This document shows, piece after piece, positions 1 through 64,000 of a DNA stretch of 64,000 nucleotides. Positions within the stretch are counted from its first letter, which is position 1, and each line of letters opens with the position of its first letter. The notes under the pieces were generated by a model, which saw nothing but the letters and a program-made list of their open reading frames with translations, was not told the DNA's origin and did not search any database. The stretch is from Hypanus sabinus (lineage: Eukaryota), in NCBI RefSeq assembly GCF_030144855.1, contig NC_082730.1:13764001-13828000 (forward strand). Reading direction: 5' to 3'. The translations under genes were made by a program, and so were the position numbers.

Positions 1-3000
1 CCTTATTTACTTCTTTACCTAAGCTAAATGAATATAAATTGATAATGGGTGGTGATTTTAATTGTAGTTTAAATCCTTTGATGGACAAATCTATATCTAC
101 TCAGACTTTACCCAATAAGTCAGCTACTTGTGTCAACTCTTTCATGACTGATAATGGACTTTTTGATATTTGATATTTTGGCATCCTAAAGATAGGGAGT
201 TTTCTTTTTTCTCACATGTTTATTGTTCTTATTTGAGAATTGATTATTTTTTTATTGACTCTTGCTTGATTCCTTGGGTAACTGGTTGTGATTATGATAT
301 CATAGCTATTTCCGACCATGCTCCATTAAAACTTTTTATTAAATTTATGGATACAGTTCCTAATGCTAGACAATGGCGATTTGACTCTACCTTATTGCAG
401 GATCCAGACTTTATTAAATTTATGAATGAACAGATCGACTTCTTCTTTTCAACCAACTCCACGGAACATATTTCTTATGGAACATTTTGGGACACTTTTA
501 AAGCATGTGGACAGATTATTTTTTACTCTGTTGGTCTGAGAAAACGCATAAAGAAGGAAGCTCTTTTATTAGTTGATAAAATTAAAGAGATTGACAAGAA
601 ATATTTGATTGCTCCTAGTAAGGAGCTTTACAAGCAAAGGGTTGAACTTCAAACAGAATATAGTTTATTACTTACATCTTCAATTGAAAATCAACTGATG
701 AAGTCCAGATCTGATTTTTATATACATAGTGATAAATCGAGTAAACTACTGGCTAGTCAATTGAAGAATGCTTTGGTTAAACGTCAAATTACTAAGATCC
801 GTCAGCAAAATGGGGACTTGACAGTTAACCATGATGAGATAAATAAATCATTTCAAGACTTTTATACTTCCCTATATCATTGGGAATTTCCTCAGGATTG
901 TGGTACCATGTGTGATTTTCTTGGGAAATTGAATTTCCCAAGACTATCACCAGATGATCTTTCAATATTGGAAACTCCTATGACTGATGCAGAAATCAAA
1001 GGGGTTATTTCCTCCATGAATTCAGGGAAAGCACCTGGTCCGGATGGGTATACAGTAGAATTTTAAAAATGTTTTTCCGCTACTCTTTCTCCTTGGTTAT
1101 ATAAGGTTTTTGAAGAAGCAATTAGATTGGGAAATATGCCACAATCTTTTTTTATAGAGTTTCCATCTCTTTAATAGTGAAGAAAGATAAAGACCCTACT
1201 GATTGTGTATCCTATAGATCAATATCCTTATTGAATGTAGATTCCAAGATTTTTTCCAAGTTACTTGCATCCAGGTTGGAGAAGGTATTACCCCAAATTA
1301 TCTCGGAAGATCAAACCAGTTTTATTAAAAATCGTTATTCTTTTTTTAATGTTAGGAGGTTATTGCATATTATGTATACTCCTTCACATAACATTTCAGA
1401 ATGTGTTATTTCATTAGATGCGGAGAAAGCATTTGACAGAGTTGAATGGCCTTATTTATTTAATGTGTTGGAGAAGGTTAATTTTAGTCTGACATTTATT
1501 TCCTGGATTAAACTGATTTATCACACTCCAGTAGCCTCAGTGTTTAATAATAATCAAAGATCTCCCTTTTTTTCGTTTATTTTGGGGCACTAGACAAGGC
1601 TGTCCTCTTAGCCCACTATTATTTAATATTGCCTTAGAACCTTTGGCAATTGCTATCAGAGAATCACAGGAAATTTTTGGTATTAATCATGGGACAGATA
1701 CTCATAAGTTATCTTTGTATGCAGATGATTTATTATTATTTATTTTTAATCCTGAGAAATCTATTCCAGCAGTTTTATCGTTGTTGGCTCAACTTAGTGA
1801 GTTTTCTGGGTATAAATTAAATCTTAATAAGAGTGAATTGTTTCCTTTGAATAGACAGGTCCCAATTTCTGGAAATATACCTTTTAAATTAGTTAATGAC
1901 TCTTTTATTTACTTAGGGATTAAAATCACAAAAAAACCCATAAAGACTTATTTAAGGTTAATATTGTACCCTTAATTGATCAGATTAAATGTTTGTTTAC
2001 TAAGTGGTCACCATTATCTTTATCTCTGATAGGTAGGATTAATGCTATTAAGATGGTTATTTTACCTAAATTTTTATATATTTCTCAAGCGGTACCAATT
2101 TTTATTCCGAAATCTTTTTTTACTAGTGTTGATCCAAAAATGTCCTCATATATATATGGCAGAATAAAAATCCCAGGTTAGGTAAAATATACTTACAGAA
2201 GGCAAAGAAGGAAGGCGGGTTAGCATTGCCTAATTTTAGATTTTATTATTGGGCAGTTAATATTAGATATTTGATATGTTGGTTGAAAGATTGGGATGGA
2301 TCTTTTAGCCCTCATTGGGTGAGCCTGGAAATGAAATCGGTACCAGGTTATGCACTGGGTTCTATTTTAGGGACTTCTCTCCCTTTTCCTCTTTCTAAAT
2401 TGCCGAAACGAATTGACAACCCGATAGTTAAACATACTTTACATATGTGGTTTCAATTTTGGAAATTTTTTTGGTTGACTCAGTTTGTTTTAAATATTCC
2501 TATTGTATCCAATTGTTTTTTCCACCCTTCAGTTATAGACCAAGCTTATTCAGCTTGGAAGACTAGGGGATTACTAAGATTTTCTGATTTATTTTTGGAA
2601 AATTGTTTTATGTCTTTTGAGCAATTTTCTAATAAATATAATTTGCCTAGATTTCATTTTTTTAGATATTTACAGATTAGGCATTTCTTAAATACTGTAC
2701 TGCCTACTTTTCCAAATTTTGTGTCTTCAGGTATTTTGGAGAGTTTGTTTGAATTAAACCCTTTTCAAAAAGGGCTTATATCAAAACTTTATAATATAAT
2801 TATGAAGATATGTTCAGAGCCCCTTTATAAGACAAAAAATGATTGGGAAAGAGCTTAATCTTATTATTCCTATTGAGAATTGGGTAGAATTCTTCAATTA
2901 GTTAATACATCATCTATATGTGCCAAACATTCACAAATACAGTTTAAGGTCGTACATAGGGCCCATATGTCCAAGGATAAATTGGCTCATTTTTATTCCT

Positions 3001-3836
3001 ATTTGTGATAGATGTCAATCTGAAATAGCATCTTTAACTCATATGTTCTGGTCGTGTCCGCTTTTGAAAAAAATATTGGAAAGATATTTTTGACATTATC
3101 TCTGTGGTATTGAACATCGATTTACAACCCCATCCTATTACTGCAATTTTTGGTTCACCAATGATGGACTCTCTTCATTTATCTTCTTCCGCCTGTCGAA
3201 TGATTGCATTTCTTACTCTAATGGCGAGAAGATCTATTTTGCTGAATTGGAAGGAAATTAATCCTCCCACTGTATTTCATTGGTTTTCTCAAACTATATT
3301 AAGTTTAAATTTTGAAAAAATTAGAAGTGGTGTATTTGATACTTCTATTAAATTTGAAAAGATATGGAGACTATTTATTCAATAATTTCATATGATGTAA
3401 TATGACCCTGTTTCAAGCCTATTTGATTTTCCAGTTTTGATTTTATATATGTTGAGAGGATCGGAGTTGACGACACTGATGATTTTGTATTCTTGTGAGA
3501 TATTATAAACAGCCCATTTTTTTCCAGTTTTTCTTTTTCTCTTTTTCCTTTTTTGTTTTTTTCTTTATTGTTATTAGATTATTAGATTAGTTTTTTTGCA
3601 TAATTTTTTTTCTTTCTCTTTTTTCTGTTTTTTTTAATATATTATGATATACCTAGATTTGCCTTGTTTATTTATATATTGTATCATCCATGATTTGGGA
3701 ATACTCATTTATACTGTAATCATTGCTTATGTATTCTTTCATGTGCAGTTGAAATGTGTATGTTTGTAATCCAATTATCTATGTATCAATTGTATTTTGT
3801 TGATATCAATAACAATAATAAAAAGATTGAAAAAGA
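1..3836 (+). mobile_element. L1-clade LINE, degenerate ORF2 plus 3' UTR (5' part outside window)
   Basis: Frameshifted ORF2 pieces: EN C-terminus (SDHAPL), GKAPGPDG, YRSISLLNVD, LDAEKAFDRVEW, LYADD, C-terminal CDRC zinc knuckle. T-rich 3' UTR ends in AATAAAAAGATTGAAAAAGAA. It occupies the point where the paralog continues as CR1 (~41015). Confidence 0.95.
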
Positions 3837-3871
3837 AGTCAGAGATAGGGAAGATAGGCAGAATCTGTTTT

Positions 3872-3893
3872 GTGGGTGCTGGGGAATGGATTC
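3872..3893 (-). pseudogene. 5' stub of putative stalk exon (copy 1), donor deleted
   Basis: Acceptor gctccag|GAATCC is retained and matches 41414-41435. The sequence then jumps to the equivalent of 41051, a ~362-bp deletion that removes the exon 3' end and donor. Confidence 0.5.
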
Positions 3894-4390
3894 CTGGAGC
3901 GCATTCACAGAGACAAAGAGAGTTAGCATGTGGGGGAGGGGGGAGTTACTGATCCATGAAGCAGGGATGAGTGGTGGAAAAGTCTGCTGTGGGAGAACTG
4001 AATGAAGTCTGTTTAGCTCTGGAACTGATTCCCTTTTTATGAATTTCAAGCTATTCACACCATGAGAAACACACATTTGATATCAACCTATTAACATCAG
4101 ACCATTTGCTTTGGTCTGAATTCAAACGTCTGACAGTGTGAAATTTTACACAGTTCAGTGGCAGGAAAATGCACTGAGCCTCCAACTGAAAATCGGTTTC
4201 CCATCAGTGGATCAGACCCCGCATTGAATGAGAGAATCATGAGAGGGGTTTCCCCGTTCCTAGCCCACAACACACAGGACTCTGCCTCACTGTGGAGCCT
4301 CCGGATATCCGTGCAGCCCTCACTCCAACCAGAGAAAATATGAATCAGACATTTCAGTGGAGACATCAAGACAATATACGAGAAACCTAC

Positions 4391-4711
4391 CGCTAGAAAG
4401 GTCTACAACTATCTCAAAGGTTGGATCATTGCCTGATGTTGTAATTCCACATCTGTAAGTTCCAGAATCTTGAGGGACAGGATTCTCCATAGTAACAGTA
4501 AATATTCCCAGGGATGTGTTATCTCTGATTGTCATTCTTCCATGAAGCTCATTTTGCCCATTTGCATTCACTGACAATGTCCATTGGTGATCCGACGTTG
4601 GGTACCAGTACTTTGTGTGTGAACGGTACATTAGTGCATAGTGACAATCGATTGTGACCGCTCTTCCCACAACTCCTCTTACTTTATCTTCTGCCCATAA
4701 AGCACCTGAAA
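4391..4711 (-). CDS. Ig V-domain exon A1, CD300/pIgR-like
   Basis: (VS)GALWAEDKVRGVVGRAVTIDCHY..KYWY..GRMTIRD..FTVTM..DSGTYRCG. AG acceptors give exon starts at 4711 or 4705; donor G|GTAGGT at 4391; phase 1-1; open frame. Confidence 0.9.
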
Positions 4712-5559
4712 CTGAGAGTGAAGTTCTTCAGAAAATGGACAGATAAAATAAAATTTTCACAAGCAGATTCAAGGTTGTTTAATCTTATTTCCTGTACACA
4801 AGTGTAAAGGAGAACAAAATCATTGTTACTCTGGATCTGATGGAGAACAATAAAAACACAATATCAAGAACAGAATAAAATTCAATATGTTTTATTTAAA
4901 GCTGTCACTGTGTTCTAAGGAATCTGCGACACTATCAATTGGTACAATTGAATTCCACATGGACTGAGAAGACAACAGCATCGTCCCTCATCACGTGCTC
5001 ACAGCTCTTCACAAGTAATGATTTTTATTTGATTGGAGTCATCATTGCCACTGCCCACTAATGTCTCGGTGTGTTTCCACATTTCTAAGTCAATAGATTA
5101 CTGATCCAGTCCCATTCCAGACAGGTGAGCCCAAGGTCAGTGGTAGGTGACTTACTGGAGCCGATTGTGTGAGACAGGATCTGCCTTAATTTGAAAAGGC
5201 AAGATCTGGGATAGTCAACATGATTTTGTGCATGGGAAATCTCTCCAAAATTATGACTTGAGTTTTTTGATGATAGAAGCAGTCAGATTGTGAAAGTGAG
5301 GATTTGGTTTTCTGACAACACCAGACTTTATCACCGGTGGTGTGCCATTGGGATCAGTGCTGTTATTTGTAAACCACTGTTATTTGTCATCGATATGAAA
5401 GTTTGTAATTATAATGTAGGTAACATGATTAATAATGTGTGCATGACACTGTAGTGCAGTGGACAGTAGAAAGAGTTGTCCAAGTTTACATGGGGTCCTG
5501 GAAAATGATCTGGTGTTCAGCCCCTTTACTCTGTGCCAGCAACGACCCTGAGTTGGGCC

Positions 5560-5970
5560 TGTTCCATCTGCCTGCATTTGACCCGTCTCCCTCTCTTGTC
5601 GTTACTACCATCAGGTGGGAGGTGCCAGAGTCCTGGGGCCCACGCCACCAGGTTTGTCAGCACTTGGTGATCTGCAGCTATCGGGTTCCTGAATTGGCTT
5701 CACTCATCTCAGTGCTGAACTGACTCCGCAGCTCTGGACTCACTTTGAGGGACTCGGTGTCTCATGTTCCATGTATTAATTGTTTACATATTTTTATTAT
5801 TTGCACCATTCATCCTCATTTGCACATTAGATGTTTGTCAGTCATTATTGTGCGTGGTTTGTCATGGATTCTATTGTGTTACTTTGTTTTGTGGGTATCT
5901 GCGAAAAGATGAAACTCTAGATTGTTTATGGTATACATAGTTTGGTAATAAAATTACTTTGAACTTTGAA
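5560..5970 (+). mobile_element. Rex-Babar-type LINE 3' end / SINE-like tail
   Basis: Same tail (aactgact..actcactt..gggact) recurs at 18430, 36640, 37570, 38270, 43150 and 54560. Confidence 0.5.
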
Positions 5971-5979
5971 CTAGGAAAG

Positions 5980-6715
5980 TGGCCAATGGAACAGGTGATG
6001 GAATTGAACTCAGGGTGTGTGAAGTGATGCATTTTGGGAAATTAAACAAGGACACAACTTACACTGTTGGGAATGAGGCGTGCAGCTACATTGGGCCCTG
6101 AAAGTGACAACACAGGTGGACAAAGTGTTGAACAATGAGTATGGCCCGCTTGCCTTCTTTGGATGGGGCATTAAGTATAGTTGGAATGACATGTTACAAC
6201 TATAAAGGATGTTGACCAGACCTCACCTTGTCTACCCTGTGCAGTTCCAGTGGAAGAGTGTGATTCAATTAGAGAAGGTACAGAAAACATTCACAAAGAT
6301 GCTACTGGGACTGGAGGGTTTGGGTTATCGATAGGCTGGGGCAGTTTTCCCTGAAGTGAACACAGCTGAGCGGTGACCTGATAAATGTTTACAAATTAAG
6401 ACAGGCAAAGGTATGGTTTATAATCACGGTCTTTATCCCAGGTTAGGGAAGTTGGAAACTAAAGAGCCTCGGGTTAAGGTGAGAGGGGAAAGTCTTGGAG
6501 GGGCGGAGTTTTCCACACAGAGCAGTGTGTACGTGGAAAAAGCTGCAAAAGGAAGTGCCAGAGGTGGGTACACATCCAATGTTTCAAATAGATTTGGACA
6601 AGTTCATGGACAGGAAAGCTTTAGAAAGATACCAGCCAATTGTGAGGAAATGGGAGAAGCTCAGGAAGACACTGGGGTCAGCATGGACGATTTGGGCCGA
6701 AGCTCCTGTTTGCTC
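5980..6715 (+). mobile_element. Degraded CR1 LINE 3' fragment
   Basis: CR1 ORF2 C-terminal remnants; paralog at 43520-44240; ends at the L1 target site. Confidence 0.6.
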
Positions 6716-6728
6716 AACCAATATCTCT

Positions 6729-9700
6729 GTCTTTCTTTTCTTTCTAAATCTTTTTATTATTATTGGTAATATGGACAGAATACAAATGATATATTAATAA
6801 AGAAATTACAAACATACAAATTCCATTACAGATGAAAAAAAAACACAAACAATAGTTACAATATAAATGAGTTTACCAGGACATAAACCATACAATATAT
6901 GTATGACCATGGTAAGTCTAAATATTTCATAATATATGATATAAAAAAAAACAGAAAAAAGAAAGAAAAAAAATATAATGCAAAATTAGCTAATCTACTA
7001 ATCTAATAACTAATTAAGAAGAAAAAAGAAGCAAAAAAAGAAAAAAAAGAGAAAAAAAGGGGGCTGTTTATAATATCTCACAAGAATAAATATTCATCAA
7101 TGCCGTCACTTCTGGTCCTCTCAACATACATAAGCTAAAAGCTGGGAAATCAAATGAACCTGGAACAGGGACATATTACATCATATGAAAATGTTGAATA
7201 AATGGTCTCCATAACTTTTCAAATTTAATAGAAGTCTCAAAAACACCACTTCTAATTTTTTCTAAATTTAAACATAACATAGTTTGAGAGAACCAATTAA
7301 ATACAGTGGCAGGATTAATTTCCTTCCATTTCAACAATATAGATCTTCTAGCCATCAGAGTTAGAAATGCAATCATTCGACGGGCAGAAGAAGATAAATG
7401 CAGTGAGTCTAACATTGGTAAACCAAAAATTGCGGTAATAGGTTGAGGTTGTAAATCAGTATTCAAAACCGCAGAAATAATTTCAAAAATATCTTTCCAA
7501 TATTTTTCCAAAAATGAACAAGACCAAAACATATGAGTTAAAGACGCAATTTCAGATTGACATCTATCACAGATAGGATTAATATAAGAGTAAAAATGAG
7601 CTAATTTATCCTTGGACATATGGGCCCTATGTACGACCTTAATGAATGTATTAATGAATGTTTGGCACATATCGATGATGTATTAACTAATTGAAGAATT
7701 CTATCCCAATTCTCACTAGAAATAATGTTAAGCTCTCTTTCCCAATCCACTTTGGTCTTATAAAGGGGCTCTGAACGTATCTTCATAATTATATTATAAA
7801 GTTTTGAAAGAAGCCCTTTTTGAAAACGGTCTAATTCGAATAAACTCTCCAAAATATCTGAAGGCACAAAATTGGGAAACGTGGGGAGTACAGAACTTAA
7901 AAAAGTCTAATCTGTAAATACCTAAAAATATGAAATCTAGGCAAGTTATATGTGTTGGATAATTGCTCAAAAGACATAAAACAATTGTCCAAAAATAAAT
8001 CAGAAAATCTTAGTAATCCCTTAGTTTTCCAAGCCGAATAAGCTTGATCTATAATGGAAGGGTGGAAAAAACAATTAGATACAATAGGAATATTTAAAAT
8101 GAATTGAGTCAACCCAAAAAATCTCCAAAATTGAAACCATGTACGTAAAGTATGTTTAACTATCGGGTTGTCACTTCGTTTTGGCAATTTAGAAAGAGCA
8201 AAAGGGAGAGAAATCTCTAAAATAGAACCCAGAGCATAAGCTGATATAGATTTCAATTCTAACCTCACCCAACGAGGGCCAAAAGATCCACCTCAATCTT
8301 TCAACCAGCATAACAAGTATCTAATATTAACTGCCCAATAATAAAATCTGAAATTAGGTAATGCTAACAAGCCTTCCTTCTTTGTCTTCTGTAAATATAT
8401 TTTACCTAACCTGGGATTTTTATTCTGCCATATATATGAGGAAATTTTTGAATCAACATTAGTAAAAAAAAGATTTCGGAATAAAAATTGGTATTGCTCG
8501 AAAAATATATAAAAACTTAGGTAAAATAACCATCTTAATAGCATTAATCCTACCTATTAGAGATAAAGATAATGGTGACCACTTAGTAAACAAACCTTTA
8601 ATCTAATCAATTAAGGGTAAAAAATTAAATCTAAATAAATCTTTATGTTTTTTTGTGATTTTGATCCCTAAATAAATAAAAGAATCATTAACTAATTTAA
8701 AAGGTAAATTTCCATAAATTGGGACCTGTCTATTCAAAGGAAACAATTCATTTTTTTAAAGATTTAACTTATACCCGGAAAACTCACTAAATTGAGCCAA
8801 TAATGATACAACTGCTGGGATAGATTTCTCAGGGTTAGAAATGAATAGTAATAAATCATCTGCATACAAAGATAACTTATGAATGTCTGTCCCACGATTA
8901 ATACCCAAAATATCCTGTGATTGTCTGAAGGCAATTGCCAAAGGATTTAAGGCAATGTTAAACAGTAATGGACTAAGAGGACATCCTTGTCTAGTGCCCC
9001 GAAATAGGCGAAAAAAGGGAGATCTTTGATTATTGGTAAACACTGAGGCTACTGGAGTATGATAAATCAATTTAATCCAATTAAACTTCTCCAACACATT
9101 AAATAAGTAAGGCCATTCAACTCTATCAAATGCTTTCTCCGCATCTAATGAAATCACATATTCTGAAATGTCATGTGAGGGAGTATAAACAATATTCAAT
9201 AATCTCCTAATGTTAAAAAAATAATAGCGATTTTTAATAAAACCGGTTTGATCTTCTGAAATAACTTTGGGTAATACCTTCTCTAATCTGGATGCCAGTA
9301 AATTGGAAAAAATCTTGGAATCTACATTCAATAAAGATATTGTTCTATAGGATGCACAGTCAGTAGGGTGTTTATCTTTCTTTAATATTAGAGAAATGGA
9401 AGCTCTATAAAAAGATTATGGCAAATTCCCCAATCTAATTGCTTCCTCAAAAACCTTAAATAACCAAGGGGAAAGAGTAGCGGAAAAAATTTTTAAAAAT
9501 TCAACTGCATAACCATCTGGACCCGGTGCTTTCCCAGAATTCATTGAGGAAATAGCCCCTTTAATTTCTACATCCATAATAGGAGTATCCAATATTGAAA
9601 GATCATCAGATGATAATCTTGGAAAATTTAATTTCCCAAGAAAATCACACATGGTATTACGATCCTGAGGAAATTCAGATTGATACAGGGAGGTATAGAA

Positions 9701-12700
9701 GTCTTGAAATGTCTTATTTATCTCATCATAATTAACTGTCAAATTCCCATTCTGCTGACAAATCTTAGTGATTTGACGTTTAACCAAAGCATTCTTCAAT
9801 TGACTAGCTAACGGTTTACCAGATTTATCACTATGTATATAAAAATCAGATCTCGTTTTCATCAATTGATTTTCAATTGAGGATGTAAGTAATAAACTAT
9901 GTTCCCTTTGTTTGTAAAGCTCCTTACTAGGAGCGATCAAATATTTCTTATCAATCTCTTTAATTTTATCAACCAATAAAAGAGTTTCCGTCTTAGTATG
10001 TTTCCTCAAACCGACAGAATAAGAAATAATCTGTCCACGTATATACGCTTTAAAAGTGTCCCAAAGTGTTCCGCAGGAGATATCATCTGTAGAATTAGTT
10101 GAAAAGAAGAAGTCGATCTGCTCCATCATAAATTTTATAAAGTCCAAGTCTTGCAATAAGGTAGAGTCAAATCGCCATTGTCTGGCATTAGAAGCTGTAT
10201 CCATAAATTTCATAGAAAGTAATAATGGAGCATGATCAGAGATAGCTATAATATCATAGTTACAACCGATTACCAATGGAATAAAACAAGAGTCTACAAA
10301 AAAATAATCAATTCTCGAATAAGAGTGATAAACGTGAGAAAAAAGAAAACTCTTTGTCGTTAGGATGCCGAAATCTCCAAACATCAAAAACTCCATTGTC
10401 AGTCAAAAAAAGAGTTAATACAAGTGGCCGACTTATTAGGTAAAGTCTAAATAGATAAAGATTTATCCATCAAAAGATTTAAACAACAATTAAAGTCACC
10501 ACCCATTATTAACTTATATTCATTTAGATTGGGTAAAGAAGTAAATAAGGACTTAAAAAAGTCAGGACAATCCACATTTGGAGCATAAACATTAACCAAA
10601 GCAACCTTTTTATTACAAAGTAAACCCATAATTAGCAAAAATCTACCATTCAGATCTGAAAAAATATCATGTTGAACAAATGGAATAGAGGAATCAATAA
10701 AAATTGAAACTCCTTTTACATTAGCGTTCAAATTTGCGTGATACTGTTGACCCTGCCAAAATCTAAAAAAATGAAATTTGTCCTCCTTCCTCACATGGGT
10801 TTCTTGTACAAAAATGATATGTGTTAAGTCTTTGTAATACTTTGAAAATCTTCTTTTGTTTAATTGGATGATTTAAACCATTAGTATTCCAAGACACAAA
10901 ATTAATGGTCTGAGCCATAATCCTAAAATCAACCCTTTGGTATAGAAAGGGTTAACCAACTTGTAAACTCATGCACCCGGAAGAGGAACAAAAGTAAAGA
11001 GAGGACCCGGAAGTGTTGACAACACAGACATGTTTGAAGTTCAAAAACAGCCCAAATGAAAAAAACTAACACAAATTGATGCAAAAAAAATAGTATTAGA
11101 AAACAGACCATCCCCCCACCCCCCAAGAAAAAGAGAAAAAGTCAACATATGACTTAAAAAAAGGAAAAAATGAGACTAATTTTACCCCTATGTCAGTGGA
11201 AGAACACTCCATATATAAAGGATATATATTAATAAATCAGCCCAACTTTAAAAATTAAAATCGCTATAATAAAAACCATATTTCTAAGTACAGTTAGTTG
11301 TAAAAAATAAGAATATAGTCACTAAAAAAAACTTATAAATCGGGCTCTAGCCCAGACAAAACAAAAAATATTTAAGCTATGATAAGCGCTGCATTGTAGG
11401 AAGAAGACGAAAGAAAGAAAAAAATAACGCCATCTTAAGCAAAACCAAAAATCTTTTTCAAAAAACCACCATCTTAATCAAAAAAAAAATTCACCTCCAA
11501 AGAGTTAAAAATATACCTTCGAAGGAACAAAGTTAATAGACAAGAATGTAGTATAATGGTTAACGTGTATAAGGCAAAACAATTGATATAACGAAAACAC
11601 ACTTTAACTTAAGTATAAAGTATAGGATAAACCTACACCAATAACCAGAGGTTAATTCTGGTTTAAGAAATCGAGAACCATCTTACATGATCAGAATCAT
11701 TCATTTATTCGAGAGTGGTGTCTATAGCAGTAGGGAAGTTCTTCTCCAGATAATTTCTCGCTTCTGAAGTTGAAAGAAAAACATTGGCGTGGAGCATTCG
11801 ACGGAGAAATTCGAAGCTTCGCAGGGTAGAGGAGCGCAGGTTTCAGATTTTTCTCATAACATTCAGCCATTAACGGTTTAAAAAGAAGCCTTTTTTTTAA
11901 AGATCAGGACTAAAGTCTTCAACCAGACGGAAGCAGTAATCTTGGAATTTAACCATTCCTGCCCGACGAGCTGCACGTATAAGTTGTTCTTTGTCGTGTA
12001 CGTAATGGAACCGGACAATCACAACCGAAGGTTTGTCTGTAGCACTCGGTGATCGACACCGACTTCTATGTGCCTGATCCAATAAAGGAGGGTTATTCGG
12101 GAAAATAGTCGGAAACGCTTCTTTTAAAAGTTGAGCAAAATATTTCGAAGGGTCATCTTTTTCTATGCCGTCTGGAAGACCAAGTATACATAGGTTCTGT
12201 CTTCTGGACCGATTCTCAAAATCGTCACTCTTGGCTTTAAGGGTTTCCATCAGCTTAATGGTCAAAATTAAATCCTGTTGCAGTTTTTCAATAGTCAAAT
12301 CTCGCTTCCGAGCATCTTCTTGCAGAGATGCGATAAGAGCTTGTTGCTGGTTAATTACTGAATCCGTCTTAACCATGTACTCTTGAAAAGCCTTTATATC
12401 TTCTTTAAAAAATTGTTGTAGTTGATCAAATTTTTTGTCCAAAACCTCCATAAACAATTCATAAGTTAATTGAGTTTGTTGTGGCGGAGTCTGCTTCTTT
12501 CCATTACCGTTCGGATTACGTCCGGGTTCTCGTCCCTTAGACCTGAGAGACATTTCTGTTTGCATATCTTCAAAAGTTCACAACATACTCTTGGCAGTAA
12601 GATCAAAAAAAAAATTAACAAAGAAACTTTCGGTATAGGTAAAAATAAGCTGAATAAGGGTGATCAAAGGTTAAAAAAAAAGTAAAGGTTATGGAGCGAA

Positions 12701-12744
12701 TCCAAAACAGTACTCACTCCATGAGCGTCTCCCGCTGACTCTGT
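6729..12744 (-). mobile_element. Full-length L1-clade LINE (~6.0 kb) with 13-bp TSD
   Basis: TSD AACCAATATCTCT at 6716-6728 and 12745-12757; single copy in paralog at 44243-44255. ORF1 11705-12565 (NRSRRQNL..GLPDGIE, frameshifted); ORF2 from ATG 10918 to 7176 (EN, RT YADD; frameshifted); GAAA-type tail. Confidence 0.97.
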
Positions 12745-14097
12745 AACCAATATCTCTATGACTCTGTTGCATCCTCTCTAAACTGTAACATACTTTTCAA
12801 AGGTTAATATCAGAATTCTATTTTATTGCATTGGTGTGACAGCTTATTGGATCACAGCCAATCATATTGCGGTTCAATTTCAAAATTCAAAGTACATTTA
12901 ATGTCAAAGTATGAATACTATATACAGCCTTCAGATTTCTGTTTACAAACAGCTGCAAAACAAAAAAAATATAGAATCCATTAAAAAAACTGTCAAATGC
13001 ACAATGTGTCGTAAAAAAAATAAACCATGCAAAAAATAAAAGTGAGTAAGTAGATTTGGAACTGAAATTCACAAATGTGAGTCCACAGCCATACAACCAG
13101 TCATCACGGCAGCCAGTGAAGGAGCCGTTAATTACTGTACAGGCCACCGGCTCAGTTCGGCACAGAGACAGGTTAACCTCGTGGAGCAGCAAGCTGAAGA
13201 CTTGCCCATCCTTCACATAGGACTGACATTCCCACACAGTTTTGCATGAATTTTGAAAGCTTATTATCCTGTTCACATCCATGAAATGCAGCAGACTTGT
13301 TCATATCTGTACATAGACTCAAATTCCCTTCCCATATCTCAAAGTGAGTGAGGTATTTCAATCAGCTGTCTGAAACTCAGTTTCAGTGGCCAATAATTTA
13401 CTTCGACTGTTCACGAAATTCTAAAGCTAGTGAAGACCATAAGACACAGGAGCAGAATTAAACCATTTTTCTCGTAGAATCTGCCCCACTATTCCATCAT
13501 GGCTGAGTTATTATCCCACTCAATCCCATTCTCCTGATTTCTCCCTGTAACCTCTGATGCCTTTACTAAACATGAAACTATCATGCTCCATTTTCAATAC
13601 ACCCAATGATTTGGCCCCCAAAACCGTCTGTGGTAAGTAATTCCGCACATTCAACACCCTCTGGCTAAATAAATTTAGCCTACTCTGCTCTCTATTGATA
13701 AATAAATCAAAGAAAAGGACGTCCTTGCTTTCTGAGGCTGATTTTTCAGACAAGATTTCCCCATATGGAAACCATGTTTTATCAAATACCTCCAAGTACC
13801 CCAAAACCTTCTTCTTAACAATGGACTCGGAGGGTGGAGCAAAGTCAAGATGGTGCTAAATGGCAACTGCCTTGAAAGATGGAAACATAGAAATCCTACA
13901 CCACAATACAGGAACTTTGGCCCACAATGCTATGCTGAACACATACATACTTTAGAAATTACCTAGGGTTACATGCAATGCAATGTGTAGCTTCTACAGA
14001 TGTAAATTCCTTACCCTCACTGGAAGTACAAGAGCAGCAGTAATACAGTAATGAAAATAAATATTTAAATGTTTCCTCCCTTGGAATTAGAACTTAC

Positions 14098-14418
14098 TGG
14101 TGCCATTGATTTCTGTCACATAACTGCAGATCTCTCTGTTGTTGAAGACTGTCACATTAACCATTCCACTGGATTTTGCTCCAAGCCGATTTGAGGCTCT
14201 GCAGTAATATTGATGGTGCTGCTGGTTGAATGATTGACAATGCAGAGCCAGTTCATTGGTGCCTGATACCTTTCGATACCCAGATGAGGTTTGTTCATGC
14301 CAGCTGTACTGAATGGGAAGGGATCCCTGGAGGGACTCACAGGAAACTGACACTGAGCCCCCGAGACGCGAGACCTTTGCTGGTGACAGATATCGAAGCA
14401 CAGGAACGGACACGGGTT
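14098..14418 (-). CDS. Ig C2-type exon (FCRL-like), copy 1, intact
   Basis: EPVSVPVL..SVSCESLQGSLPIQYSWHE..YYCRASNRLG. Acceptor ttcccacag, donor A|GTAAGT; 321 nt; phase 1-1. Confidence 0.88.
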
Positions 14419-14479
14419 CTGTGGGAAAGAATTAAACATTCCGACACTGAAAATACATCTGAAAATCAAACACTCTTCT

Positions 14480-15112
14480 GCCACTTTATTAGATACACCT
14501 GTTCACCTGCTCATTAATGCAAATATCCAATTAGTTAATCATGTGGCAGCAATACAGTCCATATAAGGAAGCAGACATAGGCAAGAGGTTCTGTCTTTGT
14601 TTAGATCAGACATGAGAATGAGGAAGAAAGGTGATCTAAGTGACTTTGAAGATGAAATAATTGTTGCAGCCAGATGGTGAAGTTAGATAATCTCAGAAAG
14701 TATTGATCTTCTGGGATTTTCACCCACAACGGTCTCTGGAGTTTACAGAGAATGGTGTAAACAACATTAAAAAATCCAGTGAGCAGCAATTCTGTGAACA
14801 AAAATACCTTGTTTATGAGAGAGATCAGAGGAGAAAGGCCAGGATGGTCCAAGCTGACAGAAACATAGAACATAAAATAGTACAGCTCATTACAGGCCCT
14901 TCGGCCCACAATGTTGTGCCGATGTTCAAACCCTGCCTCCCATATGGTGACAGGAATTCAAATAAACATGTGTTATGACAGTGGTGTGCAGAAGAGCATC
15001 TGAAAATACAACATATCGAACCTTGAAGTGGATGGGCCACAGAAGCAGAAGACCAGGAATATCCAATCATTGGCCACTTTATGAGGTACAGGACGTACCA
15101 AATAAAGCAGCC
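14480..15112 (+). mobile_element. Non-autonomous Tc1-like DNA transposon remnant
   Basis: Degenerate TIR GCCACTTTATTAGATAC / GTACCAAATAAAGCAGCC; Tc1 HTH-like remnant; small nested SINE-like insert ~14861-14945; shorter paralog at 47300-47640. Confidence 0.6.
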
Positions 15113-15179
15113 CCTGCTTGTTTTAAGACAGTAATGCGAGATAACTGTCACATGTGACAAAAATGACAAATATATCACA

Positions 15180-15835
15180 AATGGCCTGACTTGGTCTAAC
15201 CAAGCAGAGTCCACTGCCAAGAAGGCCCACCAGCGCCTTTACTTCCTGAGAAAGCTGAAGAAATTTGGCCTGTCCACTAAAACCCTGACTAATTTTTGTA
15301 GATGCACCGTCGAAAGCATTCTTCTAGGGTGCATCAAAGCCTGGTATGGAAGCTGTCCTGTCCAAGACCAGAAGAAGCTGCAGAAGATCGTGAACATAGC
15401 CCAGCACATCACACAAAGCAATCTTCCATCCTTGGACTCACTTTATAACGCACACTGTCTGAGCAGAGCTGCCAGGATAATCAAGGACATGACCCACCCA
15501 GCCAATACACCTTTTGTCCCTCTTCCCTCTGGGAGAAGGTTCAGGAGCTTGATGATTCGTACGACCAGATTTGGGAACAGCTTCTTTCCAACTGTGATAA
15601 GACTGCTGAACGGATCCTGACCCATATCTGGGCTCTACCTTCCACATATCTGTACCTGACTTACACTAACTTTCTTTCCCTTTTCTATTTTCTAATTATG
15701 ATTTATAATTTAAATTTTTTTTATATTTACTTTGACTTGTACTTCAGGGAGCACGAAGTGCAGAATCAAATATCGCTATGATGATTGTACACTCTAGTAT
15801 CAATTGTTTGGTGACAATAAAGTAAAGTAGTAGTA
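15180..15835 (+). mobile_element. Rex-Babar-type LINE 3' fragment
   Basis: KKAHQRLYFLRKLKKFGL..CTVESIL..HPAN.PF..LPSGRRFRSL; (GTA)n-like tail. Paralog is split by L1 at 48038-52177. Confidence 0.75.
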
Positions 15836-16199
15836 GTAGTGTTTGCTGTCTTTCAGAAGAAAATGATATTGTGACTGGGTTTAGTGATGGAAACATGTGG
15901 CATTGATGTTAATGCAGAGATAGTGAGGGATGGACAGGGTGGGGACAGAGATCATGAGACATTTACTTTACTTGTAGATGTAAATTAAATCTCCTATTAA
16001 AAACTGCTCATAATTCCACAGTAATGTGAGATATCTGTTTGGTGGCTTTCAGGAGATAATTAATTTGTGACTGGGTTCAATGACCTACCGTATAGAAGAG
16101 AACATTTGACACTGATATGAATGTGGAGATAGTGAGGGATGGACAGAGTCTGGACACTTACTTTATGAAAAGTACAAAGTCAATCCCTGAGAAACCTAC

Positions 16200-16526
16200 C
16201 ATCAGATACTTGTAGATGAACATTAAACATCGGATCGTTCCCTGGTGTTGTAATTCCACAGCTGTACCATCCTGTATCTCCGGAGTGAAGATCCACCATA
16301 GTAACAGTAAATTTTCTCTTGCTCAGGTTCTGTTTATCTGTGATTGACACTCGTCCACTCCGTCCGTGTTGCCCTTTTGTTTCCACTAAAACTGAACATT
16401 GACGAGTCCGTCCATGGCACCAGTACTTTGCCTGTGAGTGGTAATGTGTTTCATAGTGACAATCGATTGTGATCGCTCTTCCCACAACTCCTCTTACAGA
16501 TTCCTCTGCCCACAATGCATCTGAAA
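16200..16526 (-). CDS. Ig V-domain exon B1, CD300/pIgR-like (N-terminal domain, copy 1)
   Basis: VSDALWAEESVRGVVGRAITIDCHY..KYWC..QC..GRVSITD..FTVTM..DTGWYSCG; four Cys as in CD300/pIgR V domains. Tandem acceptors give starts at 16526 or 16520; donor G|GTAGGT. Confidence 0.93.
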
Positions 16527-17169
16527 CTGAGGAGATTTGAGGAGAAAAGAATAACACAAGGCAAACAAATATTTTTGAACATGGTGGAGGAAGATCAGAT
16601 TCCAGCAATGGTAGACCTGATGAATCCACTGAAGGGGATTTCTCCAGCTGGATGTATTCTTCCCTCAGCTGCATTTCTCCCCTTTTCTCCTGATCTGTTT
16701 CAACCTCTTACACACCTCCAAACTCCACTCTCTTTCTTCCCCATTCCATCTGGATGTTGTGCTTCACCTCTCCTCAGTCCCTAACCACCTAATGGACCCA
16801 GTCTCACACCTCTTCCACTCCTTTCTACTTTATCTCATTCTCCACTCACATGATGCAGGGTTTTGATCCAAACTATTGACATTTCCCCTCCCCTTGACAG
16901 ATGGTGTTTGACCTGTTCAATTCCTCCAGGAGTGTATTCCGAACTCCAGTTTCCGACATCTTTAGTGTCGACAGGTATTCAAGCACTGTTGTGGAAAGAG
17001 TGAACATTCCTCAAACCAACATTGATTATGCAAATGTCCAGTCCTGTCTGTCAATCACAGGGGAGGAAATCAATCAAAACAAGCAAAGTCAGCAGCATTT
17101 TATTCACAGAGACCCGGTCAGGACTTCTCCTCCAAAGACGACCAGGCCGCAACTATGGAACAGATTACA

Positions 17170-18125
17170 ATGGATGTTTTGGGCTGAGATCTTTCATCAG
17201 GAGTGAAGAAAAAAGATGAGGAATCAAAGATAAAAGTTGGGGTTAGGGCTGGAAGACACACAAGATGATAGGTGTAACTGGGGGGAGGGAGAGTGTGTGA
17301 AATAAAGAGCTGGGAAGTTGTTTGATGAAACCTATACAGGGCTGGAGAAGGGGGAATGTAACAGGACTTGTCTATTGACATGATAGAAGGCCATGGAAGA
17401 AAGAAGAGGGGGAAGAGCACCAGAGGGAGGTGATAGGTAGGTAAGGAGATAAGGTGAGAAGGGAAAGGGGAATTGGGAATGATGAAAGGGGGCAGGGAAA
17501 TACAGGAAGGTAGAGAAATCGATGTTCATGCCATCAGGTTGGAGGCCACACAGATGGATTATAAAGTGTTGTTCCTCTTATCTAAGTGTAGCCTAATTAT
17601 GACAATGGAGGACGCCATGGCTTAACATGTCAGAATGGGAGTGGGAAGTGGAAGTAAAATGGATGGGAACAGGGAGATCCCACTTTTTCTGGCAGATGGA
17701 GTATAGGTGCTCAGTGAGGCGGTCTCCCAATCTACGTCAGGTCACACCAATATACAGGAGGCTGCACCGGGAGCACCGGATTCACAGGTAAAGTGTTGCC
17801 TCACCTGGAAGGACTGTCTGGGGTCCTGAATGGTAGTGAAGGATGAACTGCAGGGGCAGATGAGGCATTTGTTCTTCTTGCAAGAATAAGTGCCAGGAGG
17901 GAAATCAGTGGAGAGGGATGGATGGACATGGGAGTTGCATAGGGAGTGATTGTTGTGGAAAGCAGAAAGTGGGAGAGAGGGAAAGATGTGCTTGGTGGTG
18001 AGACCCCATTGGAGATGGTGGATGTTACAGAGAATTATGTGCTGGACACGGAAGCTGGTGGTTGGTAAACCTTGAGTCTCTGCGTCCAGCACATAATTCT
18101 TTGTAACTTCTGCCATCTCCAATGG
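17170..18125 (-). mobile_element. Penelope-like element fragment (GIY-YIG region)
   Basis: PPGTYSC..KCLICP..FTTIQ.P.QSFQVRQHFTCES; degenerate hammerhead-like CTGATGA..(G>A)AAA at 17177-17200. Confidence 0.75.
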
Positions 18126-19064
18126 GATCCCACCACTAGGCACATATTGCCCAACCCACTTTCTGACAAAGTCCTATAAATGCACAGTGGAGACTACTCT
18201 TATTGACAGCATCATGGCATGGTATGAAAACATCAATGCCTTGAACAGAAAAACCACAAAAGATAGTGTGTACAGCCCAATCCATAACTGGTAAACCCCT
18301 CTTCATTGCTGAGCACGTTGCTAAACTAAAAACAGCATCCATCATCCAGGCCTTGCTCTCTTCTTCCTGTGGCCATCAGGAAGCAGGTACAGGAGCCTCA
18401 TATCCCACACCACCAGGTTCAGGACCAGATATTACCCCTTAACCATCGGGCTTCTGAACCAGAGTGGATAATTTCACTGATCACTAAACTGATTTCACAA
18501 CCTATGGACTCACTTTTAAGGATTCTACAGCTCTAGTTCTCAAATATTACTTAGTAACTATTTACTTATTATTATTATTATTATTTTGCTTTTCTTTTGT
18601 TATTTGCACAATTGTTTGTCCTTTACACATTTGTTGTTTGTCTGTCTTTGTTCATGGGTAGTTTTTCATTGATTCTATTGTGTTACTTTGTATTTACTGT
18701 GATTGACCAAAAGTAAATGAATGTAAGGATAGTATGTGGTGACAATTGCAATGTGTACTTTAATAATAAATTTAAGTTTCGTTTCTGAGAATGATGCAAT
18801 AATTTGATCAACATAACACAAAAAAATGATTGAAATTGGGTACATTTCTAGTCAATTTTCAAAGGTCTTAAATATGAGTGAACACTGGAATTAAAAGTTG
18901 TGTAATGGACAAAATGAGTGTTTGCAGCTTGATGCAGTTTGCAATGGTCAGTGGGGTGTGAATCTGCAAATAGAAACTGCTACTTTTTCCAGAGTTGACA
19001 TGTAACTGGAACCCAAGGTGTACAATCAGCCTCGGAGCTTCTACATGAAGGGAGCTACAGTAAC

Positions 19065-19512
19065 TCTGCTATCTCCTCCAGCTCCATACACATTTCCACT
19101 GTCACACTTGATCGGTCCTATTCTCTCATGTCCTATCCTCTTGCTCTTCACATACTTGTAAAATGCCTTGGGGTTTTCCTTAATCCTGCTTGCCAAGGCC
19201 TTCTCTTGGCCCCTTCTGGCTCTCCTAATTTCATCCTTAAGTTCCTTCCGGCTAGTCTTGTAACTTTCTAGATCTCTATCATTACCTAATATTTTGAACC
19301 TTTCACAAGTTTTTTCTTTTCTTCATGATTAGATTTTCAACAGCCTTTGTGCACCGCAGTTCCTGTACCCTCCTATCTTTTCCCTGTCTCATTGCAACAT
19401 AGAATGTGCAACGTCAAACAAATATCCCCTGAGTATTTGGCACAGTTCTTCTGTACATTTCCTAAGAACATCTGTTCCCTATTTATGCTTCCAAGTTCCT
19501 GCCTGATAGCTT
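19065..19512 (-). mobile_element. CR1 fragment truncated at the Gypsy LTR
   Basis: Matches 55163-55614, where the CR1 continues to ~56790; here it stops abruptly at the LTR. Confidence 0.8.
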
Positions 19513-21252
19513 TGTAACACTTACCCAACAGGCTGGTATATGTCTATGGGAAAAGGAGATCCAGCCACACACCAATCCCACCGCCTGTACACGCAGGTGC
19601 TGTGAGAATCGAGTTTATGCCTCGCGCCCGCCCACAGTATCAAACCCACAACGAATACCGTTATGAAATACACTTTAAAGAGTTTACTAAAATTAAAAGA
19701 GTATTAGGCAATACAATATATCTATATGCAAAGTAAACAAACAAAAAGGCACCAACTTATCTAAGTTCAGTCAGTTTAGTGCACATCGTTGGAGCTCAAA
19801 CATCGAACCATTCGATCCATCGTCGCTTGCTTCCGACCTCCACGTCTTCGCACCTCGGACCACGCCCGGTGGTCTTCCGAGCAGTGCAGCGCACGTCCAC
19901 CTTCCTCGACGTCTTCCTCCAGCTCTCCCCCAAAAAGCCCGTGAAAACCCCTGCCCCAAGTTCCCAGCCTCACAAGACAAAATAACATTCCCCATTGGTT
20001 AACAAATGAATACAATTACCATATCAACAAGTATAAAGCAAAACAACTGCGAGAGAAACACTTATCAAAGAAGCATTCCTACTCTTAACAAACCAAAAAA
20101 CCCATTTTGAGTAACATACACAAAACATTGTACATTCTCTCCCCACCAGCAAATGTCATTCCCTCATGGCATTACCAGAGTTCCCCAATGCTTCTTGCAA
20201 CACACAAAACCCAACCCAGGTGCAGAAAACAGTGACATAACTACCCAGAGCAATAGAAATCACACTCGGTTCTCCAGGCACCACATATGTCAACCGCTCC
20301 GGGGGCGCCTAATCCTCTGAGATCTCCATACTCCTTCTGCCCCACTGGGCTCCCCAGGTCTACCTGACAGACCCTCATCCCCTTCTTCACGGGGGTCCTC
20401 CCTCACCTGAAATCTCTCCGGCTCACACTCAGGTTCCACCCTCTCTCCCCCCAATGTTGGCTGCCTCTCCATCTGACCCTCAATTCCCTCCTCTCACCCA
20501 ACTCAGTATGGGCCAGGAGCCTCCTCTTCTGGTACTGGAGCGCCAGTGAATGGGAACAGGGCCCACTCATCTGGGTCGTCCTCTTCCGAATCGGTAGCCA
20601 TTCCTGGGTGAGAGACCTGTCCCCACTCTTCAGCAGCGGGTCTTCCCTTTCTCCGCGCCCTCGCAGAGTCCTCGTACTAGGCGTAACCTCCCTCTCGGGC
20701 TCCTTATCCACCTGCACCGCTTGACCCAAGGGCAGCAGGTGATTCCGATGGAGTACCTTGATAAGCCCTTTCCCATCCTCAGGTTTCACCCGGTTCGGCA
20801 TCTGGCTCTCTATTACATAGGGGCTGGCCGCCCATCAATCGGCCAGCTTGTGCTTACCAGGGAGTCCCAAATTCCGTAAAAGGACCCGGTCGCCCGACAA
20901 ACTTCACCTTTCAATCATACCGCATGTTATTTCTCTGGTTTTGTTTGGTAGCCGCCGCCTCGGCCAACTCGTACGCCCGCTGTAACTCCCTCTTCATGTC
21001 GGATACATACTTTAGATAGGACTTCCCGGGTAATTCACCCACTTCACCCCCAAAACACAAGTCAATTGGCAACCTCGCTTCCCGCCCGAACATCAGATAA
21101 TAGGGCGAGTACCCTGTAGCATCATTGAGAGTACAATTGTAACAGTGAACCAATTGTCCAATATGATGACTCCATCTACTTTTCTGCCCAATCTCCAGCA
21201 TCCCGAGCATATCCAACAGGGTCCTGTTGAACCTCTCTGGCTGAGGATCTCC

Positions 21253-22473
21253 CTATGGGTGATAAGAGGTAGTCCTGGATTTCTCAACCCCAAGCATAGT
21301 CAGTAATTCATGGATAAGGCAGCTCTCAAAGTCCCGCCCCTGATCACTATGGATTCGCCTGGTAAGGCCGTAATGAACAAAATACTTTTCCCATAACACC
21401 TTCGCCACTGTCGTCGCCTTCTGATCCTTAGTGGGAAATGCCTGAGCATAGCGAGTGTAATGATCAGTGATGACCAAGACATTCACGGTGTTGTTGGTGT
21501 CAGGCTCAATCGACAGGAAATCCATACATACCAAGTCCAGAGGTCCCACACTCCACAAGTGCAACAGTGGAGCCACCGACGCTGGCAGGGTCTTCCTCCG
21601 GATGCAACGACTGCATCCCCTACAGTATTCTTCGACTTCCCCCCTCATCCGGGGCCAGTAGAACTGGTCTCTGAGTAATCCACAGGTCTTTTCCACCCCC
21701 AAGTGTCCAGAATTATCATGTAAGGCCTGGAGTACAGCCTGTTGATACTCCTGCGGCAGGACCAGTTGCCAACCGTGGGGTTGGTCCGGAGACGGCGTTA
21801 CCCGGTACAAGATTTGGTTCTTTAACTTTAACCGAGACCACTCCTTCAATAACAGAGGCACGAATGGGTGTTTCGCTTTCTCAGCCAACGCCACATCCCC
21901 CTTCTCGACCGCTCTCCACACTGTGCAAATGCCTGGGTCATTTTGCTGAGCAGCTGCCACTTCCCCCGGACTCAGTTCCAGCAACTGTTTAGTCCGCAGT
22001 GCGGTCAGGTCACAGTAAGCTAGGGGTATGGAGTCGTCAAAAACCCCCAAGTGGTCCACGGCTCTTTCCATCCTCCCTCTTCCCTCAGCCTTCACAGTGA
22101 TAGCAAACTGACACATCGCCTTCACTCCAGGGGCAGGGACACTCTCCCACTCATTGTCCTTCTCCTGTTCCCCCGGCTCCCGACGTGACAAAGCATCCGC
22201 ATCGACATTCTTGCTTCCGGGGCGGTACCTCAGGCTGAAATCATATACAGACAAGGCCACCAGCCACCGATGTCCTGTGGCATCCAGCTTCACCAAAGTC
22301 AAAATATAAGTGAGGGAATTGTTATCCGTTCTCACCTCAAACTTGGCTGGGTACAGGTAATCACCCAGCTTGTCCACCACCGCCCACTTCAGCGCCAGGA
22401 ACTCCAACTTGTGAGTGGGATAGTTTCTCTCAGATGGCGACGAGCTTCGGCTGACAAGGGCTACCGGCCTCAA
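21253..22473 (-). CDS. Gypsy RNase H - integrase reading frame
   Basis: NYPTHKLEFLALKWAV, VRTDNNSL, HDNSGHLG..C..C zinc finger, DFL..TDHYTRY..HSDQGRDFES; frameshifts at both ends. Confidence 0.9.
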   Translation of the reverse strand: MRPVALVSRSSSPSERNYPTHKLEFLALKWAVVDKLGDYLYPAKFEVRTDNNSLTYILTLVKLDATGHRWLVALSVYDFSLRYRPGSKNVDADALSRREPGEQEKDNEWESVPAPGVKAMCQFAITVKAEGRGRMERAVDHLGVFDDSIPLAYCDLTALRTKQLLELSPGEVAAAQQNDPGICTVWRAVEKGDVALAEKAKHPFVPLLLKEWSRLKLKNQILYRVTPSPDQPHGWQLVLPQEYQQAVLQALHDNSGHLGVEKTCGLLRDQFYWPRMRGEVEEYCRGCSRCIRRKTLPASVAPLLHLWSVGPLDLVCMDFLSIEPDTNNTVNVLVITDHYTRYAQAFPTKDQKATTVAKVLWEKYFVHYGLTRRIHSDQGRDFESCLIHELLTMLGVEKSRTTSYHP

Positions 22474-22620
22474 TGCTTTGCCATGCTCCTGGTACAGAAC
22501 AGCCCCTAGACCCTCTCGGCATCCGTGTGCAGCACATAGGGCTTCTGGGGATAGGCAAAAGCCAACACCGGGGCCTGGGTCAGTGCCCTTTTCAAAGATC
22601 GGAACGCCTCTTCACATCGA

Positions 22621-25572
22621 TCATCCCATCTCGAGCCAAAAGGTTCCGCCGGGTTCCAGTATCCTCCGGTATCCTGTCTCTGGTCCCCCGTCCTCTTCTT
22701 TCCCACCGGGGGATAGCCACACAACAGCTGAGTCAACGGATGACACACTTTTGCGTATCCCTTCACAAAATCGGCGGTAATACCCACAGAACCCCAAAAA
22801 TGAGCACAGAGCACCCACTTTCTGGGGTCTCGGCCAGGTGGTCACGGCCTCTATCTCGGTTGGATCAGTAGCCACTCCCTCTTGCGAAATGATATGGCCA
22901 ACGCAGCTAACCGATGACCTGCAGAACTGGCATTTGTCTAGGGAAAGCTTCAACCCTTCTTCATTAAGCCGGCCCAACACCTTCAACAGCCTCTCCTCAT
23001 GTTCCTCCAAAGTCAATCCGAAAACTATCAAATCGTCCAGGTACACCAGCACCTCTAACAGATTAATATCCCCCACAGTTCTCTCCATGAGCCTCTGGAA
23101 AGTGGCTGGGGCTCCCGATATGCCTTGGGGCATTTGTTCGAACTGAAAGAACCCCAGCGGGCAGATAAAAGCGGTCTTCTCTTTATCGGCCGCACTCATC
23201 GGGATCTGGTAATACCCACTTCTTAAATCCAGCACACTGAACCACTTCGCATCACTCAGGCAGGCCAACGCATCCTCGACTCTTGGGACAGTATATTGAT
23301 CAGGGACAGTTTGCCGATTCAAAGTCCTGTAGTCAACACACATGCGCATCCTCCCATTCTTCTTCCGTGCCACCACTATTGGGGACGCATAAGGACTTCG
23401 GGACTCAGCTACGATTCCGGCCTCCTTCAACTTGCACAAGTGCTGCCGCACATCCTCAACATCTGCCGCAGCCAGCCGCCGGGATCTCTCTCGGAACGGG
23501 GTGTCCTCCGTCACCCGGATGGTGTGGCGAGTGCTTTTGGAGCAGCCAGCATCAAACTCGCCCCGAGAAAAAACAGCTTCCATCTTCAGCATCTTCTCCA
23601 CTAGCCTGCATTTCCACTCCGGCGACACTGGGGAATCCCCGAAGTTAAAGGCTTCAGCGGTCAGCTCCCTTCGATGCTCCGATCCCTCCCCGTTAGGGGT
23701 CCGCACTGGTGCGCTGGACATTACCGTCACCGGGAACAGATGTGCCAGCGGCATTCCCCTCTTAAAGGTGATTTCTCTTGCCGTGGTGTACCTGACACTT
23801 ATAGCTATACGCCTCGCATGTACCACCCCTGGTCTCTGCACTTCGGGCCTCACCAGTGCCCCCGCCGGAAATCGTGTTTCCCCTTCAAGATCATCCGGGG
23901 CGTCTACTAACAGGGCTTCACCCGTCGGCACTCCTGGGAATCTGGGGGTCCCCATCACTAGGGCTACCTCCCCGGGTCGGATCACCTTGGGCCTCGCCTG
24001 CGTACACCACACCGTCCCTCGTTTACACTCCGGGTCCAGCCCTTGGGAGGCAACCCCTTCTTCGAACACCGCTCGAAACACTGGATGCACCGAGAGGGTC
24101 TCCAGAAAGTCTTCCCCCACTTTCTCCTTACAAGCTCCCAGGAGCCGTCGCACAACGGGGGAGTTAGTGCCCACCAGGAGGGCAGCACCACCGGTTTCCA
24201 CCAGGTCAGGACACACCGACACCAACGTCTCAATAGCTTCAGACACTCCCACATCGCCCTCCGAGAACTCCAATCTCACCGATAGGTACCCATCGTACGG
24301 GTAGTCACCCTCGCTCACACCCCAAATCTGCAGGGCGTCAAATGGGGTTACGGCCAAATGCTTTAGATATTGATTGTAGAAAGACCGGTACAATAAGGTC
24401 ACCTGCAATCCCATATCAAGAACGGCTTTTGCGTAAACTCCCTCTATCCGTAGACCCACACTGGCATGGGGTCCTACCAGCCCATCCGGAATAGAGGCGT
24501 GAGCACCCGGTGGTCTTCCGGCTGATCTCTGGGAACGTGTTCCTCCAGAGGCTCCAGTCCGTTCCCTCACTGAGCCTCTCCTAAGTTTCCCCGACATCTC
24601 TCCCTTCTTAGTCGCAGGGGGGCTTGTCCTCTGCGGGACTCCTTGTCTCTCACAATCCCACCTAAAGTGTCCCTCCTCTCCACAGCTATAGCACACCCTC
24701 GGCCGCCCACAGTCCCGCCTGAAATGCCCCTCTTTCCCACAGTTAAAGCACACGCTGCCTGCCGCCCCTCCTCTCCCAGGACGGCTCCCGCTCCCAACCC
24801 ACTGCACTGGTCGCCCCCGGGAGTGGGTACCTCCCCTGTCCCTCCCCTCCAGAGGGGGTTCCCTACTCCCCGGGGGATTATCAATCCTCCACCCAGCCAC
24901 CACTTCCTGTATCGCTGAGGATCGCTCCCGTAGGCCCGCGCCCCTTTTCCGCCCCAACGCTCTCTCTTCCTCTCGCACCTCTCTAATCAGTTGCCCGAAC
25001 GATGGAGGGGGGCCTTTCCTATAAGCCTGCCGGATAGTCCACGCCACCTTGTCCTCCTCCAGAGAGCCACTGAATATCTGACTCATCCTCACGCTAGCCA
25101 CGTCAGGCGCCTTCACTACCCCCCGGCGCTGCAATCCCGTAAGCATCCCCTCCATCCGAAATATGTACTCGGGGAGCTTTTCCCGGCTCCGTTGTTCCAG
25201 GCGTTGGAACTCTGCTAAAAGCAGCCAGGGTTCCCCTGACAACCCAAACGCTCCCTCCAAAACTTCTATGCATTCCTCCATTGAGGCCCCAGGCTTCTCA
25301 GCTTTCAACTCCCGGACGATTTTGGCTGCTAAACCCCTCAAACTTCCCACCAATCGCTGCCTCTTCTCCTCCTCCGAGCCTGGCCACTCCTCTAACATCA
25401 AAGACGTATGCTCGATCCAGGTCTCATAGTCCACCTCCCCGTCCGGAGTAGGCTTGGCTCCGGAGAACACCCCCAGCTTCAGCCGTGGCCTCTCGGCCAC
25501 TCCCACCAGGGAATTAAGTGCGGCTGCCAGCTCTGATGCTTCCACCCTACCTGGGGAGCGGGGCTTAGTCAC
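22621..25572 (-). CDS. Gypsy gag-pol (PNMA capsid, two CCHC knuckles, protease, RT), 983 aa open frame
   Basis: LGVFSG..YETW..LVGSLRG; CFNCGKEGHFRRDC and CYSCGEEGHFRWDC; LDMG (protease LDTG variant); LDLRSGYYQ, YLDD. The PNMA N-terminus continues in ORF 25565-26008 via a frameshift. Confidence 0.93.
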   Translation of the reverse strand: MTKPRSPGRVEASELAAALNSLVGVAERPRLKLGVFSGAKPTPDGEVDYETWIEHTSLMLEEWPGSEEEKRQRLVGSLRGLAAKIVRELKAEKPGASMEECIEVLEGAFGLSGEPWLLLAEFQRLEQRSREKLPEYIFRMEGMLTGLQRRGVVKAPDVASVRMSQIFSGSLEEDKVAWTIRQAYRKGPPPSFGQLIREVREEERALGRKRGAGLRERSSAIQEVVAGWRIDNPPGSREPPLEGRDRGGTHSRGRPVQWVGSGSRPGRGGAAGSVCFNCGKEGHFRRDCGRPRVCYSCGEEGHFRWDCERQGVPQRTSPPATKKGEMSGKLRRGSVRERTGASGGTRSQRSAGRPPGAHASIPDGLVGPHASVGLRIEGVYAKAVLDMGLQVTLLYRSFYNQYLKHLAVTPFDALQIWGVSEGDYPYDGYLSVRLEFSEGDVGVSEAIETLVSVCPDLVETGGAALLVGTNSPVVRRLLGACKEKVGEDFLETLSVHPVFRAVFEEGVASQGLDPECKRGTVWCTQARPKVIRPGEVALVMGTPRFPGVPTGEALLVDAPDDLEGETRFPAGALVRPEVQRPGVVHARRIAISVRYTTAREITFKRGMPLAHLFPVTVMSSAPVRTPNGEGSEHRRELTAEAFNFGDSPVSPEWKCRLVEKMLKMEAVFSRGEFDAGCSKSTRHTIRVTEDTPFRERSRRLAAADVEDVRQHLCKLKEAGIVAESRSPYASPIVVARKKNGRMRMCVDYRTLNRQTVPDQYTVPRVEDALACLSDAKWFSVLDLRSGYYQIPMSAADKEKTAFICPLGFFQFEQMPQGISGAPATFQRLMERTVGDINLLEVLVYLDDLIVFGLTLEEHEERLLKVLGRLNEEGLKLSLDKCQFCRSSVSCVGHIISQEGVATDPTEIEAVTTWPRPQKVGALCSFLGFCGYYRRFCEGIRKSVSSVDSAVVWLSPGGKEEDGGPETGYRRILEPGGTFWLEMG

Positions 25573-26837
25573 GACCCTCCTCCCACCTCCCTTTACTAGT
25601 GCCAGGCACCTCTCTGGGGTCCACCTCTAGCTCTAGTTCCTCAGCCTCATCCTCGGAGAGGGTGTGGAGCCCCCACGGCCCCGCCTCCCCCGGAACACTG
25701 ACCGTCGCTGGCAGTCCCACCGTCCTGACTTCAGCACTCGTACGAACCAACACCCAGCTAGACTCTACCTCTTTACCACACCGTCTAGCTACCAATTCTA
25801 CCTGCCCAATACCCTTCACCGAACTTAAGCCCCGCACTATCGCGTCTCCCGAAACTCGAAAATTCAATCCGCTCACTGCACAGGCATACTGTGCCGGTAC
25901 ACCTTCAAATTCGCACCAGCTAACAATCCGCTCTGCTGTCTGCGCGATTCCACAGCCCCGGACAATCCAATCCGGGATGAGCACCCCACAAATGTAACAC
26001 TTGCCCAACAGGCTGGTATATGTCTAGGGGAAAAGGAGATCCAGCCACACACCAATCCCACCGCCCGTACACGCAGAGAATCGAGTTTATGCCTCGCGCC
26101 CACCCACAGTATCAAACCCACTACAAATACCGTTATGAAATACACGTTAAAGAGTTTACTAAAATTAAAAGCGTATTAGGCAATACAATATATATGCAAA
26201 GGAAAAAAAACAAAAAGGCGCCAACTTAACAAAGTTCAGTCAGTTTAGTGCACATCGTTGGAGCTCAAACATCGAACCATTCGACCCCTCGTCGCTTGCC
26301 TCCGACCTCCACGTCTTCATACCTAGGACCACCCCCGGTGGTCTTCCGAGCAGTGCAGCGCACGGCCACCTTCCTTGGCGTCTTCCTCCCGCCAAAAAAA
26401 AAACCCGCAAAAACCCCTCCCCCAAGTTCCCCGCCTCACAAGACAAAATAACATTCCCCATTGGTTAACAAATGAATACAATTGCCATATCAACAAGTAT
26501 AAAGCAAAATAACTGCGAGAGAAACACTTATCAAAGAAGCATTCCTACTATTAACAAACCAAAAAAACCCATTTTGAGTAACATGCACAGGACATTGTAC
26601 AAAGAGGTGTTCTCAGCTCCCTTCTCTCCTCCCTGCACACTCACAACTGCAGGCTGGGTTTTGTTTCTTTCTTCCCCCACCCAACCACACAGCCCCCAGA
26701 CCCGATACAGGGTCTCCAACTGGAACAGCTTTTGCCTCCTTTGATGCTGCTGGACCCATACAATTCTTCCAGCATTGTGTCTGTGGTTCCACACCCCAGT
26801 AATGTTAAACCTATTTACGGAGTATTTTCTATCTTTG

Positions 26838-29800
26838 TGTAACCCCCGGGTCGCTTCAGGCTCGCTCAGCTCGTTCTTGTCTAGGGGGAGCAGCCTTCGG
26901 CCCCGCCAAACTGGGTAATCAGCTGGTGTGGATGCTGTGTGATGTCCCCGCCTCGCCAAAGAACGAACACAACACCATATGCGATTAAATGATTACAGTT
27001 TATAAAGATTACTATAACTAAGTAATTAATAATGATACAGTATACATGAAGAAAAAGAAAATAAAGAAAAGACGCCAAACTTATCAAAGTCCAAACCACT
27101 TCGTGCACAACTGTTGGAGCACAATTACTGAAGTCTTCTGGCCACCATTCGATCCCCTCCGAACTCCTCGACTCGCAACGCAGGACCACCTGAAGTGGTC
27201 AACCAAGCGCATCTATCTTCGTCTCCTCTCCTCGGGGAACCTCCTGGCCTTGGACCCCACTTGGGGTCCGTTCCTCGCCCAGCTTACAGCATCGCGTCCT
27301 CTCTCTCTCTCACCCCCTCACGCCGATCTCCCCAAAAACCCGCCAACAATAGCTTACAGACTAAGAAGAAATAACAACATTAATCCCAATTGATTTACAA
27401 AGGAATACAATTCTCGTTATCAGTAAATTTTAACCCAAACAAGCTTCCAGCACCCTCTCGCAACAAAGAAGCATTCCTACTTTTAAAACAAAGAAGCCAT
27501 TTTGATTAACATACGCAGTAACAAAGAAATAGAAACCCCCCTTTACACTCTCCCCCCACCAAATAAAAGTCATGTCCTCATGACTATTAAATAACTCGCC
27601 ACACTTCCTGCCAACACAAACCCTAACCCAGGCACAAACAGTGACATTGCTTCCCAAACAGTAAACCTCATGCGCTGTTCCTCAGGCGCTACATAGGCCA
27701 ACTTATCTGGGAGTTTCCTAACCCTCGGAGACCTCCGTACCCCCTCACCTAAACCCTTCAGGCTCAGACACAACTGGGGATACCTCGGGCCCGCTACCAA
27801 CTCATCTCTGAACCTCTCACTCATGCCCCCACTGCTACTCTGAGCCCCCTGCTGCTCACAGCTAACGCTTCCCACTACATCTGACTCAGTGAGAGAAGGG
27901 CCAAGGGTCTCTTCCTCAATCGAGGGGAAGTCAGCAAAAGGCAGCACGTACCACACATCCAGCACATCATCCTTCAAATCAGTATTCTTCCTCATTTCTG
28001 CGATAGGTAGCTGCTGTTTGATCATCTCGAAACGGAATCATGTGGCCTGCACTGCTCCTGCAGTCTCTTCAACCTCCTGCAATTGACAGATCAGCTTCTT
28101 CTGTGGCCCCTCCAACTCTCGCCACAGGCTCAGCAGTTCTGACTCATGCGTCCCGACCATCTCAGTCTGGGACGCAGTTACTCCAACAGCTTCCTCCACC
28201 CCGACCTAAAAAGCAGCAGTTAAAGATTGGTCAGCCTCCAGTTCAGTATTCACTGCCCTTATCTCCAGCTTTTTCTTCATCATGACTTCCTCCAGATCGA
28301 CTTTCAGGCTTTGCACTTCATTTGAACTGTCGATGGTCATCTTCAGGTTCCCTTCAAGTGTCCGGTTCCCTCTTCCGAGATTCATCCGCAATTTCTTCAC
28401 CTCCGCAAACTCCCCTCTCCAGGCTCTCAGTTTGCTGTTGCCCTCAGTCAGACAACTCTCTTCATTTTCTCCAACTTGTAAGTCCTCCCACTGGTTCCAG
28501 ATCACTCTCTCCAGTCTCTCCGTCTTCATTTCAAACTTGATTCCGTAGAGACAGTCACTCACGAGCTGCGACCTTCGCCAGCCCTGGCACGGGTCCAGAA
28601 AACACTTTAACTCTGTAGTTCCCAGCCGCTCCTGCAACGACCTCACTTCATATTCTCCTGAGGCAAATCCAAATACCAGGAGGTAATCCACATCTGCCAA
28701 AACTCCAAGCACCTCCACATCCCCCAGGGTCTTCCACATGCCCCGCGGGAACATTGCAAGGGCTCCGGATATGCCCTGTGGCATCTTTTCGGACTGGAAG
28801 AATCCTAGGGAACTTATAACGGCCGTCTTCTCCTTGTCGGCCTCACTCATCGGGATCTGGCAACATCCACTCCTCATATCCAGCACCTTAAACCACTTCG
28901 CACCACTCAGACAGGCCATCGCCTCTTCGGCCCTCAGGGCCGTATTCTGGTCACTGACAGTGCGCCTCTTCAGCGCAATATAATCCACACACACGCTGCC
29001 TACATCTTCCATGGGCCAGTTGCCGCAACCTCTCTCTCACCGAGGAGTCTTCAGCAGTCAACTCCCCTCCCTCGTGGTATGTCGCAGCGTCCAGTAATCA
29101 CCCTCAGATACTTCCCTCAGGCTGTACCACCACCGGCTCTTATTTGAATTCGGTACCGGCCCAATGCTGCTACACATGTCCGCACAAGCAGCTCGAAACT
29201 CTGGGTGCATCGACAATGCCTCCAAACAACGCTCACCCCCCTCCTCCGGGCAGGCCCCCAAGCGCATCAGCAGGGTATTGGTTCTCTCTAGAACCGAAAC
29301 GCTTCCCTTCTCAACAGTGTCCGGACACATCAGCATTAATGATTCACAAACCTCAGTCACCCCCACATTTGCCTCTAAGAACTCCATTTTCACTGACCAA
29401 CAACCGTCGTCTAGATAGTCAGCGGCACTGGTACCCCAAATCTCCAGTGCCCTCAACGTTGTCCGTCAAGGGTGTTCCCTTACAATAACCGCTTCCAATA
29501 ACGGTTGTAAAACAAACTGTACAGCAATTTAACCGGCGCCCCGGTGTCGAGGATGGCTTTAACTTGGCTTCCATCCATCCGTAACGACACCTGAGTGCGT
29601 GGTCCCTCTAAGCCATCAGGAATAGGGTCTGCTCCTTTCGGGAGTTCCGTGCTACATTGCTGGCAACATGCTCCCCCAGAGACCCCAAGCCGTTCCCCCA
29701 CTGGGCCTCCTCTAAGTTTCCCAACACCTCTCGGATCAACTGAACAACTGAGGGAGGAGCTGATCCCTTTGACAGATCCCCCTGGCACCGCAAGCAATTT

Positions 29801-31073
29801 ATCTGCCCCCCAGCCAAAAGGGATACCCTAAAAACTTTCCACCAATCTCCTGCCACGGATATGATAAGCCGCCCAGCACCGGCATTTGACTTCCAGTCGA
29901 ACCAACCGCATTTTCCCACACTTTCCCAGAACTGGTAGCTGTCACTTCGGGGTAATTGTACCTGACAGTCCTAACAAAGTCACCAGCCCGCCTACTCAAA
30001 CTTTCAACCAATCCCTGTCGCCTTCTCTCAGCCAAGCACTGCCACTCACCCAACAACTGAAGGGTCCGCTCCGCCCACGCCTCCACCTCTTTAGGACTGG
30101 ACGTTATTCCAACAACCGGGCGGAGCCCACCAACCCTTCCCCACTCTCTTAACAGCATAGACAGCCCATGGCCCCTCCACCATTTCGTCAACGCAAGTCG
30201 AAACTCGATCAACGCCCTCCGGGGCACCAAAAGCCACCCCACCCCAACACAGATGTAGAGATAACCGGCAAAGGCACACCCGCAAAGGCAAACCAGCTCT
30301 TCGCCGCAGACATAATTTAAAGAGGGTGATCACACAGCTTCCACAGAAATCAATCCGGACGAGCACCCCACAATTTAACTCCTTGGGTCACCTCAGGCTC
30401 GCTCAGCTCATTCTCGTCTAGGGGGAGCAGCTTTCGGCCCCGCCAAACTGGGTAATCAGCTTGGGTGGATGCTGTGTGATGTCCCCGCCCCGCCAAAGAA
30501 CAAACAGGACACCATATGCAATTAAATGATTACAATTTATAAAAATTACTATAACTGATTAATAACCATACAGTATACATGAAGGAAAAGAAAATAAAGA
30601 AAAGGTGCCAAACCACTTCGTGCACAACCGTTGGAGCTCAATTACTGAAGTCTTTTGGCCACCATTCGATCCCCTCCGAACTCCTCGACTCGCAACTCAG
30701 GACCACCCGAAGTGATCAACCAAGCACATCTATCCTCGTCTCCTCTCCTCGGGGTACCTTCTGGCCTTGGACCCCCTTGGGATCCATTCCTCGCCCAGTT
30801 TATAGCATCACGTCCTCTCTCTCTCTCCCCCTCACGCCTATCTCCCCAAAAGCCCGTCAACAATAGCTTACAGACTCAGAAGAAAGAACAACATTAATCG
30901 CAATTGGTTTACAAAGGAATACAATTCTTGTTATCAGTAAATTTTAACCCAAACAAGCTTTCAGCACCCTCTCACAACAAAGACGCATTCCTACTTTTAA
31001 CAAAACAAAGAAGCCATTTTGATTAATATACGCAGTAACAAAGAAAAAGAAGAAACCACCCCCCCCCTTTACG
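26838..31073 (-). mobile_element. Non-autonomous Gypsy derivative with 4-bp TSD
   Basis: LTRs 26838-27547 and 30374-31073; TSD TTTG at 26834-26837 and 31074-31077; PBS TGGGGTGCTCGTCCGGATT 30352-30370; PPT 27548-27560. Degenerate gag, PR (LDTG) and RT (YLDD reads ADVD); no RNaseH or integrase core; empty site in paralog at ~61503. Confidence 0.95.
28008..28529 (-). pseudogene. MYH16: Captured sarcomeric myosin heavy-chain rod fragments (MYH16-like) inside the LTR element
   Basis: [81 protein letters not shown]; EEAVGVTASQTEMVGTHESELLSLWRELE; [36 protein letters not shown]. These align by eye to three separate myosin rod regions. Paralog assignment is from memory. Confidence 0.82.
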
Positions 31074-31365
31074 TTTGCATATCTGCACATACTTTACCAT
31101 CTCTGCTACAGAAACGGTGCATTAGACACAAATTAACAGATCATTCAAATGAACAAGTAAACGGCAGACGTTAGGGATTTGAGACAAAAACAGAACGTGC
31201 TGGAAATACCTCGTATGTCAGGCTGAAACTCTGGGAAGTGAACGGGAGTCAAGAGGCTAGAGTCTGAAACTTTTACTGTTTCCTTTTTCACGGGTACAGT
31301 TTGACCTGCTGAGTGTTTCCTGCATTTACCATTCTCTGTAACATCCCGCACTGGTCATCACTCAC

Positions 31366-31402
31366 CCGGCAGTGAACAGATGAAAAGAACCGGAATCCAC
31401 AT
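31366..31402 (-). CDS. Signal-peptide (leader) exon, copy 1
   Basis: ATG TGG ATT CCG GTT CTT TTC ATC TGT TCA CTG CCG G|GTGAGT = MWIPVLFICSLP; phase 1; joins B1 to give MWIPVLFICSLPVSDALWAE. Confidence 0.88.
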
Positions 31403-31479
31403 TGTTCAACTGTAGTGAACCTGTTAGCAGTAGTCCATCGCTTAGCTCGCAGCTCGAAGATCTAAATAGCTGACGATGA

Positions 31480-31520
31480 CAAATAGGAAGTTGAATGAGG
31501 AAGGAGGTGGCAGGAAATTC
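31480..31520. promoter_or_regulatory. Cluster of three Ets-type GGAA cores upstream of leader, copy 1
   Basis: AGGAAGT, GAGGAAG and CAGGAAAT, 80-120 bp upstream of the ATG; conserved at 61929-61964. Confidence 0.4.
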
Positions 31521-31997
31521 AGTTATGAAACCACAGTGAGCTGGACGCTATAATCTGATACCTTAGAATCTGAGTCCCTCTCAGTTGAGCTGACCGGACA
31601 AATCGAAATGAATTTTCATTATCTGATAGAAATGGTGTAGATTAGTTACTGTCAGCAAAATTATTAATAACAGCCTGACTGAGAAGTCAGTGGTGACTGT
31701 GATAAAAATACTGCTATCACTCCAGTCAAGTATGATGCTCTCCTTATTCTCTTTATGGAAAAATGCCTGTGCATAACTTTGTTTAACATGGGGAATCAGA
31801 TGGAGAAAGTCCCTGACAGATCAGGGTCAATGTCCTGTGGCATGGAGTGCAAGCCATATATAAACATATAACAACCACAGCAAAGAAACAGGCCATCTTG
31901 GCCCTCCTAGTCCGTGCCGAACTCTTAATCTCACCTAGTCCCACCTACCCGCACTCAGCCCATAACCCTCCACTCCTTTCCTGTCCATATACCTATC

Positions 31998-32350
31998 TGT
32001 GGACCTTCTCTACTGCAGCCTTCCTCCATCTTCACTACCATTCTGATGTATCACCATGTTCTGCCAGCTCTACCTTTGAGGACTTTGTTGGATCGCTCTT
32101 TGTCTGGAGTCTCCCTTTTGACCATACCGCCATGGGTGACCTGCCAGGAGTTAAGCTCAGACAGCAACACTGCCGGGTTCTCAGGAACTCACAAGCCAGT
32201 CCACCACGACAGGGTTACGATCCACTGAGAAGGGTACTATGTTCAGTGGGTGGGGCTTGCTTCAATTGGCAATCGTCCAAAGAACTTACTTGCGGATTGC
32301 ACCAAATTGAGGACATGTTCTGCCTTGCCGGGCCTTCCTGAGCCTCTCCA
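31998..32350 (-). mobile_element. RTE-like element 5'-region remnant
   Basis: Reverse complement of the element at ~57530-57900; paralogous part at 62320-62620. Confidence 0.4.
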
Positions 32351-33254
32351 CTGGGGCAATGTCAGGCAGTTGTGCTTTGGTGTCTCCAAGCTCACACATG
32401 TACAAGGGTGCTGCATGGGGCTGAAGTAAAGTCCATAACTTAACTTGGAATTCGTTCAGTTACAGACTGAGTGAGTAAATTGATGGGGGCGGGGGAATTT
32501 CACTCACTTTTACTCACCCCAACACTGAACTTCTCCCACAACCGATGGAAATATGTTCAAGGATTCTTCATCACATTTTCTCGATATTTATCATTGACTT
32601 ATTTATTCTTATTTTTTTGTATTGTCTCAGCTTGTTGCATTTTTGTTCTTGTGTGTATTGTGAGTGAATTCAGTTCTTCAAATTCTGTAGACCTCGCCTG
32701 AGGTCTAGGTAGTTTTGCTGGTTAATTTCTATAATAAACTTTTGGATTAAGTTGCTGAAGTCACTGTGATTTCAGCACTTGAATTCACTAATGATTCTTA
32801 CAGAATAGCTATGAGAAAATTAAGCTCAGGGTTGTGTATGGTGACATGTATGTATTTGATACTAAATTTATTTTGAACTTTGAAATCCATCCCATTCGAA
32901 CAAGACCTGCCCTTGGGAACACCTCTGATATCCAAGGCTCAGAAACCTCAGCCACCAGAACAAACCTGGACAATGCGACCAAGCTCTACTCACAAGCAGG
33001 ACCTAGGCCCACCCACACTTACAGTTTTCCCCCATCATAAGCCCCACCTGTGCTCTGTACCGTGCCCCTCAGAGAGGCGGGTGTGTGTCTGTGCAGTCTG
33101 CCACGGGGATCTCCGCAGCCAACTTGCAGCATTCAAATGGCAGAGCCACCGTCAGGAATGGTCAACATCAGGGAAGCACCCGATGGGTTTGAACAGTCTG
33201 TGCCCTGCTGATGTTACATTTTGCATGTAGCAATTAGCGTAACAATATTACTGC

Positions 33255-33400
33255 AGCAGTGACCCAGGCTCAATTCCCACTACTATCTGTAAGGAGCTGA
33301 TACGTTCTCTCCATGACTATGTGGGTTTCCTCTGGGTGCTCCAGTTTCCTCCAACATTCCAGGACCCACAGGTTAGTAGGTTAATTAGGCAGTTGATTCT
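33255..33400 (+). mobile_element. HE1/V-SINE-like SINE
   Basis: GGGTTTCCTCTGGGTGCTCCAGTTTCCTCC central motif then GTAGGTTAATT; another remnant at ~40745-40900. Confidence 0.6.
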
Positions 33401-33699
33401 TGTTGGGTCAGAAATGTTATATCTCTAAATACAATTAAACTTAAAATAAAAATTATTCAGGTGAGAGGTGGCAGTGACGCCTCAGACATTCGAAGTCCCG
33501 CTGGTGGTTTTGAACCTTCCCATTGAACGGTCGCATCCAAAATGTCAGCTGGCTATTTTTCTGGTCTGCCAGTCCACTGGTCTGGTTTACTGGTCACCTG
33601 GTCGGCTGAGTTTCTGGTTGTGGGCAGGTCCCTGCAGCAATTGGGATGTCCCAGTGTTTGAGCAGGTTCAGCAGAGTGGGAAGGACTTTGAAGAAAACT

Positions 33700-36637
33700 G
33701 CTGAATGCTTGTTTACAGGAACCAGTCCTGACAACAACCATAAATACGACATGAACTGTGGACGCAGGAAAGAAACTCAGATGGTAGTTTGCCTCCCAGG
33801 TGTTTCAGATCGTGTCCAGGATATCCTGCAGTGGAAGGCAGAACAACCAGAGGTTGTGGTACATATTGGTACCAATGGCATAGATAGGAAAAGGCAAGAG
33901 GTCCTGAAAAAAGAATTTTTTGAGAAGCAGGACTGCAAAGGTAGTAATCTCAGGAATACTGTGCCATGCGACAGTGAGAATAGGAATAGAATAAGTTGGG
34001 GGATAAATGTGTGGCTGACGGATTGGAGCAGGGGGCAGGGATTCAGATTTCTGGATCATTTTGACATCTTTTGGGGCAGGTGTGACCTGTACAAAAAGGA
34101 AGGGTTGGACTTGAATCCCAGGGGGACAAATGTTGAAGCGGGGTGGATTGCTAAGGCTACTGGGAAGAGTTTAAACTAGATTTGTTGTGGGTGGGAACCA
34201 AAATGAAGAGAGAGTGGAAGAGGAGGCTGGCTCACAAGTAGAGGAAGCTTGTAGACAGTGCGAGAGGGAGGAAGCCATGTAGGGATTGTCTACAGAGTTT
34301 CTGTGGTTGGAGGTTAGGAACAGGAAGGGTTCAATAACTTTACTGGGTGTTTTTAGAGGCTGCCCAATAGTACAGGGATATCGAGGAGCAGATATGGAAA
34401 CAGATCTTGGAAAGGTGCATTAATAACAGAGTTGTTGTGATGGGAGATTTTAATTTCCCAAATATCGATTGGCATCTCCCGAGAGCAAAGGGTTTGGAAA
34501 TGATGGAGCTTGTTAGGTGTGTTCAGGAAGGTTTCTTCACAGAGTATGTAGATAAGCCTACAAGAAGAGGGGCTGTACTTGATTTGGTATTGGGAAATGA
34601 ATCTGGTCAGGTGTCATATCTCTCAGTGGGAGAACATTTTGGAGATAGTGATCATAATTCTATCTCCTTTACAATAGCATTGGAGAGAGTTAGGAACAGA
34701 GAAGTTAGCAAAGTGTTTAATTGGAGTAAGGGGAATTATGAGACTGTAGCGGTGTGCTACTCGCAGCGGTGAAATAATGACACGGAGTCGGTGAGCTGCA
34801 GTTGCAAAAAGAGATTTATTCAAACTTCGCAGCCTCACTTTAAAGCCTTCTTGATCCCGCCCTCCCCGGCCGGGAATGCTGTGGGGGTGCGTATCCACAG
34901 TCCCGTCCCGTGCGGGGGCTTTTCCCCTTGCTGTGAAGCAGGCTTGGCGCCCTCTTTGGGACCAGCCTCAATGCAGGTGCGCGCGGATTTGTGTGTCGGT
35001 TCGAATGCGCTGGGAAGTGGGTCATCACAAGACCACCAGGCAGGAAATTGGAGGCTTAAACTGGAAGCAGATGTTCTCAGGGAAAAGTATGGAAGAAGTT
35101 TGGAAAATATTCAGCGGATATTTGTGTAGAGTTCAGTATTGGTATGTTCCAATGAGACAGGACAGAACCGGAGGAAATAGCAGAGGTACTTAATGAATAT
35201 TTCACTTCAGTATTCACTATGGAAAATGATTTTGGTGATTGTAGTGATGACTTGCAGCAGACTGAAAAGATTGAGCATGTGGATATTAAGAAGGAGGATG
35301 TACTGTAGCTTTTGGAAAGCATCAAGTTAGTTATGTCACCAGGACCGGATGAATGTACCGCAGGCTACTGTGGGAGGCGAAGGAGGAGTTTCCTGAGCCT
35401 CTGGCAATGATCTTTGCATCATCAATGGGTACAGGAGAGGTTCCGGAGGATTGGAGGGTTGCATATGTTGTTCCTTTATTCAAGAAAGTGAGTAGAGATA
35501 GCCCAAGAAATTATAGACCAGTGAGTCTTACCTCAGTGGTTGTTAAGTTGATGGAGAAGATCCTGAGAGGCAGGATTTATGAACATTTGGAGAGGCATTA
35601 TATAATTAGGAATAGGTAAAACAGCTTTGTCAAAGGCAGGTCTTGCCTTACTAGCCTGATTGAATTGTTTGAGGATGTGACTAAACACATTGATGAATGA
35701 AGAGCAGTAGATGTAGTGTATATGGATTTCAGCAAGGCATTTGATAAGGTATCCTATGCAAGGCTTATTGAGGAGGCATGGGATCCAAGGGGACATTACT
35801 TTGTGGATCCAGAACCGGCTTGCCCACAGAAGGCAAAGTGTGGTTGTAGATGGGTCATATTCTGCATGGAGGTCAGTCACCAGTGGAGTGCCTCAGGGAT
35901 CTGTTCTGGGACCCCTGCTCTACGTGATTTTTATAAATGCCTTGGATGAGAAAGTTGACGGATGGGTTAGTAAATTTGCTGATGACGCAAAGGTTGGAGG
36001 TGTTGTGGATAGTGTGGAGGGCTGTCAGAGGTTACAGCGGGACATTGATATGGTGCAAAACAGGACTGAGAAGTGGCAGATGGTGTTCAACCCAGATAAG
36101 GGTGAAGTGGTTCACTTTGGTAGGTCAAATATGATGGCAGAATATAGTATTAATGGTAAGACTCTCGACAGTATGGACAATCAGCGGGACCTTGGGGTCC
36201 AAGTCCATAGGATACTCAGAGCATCTGCGTAGGTTGACTCTGTGGTTAAGAAGGCGTATGGTGTATTGGCCTTCATCAATCATGGAATTTAGGAGCTGAG
36301 AGGTAATGTTGCAGCTATATATGACCCTGGTCAGACCCCAGTTGGAGTATTGTGCTCTGTTCTGGTCTCCTCACTACAGGAAGGATGTGGAAGCCATAGA
36401 AAGGGTGCAGTGGTGATTTACAAGGATGTTGACCGGATTGGGGAGAATTCCTTATGAGAATAGGTTGAGTGAACTCGTCCTTTTTTCCTTGGAACGACGG
36501 GGGATGAGAGGTGACCTGATAGAGGTGTATAATATGATGAGAGGCATTAATCATGTGGATAGTCAGAGGCTTTTTCCCAGGGCTTAAATGGTTGCCACAA
36601 GAGGGCTCAGGTTTAAGGTGCCTGGGAGTAGGCACAG
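33700..36637 (+). mobile_element. Large degenerate CR1 LINE (ORF1 esterase, EN, RT)
   Basis: VVVHIGTN (ORF1 esterase), VMGDFNFPNIDW, GDSDHN, YRPVSLTS, YMDFSKAFDKV, GVPQGSVLGP, FADD. Confidence 0.92.
34745..35029. mobile_element. Solo LTR (285 bp) with 4-bp TSD inside CR1
   Basis: TGTAG..ATCACA termini; AGAC at 34741-34744 and 35030-35033; CR1 EN sequence resumes across it; CpG-rich. Confidence 0.8.
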
Positions 36638-37874
36638 AGGAGATGCACCGATCACTGAACTGATTTCACAACCTATGGACTCACTTTTAAGGACTCAACA
36701 ACTCATGTTCTCAAATAGTACTTATTTATCTATTATTATTAGTATTTTGTTTTTCTTTTGGTATTTTCACAATTGTTTGTCTTTTACTCAGTTGTGTTTG
36801 TCTGTCTTTGTTCATGGGTAGTTTTTATTGATTCTATTGTGTTACTTTGTATTTACTGTGAATGACCAGAAGTAAATGAATGTAAGGATAGTATGTGGTG
36901 ACAAATGCAGTGTGTACTTTAATAATAAAATTAAGTTTCTTTTTTGAGAATGATGCAACAATTTGATCAAAATAACTTTAAAAAATGATTGGGTGCATTT
37001 CCAGCCAATATTCAAAGGTCTTAAAAATGAATGAACAAGGGAATTAAAAGTTGTGCATTGAACAAAATGAATGGTTACAGCTTGATGCAGCTTGCAATGG
37101 TCAGTGGGGTGTGAATCTGTAAACAGAAGTTGCTACTTTTTCCAGAGTTGACATGTAACTGGAACCCGTGGATGTACATTTCACCTCGGAGCTGCTACAT
37201 GAGGGGAGCTGTTTGCAAATGTGAGAATCAACACTGCATGATAACGATGTTATAAATATTAGAAGATTCTCTGCATTTGCATAACAATTTGGTACAGCAT
37301 AAATTTCTTCACATAGTGGATGAGGCAGAGAAGAAATAAGCCCAGATGCTGCATTCACATGAAAGACTGTGGCAGGTCACTGCTACACAAGTTTCAACAT
37401 GGGACAAAACTGCTATCTACACAAAAACTTTGAGCTTGTTTTAATTGTATATCTTTTACTATTGATCAAGATGGCATCATTTTCTTTGATAAATATGATT
37501 TAGAGGATTCACATTTTAAGGCGTCAAGTTTCAGTAACTAACAGACTGTAGTTTCAAGATCAGGCTCCTGAATCAGCATGGATAACTTCACTCTCTCAAC
37601 ACTGAACTGATTACTGCACACAACCTATAGGCTCACTTTCAAGAACTCTACAACTCATGTCCTCTGTATTTATTTATTTGGATATTCAGCACAGAACAGG
37701 CTCTTTCGTCCCAATGAGCAACAACTCCCAGTAACCCACCCATTTAACTCAGCCTAATTCCAGCACAGTCTTTGCTAATTTCATTTGATACAAGAAGTTA
37801 CATTTTGCTATATGTTTCGACATTTTCATGGACATGTGACAAATAAAAAGCAAATCTATCTAGTAAAAGTGAAT

Positions 37875-38050
37875 ATATAAGCAATATTTTCATCCTGTCT
37901 ATATAACCATTTGTTTCCACTGAAAATGAATATTGGTGACCAATATTCCACAGCACCAATACATTGTGTGTGACTGATTTAATGTTGCATAGGAGCAACC
38001 GATTGTGATTGCTTTTCTTACAACTTCTCTTACCCCATCTCTCCAATGAC
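37875..38050 (-). pseudogene. Degenerate, frameshifted 5' half of a further V exon
   Basis: WRDGVREVVRKAITIGCSY..SHTMYWC, frameshift, then GHQYSFSVETNG..DRMKI, compared with WAEDKVRGVVGRAITIDCHY..KYWC..QCSVLVETKG..GRMTI. Confidence 0.75.
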
Positions 38051-38539
38051 ACAACTCCATCATCTTCAGCAAAAGAAAACAGAACGTAGAAGTGTAATTC
38101 TTTAGGATCTGAAGACAATTCAGAAATCGAGCACAGAAGGGTGAGAGGCAACATGATAAAGATGTACAAAATGACCAGAGGCATAGTTGAAGTGGCTTTC
38201 CAAAGTATATCTCAGGGCAGAAATGGCCACAGGTTCAGGAATAGTTAATACCCTTCACTGATTGGAATCCTGAATGGAGGTGGATAACTTCACTCCCCTC
38301 AACTCTGAATTAATTCCACAACCCATGGACTCAGACTCATGTTGAAGGATTTTACAACTCATTTTCAGGATAAAAATAATAGATGAAAAATATTTAATAT
38401 TGTATTTGCACTCTGTCTTCTTTGCACATTGGTTGTTGGTCAGTCTTTTGTTTGGGTGCAAATTTTCATTGATCGTTTTGTATTTCTTTGTTCTACTGTG
38501 AATGCCCAGATGAAAATGAATCTCCAGGCAATATATTGT

Positions 38540-39440
38540 ATTTGCCTTCCCCATCATCGCTGGCAGTGAATTCTAGGCACCCACCACTCCCAGTGTGAAA
38601 AACTTAACCCTGGCACCCCCTCTGTACCTAGTTTCAAGAAGCTTAAAACTATACGCCATTGTGTCAGCTATTTCAGCTGTGGAAAAAAGCTTCTGGCTAT
38701 CCATATTATCAATGCCTCTCGTCACCTCACATCCTCTGTCGCTCCAAGGAGAAAAGGACAAGTTCACTCAATCTATTCTCATAAGGCATACTCTGCAATG
38801 CAGGCAACATCCTTGAAAAGCTTCTCTGCACTCATTATATAGTACCCACATCCTTCCTGTAGTTGGGTGACCAGAATTGAACACAGTACTCCAAGGAGGT
38901 CAATCTAAGGTCTTATATACCTGTAACATTACCTCGTGGCTCTTGCACTCAATTCCACAGTCGACACCATACGCCTTCTTAACAACACTGTCAACCTTCG
39001 CAGCAGTTTTTTGTGATCTCTGGGCATGGAGTCCAAGATCTCTCTGATCCTCTGTACTGCCAAGAGTCTTACCATTAATACCATATTCTGTCTTCAAATT
39101 TGATCTACCAAAATGAACCTTTGTACACTCATCTGGGTTGAACTCCATCTGCCATTTCTTAGCGCAGTTCTGTATTGTATCAATGTCCCGCTGTAACCTC
39201 TGAGAACCCTCCAGACTATCCACAGCACTCCCATTCCTTGTGTTATCAGCAAGTTTACTAGCTCACACTTCCACTTATTCATCCAGTTCATTTATAAAAA
39301 ATCACAAAGAGGAGGGGACTCAAAATAGATCCCTACGGAAACCACTGGTCAGTGACTTCCATGCAGAACACAAAATATCTACAACCACACTTTTCCTTCT
39401 TTAGGCATGCCAATTCTGGATCCGCAAAGCAAGGTCTCCT
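38540..39440 (-). mobile_element. CR1 RT fragment
   Basis: KFADN..SQRLQRDID..WQMEFNPDEC..HFGRSN..DLG. Confidence 0.8.
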
Positions 39441-41366
39441 TGGATCCCACACCTTCTTACTTTCGGAATGAGCTTTGCATGGGGAACCTTACTTATGTCT
39501 TTAATTTATTTTGTATTTGCACCATTTGCCTTCCTTTGCAGATTGGCAGTTTGTCAGTCCTTGTGTGTAGTGTTTCATTGACTCTGTTGTAATTCTTTGA
39601 AGAAATGTAAGGAAATGAATCTCAGGATAGTATTTGGTGACATACATACCTTAATAAAAATTTACCACGATGCTGTTCAACTATAATATGGTGTATGATT
39701 ACTGAACTTTTTGAACACCTTTTGTAGAAATGGAGTGAGAAAATGACAGCATGAACATTTCCACTCCCTGTACAAAAGTCTTAAAGGAGAACAAGTAAGG
39801 GAAATAAAAGCTGGGTGCTGAATATAATGATTGAGCAGCAAATTATTGCTCACCAGTCTATGAATCTTCAATTTGAAAGACATACAACTGAATTAAACTG
39901 AATTATTGGTGTGTGCATAACACTTTTATTCCATGTTGAAACTTCTGGCATATAAAGGTGGCCTTTGGTTTTATTTCTTCTCTCCCTCATCCACTGTATG
40001 AAGAAGTTTATGCAAAAACACGTCATTATCTGATTACAAAGATCTTTTACTATTTTTCACTTTATCATACAGGGTTGATTCTTACATTTGCAAACAACTC
40101 CCTTCATTCAGCAGCTCCCAGGCTAATTGTGCATCCACAGATTACAGTTACATGTCAACTCTGAGAAAAGTAGCACCTTCTATTTGCAGATTCACACCAC
40201 ATTCAACACCCAATGTTTAACTGTTCTTTTGTTGGCCAACAGGAGGAAATCTGCAGATGCTGGAAATTCAAACAACACACACAAAATGCTGATGGCCTGC
40301 ACAACAGGCCAGGCAGCATCTATAAGGAGAAGCACTGTCTCAATTATGGCTGCTTTATTATCCCTCTTTATCTATTCTCCTGCCTTCTCTTTGTATCCTT
40401 TGATGCCCTTATGAATCAAACTCTGCTTTAAATATACTCAATGATTTGGCATCCACAGCTTGCTGTGGCAATGCATTCCACAGATTCACCAGCTTTTGGC
40501 TAAAGAAATTCCCTCTCATCTCTCTGTTCAAGGACATTCTTCAATTCTGAGTCTGTGCCCTCTAGTCCTAGATGCTTGCACTGTAGGAAACCTCCTCTCC
40601 ACACCCACTGGGGTTTTCAATGCTCGATAACTATCCATGAGATCCGCCCTCATTCTTCTAAAAATGAACAAGTACAGGCCCAATGCATTCAAATACTCCT
40701 GATACATTAGAAAAGATTGACTTCACCTGGAATTTAATTTCCAGTTTTGATACACAGTCCAAAGACCTACCAGTTGGTAGGTTAATTGATCACTGTAAAT
40801 TGTCTCATGATTAGGCTAGGGCTAAATCTGGGAATTGCTGAGCGGCAATGCTTGAAGGGCATAATCCACGGTATATCTCACTCAATCAATCAATAAAACA
40901 TAGTTACCTGGATTGGAGTGTATTAGCCATGGACAGAAGTAGGAAAAACTTGGATTCTTTTTGCTGGACTGTAGGAAGCTGAGCGGATTCCTGATAGAAG
41001 TTTATAAAATTATAGAAGTCAGAGATAGGGATGATAATCAGAATCTTTTTTTCCCAGCATTGAAATATCAAATAATAGTGAGCATAGTTTTAAGGTGATC
41101 AGGGGAATGTTTGAAGGACATTTCTGAGACAAGTTTTTTTTTACTCTCAGGGTGGTGACTGTATGGAACATATAGTCAGACCGACTGGTGGAAAGCGATA
41201 TTATCACAATATTTAAGAGGCTTTTGTATGAGGACATGAAAAGTGAGGGATTGAAGGGATATGGACGAATGCAATACAACAGAATCATGGTCAGTGAACC
41301 AAAGAATCTATTCTTGTTCTGTACTGTGTCCCACGTTTTCTCTAATTCCATTGCTCTATTTCTCAC

Positions 41367-41435
41367 CAAGACTGGGCTGGTGTAGAGGCTGGCTGCTGGG
41401 AAGTAGATGGTCAGTGGGTGCTGGGGAGTGGATTC
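41367..41435 (-). CDS. Putative P/S-rich stalk exon, copy 2
   Basis: Polypyrimidine tract plus ccag| acceptor; 69 nt; donor G|GTGAGA; phase 1-1; reads (R)IHSPAPTDHLLPSSQPLHQPSL. Confidence 0.55.
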
Positions 41436-41931
41436 CTGGAGCACATTGACAGAGACAAAGAGAGTCAGCCTGTGGTAGAGGGGGGAGTGACTGATCCATG
41501 AAGCAGGGATGGGTAGTGGAAAAGCCTGCTGTGGGAGAACTGAATGAAGTCTGTTTAGCTCAGGAACTGATTCCCTTTTTATGAATTGCCAGGTATTTAC
41601 ACCATGAGAAACACTTGTTTCTCTTCGACCTATTAACATCAGATTATTAGTTTAAGTCTGAATGCAAATTCTGACAGGGTGAAATTTCATACAGATCAGA
41701 GACAGGAAAACGTGTTGAGCCTGCTACTGGAAATCGGTGTCCCGTCAGTGGATCAGACCCCACACTGAATGAGATCATCATGAGAGGGGATTCCCCATTC
41801 CTAGCCCACAACCCACAGGACTCTGCCCCACTGTGGAGCCTCCGGATATCCGTGTTGCCCTCACTCCGAGCAGGGAAAACATGAATCAGACATTTCAGTG
41901 GAGACATCAATACAATATACGAGAAACCTAC

Positions 41932-42246
41932 TGTTAGAAACGTCTACAACAATGTCAAAGTTTGGATCATTGCCAGATGTTGTAATTCCACATCTGTAAG
42001 CTCCTCCATCTTGAGAGACAAGATTCTCCATAGTAACTGTAAATATTCCCAGGGATGTGTTATCTCTGATTGTCATTCTTCCATGAAGCTCATTTGTCCC
42101 ATTTGCATTCACTGACAATGACGATTGGCGATCCCACATTGGGTACCAGTACTTTGTGTGTGAACGGTACATTGGTACATAGTGACAATTGATTGTGACC
42201 GCTCTTCCCACAACTCCTCTTACTTTATCTTCTGCCCATAAAGCAC
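41932..42246 (-). CDS. Ig V-domain exon A2, CD300/pIgR-like
   Basis: GALWAEDKVRGVVGRAVTINCHY..KYWY..GRMTIRD..DGGAYRCG; 315 nt; phase 1-1; only the proximal AG acceptor is present; donor A|GTAGGT. Confidence 0.9.
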
Positions 42247-45200
42247 CTGAAACAGAGAGAGAAATTCTTCAGAAAATAGACAGATAAAATAAAATTTACA
42301 CAAGCAGATTCAAGGTTGTTTAATCTTATTTCCTGTACACAAGTGTAAAGGAGAACAAAATCATTGTTCCTCTGAATCTGATGAAGGACAATAAAAACCC
42401 AATATAAAGAACAGAATAAAATTCAAGATGTTTTATTTAAAGCTGTCGCTGTGTTCTGAGGAATCTGCGACACTATCAATTGGTATAATTGAATTCCACA
42501 TAGACTGAGAAGACAACAGCATCATCCCTCATCACGTGCTCACAGCTTTTCACAAGTAATGATTTTTATTTGATTGGAGTCATCATTGTCACTGTCCATT
42601 AATGTCTCAGTGTGTTTCCACATTTCTGAGTCAATAGATTACTGATCCAGTCCCATTCCAGACAGGTGAGCCCAAGGTCAGTGGTGGGTGACTTACTGGA
42701 GCAGATTGTGTGAGACAGGATCTACCTGAATTTGAAAAGGTAAGGTGTGATCTGGAATAGTCAACATGATTTTGTGCATGGGAAATCTTCTCTCCAAAAA
42801 TATGACTGAGTTTTTTGATGATGGAAGCAGTCAGATTGTGATAGTGAGGATTTGGTTTTCTGACAACATCAGTCTTTATCACCGGTGGTGTGCCATTGGG
42901 ATCAGTGCTGTTATTTGTAAACCACTGTTATTTGTCATCGATGTGAATAGTTTGTAATGATAATGTAGGTAACATGATTATTAAGGTGTGGATGACACTG
43001 TTGTGCGGTAGACAGTGGAAAGAGTTGTCAAAGTTTACAAAGGGACCTTGAAAATGATCCAGTGTTTAGCTCCATTACTCTGTGCTAGCAATGATCCCCA
43101 GCTGGGCCTGTTCCATCTGCCTGCATTTGACCCGTCTCCCTCTCTTGTCGTTACTACCATCAGGTGGGAGGTGCCAGAGTCCTGGGGCCCACACCACCAG
43201 GTTTGTCAGCACTTGGTGATCTGCAGCTATCGGGTTCCTGGATTGGCTTCACTCATCTCAGTGCTGAACTGACTCCGCAGCTCTTGACTCACTTTCAGGG
43301 ACTCTGCATCTCATGTTCCATGTATTAATTGTTTACATATTTTTATTATTTGCACCATTCATCCTCATTTGCACATTAGATGTTTGTCAGTCTTTGTTGT
43401 GTGTGGTTTGTCGTGGATTCCATTGTGTTACCTTGTTTTGTGGGTTTCTGGAAAAAGATGAACCTCTAGATGGTTTATGGTATACATAGTTTGGTAATAG
43501 ATTTACTTTGAACTGGGAACGTGACCAATGGAACAGGTGATGGAATTGAACTCAGGCATTTTGGGAAATTAAATAAGGACGCAACTTACACTGTAGGGAA
43601 CGAGGCGTGCAAATACATTGGGCCCTGAAAGTGACAACACAGGTGGACAAAGTGTTGAACAAGGAGTATGGCCAACTTGCCTTCTTTGGATGGGGCATTA
43701 AGTACAGTTGGAATGACATGGTACAACTAGAAAGGATGTTGACAAGATCTCAACTTGTCTGCTCTTTGCAGTTCCAGAGGAAGGGTGTGATTCAATTAGA
43801 GAAGGTATAGAAAACATTCACAAAGATGCTACTGGGACTGGAGGGTTTGGGTTATCGATAGGCTGGGGCAGTTTTCCCTGAAGTGAACACAGATGAGGGG
43901 TGACCTGATAAGGGCTTACAAATTAAGAAGGGCAAAGGTATGGCAGATAATCACGGTCTTTATCCCAGGTTAGGGGAGTTGTAAACTAAAGAGCCTTGGG
44001 TTAAGGTGAGAGGGGAAAGTCTTGGAGGGGCGGAGTTTTCCACACAGAGCAGTGTGTACATGGAAAAAGCTGCAAAAGGAAGTGCTGGAGGTGGGAACAC
44101 ATACAACGTTTCAAATAGATTTGGACAAGTTCATGGACAGGAAAGCTTTAGAAGGATACCAATCAATTGTGAGGAAATGGGAGAAGCTCAGGAAGACCCT
44201 GGGGTCAGCATGGACGATTTGGTCCGAAGCACCTGTTTCCTCAACCAATATCTCTATGACTCTGCTGCATCATCTCTAAATTGTAACATACTTTTGAAAT
44301 GTTAAAATCAGAATTCTATTTTATCGCATTGGTGTGACAACTTATTGGATGACAGCCAATTATATTGCTGCTCAATTTCAAAATTCAAAGTACATTTAAT
44401 GTCAAAGTATGAATACTATATACAGCATTCATATTTTCTCTTTACAAGCAGCCGCAAAACAAAACAAAACTATAGAATCCATTAAAAAAGTCAAATGCAC
44501 AATGTGTAGTAAAGAAATAAACCATGCAAAAAATAAAGGTGAGTAAGTAGATTTTGAACTGAAATTCACAAATGTGAGTCCACAGCCATACAGCCAATCA
44601 TCACTGCAGCCAGTGAAGGAGCCGTTAATTACTGTACAGGCCACTGGCTCAGTTCAGCACAGAGACAGGTTAACCTCGTGGAGCAGCAAGCTGAAGACTT
44701 GCCAATCCTTCACATAGGACTGACATTCCCACACAGTTCTGCATGAATTTTGAAAGCTTATTATCCTGTTCACATCCAGGAAATGCAGCAGACTTGTTCA
44801 TATCTGTACATAGACTCAAATTCCCTTCCCATATCTCAAAGTGAGTGAGGTATTTCAATCAGTTGTCTGAAACTCAGTTTCAGTGGTCAATAATTTACTT
44901 CGACTGTTCAAGAAATTCTAAAGCTAGTGATGACCATAAGACACAGGAGCAGAATTAAACCATTTTTCTCGTAGAATCTGCCCCAATATTCCATCATGGC
45001 TGAGTTATTATCCCACTCAATCCCATTCTCCTGATTTCTCCCTGTAACCTCTGATGCCTTTACTAAACATGAAACTATTGTGCTCCATTTTCAATATACC
45101 CAATGATTTGGCCACAAAAGCTGTCTGTGATAAGTAATTCCATACTCTGTGCCCTCTCATGATAATCATTTCAGCCCTGGGAAAGAGCCTCTGTCTATCC

Positions 45201-45414
45201 ACACGATCAATGCCTCTCATCTTATACAACTTTCAGGTCACCTCTCATCCTCTGTTGCTCCAAGGAGAAAAGACCGAGTTCACTCAGCCTATTCTCATAA
45301 GGCATGCTCCCCAATCCAGGCAATATCCTTGTAAATCTTCTCTGCACCCTTTCTATAGTTTCTCATACCTTTCCTGTAGTGAGCTGACCAGAAATGAGCA
45401 TAGTACCCCAAGTA

Positions 45415-45561
45415 AAAGCACAAAATGCTGGCAGAACTCAGCAGGCCAGACAGCATCTATGGGAGGAGGTAGTGATGACGTTTCGGGCCGAAACCAGTTC
45501 TGCCAGCATTTTATGTTTTTATTTATTTTAGCATCTGCAGATTCACTCGTGTTGCCTTTGA
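45415..45561. mobile_element. 147-bp Penelope-derived hairpin insertion with 15-bp TSD
   Basis: TSD ATAGTAC(C/T)CCAAGTA at 45400-45414 and 45562-45576; perfect 17-bp inverted repeat 45422-45438 / 45496-45512; inserted in a CR1 fragment. Confidence 0.75.
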
Positions 45562-46916
45562 ATAGTACTCCAAGTAGGGTCTGAACACGGTCCTATATAG
45601 CTGTAACATTACCAGTTTGCTTGCACCTTCAGAAATGGCTCTATTTCTGTTTTTGATATATGTGATATATGTTTTAATTTCTTATCAAGGTTCTTTTGAA
45701 GACTGTGACTTCGGATATCTGTGGGAATGCGACCCGCTATCAGGGCCTCTCGGCCGGCCTTGATACCCCGAGGACGCGGCCTGGAAGACGAGTGTGCATT
45801 CAGGGTGCTGGATTTTCGTGACTCTGGTGACAGGCTGTTTCTAGGCCGGTGCCCCCGACTGAGGCTTCACTGGAGAACACGGAACATCAGGAGCAGCAGG
45901 TTAGCTGCTGGCTGTGTGTCCTGAGACCTGAGCCCCGGGGCCGACTCTCTGGGCGCAGAGCTCAGAAATAGTGACGCAACAGCCATTTAACATTGTAAAT
46001 CAACGAGTTGTTTGTTGTGTGTCCCCTCTCACTGAGATACGGGGACACCTCCTTTTGCTTATTAGGGAGAGAGAGAGAGACCCTGTAGTAAATTGAATAA
46101 CTGGGTGAACAAGTAGTCTTTGCGGTTCTGCAAGTCTGTGTCTTTATTGATACTTTGCTGTGAGCCCGAGTGCCCGGTGGAGGGTGCTGGTGCTGTTTTT
46201 GCTTGTGTGGGGGAGGGGGTCATTGCCTTGCCACTGCTTGTGTGTAGGAGGGCCGAGCTGGGGGGTGACTTTGGGGTTCTAATGTTTAACTGTCATTCAT
46301 TCTTTGAGCCACCCCTCTGTTTTCATGGATGTTTGCAAAGAAAAAGCTTGTTCTTAATAATAGACTCCAACATCTTCCCAACCACTGATGTCATGCTAAC
46401 TGGTCTATAATTTCCTTTTTTTTGCCTCCCTTCCTGCTTAAAGAGTGGAATGACACCTTCAAATCTCCAGTCCTCCGGAACATTCCAGAATCTAGTTCTT
46501 ATTAAATGTTCACCACTAATGCCTCCACAAAGTCTTTCAGAACGGTGGGGTGCAGTCCATCTGGTCCTGGTAACTATCTACCTGCAGACCTGTCCTTCCT
46601 TTTGCTTTTATGGGTGTCACTGTCTCACAACTAAACACCTACACCAGCCTTTTCAAAGCAGAAGCCAGAAGTATGAAGGGAATGCTGTCAATTTGGATGT
46701 ACAATTCCAACTATGTTTGAGATGCTTCACATCTTCATTGACAAAGTGACAGACTTAACTGTTCATTACACTTCATTTCTACCCCATGGAGGCTGCAATG
46801 TGTAGCTTCTGCAAATTTAAAGAAATTCCTTACCCTCAGGAGAAGTATGAGAGCAGCAGTAACAGAGTTACAAAAATAAATATTTAAATGTTTCCACCCT
46901 TGAAATTAGAACTTAC

Positions 46917-47237
46917 TGGTGCCATTGATTTCTGTCACATAACTGCAGATCTCTCTGTTCTTGAAGACTGTCACTTTAACTATTCCACTGGATCTTGCTC
47001 CAAGCTGATTCGAGGCTCTGCAGTAATATTGATGGTGCTGGTGGTTGAATGATTGACAATGCAGAGCCAGTTCTTTGCTCTCTGAGATCTTTCGATACCC
47101 AGATGAGGTTTGTTCATGCCATGTGTAGTGAATGGGAAGGGATCCCTGGAAGGACTCACAGGAAACTGACACTGAGCCCCCGAGACGTGAGACATTTGCT
47201 GGTGACAGGTATCAAAACACAGGAACAGACACGGGTT
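46917..47237 (-). pseudogene. Ig C2-type exon, copy 2, with premature stop
   Basis: Paralog of 14098-14418 with intact splice sites; CGA>TGA at 47212-47214 (VLRY becomes VF*Y). Confidence 0.9.
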
Positions 47238-48037
47238 CTGTGGGAAACAATTAAACATTCAGACACTGAAAGAACATCTGAAAATCAAACACTCTTCTGC
47301 CACTTTATTAGATACACCTGTTCACCTGCTCATTAATGCAAGTATCTAATTAGTCAATCATGTGGCAGCAATATAGTTCATATAAGGATGCAGACATAGA
47401 CAAGAGGTTCTGTCTTTGTTTATACCAGACATGAGAATGAGGAAGGAAGGTGATCTAAGTGACTTTGACCATGAAATAATTGTTGGGGCCAGATGCTGTT
47501 GTTAGATAATCTCAGAAACTATTGATCTTCTGGGATTTTCACCAACAAAGGTCTCTAGAGTTTAAAGAGAATGGGGTGAACAACATTTAAAAAAATCCAG
47601 TGAGCAGTAATGCATGAGGTACTAAATAAAGCGGCCTCTGCTTGTTTTAAGACAGTAATGTGAGATATTTGTCACATGTGACAAAAATGACAAATGTATC
47701 ACAAATGACCTGACTTGGTCTAACCAAGCAGACTCCACTGCCAAGAAGGCCCACCAGCGCCTTTACTTCATGAGAAAGCTGAGGAAATTTGGCCTGTCTC
47801 CTAAAACCCTCACTAAATTTTATAGATGCACTGTAAAAGCATTCTTGTAGGGTGCATCACAGCCTGGTATGGAAGTTGTCCTGTCCAAGTCCAGAAGAAG
47901 CAGCAGAAGATCGTGAGCATAGCCCAGCACATCATACAAACCAATCTTCCATCGTTGGACTCACTTTACAATGCACACTGTCGGAGCAGAGCTGCCGGGA
48001 TAATCAAGGACACGACCCACCCAGCCAACACATTTTT

Positions 48038-51000
48038 TCTTTCTTTCTTTCTAAATCTTTTTATTAATATTAGTAATATGGACAGAATACAGATGATATA
48101 TTGATAAAGAAATTACCAACATACACATTCCATTACATATGAAAAAAAAACATACATAATAGTTACAATATAAATGAGTTTACCAAGACATAAGCCATAA
48201 GATATATGTATGGACATAGTAAATCTAAATATTTCATAATGTATAATATAAAAAAAACAGAAAAAAGAAAGAAAAAAAACAAAAAAAATTATATAATGCA
48301 GAACTAGCTAATCTAATCTAATAACTATAACTAATAAGTAATATAAAAGAAAAAAAAACAAAAGAGAAGGAAAAAAAAAGCGGGCTGTTTATAATATCTC
48401 ACAAAAATAAGTATTCATCAATGCCGTCACTTCCGGTCCTCTCAAAATACATAAGCTGAAAGCTGGGAAATCAAATGAACTTGGCACAGGGTAATATTAC
48501 ATCATATGAAAATGTTGAATAAATGGTCTCCATAACTTTTCAAATTTAATAGAAGTCTCAAAAGTACCACTTCTAATTTTTTCTAAATTTAAACATAACA
48601 TAGTTTGAGAGAACCAATTAAATACAGTGGGAGGATCAATTTCTTTCCAATTCAACAATATAGATCTTCTAGCCATCAGAGTTAGAAATGCAATCATTCG
48701 ACGGGCTGAAGAAGATAAATGCAGTGAATCTAACATTGGTAAACCAAAAACTGTGGTAATAGGATGAGGTTGTAAATCAATATTCAAAACCGCAGAAATA
48801 ATATCAAAAATATCTTTCCAATATTTCTCCAAAAATGAACACGACCAAAACATGTGAGTTAAAGACGCAATTTCAGAATGACATCTATCACAAATAGGAC
48901 TTATATGAGAGTAAAAATGAGCTAATTTATCCTTGGACATATGGGCCCTATGTACGACCTTAAATTGTATTAGTGAATGTTTGGCACATAACGATGATGT
49001 ATTAACTAATTGAAGAATTCTATCCCAATTCTCACTAGAAATACTAAAACTAAGCTCTCTTTCCCAATCCTGTTTAGTCTTATAAAGAGGCTCTGAACGT
49101 ATCTTCATAATTATATTATAAAGTTTTGAAATAAGCCCTTTTTGAAAAGGGTCTAATTCAAATAAACTCTCCAAAGTATCTGAAGGCACAAAATTTGGAA
49201 ACGTAGAGAGTACAGAACTTAAAAAATGTCTAATCTGTAAATATCTAAAAAAATGAAATCTCGGCAAGTTATATTTGTTGGATAATTGTTCAAAAGACAT
49301 GAAACAATTATCTAAAAATAAATCAGAAAATCTTAGTAATCCCTTAGTTTTCCAAGCTGAATAAGCTTGATCTATAATGGAAGGGTGAAAAAAACAATTA
49401 GATACAATAGGAGTATTTAAAACGAATTGAGTCAACCCAAAAAATCTCCGAAATTGAAACCATATACGCAATGTATGTTTAACTATCGGGTTGTCAATTC
49501 GTTTCGGCAATTTAGAAAGAGCAAAAGGGAGAGAAGTCCCTAAAATAGAACCCAAAGCATAAGCTGATACCGATTTAGTTTCTAAACTCACCCAACAAGG
49601 GCCAAAAGATCCACCCCAATCTTTCAACCAACATAACAAATATCTAATATTAACTGCCCAATAGTAAAATCTGAAATTAGGTAATGCTAACCCGCCTTCC
49701 TTTTTTGTCTTCTGTAAATATGTTTTACCTAACCTGGGATTTTTATACTGCCATATATATGAAGAAATTTTAGAGTCAACATTAGTAAAAAAAGATTTCG
49801 GGATAAAAATTGGTATCGCTTGAAAAATATATAAAAACTTAGGTAAAATAACCATCTTAATAGCATTAATCCTACCTATTAGGGATAGAGACAAAGGTGA
49901 CCACTTAGTAAACAAACCTTTAATCTGATCAATTAAGGGTAAAAAATTAAATCTAAATAAATCTTTATGGTTTTTTTTGTGATTTTGATCCCTAAATAAG
50001 TAAAAGAGTCATTAACTAATTTAAAGGGTAAATTTCCATAAATTGGGACCCGTTTATTCAATGGAAACAATTCACTTTTATTAAGATTTAACTTATACCC
50101 AGAAAACTCACTAAATTGAGCCAATAATGATAAAACTGCTGGAATGGATTTCTCCGGGTTAGAAATGAATAGTAATAAATCATCTGCATACAAAGATAAC
50201 TTATGAATATCTGTCCCACGATTAATACCCAAAATATCCTGTGATTGTCTGATGGCAATTGCCAAAGGTTCTAAGGCAATGTTAAATAGTAATGGACTAA
50301 GAGGACATCCGTTTAATTGTATTCCAAGTCACAAAATTAATGGTCTGAGCCATAATTCTATAATCAACCCTTTGGTATAGAAAGGGTTAACCAACTTATA
50401 AACTCATGCACCCGGAAGAGGAACAAAAGTAGTGAGAAGTCCCGGAAGTGACGACAACACAGACATATTTGAAGTTCAAAAACAGCCCGAATAAAAAAAC
50501 TAACACAAACTGGTACAAAAAAAAATAGAATTAGAAAACAGACCATCCACCCACCCCCCGAGAAAAAGAGAAAAAGCCAAAATATGACTTAAAAAGAGAA
50601 AAAGTAAGACTAATCCTACCCCCATGTCAGCTGAAGAACACTCCATATAAAAAGGATATATATAAAAGAATCACCCCAACTTTAAAAATAAAATCGCTAT
50701 AATAAAAACCATATTTCTAAGTATAGTTAGTTGTAAAAAGAATAAAAATATAATCACTAAAAAACAATTATAACTCGGGCTCAGGCCCAGACAAAACAAA
50801 AAATATTTAAGCTAAGATAAGCGATGCATTGTACGGAAGAAACGCGAAAAATATAAACATAATGCCATCTTAAGCAAAACCAAAAATCTTTTCCAAAAAA
50901 CGACCATCTTAATCAAGGAAAAATTTACCTTCAAAGAATTAAAAATATACCTTCGAAAGAACAAAGTTAATAGACAAGTATGTAGTTAAATGATTAAAGT

Positions 51001-52177
51001 GTATAAGGCAAAACAATTAACATGACGCAAACACACTTTAACTTGAGTATAAAGTGTAGGATGAACCTACACCAATAACCAGATTATAATTCTGGTTTAA
51101 GAGATCGAGAACCATCTTACACGATGAGAATCATTCATTTATTAAAGACTGGTGTCTGTAGCAGTAGGGAAGTTCTCCTCCAGATATTTTCTCGCTTCTG
51201 AAGTTGAAAGGAAAACTTGTCGAGGAGCATTCGACGGAGAAATTTGAAGCTTCGCAGGGTATAGAAGCGCAGGTTTCAGATTTTTCTCATAACATTCAGC
51301 CATCAACGGTTTAAAAAGAAGCCTTCTTTTTAAAAGAACTGAACTAAAATCTTCGATCAGGCGGAAGCAAAAATCTTTGATTTTAATCATTCCTACCCGA
51401 CGAGCTGCTCTTATAACTTGTTCTTTGTCATGTACATAATGGAACCGGACAATTACCACCGAAGGTTTGTCTGTAGCACTCGGTGATCGACGCAGAATTC
51501 TATGTGCCCGATCCAATAAAGGGGGGTTATTCGGGAAAATCGTCGGAAACGCTTCTTTTAAAAGTTGAGCAAAATATTTCGAAGGGTCATCTTTTTCTAT
51601 GCCGTCTGGAAGACCAAGTATACGTAAGTTCTGTCTTCTGGACCGATTCTCAAAATCGTCACTCTTGGCTTTAAGGGCTTCCATCAGCTTAATGGTCGAA
51701 ATTAAATCCTGTTGCAGTTTTCCAATAGTCAAATCTCGCTTCCGAGCTTCTTCTTGCAGAGAACGCAATAAGAGCTTGTTGCTGTTTAATTACTAAATCC
51801 GTCTTAGCCATGTACTCTTGAAAAGCCTTTATATCTTCTTTAAAAAATTGTTGTAGTTCAGCAAATTTTTTATCCAAAACCTCCATAAACAATTCAAAAG
51901 TTAATTGTGTTTGTTGTGTCGGAGCCTGCTTTTTTCCGTTACCGTTCGGATTACGTCCGGGATCCCGTCCCTTAGACCTGAGAGACATTTCTGTTTGCAT
52001 ACCTTCAAAAGTTCACAACAAACTCTTGGCAGTAAATCCAAAAAAAAAAAGAATAAAGAAACTTTCAGTATAGGTAAAAATAAGCTGAATAAGGGTGATC
52101 AAAGGTTAAAAAAAGTAAAGGTTATGGAGCGAATCCAAAACGGCACTCACTCCATGAGCGTCTCCAGCTGACTCCCG
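48038..52177 (-). mobile_element. Internally deleted L1 (both ends intact) with 8-bp TSD
   Basis: TSD ACATTTTT 48030-48037 / 52178-52185; ORF1 51142-52000 (one frameshift); ~1.87-kb deletion at 50310/50311; open 472-aa ORF2 C-terminus at 48497-49915; (GAAA)n tail. Confidence 0.95.
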
Positions 52178-52872
52178 ACATTTTTAGACCCTCTTCCCTC
52201 TGGGACAAGGTTCAGGAGCTTGAAGATTCGTATGGCCAGATTTGGGAACAGCTTCTTTCCAACTGTGATAAGACTGCTGAACAGATCCTGACCTGGATCT
52301 GGGCTGTACCTTCCAAATATCTGGACCTGACTTGAACTACCTTAGTTTCCCTTTTCTATTTTCTAATTATGATTCATAATTTAAATTTTTATATATTTAC
52401 TTGGATTCGTACTTCAGGGAGCACAAAGTGCAGAATCAAATATCACTGTGATTATACGCTCTTGTATCAATTGTTTGGTGACAATAAAGTAAAGTAGAAG
52501 TAAAGTAGTAGTAGTAGTGTTTGCTGTCTTTCAGAAGAAAATGATATTGTGACTGGGTTTAGTGAGGGAAACATGCGGCATTGATGTTAATACAGAGATA
52601 GTGAGGGATGGACAGTGTGGGGACAAAGATCATGAGACATATACTTGTAGATGTAAATTAATTCTCCTATTAATAACTGGTCATAATTCCACAGTAATGT
52701 GAGATATCTGTTTGGTGGCTTTCAGGAGATAATTAATTTTTGACTGGGTTCAATGACCTACTGTATAGAAGGGAACATTTGGCACTGATATGAATGCAGA
52801 GATAGTGAGGGATGGACAGAGTCTGGACACTTACTTTATGAAAGGTACAAAGTCAATCCCTGAGAAACCTAC

Positions 52873-53199
52873 CATCAGATACTTGTAGATGAACATTAAA
52901 CATCGGATCGGTCCCTGGTGTTGTAATTCCACAGCTGTACCATCCTGTATCTCCGGAGTGAAGATCCTCCATAGTAACAGTAAATTTTCTCTTGCTCTGG
53001 TTCTGTTTATCTGTGATTGACACTCGTCCACTCCATCCGTGTTGCCCTTTTGTTTCCACTAAAACTGAACGGTGGATAGTCCATCCATGACACCAATACT
53101 TTGTGTCTGAACAGTACTTTGCTTTATAGTGACAATTGATTGTGATCGCTCCTCCCACAACTCCTCTTTCAGATTTCTCTGCCCACAATGCATCTGAAA
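52873..53199 (-). CDS. Ig V-domain exon B2, CD300/pIgR-like (N-terminal domain, copy 2)
   Basis: VSDALWAEKSERGVVGGAITINCHYKAKYCSDTKYWC..DTGWYSCG; tandem acceptors give starts at 53199 or 53193; donor G|GTAGGT; open frame. Confidence 0.93.
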
Positions 53200-53839
53200 C
53201 TGAGGAAGGCATTTTCAGATTTGAGGGGAAAAGAACAACACAAGTCAAACAAATATTTTTGAACATGTTTGTGGAAACAGGATCAGGTTACATCCAACAT
53301 GTGGTCCATGACACCACAGCCAATGATTTTGGTCTGAAGTGCAGTCAGTGCCGTTACTGTGTCAGTGCTCTCTCCCCTGTGTCAGTACATTGTGGGTTCA
53401 CTTCCCACTCCAGAGTCCTGAGCAGAAACCCAGGGCTGACTTTCCACTGCAGTACTGAGAGAGAGCAACAGTGTTGACCTTTCAGTTGCTTCAGAATATG
53501 TCGGCTTTTGAAATTTCGACAAATCCCAGCTGTTTCTTTTTGGAAGTGTCTGTGTCTCCAATTCCAGGGAACTTCAGGATTCAGATGGGGTTGATAGGTT
53601 CTTTTTAGGCCAATGTCCTGACTTCCTCCCACTTCCAGACAAATTTAAAAACTGCATAAAGAAAACCCTCATAATCTCCTAAAATGTGCCTTCTGGGTAC
53701 AATTGAAATTTTATATTACGTACCTGTCAACGACTTGCATGTGCAGTTAGAAGGTGCTGCAACAGATGTTGTTACTTTAGTATGTAGAAATCCAGTTTGA
53801 TTTCAAAGTGTGTAAAAATACTTGTATGTACTCCCAACC

Positions 53840-54240
53840 TATATCAGATCACACCAATATACAGGAGGCTGCATCAGGAGCACCGGATTCACAGGTAAAG
53901 TGTTGCTTCACCTGGAAGGAGTGTCCAGGGTCCTGAATGGTAGTGAAGGATGAACTGCAGGGGCAGGTGAGGCATTTGTCCTTCTTGCAAGAATAAGTGC
54001 CAGGAGGGAGATAAATGGAGAGGGATGGATGGACATGGGAGTTGCGTAGGGAGTGATTGTTGTGCAAAGCAGAAAGTGGGGGAGAGGGAAAGATGTGCTT
54101 GGTGGTGAGACCCCACTGGAGATGGCAGTTGTTACAGAAAATTATGTGCTGGACATGGAAGCTGGTGGTTGGTAAGCCTTGCATCTCTACATCCAGCAAA
54201 TAATCCTTCGTAACTTCTGCCATCTCCAATGGGATCCCAC
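53840..54240 (-). mobile_element. Penelope-like fragment (paralog of 17740-18125)
   Basis: PPGTYSCKKDKCLTCP..SFQVKQHFTCES. Confidence 0.75.
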
Positions 54241-55162
54241 CACCAGGCACATATTGCCCAACCCACTTTCTGACAAAGTCCTATAAATGCACAGTGAAGA
54301 GTACTCTTATTGACAGCATCATTGCATGGTATGAAAACATAAATCCCTTGAACAGAAAAACCACAAATGATAGTGTGTACAGCCCAATCCATAACTGGTA
54401 AACCCCTCTTCATTGCTGAGCACATTGCTGAACTAAAAGCAGTATCCATCATCCAGGCCTTGATCTCATCTTGCTGTTGCCATCAGGAAGCAGGTACAAG
54501 AGCCTCATGTCCCACCCCATCAGGTTCAGGAACAGATATTACCCCCTAACCATCAGGCTTCTGAACCAGAGTGGATAATTTCAGCGATCACTGAACTGAT
54601 TTCACAACCTATGATTTCACTTTTAAGGATGCTACAGCTCATGTTCTCAAATATTATTTAGTACTTATTTACTTGTTATTATTATTATTTTGCTTTTCTT
54701 TTGGTATTTGCACAATTGTTTGTCTCTTACACATTTGTTGTTTGTCTGTCTTTGTTCATGGGTAGTTTTTCTTTGATTCTATTGTGTTTCTTTGTAGTTA
54801 CTGTGAATGACCAAAAGTAAATGAATGTAAGGATAGTATGTGGTGACAAATGCAGTGTGTACTTTAATAATAAATTTAAGTTTCTTTTCTGAGAATGATG
54901 CAATAATTTGATCAACAGAACATTAAAAAAATATTGAAATCGAGTACATTTCCAGTCAATATTCAAAGGTCTTAAAAAAGAATGAACAATGGAATTAAAA
55001 GATGTGTAATGGACAAAATGAGTGTTTGCAGTTTGATGCAGCTTGCAATGGTCAGTGGGGTGTGAATCTGCAAATAGAAGTTGCTACTTTTCCAGAGTTG
55101 ACATGTAACTGGAAGCCAAGGTGTATAATCAGCCTCGGAGCTGCTACATGAAGGGAGCTACA

Positions 55163-56790
55163 GTACCTCTGCTATCTCCTCCAGTTCCATACACACTTCC
55201 ACTGTCACACCTGATTGGTCCTGTTCTCTCACGTCCTTTCCTCTTGCTTTTCACATACTTGTAAAATGCTGTGGGGTTTTCTTTAATCTTGCTTGCCAAG
55301 GCCTTCTCTTGGCACCTTCTGGCTCTCCTAATTTCATCCTTAAGCTCCTTCCTGCTAGTCTTATAATTTTCTGGATCTCTATCATTACCTAAATTTTTGA
55401 ACCTTTCCAAAGTTTTTCTTTTCTTCTTGACTAGATTTTCAACATCCTTTGTACACCACAGTTCCTGTACCCTACTAACTTTTCCCTGTCTCATTGGAAA
55501 ATACAATGCAGAAAGTCACACAAATATCCCCTGAACATTTGCCACATTTCTTCTGTACATTTCCTAAGAACATCTGTTCCCAATTTATGCTTCCATGTTC
55601 CTTCCTGATTGCTTCACATTTCCCCTTATTCCAATTAAATGCTTTCCAAACTTGTCTGTTCCTATCTCTCTCCAATCCAATTCTATTGTAAAGGAGACAG
55701 AATTATGATCACTATCTCCAAAATTCTCTGCCACTGAGAGACCTGACACTTTACCAGGTTCTTTTCCCAATAACAGATCAAGTACAGCCCCTCCTCCTGT
55801 AGGCATATCTACATATTGTATTAGGAAACATTCCTGAACACACCTAACAAACCTCACCACATCTAATCCCCTTGCTCTAGGGAGATGCCGATCAATATTT
55901 GGGAAATTAAAATCTCCCACCATGACAACCCTCTTTTTATTACACCTTTCCAGAATCTGTCTTCTTATCTGCTCCTCGATGTCCCTGATACTATTGGATA
56001 GTCTATATAAAAAAAAAACCCGGTAGAGTTATTAACCCCTTCCTGTTTCAAACTTCCACCCAAAGAGACTCAGTAGACCATACCTCTATGACTCCCTCCT
56101 TTTCTGCAGCAATGACACTATCTCTGATCAGCCGTACCATGCCCTCACCTCTTTTTCCTCCCTTCCTTTCATTCTGAAACATCTAAAGCCTGGCACTCTA
56201 TGTAGCCATTCCTGCCCCTGAGCCATCCAAGTCTCTGTAATGGCCACAACGTCATAGCTCCAAGGAGTGATCCATGCTGTAAGCTCATCTGCTTGGTTCA
56301 TGATGCTTTTTGCATTAAAATAGTCACATTTCATACCATTGAACTGAAGGCATCCCTTCTCCATCTCCTGCCTATCCTCCCTCTCACACTGTCTACAAGC
56401 TTTCTCAATTTGTGAGCCAACTGTTCCTTCCTCCGTCTCTTCAGTTTGGTTCCCAACACCCAGCAATTCTTATTTAAACTCTCACCAATTGCCGTAGGAA
56501 ACATCCCTGCCAGGATATTGTTTCCCTTCGGATTCAAGTGCAACTCGTCCTTTTTGTACAGGTCACGCCTGCCTCAGAGAAGATCCCAATGATCCCTGCT
56601 CCCTGCTCCAATCCCTCAGCCTCTGACTATTCACATTCCCACTTCAGGATATGGTGGACACGATCAGAAACATCTCAGACCCTGGCACCTAGGAGGCAAA
56701 CTACCATCCCTGTGTCTTTTCTGCGTCCAGATAATCGCCTGTCTGACCCCCTAACTATAGAGTTCCCTATCACTGCTGCTATGATCTCCA
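55163..56790 (-). mobile_element. CR1 fragment (ORF1 esterase plus EN region)
   Basis: AVIGNSIVRGSDR..VCLLGARV; YFNAKSI..VVAITETW; VGDFNFPNID..GDSDHN. Confidence 0.88.
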
Positions 56791-58910
56791 GCAGGTGAGA
56801 GAAGCTATGGAAATGAAAAAACAGTCGAATTTTTGGGCCAAGGTGTTTCTTCAGGACTGGGCAGGAAGGGGGAAAGACACCAGAAAAAAATGTTGGGGTG
56901 GGGAGGGAAAGAAGGACATCTCGAAGGTGATCGTGAAACCAGATGGGTAGGAAAGACAAAAGACTGAAGAGGAGAGAATCTGATTGGAGAAGAGAGTGGA
57001 CCCATAGGAGAAAGTGGGAGTGGGAGAGAACCCAGGGGGAGATGATAAGCAGCCGAGAAGAGGTAAGAGGCCATATTGGGGAATAGAAGAAGTGCTGAGT
57101 TAGAGGAAGTTTTCCACAATATATCACAATACTTCATGATTATCCAGTTCTGAAAAAGTGTCTCTGCCTGAAACCTTAACTGTTTTTCATTTCCATAGAT
57201 ACTGTGTGACTGGCTGAATTCCTTCAGCACTTTTGTGTATTGTTCTGGATTTCCGGCATCTATAAATTCTCTGGGGTTTATAAATCCACATTATCATTGT
57301 TTACCTGGTTAGAACTTTAGATGTTGTTTGAATTCAGGATCAGAGAATTTCTGACACAGGAGGCTGTTCAGCCCTTCATTCGGTACTGGTCGAAAAAGCT
57401 CTAACTGTTCTGGTCTTCCTTGGGTCCTCTACCTGGCTGGTGATGCCTCTTCAAATACACCTTCCAGGCTCTGTTGTTGTGCTGAGGGTTTCTGCTTCTA
57501 CAAATCCTTCAGGACTGCACCACATCCTCACTTCTCCGTGGATTGTCACCTTGTCATGGTGGAGAGACTTGTGAGTGATGTTGTCCAGAGTGTAGCTCCT
57601 GGTCAGGTCTCCATTGGTGGAAAGATCAATGGGGGGGGGGGGCTCCAGACAACAAGCGATCCAAGTAAGACCTCAAAGGTTTAACTAATGGAAGACGATG
57701 ACATCACAAAGGCAGAGAAGGCAGAAGAAGGCTGAAGAAGTGAAAGGTCCCCCAGTCATCTTGCATTCAATGCTATTGGGCCCAAACCCAGCTCTGTCAA
57801 GGACCAAGTTGTGGCTGCCCACACAACAGTCTCCCTACATTAAACAAGATCCTGCACAGGCGTCCTCCATAAAGGAAATCCACCACAATATGCCAGATTG
57901 ACACAGCATGCAGTGTAGGGGTCAGAATTGTGATGATGTGGATACTACAGCCACCTGAGGACCCAGGAATAGACACACTTGAGTCGAGTTACTACTCCTA
58001 CCTGGGAGAAAAGTGTTCTCCTCATTCCCCCTCTAATCCTAACAACAGTTAACTTTTAACCCAAGACCCCTATTTTTAGCACCTCATCTAAGTGATCAAA
58101 ATTATTTTTGTTCATACTTTTGGTGCCCTTTATAATTTTTCACAATTCAATTAAGTCTCCTCTTTGCCTCTTGAGTTTCAGACAAATTAACCCCAGCCCA
58201 TCCAACGAGTGAATCACTCAGTCCCAGGCAGCAGTCTCCCCAGTACTTTCTTGTCTCTCTGGTAATGTGGTGACCACAAATGACTACAGTGTTCAAGCCA
58301 TGGGCAGAACCACACTGTCTCTATATCTTTGGAATCTGCAAATAAAGGAAACTGTTATGTCTGCCTTTCTAATCACCTTATCTACATCTCCAGTCAGACT
58401 CAATGATCAGTGATCATACTCAATAAGGTCCCCATGATCCTCACATTCCTCAATATCCTTGTGTTTGCTTATCCATTAATACCCTGATGGTGGGGTGGGG
58501 ATTCCTCTCCACCAAAGGAAGTGTAAGATGCCCCTTACCTCTGATACCCTGTGAAGGTCACCCTTGGGCAAGATGTTACATCTGCTTAGCAACCCTCAGT
58601 CAGAGTCACATGAAGCCATGGGAGCAGGTGGTAGATGGTCATATCAGCAGCTGGAGCATATCATAAATCCTGATTATGCAACCACTGACACCAGTCAGAC
58701 AAACACTGGCTTGGGTGTGTCTGAATTCAGATATCACGGAGGGGGAGGGGGAGGGGGAGGTTGAGGAGGAGAGTATGTTGCTTCAGTAGCTTCACACAGA
58801 ACAGAGTCAATCGCCTGTAGCTTGTCCCCTGCCTGACCAATGAAGCTCAGGGCCAAGATGAGAGGTTTTCACTCTCTGCTGGGTCTAGCTTTGGTGGTTT
58901 GAGACTTGCT

Positions 58911-59967
58911 TGTCATAAGGGGGACATTGGAAGTGGACCCAAAAGCAAGACACAGACACTGAAAAACTAGGGAGAGGACTAGGTGTATTAAGGAAACAAG
59001 AAAAATGGGGAAGAGAGGATGCTGGACATGACACAGACCTTGGACGAGACAAGGATTCTGGGCTTGGGCTAGGACTTGACTAAGATAGCAGAACCAGGAC
59101 ATGGAACTGGGTACTAGGAGCCTGGGCTTGGACCCCGAGCCAGAGACAAGGCAAGGACCCAGAAACTAGGTCTTTACTCAGGCTCGGACTCCAGAACTAG
59201 GCAAGGGCAAGACGTAGCTACAGGATGAGATGCAGCAATAGGACTGAATGTGAGACTCCTACACAGGACAAGGGAACCCCAACACTGGGCTGGGAAAGGT
59301 ACTCCTGGGCTAGGCAAGGCACATGGACAAGACAAGAACACAAAGCCATTGCTTGGACAGGACAAGGTTCTTGTACATGGCTAGGACTGGACGAGGCCCC
59401 GAAGCCTTGACTTGGTCGAGGAAGAGACAGAAACACAGAGCCTTTGTCAAGGGAGAGACAGGAACTTGGAACACAGAGCCACAACCCCGCCTTGGAAACA
59501 GGACGTAGGGCTGGAACTCATTACACAGAGCACAGTGCCAGGAACCCTCCTTGGTTACAGAACATAGGGCCAGGACCGTTTCTTGGGTACAGGACGTAGA
59601 GCTAGGACTGATCACACAGAAATGCAGAATAGGACAAGAAGGTTCCCAACGCAATATAGTGGCAGACAGCCAGACCTATCTAGTGAAGGCAAGGACACAA
59701 AGCCAGTTCCTTATCTTGCTCCGGTGGTTGAACTTGACAGCAGTGAAGGCAAGTATTCAGGCAAGGCGAGGTTCAAGGTGAAGGGAAGGGATACAGACCA
59801 GGGGTTTTGGACAGGAACAATCCAGCAGCCAGAGGCTGAATCCTGAAGCTATTTATGAAGCCAGCCCATACGAGAATCAGCTGCCTCAATAGAAACTGGG
59901 GAAACCTAGAAAACCTGGAATACGGTATCTGGATCGGAATGTGGATTTCACGGATCGGACCATGACA
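58911..59967. mobile_element. Solo LTR (1057 bp) with 5-bp TSD
   Basis: TGTCAT..ATGACA termini; TTGCT at 58906-58910 and 59968-59972. Confidence 0.85.
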
Positions 59968-60279
59968 TTGCTGTCATGATGTTTGGATATAGCCGAGGTG
60001 CCGAGGGAGAGAGAGACCCTGAAGCAGGTCAGTAGTTCACAGACTTTAACGCAAACAGAATTTTAAGGGAAAAGAAAACAACAAACATGAGGCCAAACAG
60101 TGCCATTTACTAAAACTCACAAGTGGAAAACTGGATGCCAACATCACAGCTGAAAGGAATATCTAAATGTACAATGAATATTGCTCATCTCCAGCATCTG
60201 AATACTCCACTTTCTCAAGCAAGACCCATCAAACCCTGAACATGTTCAAACGTAGACTGTGCAGGTCCACTGGACTGTC

Positions 60280-60720
60280 AGATGCCATTGGTAGTCTTCG
60301 ATGCACATTCTAAATGGGATGATGCCAAAGTGGTGATGACTTTGATCAGGCACGATGATAAACATTTTATGCTACTGTTAGGTACACATATAATCCTCGA
60401 TACTGTGGGCTATGATAATGATCCCATGTTCACAAGTGAGAAATTCAAACTATTTTTTACAGGACAATGGAATTTGATTGCAACATTAGCCCCCCTGTCA
60501 CCCATCATCAAACGGTATGGCTGAGAGAGCTGTTCAGACTGTCAAGCAGGGGATATAAAAGTTGAACACACACCAGCATCAACAGTTTTTTTCAGGTACC
60601 CGATAACTTCACAAACCACCAGTGGTTTCATCTGAGCTATTGATGGGCCGCAGGTTGCATTTCCAATTGGATTTATTGCACCTTGATCTGGAAAACCGAG
60701 TAAGACACAGACAACAGCAT
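60280..60720 (+). mobile_element. Old degenerate Gypsy integrase remnant
   Basis: VFDAHSKW..YDNDPMFTSEKF.. resembles VDAHSKWPE..SDNGPQFTSEEF; a possible older LTR start TGTCATG at 59972. Confidence 0.65.
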
Positions 60721-61798
60721 GAAAGTGCGGTATGATTCAAATACAGAACATCAGAACTTTGAGGCGGGAAACTCGGTTACCGGGTCATCAACTCAAATAG
60801 CCAAATTAATCAGGTCATCCAGACTATCCTGCTTGTCACAATGTTCTGTTGGACCCCTGTGTTCAGTCCACATGGGAAGGCAGTGATGAGAGATCTCTTG
60901 TTCCATCTCGTCTCTTCTGCAAGTGTGCTAAACGTTTTCCAAGTTATTTCCAATAATACTGCATGCTGATGAGTAAAACAAATGTTCACAGTTCGAGGCA
61001 GAGAATGAGAAGAAAATGGATTCTGACTCAACCCACACAGAACTGAAGTGCAAGACATTTCAATAACAGAAACAGATGTCTATCGGAGACATCTTACTTA
61101 TCACGCATAATTCCTATGCTGATTTTAGTGAGTACAAGGCAGCATGAAAATGATGTTTCATGGATGGAAAGGGAGCCTTTGCACTTACATCTGCAAACCT
61201 TTACAAATTAATGTTCCCTGGGCAGGAACACTTTCTGCCAAGATTATTCAAAACACTGGTGCCGGAGATCAAGATGTGTCCTCAGCTCCCTTCTCTCCTC
61301 CCTGCACACTCACAACTGCAGGCTGGGATTTGTTTCTTTCTTCCCCCCCCCCACCCACACCCCCCCAGACCTGATACAGGGTCTCCAACTGGAACACCTT
61401 TTGCCTCTATAGATGCTGCTGGACCCATACAAATCTTCCAGCTTTGTGTCAATGGTTCCTCACCCCAATTCTATCGAATATATTTATGGAGTATTTTCCA
61501 TCTTTATATATCAGCACATAAACTTTACCATCTCTGCTACAGAAACGGTGCACTGGACCCAAATTAACACTGATCATTCGAATGAACAAGTAAACGGCAG
61601 ATGTTGGAAATCTGAGACAGAAACAGAACATGCTTGGAATACTGCAAATGTCAGGCTGAATCTCTGAGAAGTGGAACAGTGTCTTAAAGTCTTGGGTCTG
61701 CAACTTTCACTGTTTCATTTCCATGGGTACAGCCTGACCTGCTGAGTATTTCCTGCATTTACCAGTCTCTGTAACGTCCCGCGCTGGCGGTCACTCAC

Positions 61799-61835
61799 CG
61801 GGCAGGGAACAGATGAGAAGAATCAGAATCCACAT
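61799..61835 (-). CDS. Signal-peptide (leader) exon, copy 2
   Basis: MWILILLICSLP + G|GTGAGT; 37 nt; phase 1. Confidence 0.9.
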
Positions 61836-61924
61836 TGTTCTGTTGACAGTGACCAACCGGGCAGCACTTGTCTGTCGCTCAGCTCTTTGCTCTAAGAACT
61901 AAATGAATGACTGAGACAAATAGG

Positions 61925-61965
61925 ATGTGGAAGTTGAATGAGGAAGAAGGAGGCAGCAGGAAGTT
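61925..61965. promoter_or_regulatory. Ets-type GGAA cluster upstream of leader, copy 2
   Basis: GGAAGT 61929, GAGGAAG 61940, CAGGAAGT 61957. Confidence 0.4.
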
Positions 61966-62621
61966 CAGTTGTGAAACCATCGTGAGCCAGAGGATGAAAT
62001 CGGAAGCCTTAGAATCTGAGGCGCTCTCGGCTGAACTGAACAGAAGAATCGAATTGAACTTTCATTATCTCATTGAATAGTGAGGGATAGTTACTGTCAG
62101 CAAAACTACTAATAACAGCCTGACTGGGGAGTTAATGATGACTGTGACAAAGATACTGCTATCACTCCAGTTGATTATGATGCTCTCCTCATTCCCTTTA
62201 TGGAGAAATGCCTGTGTGTTCCTTTGTTTAATGTGTGGAGGCCGACTAATGGGCAGCACCACAAGGTCCTTGACCGATCACAGTCAGGGTCCAGTGGCAT
62301 GGAGTGCAGGACAACTCTGGAACTTCTCTGCTGTAGCCTTCCTCCACCTTCAGTTCCGTTGTGATGCATCATCATCTTGTCTTGTCCATACTGCCCCAAC
62401 CGCCGCCACTGGGCTGTAAACGTGCAGGAGCAGAGTGTGGTTCAGTGCCCTGCTCAAGGACACACACACGCTGCCTCGGCTGAGGTTCGAACTAATGACC
62501 TTCAGATCGCTAACCCAAGGCCACTTGGCCACATGCCAATCTTCTGCCAGCTCCACCACTGAGGACTTTTTTGGATCGCTGTTTGTATGGAAATACCTGT
62601 GGTGATATCATGTGTCATGTG

Positions 62622-64000
62622 TGTTACAAACCCAGTAACTGGGTCACTTACCAGCAAAGATAGAGAGGTCCGTTGCAGTCTGATGGTACTGTTTTTAAAA
62701 GTACTTATTGATAAAGGGGCACAAAAATAAGATTAATGCAAACATACAGATAATATACGTCGTTAATACTAAATCTAAAGTGCGGGTATAATAATAACCA
62801 ATAAGAAATAGCTCTATTGTTGTCTAGGGGATAATGTATTGTCTGATGGAAATATAACAGTCACTGTTAGTTCGTTCAAGCTGCAGCGTTTTTGGGTTTA
62901 ATAGCGAGGCAGTTTAAACTTGGCCAGGTCTTTTAGGATGTCAATCCATTGAGTCAGGGGAGTGGGTTTCCCCTTTGTTAGCTAAAAGCCGTTTTCTGTG
63001 GTTTCAGCCACCAGTTCCAGCAATGGAACTGAATGCACGTGGCCTCCTTCAGATGACTTCCTGCTGTTACGTGGTCGCTTAATGTTTCTTCTGGTGTGTC
63101 TGAGGGGCTGTTCCTACAGATCCTCTTTTACCCTGACTCGCAGGGTCGTAGGTGTCAATCAGGTTGGGGGTGTGCAATCCCTCCCTCAACCGATCCACTT
63201 TGCCTGAGGGCGTTCACGTAGCATAGCCCTTAATCCACAACTTCGCCTTCCGGAGACAATGGCCATGTCCCGTAGCTTTACATCGCTGGGGAAACGAGAC
63301 ATTCTGCATGTCTCTTCTCTCATTTCCTGGGCCCCTTGACCCAACCCAACAGTGATCTTGCGATTCTCATAAAGGAGGGGGCTACGGACGTAACCCACCC
63401 TTTCTTTAATGCGTTTTTTTTACCATCGGGAAATAAACGAAGTTATACAGAGTCTTACAGGGTGTTAGAATCTAACACAACACCAAAATTTTTTTTTCTA
63501 GAGTAATACAGTTCTACATTCAATTCAGTATCTAAACAGTTAACGATTACAGTGTCACTTTCTTTAATATCTTAACATCTTGTACAGTACTAAAGTCTTG
63601 TAGCATCAGACTTCAATTTAATAACCACCTGTTTTTATTTCTTTCCTTCAGCAACAAAACTAAGGAGGTGTGATCTTAGCTTACATGCATCTACAAAAGT
63701 TTATGTAAATACTAATCTTACGGTCATTTTCAAACTGAACAGGCCGGCTTCCAGGGGGTTGTCTTTATTATTCACAGTCTTTGTCGAAATCCCGAACAAC
63801 CGGCTTAGCTATTTAAAAATGGCGTCCCCATTAACCGTCGCCTCTTTTCCGGTGAGTTCCCATGTGGGGAGCTTGGCTAATGTGGCGAGATAAACCCTCG
63901 CCCACCTTTTCCATAGGAATTATTTTATCAACACCATGTCCCAAACTTAGACCATCTTCTGAATTTCCACCCAACTCTTTAATTTTACACAGGTGGCTAG
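62622..64000 (-). mobile_element. Probable 3' LTR (62622-63395) plus PPT of an LTR element running off the window
   Basis: TGTTAC..GTAAC(C) termini followed by CACCCTTTCTTT (PPT on the minus strand); paralog homology breaks exactly at 62621/62622; no pol motif recognised. Confidence 0.55.

What the first reader, a model, noticed from the sequence alone, without database searches (positions are those of the whole stretch)
28008..28529. Non-autonomous LTR retrotransposon has captured a myosin heavy-chain (MYH16-like) sequence
Seen: the TSD-flanked 4.2-kb element has no RNaseH or integrase core. In their place are ~520 bp reading ...[79 protein letters not shown] / EEAVGVTASQTEMVGTHESELLSLWRELE / [36 protein letters not shown]. 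Knowledge (recalled): sarcomeric myosin rods contain [39 protein letters not shown] and ELEEAKKKLAQRLQEAEE, in that order and up to hundreds of residues apart. MYH16 has NSKL, LKMTID, DLEEV, LEI..VN, QSL and ELLKLRRELE, which fit best. Inference: a spliced myosin mRNA was transduced by RT template switching, then shortened by deletions (one at an RELE/EELE microhomology). This would make the element a retroviral-style gene-capture vehicle carrying a muscle-gene fragment.
Basis: partly seen in the sequence, partly recalled or inferred. Interest (0 to 1): 0.9.

Follow-up and report, generated by a model that had tools for sequence, protein, structure and literature searches.

The report
Ray retrotransposon carrying myosin rod fragment
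A defective jumping gene in a ray genome really does carry a spliced, shortened piece of a muscle myosin gene in place of most of its own enzymes, a rare but already described kind of gene capture rather than a new mechanism.

Summary
Window 26838-31073 (minus strand) is a 4.2-kb non-autonomous Ty3/gypsy-type LTR element. Its 4-bp target duplication is confirmed by an empty paralogous site in the same window. Between a truncated RT with a short RNase H scrap and an integrase C-terminal tail lie about 530 bp (about 27990-28520) homologous to the rod of striated-muscle myosin heavy chain. A profile of the family hits only myosin II chains in the PDB (E 1.6e-13), in three colinear blocks. The closest relative (53% identity) is an intron-bearing electric-ray gene that NCBI names MYH16 or myosin-6-like. 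The insert runs uninterrupted across at least four positions where myosin genes have introns, so it came from spliced RNA. Its two large internal gaps are not exon skips. The same fusion occurs in annotated proteins of Hemitrygon, Hypanus and Mobula, so this is an old, amplified family. This copy is decayed, with two in-frame stops in the insert and broken gag, protease and RT. Capture by template switching is inferred, not shown. The structure matches "LTR-mediated retroposition" (Tan et al. 2016), so it is a new member of a known kind. Assignment to MYH16 rests on database names only. Interest is moderate.

The parts
26838..31073 (-). Whole non-autonomous Ty3/gypsy-type LTR element (4236 bp). 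It is flanked by a 4-bp target-site duplication at 26834-26837 and 31074-31077.
   Evidence: LTR pair; termini and flanks read; empty paralogous site at about 61505/61508 with a single copy of the target.
30374..31073 (-). 5' LTR in element sense. Both of its tips have drifted from the TG..CA tips kept by the other LTR.
   Evidence: K2P 0.076 between the LTRs.
30350..30373 (-). Primer-binding-site-like stretch directly inside the 5' LTR. It is nearly identical to that of the autonomous neighbour.
   Evidence: The tRNA identity was not tested.
29680..30242 (-). gag remnant (PNMA-type capsid region). It is broken by at least one frameshift and at least one in-frame stop, and the zinc-knuckle region has no counterpart.
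   Evidence: Pfam PNMA E 6e-7; tblastn counts against the neighbour's gag-pro-RT, 32% identity.
29127..29722 (-). Protease and following region, a remnant. It has at least one frameshift, and the roughly 220-codon stretch between it and RT in the neighbour is missing.
   Evidence: 48% identity to the neighbour; weak RVP hit.
28569..28994 (-). Reverse transcriptase remnant (about 144 codons), open in this copy but cut short at its C-terminal side. The catalytic box is not conserved.
   Evidence: BLASTP 58% identity, E 1e-45, to neighbour residues 744-887; Pfam RVT_1 below cutoff.
28521..28568 (-). RNase H scrap (about 16-20 codons), all that is left of RNase H, in frame with RT.
   Evidence: Mobula relative P0008 residues 70-122 match the neighbour's RNase H at E 1.7e-8. 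The window ORF gives 38% identity over 21 residues, which is weak on its own.
27990..28520 (-). Myosin heavy-chain rod insert: sense orientation, in frame with pol, intronless. It has three colinear blocks of about 105, 30 and 55 codons, matching MYH7B-type residues of about 1001-1122, 1163-1195 and 1384-1445. It contains two in-frame stops and no frameshift.
27573..27989 (-). Integrase C-terminal tail remnant in the same frame, ending at the frame's terminal stop. The zinc-binding and core domains of integrase are absent.
   Evidence: tblastn to neighbour 20170-20595 in the integrase frame, 31% identity over 150 residues, E 1.7e-6; DNA match 27549-27746 to 20136-20337.
27548..27572 (-). Polypurine-tract-like run directly upstream of the 3' LTR, shared with the neighbour.
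26838..27547 (-). 3' LTR in element sense, with TG..CA tips.
19513..26601 (-). Neighbouring autonomous-type Gypsy element: PNMA-type gag, zinc knuckles, protease, RT, RNase H and integrase, with LTRs at 19513-20134 and 25993-26601. It is a related family, not the parent. It served here as the reference for what the non-autonomous element has lost, and it has no myosin-like part.

Best explanation
This is one old, decayed copy of a family of non-autonomous Ty3/gypsy-type LTR retrotransposons of myliobatiform rays. In a founder element, nearly all of RNase H and the zinc-binding and core domains of integrase were replaced by a partial, spliced copy of the rod region of a striated-muscle myosin heavy-chain mRNA. 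The source was of the ancient MYH16/MYH7B-like kind. Its closest living relative found here is an intron-bearing gene of the electric ray Narcine.

Shown:
- The insert is host-derived.
- It lacks introns.
- It lies in sense orientation and in frame between pol remnants.
- It lies inside a TSD-flanked LTR element that keeps primer-binding-site-like and polypurine-tract-like signals.
- It recurs with the same junctions in several ray species.

Inferred: during reverse transcription inside a particle, the polymerase switched from element RNA to a co-packaged myosin mRNA and back at short similarities (LTR-mediated retroposition). Further jumps or deletions between in-phase repeated acidic motifs of the rod removed two long stretches. 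Because LTRs and priming signals were kept, the chimera was then copied in trans by autonomous relatives and spread. In this copy the myosin piece is most likely a neutral passenger.
For: Myosin homology:
- Myosin-7 residues 1005-1101 at E 1e-7, with lamins far weaker.
- the family profile hits only striated myosin II, best E 1.6e-13, in three colinear stretches, and the MYH7(1361-1425) fragment at E 2.7e-11.
- pairwise E 2e-14, 5e-4 and 0.06 for this copy; 3e-7 and 5e-5 for the third block in relatives.
- 53% identity, E 2e-34, to Narcine P0138.

Intronless origin:
- Exon junctions of bird MYH7B were read from locus L001, and the insert maps across three of them.
- Narcine isoforms P0138 and P0010 define a 29-codon cassette. 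Its 3' border coincides with MYH7B junction 1049/1050. The insert holds the cassette and both neighbouring exons abutted.
- The two large gaps fall inside MYH7B exons.

Element anatomy. Empty site.

Not native to this kind of pol: the autonomous neighbour has contiguous RT, RNase H and integrase and no myosin-like match.

Family spread: searches give 11 annotated proteins from Hemitrygon akajei, Hypanus sabinus, Mobula hypostoma and M. birostris. Some start in RT or RNase H and run into the same myosin blocks and the same tail.

Precedent for the mechanism and the structure: PMC5131818.
Against: - No DNA of other copies could be fetched, so shared junctions and LTR context in other species are seen only through predicted proteins.
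- The parental mRNA sequence of this species is unknown, so microsimilarity at the two element/myosin fusion points could not be examined at nucleotide level.
- Pfam Myosin_tail_1 is never reached by the insert or its relatives. Even the Narcine gene scores below cutoff.
- Intron positions are taken from a bird MYH7B gene and from isoform differences in another ray, not from the source gene itself.
- Mobula proteins P0007 and P0018 carry about 25 more myosin-like residues upstream, which a single simple capture does not explain.
- Five junctions all in frame is more than expected for random joins, which leaves some room for past selection on an open frame.
Confidence: 0.85

Rival explanations
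1. The likeness is generic coiled-coil similarity. On this view a charged heptad-rich stretch of no myosin ancestry, or a chance open frame, matches myosin only by composition.
For: Pfam Myosin_tail_1 is not hit. Identity to canonical myosins is only 33-38%. Two unrelated long coiled-coil proteins appear among the weak hits of the exhaustive search.
Against: In the PDB only striated myosin II passes E 0.01 with the family profile, and other coiled coils such as lamins stay at 0.1-3. Three blocks map in myosin order to fixed positions in every myosin tested. Identity to a ray myosin-rod gene is 53% at E 2e-34, with shared distinctive motifs that Myosin-7 lacks.
Confidence: 0.02
2. The segment is a native part of this Gypsy lineage's pol, for example a coiled-coil linker, and was not captured.
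For: It is in frame with RT, the RNase H scrap and the integrase tail. It is also present in all family members seen.
Against: The related autonomous element next door has RT, RNase H, Integrase_H2C2 and rve contiguous and no myosin-like match. The insert sits where about 600 codons of RNase H and integrase are missing. It is closer to an intron-bearing host gene than to anything in a retroelement.
Confidence: 0.03
3. The myosin piece entered a DNA copy of the element by another route, and the chimera was amplified only afterwards. Possible routes are a LINE-made processed pseudogene landing in the element, or double-strand-break repair that patched in cDNA.
For: The end product would look the same after long decay. 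Capture replacing a deleted region is also compatible with repair-mediated filler DNA.
Against: The insert is an internal piece of the coding region with no mRNA 3' end, no A-run at its 3' border and no duplication around it. It replaces element sequence rather than interrupting a continuous element. Those are the hallmarks listed for LTR-mediated rather than LINE-mediated retrocopies (PMC5131818).
Confidence: 0.08
4. The pol-myosin fusion is, or once was, a selected product. It could be an expressed chimeric protein or a source of small RNAs against the parental myosin gene, rather than a passenger.
For: All five joins are in frame (RT to RNase H scrap, scrap to myosin, the two internal myosin joins, myosin to integrase tail). 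About 1.4 kb of this copy carries no frameshift. NCBI pipelines predicted genes on several copies. LTR-mediated retrocopies are often co-transcribed in sense with their LTRs (PMC5131818).
Against: This copy has two in-frame stops in the insert, broken gag and protease, and an RT without a conserved catalytic box. Annotated relatives are all fragments of 135-328 residues starting at different internal points. Identity between copies is about the same in the RT part (79%) as in the myosin parts (71-82%), so no extra constraint shows. In-phase joins are expected when jumps occur between repeated codon motifs of a coiled coil.
Confidence: 0.05

Closest known systems
LTR-mediated retrocopies of animals (Tan et al. 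2016, Genome Res 26:1663, PMC5131818)
   Same: A partial spliced host mRNA replaces part of the internal ORFs of an LTR retrotransposon. Both LTRs are kept, and there is no poly(A) or duplication around the retrocopy. Orientation is sense, often in frame. The chimera behaves as a pseudo or non-autonomous LTR element open to further copying cycles. [quoted passage not shown]
   Different: The published cases are young and mostly single-copy or polymorphic. This one is old (LTR K2P 0.076). It belongs to a family seen in at least two ray families, comes from a cartilaginous fish, and its cargo is itself internally shortened to three blocks. Microsimilarity at the fusion points, the published hallmark, could not be checked here.
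Maize Bs1 and rice LTR elements with captured gene fragments (Elrouby and Bureau 2001, 2010; Wang et al. 2006, as cited in PMC5131818)
   Same: A non-autonomous LTR retrotransposon carries intronless host gene fragments and has been re-copied as an element.
   Different: Those are plant Copia or Gypsy hosts, and Bs1 carries pieces of three genes. Here a single animal gene contributed three blocks.
Acutely transforming retroviruses with transduced cellular genes (textbook knowledge)
   Same: Spliced host sequence replaces replication genes, is often fused in frame to a viral ORF, and the element becomes defective and helper-dependent. Recombination during reverse transcription is the accepted route.
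   Different: This is not a retrovirus: it has no env, and its gag is of the PNMA/Gypsy type. The cargo is a structural coiled-coil fragment with no evident growth function, and it is germ-line fixed and ancient.
HERV-K capture of FAM8A1 in human (Jamain et al. 2001, as cited in PMC5131818)
   Same: A vertebrate LTR element holds a processed host gene copy that is now a pseudogene.
   Different: That case is a single locus with an endogenous retrovirus backbone, not an amplified family.
Striated-muscle myosin heavy chains of the ancient group (MYH16, MYH7B, MYH15; PMC6402096)
   Same: The insert is homologous to rod residues of about 1000-1445. It shares distinctive motifs with a ray gene that NCBI names MYH16. 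One junction of that gene has no counterpart in MYH7B, in line with the extra introns reported for MYH16.
   Different: Only about 190 of roughly 1100 rod codons are present, there is no motor domain, and the Pfam tail model is not reached. Orthology to MYH16 was not tested by phylogeny.

Membership tests
LTR retrotransposon, Ty3/gypsy type, non-autonomous derivative | Two direct long terminal repeats with TG..CA tips | tested here: met
   LTRs of 710 and 700 bp with 92.9% identity. One LTR keeps TG..CA; the other has a drifted base at each tip.
LTR retrotransposon, Ty3/gypsy type, non-autonomous derivative | Target-site duplication, and an empty site without the element | tested here: met
   4-bp repeat at both flanks. 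The paralogous block at about 61505/61508 has one copy and no element.
LTR retrotransposon, Ty3/gypsy type, non-autonomous derivative | Primer-binding site and polypurine tract next to the LTRs | tested here: met
   Both are present and nearly identical to those of the autonomous neighbour. Which tRNA primes was not tested.
LTR retrotransposon, Ty3/gypsy type, non-autonomous derivative | Gene order gag, protease, RT, RNase H, integrase | tested here: met
   Remnants lie in that order: PNMA-type gag, protease, RT, RNase H scrap and integrase tail.
LTR retrotransposon, Ty3/gypsy type, non-autonomous derivative | Lacks its own working enzymes (non-autonomous) | tested here: met
   RNase H is reduced to about 20 codons and the integrase zinc and core domains are absent. 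RT is truncated with a non-conserved catalytic box, and gag and protease are broken.
LTR-mediated retrocopy / transduced host cDNA | Host-derived sequence lying between the LTRs and replacing element sequence | tested here: met
LTR-mediated retrocopy / transduced host cDNA | Insert lacks the introns of the parental gene | tested here: met
   By proxy. The insert is continuous across bird MYH7B junctions 1049/1050, 1098/1099 and 1406/1407 and across the cassette-exon borders of the Narcine gene. The species' own parental locus was not available.
LTR-mediated retrocopy / transduced host cDNA | Short shared similarity (microsimilarity) at both fusion points | not testable with these tools
   This needs nucleotide sequence of the parental mRNA and of the parental element; only proteins of relatives could be fetched.
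LTR-mediated retrocopy / transduced host cDNA | No poly(A) tail and no duplication around the insert (unlike LINE-made retrocopies) | tested here: met
   No A-run at the 3' border, and the insert is an internal coding piece.
Striated-muscle myosin II heavy-chain rod | Significant, colinear sequence similarity to the rod | tested here: met
Striated-muscle myosin II heavy-chain rod | Reaches the Pfam Myosin_tail_1 (PF01576) gathering score | tested here: not met
   No hit for the insert pieces or for any of 11 family members. The Narcine relative scores 19.6 bits against a cutoff of 38.1. The insert is therefore a derived fragment, not a member in the Pfam sense.
Striated-muscle myosin II heavy-chain rod | Heptad and 28-residue charge periodicity; predicted coiled coil | not tested
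   No structure prediction or periodicity analysis was run.
MYH16 orthologue as the source gene | Groups with MYH16 rather than other sarcomeric myosins | tested here: inconclusive
   The closest relative P0138 and five family members are named MYH16 or myosin-16-like by NCBI; other members are named myosin-6-like, cardiac-like or striated-like. The best full-length hit in the exhaustive search is MYH7B-type. No authenticated MYH16 sequence could be fetched, and no tree was made.

The most novel reading that the evidence does not exclude
The in-frame pol-myosin-rod fusion was not a mere passenger. One version of this reading is that the coiled-coil piece was kept because it let the defective element's product associate with helper particles or with itself. 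Another is that transcripts of the many copies feed small-RNA pathways that act on the parental MYH16-like gene of rays. In the two species seen here that gene is annotated only as short, odd-looking fragments.
Probability: 0.06. Interest if true: 0.75.

Novelty: new member of a known kind. Interest (0 to 1): 0.42.

Why it matters
It adds a cartilaginous-fish example to LTR-mediated retroposition. It is an ancient one that succeeded as a multi-copy family across ray lineages, whereas the animal cases described so far are mostly young and single-copy. It shows that such chimeras can persist and spread for tens of millions of years. It also has a practical consequence for annotation. Gene-prediction pipelines have named copies of this element 'MYH16', 'myosin-16-like', 'myosin-6-like' and 'cardiac muscle isoform-like' in several ray genomes. 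Myosin gene counts and MYH16 presence calls in batoids are therefore contaminated by transposon cargo. It does not reveal a new mechanism.

Tried and rejected
- Pfam scans of the three stop-free pieces, of the whole RT-myosin ORF and of 11 relatives gave no Myosin_tail_1 hit, even at E 10 for the pieces. I rejected this as negative evidence, because the true ray myosin-like gene also falls below the cutoff.
- The third piece alone gave nothing in the PDB, and BLASTP against the neighbour's last annotated ORF failed. tblastn in all frames then showed it to be the integrase tail.
- Fetching DNA of other copies failed: P0005 and P0138 are not on record, and the P0003 sample file is too large.
- The length window of the word-indexed protein search prevented pulling full-length MYH16-type chains with the insert. 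The search with the Narcine protein returned mainly unnamed marine transcript fragments.
- Literature searches for a prior report of a myosin-carrying retrotransposon found none.
- I considered a LINE-made processed pseudogene, a native pol domain and a generic coiled coil, and rejected them for the reasons given under the rival explanations.
- I ran no structure prediction, because a long helix would not discriminate between the explanations.
Full report
**What is at the coordinates.** That frame is also the frame of an RT remnant upstream. It continues to a terminal stop beside a polypurine run, with two internal stops and no frameshift. A Hypanus relative aligns to it as a single tblastn stretch from 28529 to 27747 at 82% identity, and another from 28919 to 27954 at 76%.

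**The element.**
- Direct repeats at 26838-27547 and 30374-31073 are LTRs, with 92.9% identity over aligned bases and K2P 0.076.
- One LTR keeps TG..CA tips; the other has a drifted base at each tip.
- A 4-bp repeat flanks the element.
- The window contains a segmental duplication of its Ig-domain gene cluster. The paralogous block runs straight from the left flank into the right flank at about 61505/61508 with a single copy of the target. This is an empty site. It fixes the element's ends and shows that it inserted after the duplication.
- Inside lie, in order, a PNMA-type gag remnant, a protease remnant, an RT remnant, about 20 codons of RNase H, the myosin-like insert, and about 130 codons of integrase C-terminal tail.

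**Count of breaks, measured against the autonomous neighbour.**

| Gene | State in this copy |
|---|---|
| gag | At least one frameshift, at least one in-frame stop, zinc-knuckle region lost |
| Protease region | At least one frameshift; about 220 following codons lost |
| RT | Open over the 144 retained codons but truncated; catalytic box not conserved |
| RNase H | All but a scrap deleted |
| Integrase | Zinc-binding and core domains deleted |
| Myosin insert | Two in-frame stops, no frameshift |

If a neutral rate of 1-2 x 10^-9 per site per year is assumed (my assumption, not measured for rays), the LTR divergence suggests an insertion roughly 20-40 million years old.

**The neighbour.** Directly beside it, at 19513-26601 on the minus strand, lies an autonomous-type Gypsy element. 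It has PNMA-type gag, zinc knuckles, RT, RT_RNaseH, Integrase_H2C2 and rve. It is 58% identical in RT. It shares an almost identical primer-binding-site-like stretch, polypurine tract and LTR tips. It has no myosin-like sequence. It is therefore a related family of the kind that could supply proteins in trans, but not the parent.

**Is the insert really myosin?**
- The first stop-free piece matches PDB Myosin-7 residues 1005-1101 at E 1e-7 and Myosin-4 at 2e-6. Lamins reach only 0.1-3.
- The second piece alone gives weak hits at two separate rod positions. The third gives none.
- An exhaustive phmmer search of 1.84 billion representatives found 15 hits. Eleven are relatives of the insert itself. 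The best full-length protein is a lungfish MYH7B-type chain at 33% identity, E 4.6e-4.
- A profile of the window piece plus ten relatives hits only striated myosin II chains in the PDB, best E 1.6e-13. The three colinear stretches fall at Myosin-4 990-1114, 1152-1182 and about 1385-1425. The isolated MYH7(1361-1425) fragment scores E 2.7e-11.
- Pairwise against the lungfish chain, this copy maps to 1018-1111 (E 2e-14), 1163-1189 (5e-4) and 1385-1408 (0.06). Better-preserved relatives give 3e-7 to 5e-5 for the third block, up to residue 1438.
- Pfam Myosin_tail_1 is never reached, so the insert is a derived fragment rather than a Pfam member. The closest true myosin-like gene also stays under the cutoff.

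**The closest host gene.** Narcine bancroftii proteins P0138 (NCBI: putative uncharacterized protein MYH16 isoform X2) and P0010 (myosin-6-like isoform X4) are isoforms from one 375-Mb contig.
- The window's first piece is 53% identical to P0138 over 108 residues, E 2e-34.
Myosin-7 lacks them at the same positions (compare).
- The Narcine gene extends colinearly with myosin on both sides of the captured part, matching bird MYH7B 873-1147.
- A teleost protein shares its unusual N-terminus.
- It is therefore a host gene, not element cargo.
- Whether it is a true MYH16 orthologue was not tested. Names given by sources to family members vary: MYH16, myosin-16-like, myosin-6-like, cardiac-like, striated-like.

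**Spliced origin.** I fetched a bird MYH7B locus (L001) and read its exon junctions by exact k-mer mapping of the protein. In the relevant part they fall at residues 991/992, 1049/1050, 1098/1099, 1128/1129, 1258/1259, 1301/1302, 1340/1341 and 1406/1407.
- The insert maps to 1024-1111, 1169-1195 and 1391-1425 of that protein; relatives extend to 991 and 1445.
- It therefore crosses 1049/1050, 1098/1099 and 1406/1407 with no intervening DNA.
- Independently, the two Narcine isoforms differ by a 29-codon cassette and an alternative end. By the offsets, the cassette's 3' border falls on MYH7B 1049/1050 and the alternative end on 1128/1129.
- The cassette's 5' border, at about 1020/1021, has no counterpart in MYH7B. 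This agrees with the report that MYH16 has extra introns (PMC6402096).
- The window insert contains the cassette and both neighbouring exons abutted.
- The two long gaps between blocks start and end inside MYH7B exons, so they are not exon skips.
- In the profile alignments both flanks of the second gap match the same short acidic motif of myosin. The first gap also lies between similar motifs. This fits jumps or deletions between in-phase repeats and would also explain why the frame is kept.

**A family, not a one-off.** Annotated proteins of Hemitrygon akajei, Hypanus sabinus (Dasyatidae), Mobula hypostoma and M. birostris (Myliobatidae) carry the same blocks in the same order.
- Several begin in the RT or in the RNase H scrap, and several run into the same integrase tail.
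- Identity to this copy is 89-91% for the closest stingray copies and about 50-60% for Mobula copies.
- The RT part (79%) and the myosin parts (71-82%) are about equally conserved against the Hypanus copy P0005, so no extra constraint on the cargo is visible.
- All annotated relatives are fragments of 135-328 residues.
- DNA of those loci could not be fetched.

**Mechanism and comparison with what is known.** The anatomy is the one described as LTR-mediated retroposition (PMC5131818):
- a partial mRNA copy replaces part of the internal ORFs;
- both LTRs are kept;
- there is no poly(A) and no duplication around the retrocopy;
- orientation is sense, often in frame;
- the chimera is open to further copying as a pseudo-LTR element.

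[quoted passage not shown] It cites maize Bs1, rice elements and HERV-K/FAM8A1 as earlier examples. The template-switch step is inferred here by analogy, because the published hallmark, microsimilarity at the fusion points, could not be tested without parental nucleotide sequences. I found no report of a myosin-carrying element or of this ray family.

**Verdict.**
The caveats are that small RNase H and integrase remnants survive, that the MYH16 label is unproven, and that the mechanism is inferred.
- It is a new member of a known kind. It is of moderate interest for its age, its spread as a family in cartilaginous fishes, and the mis-annotation of its copies as myosin genes.

- Their ends abut the two in-frame stops, so the notebook indirectly shows where those stops are.

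Noticed in passing
window 1-19500 and 36700-64000 (e.g. 18500-19512 matches 54607-55614; 26602-26836 matches 61271-61505; 31079-31851 matches 61508-62308): Large segmental duplication of an immunoglobulin-domain gene cluster, with blocks 79-96% identical. ORFs include V-set and Ig domains at 16183-16674(-) and 14090-14413(-). It supplied the empty site for the element.
   Followed up: partly
window 19513-26601 (minus strand): Autonomous-type Gypsy element with a 983-codon open gag-pro-RT frame, PNMA-type gag and two zinc knuckles. RNase H and integrase lie in further frames, and the LTRs are 91% identical. It is also absent from the paralogous block.
   Followed up: partly
window 55615-61270: In the paralogous block, 5.6 kb of unrelated sequence without long ORFs occupies the place taken by the autonomous element in the other block. 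Its nature was not determined.
   Followed up: no
proteins P0138, P0010 (Narcine bancroftii) and P0141 (Aldrovandia affinis): A short myosin-rod-like gene with an unusual N-terminus, resembling a diverged head-rod junction, is shared between an electric ray and a teleost. It is annotated only as fragments of about 200-234 residues. It may be a decaying or re-purposed MYH16-like gene.
   Followed up: partly
proteins P0007 and P0018 (Mobula): These relatives carry about 25 more myosin-like residues upstream of the point where the window copy joins the RNase H scrap. Either the original capture was longer or the gene models add a foreign exon.
   Followed up: no
public annotations of Hypanus sabinus, Hemitrygon akajei, Mobula hypostoma and M. 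birostris: Copies of this transposon cargo are annotated as MYH16, myosin-16-like, cardiac or striated myosin heavy-chain-like genes. This is a source of error for myosin gene counts in rays.
   Followed up: partly
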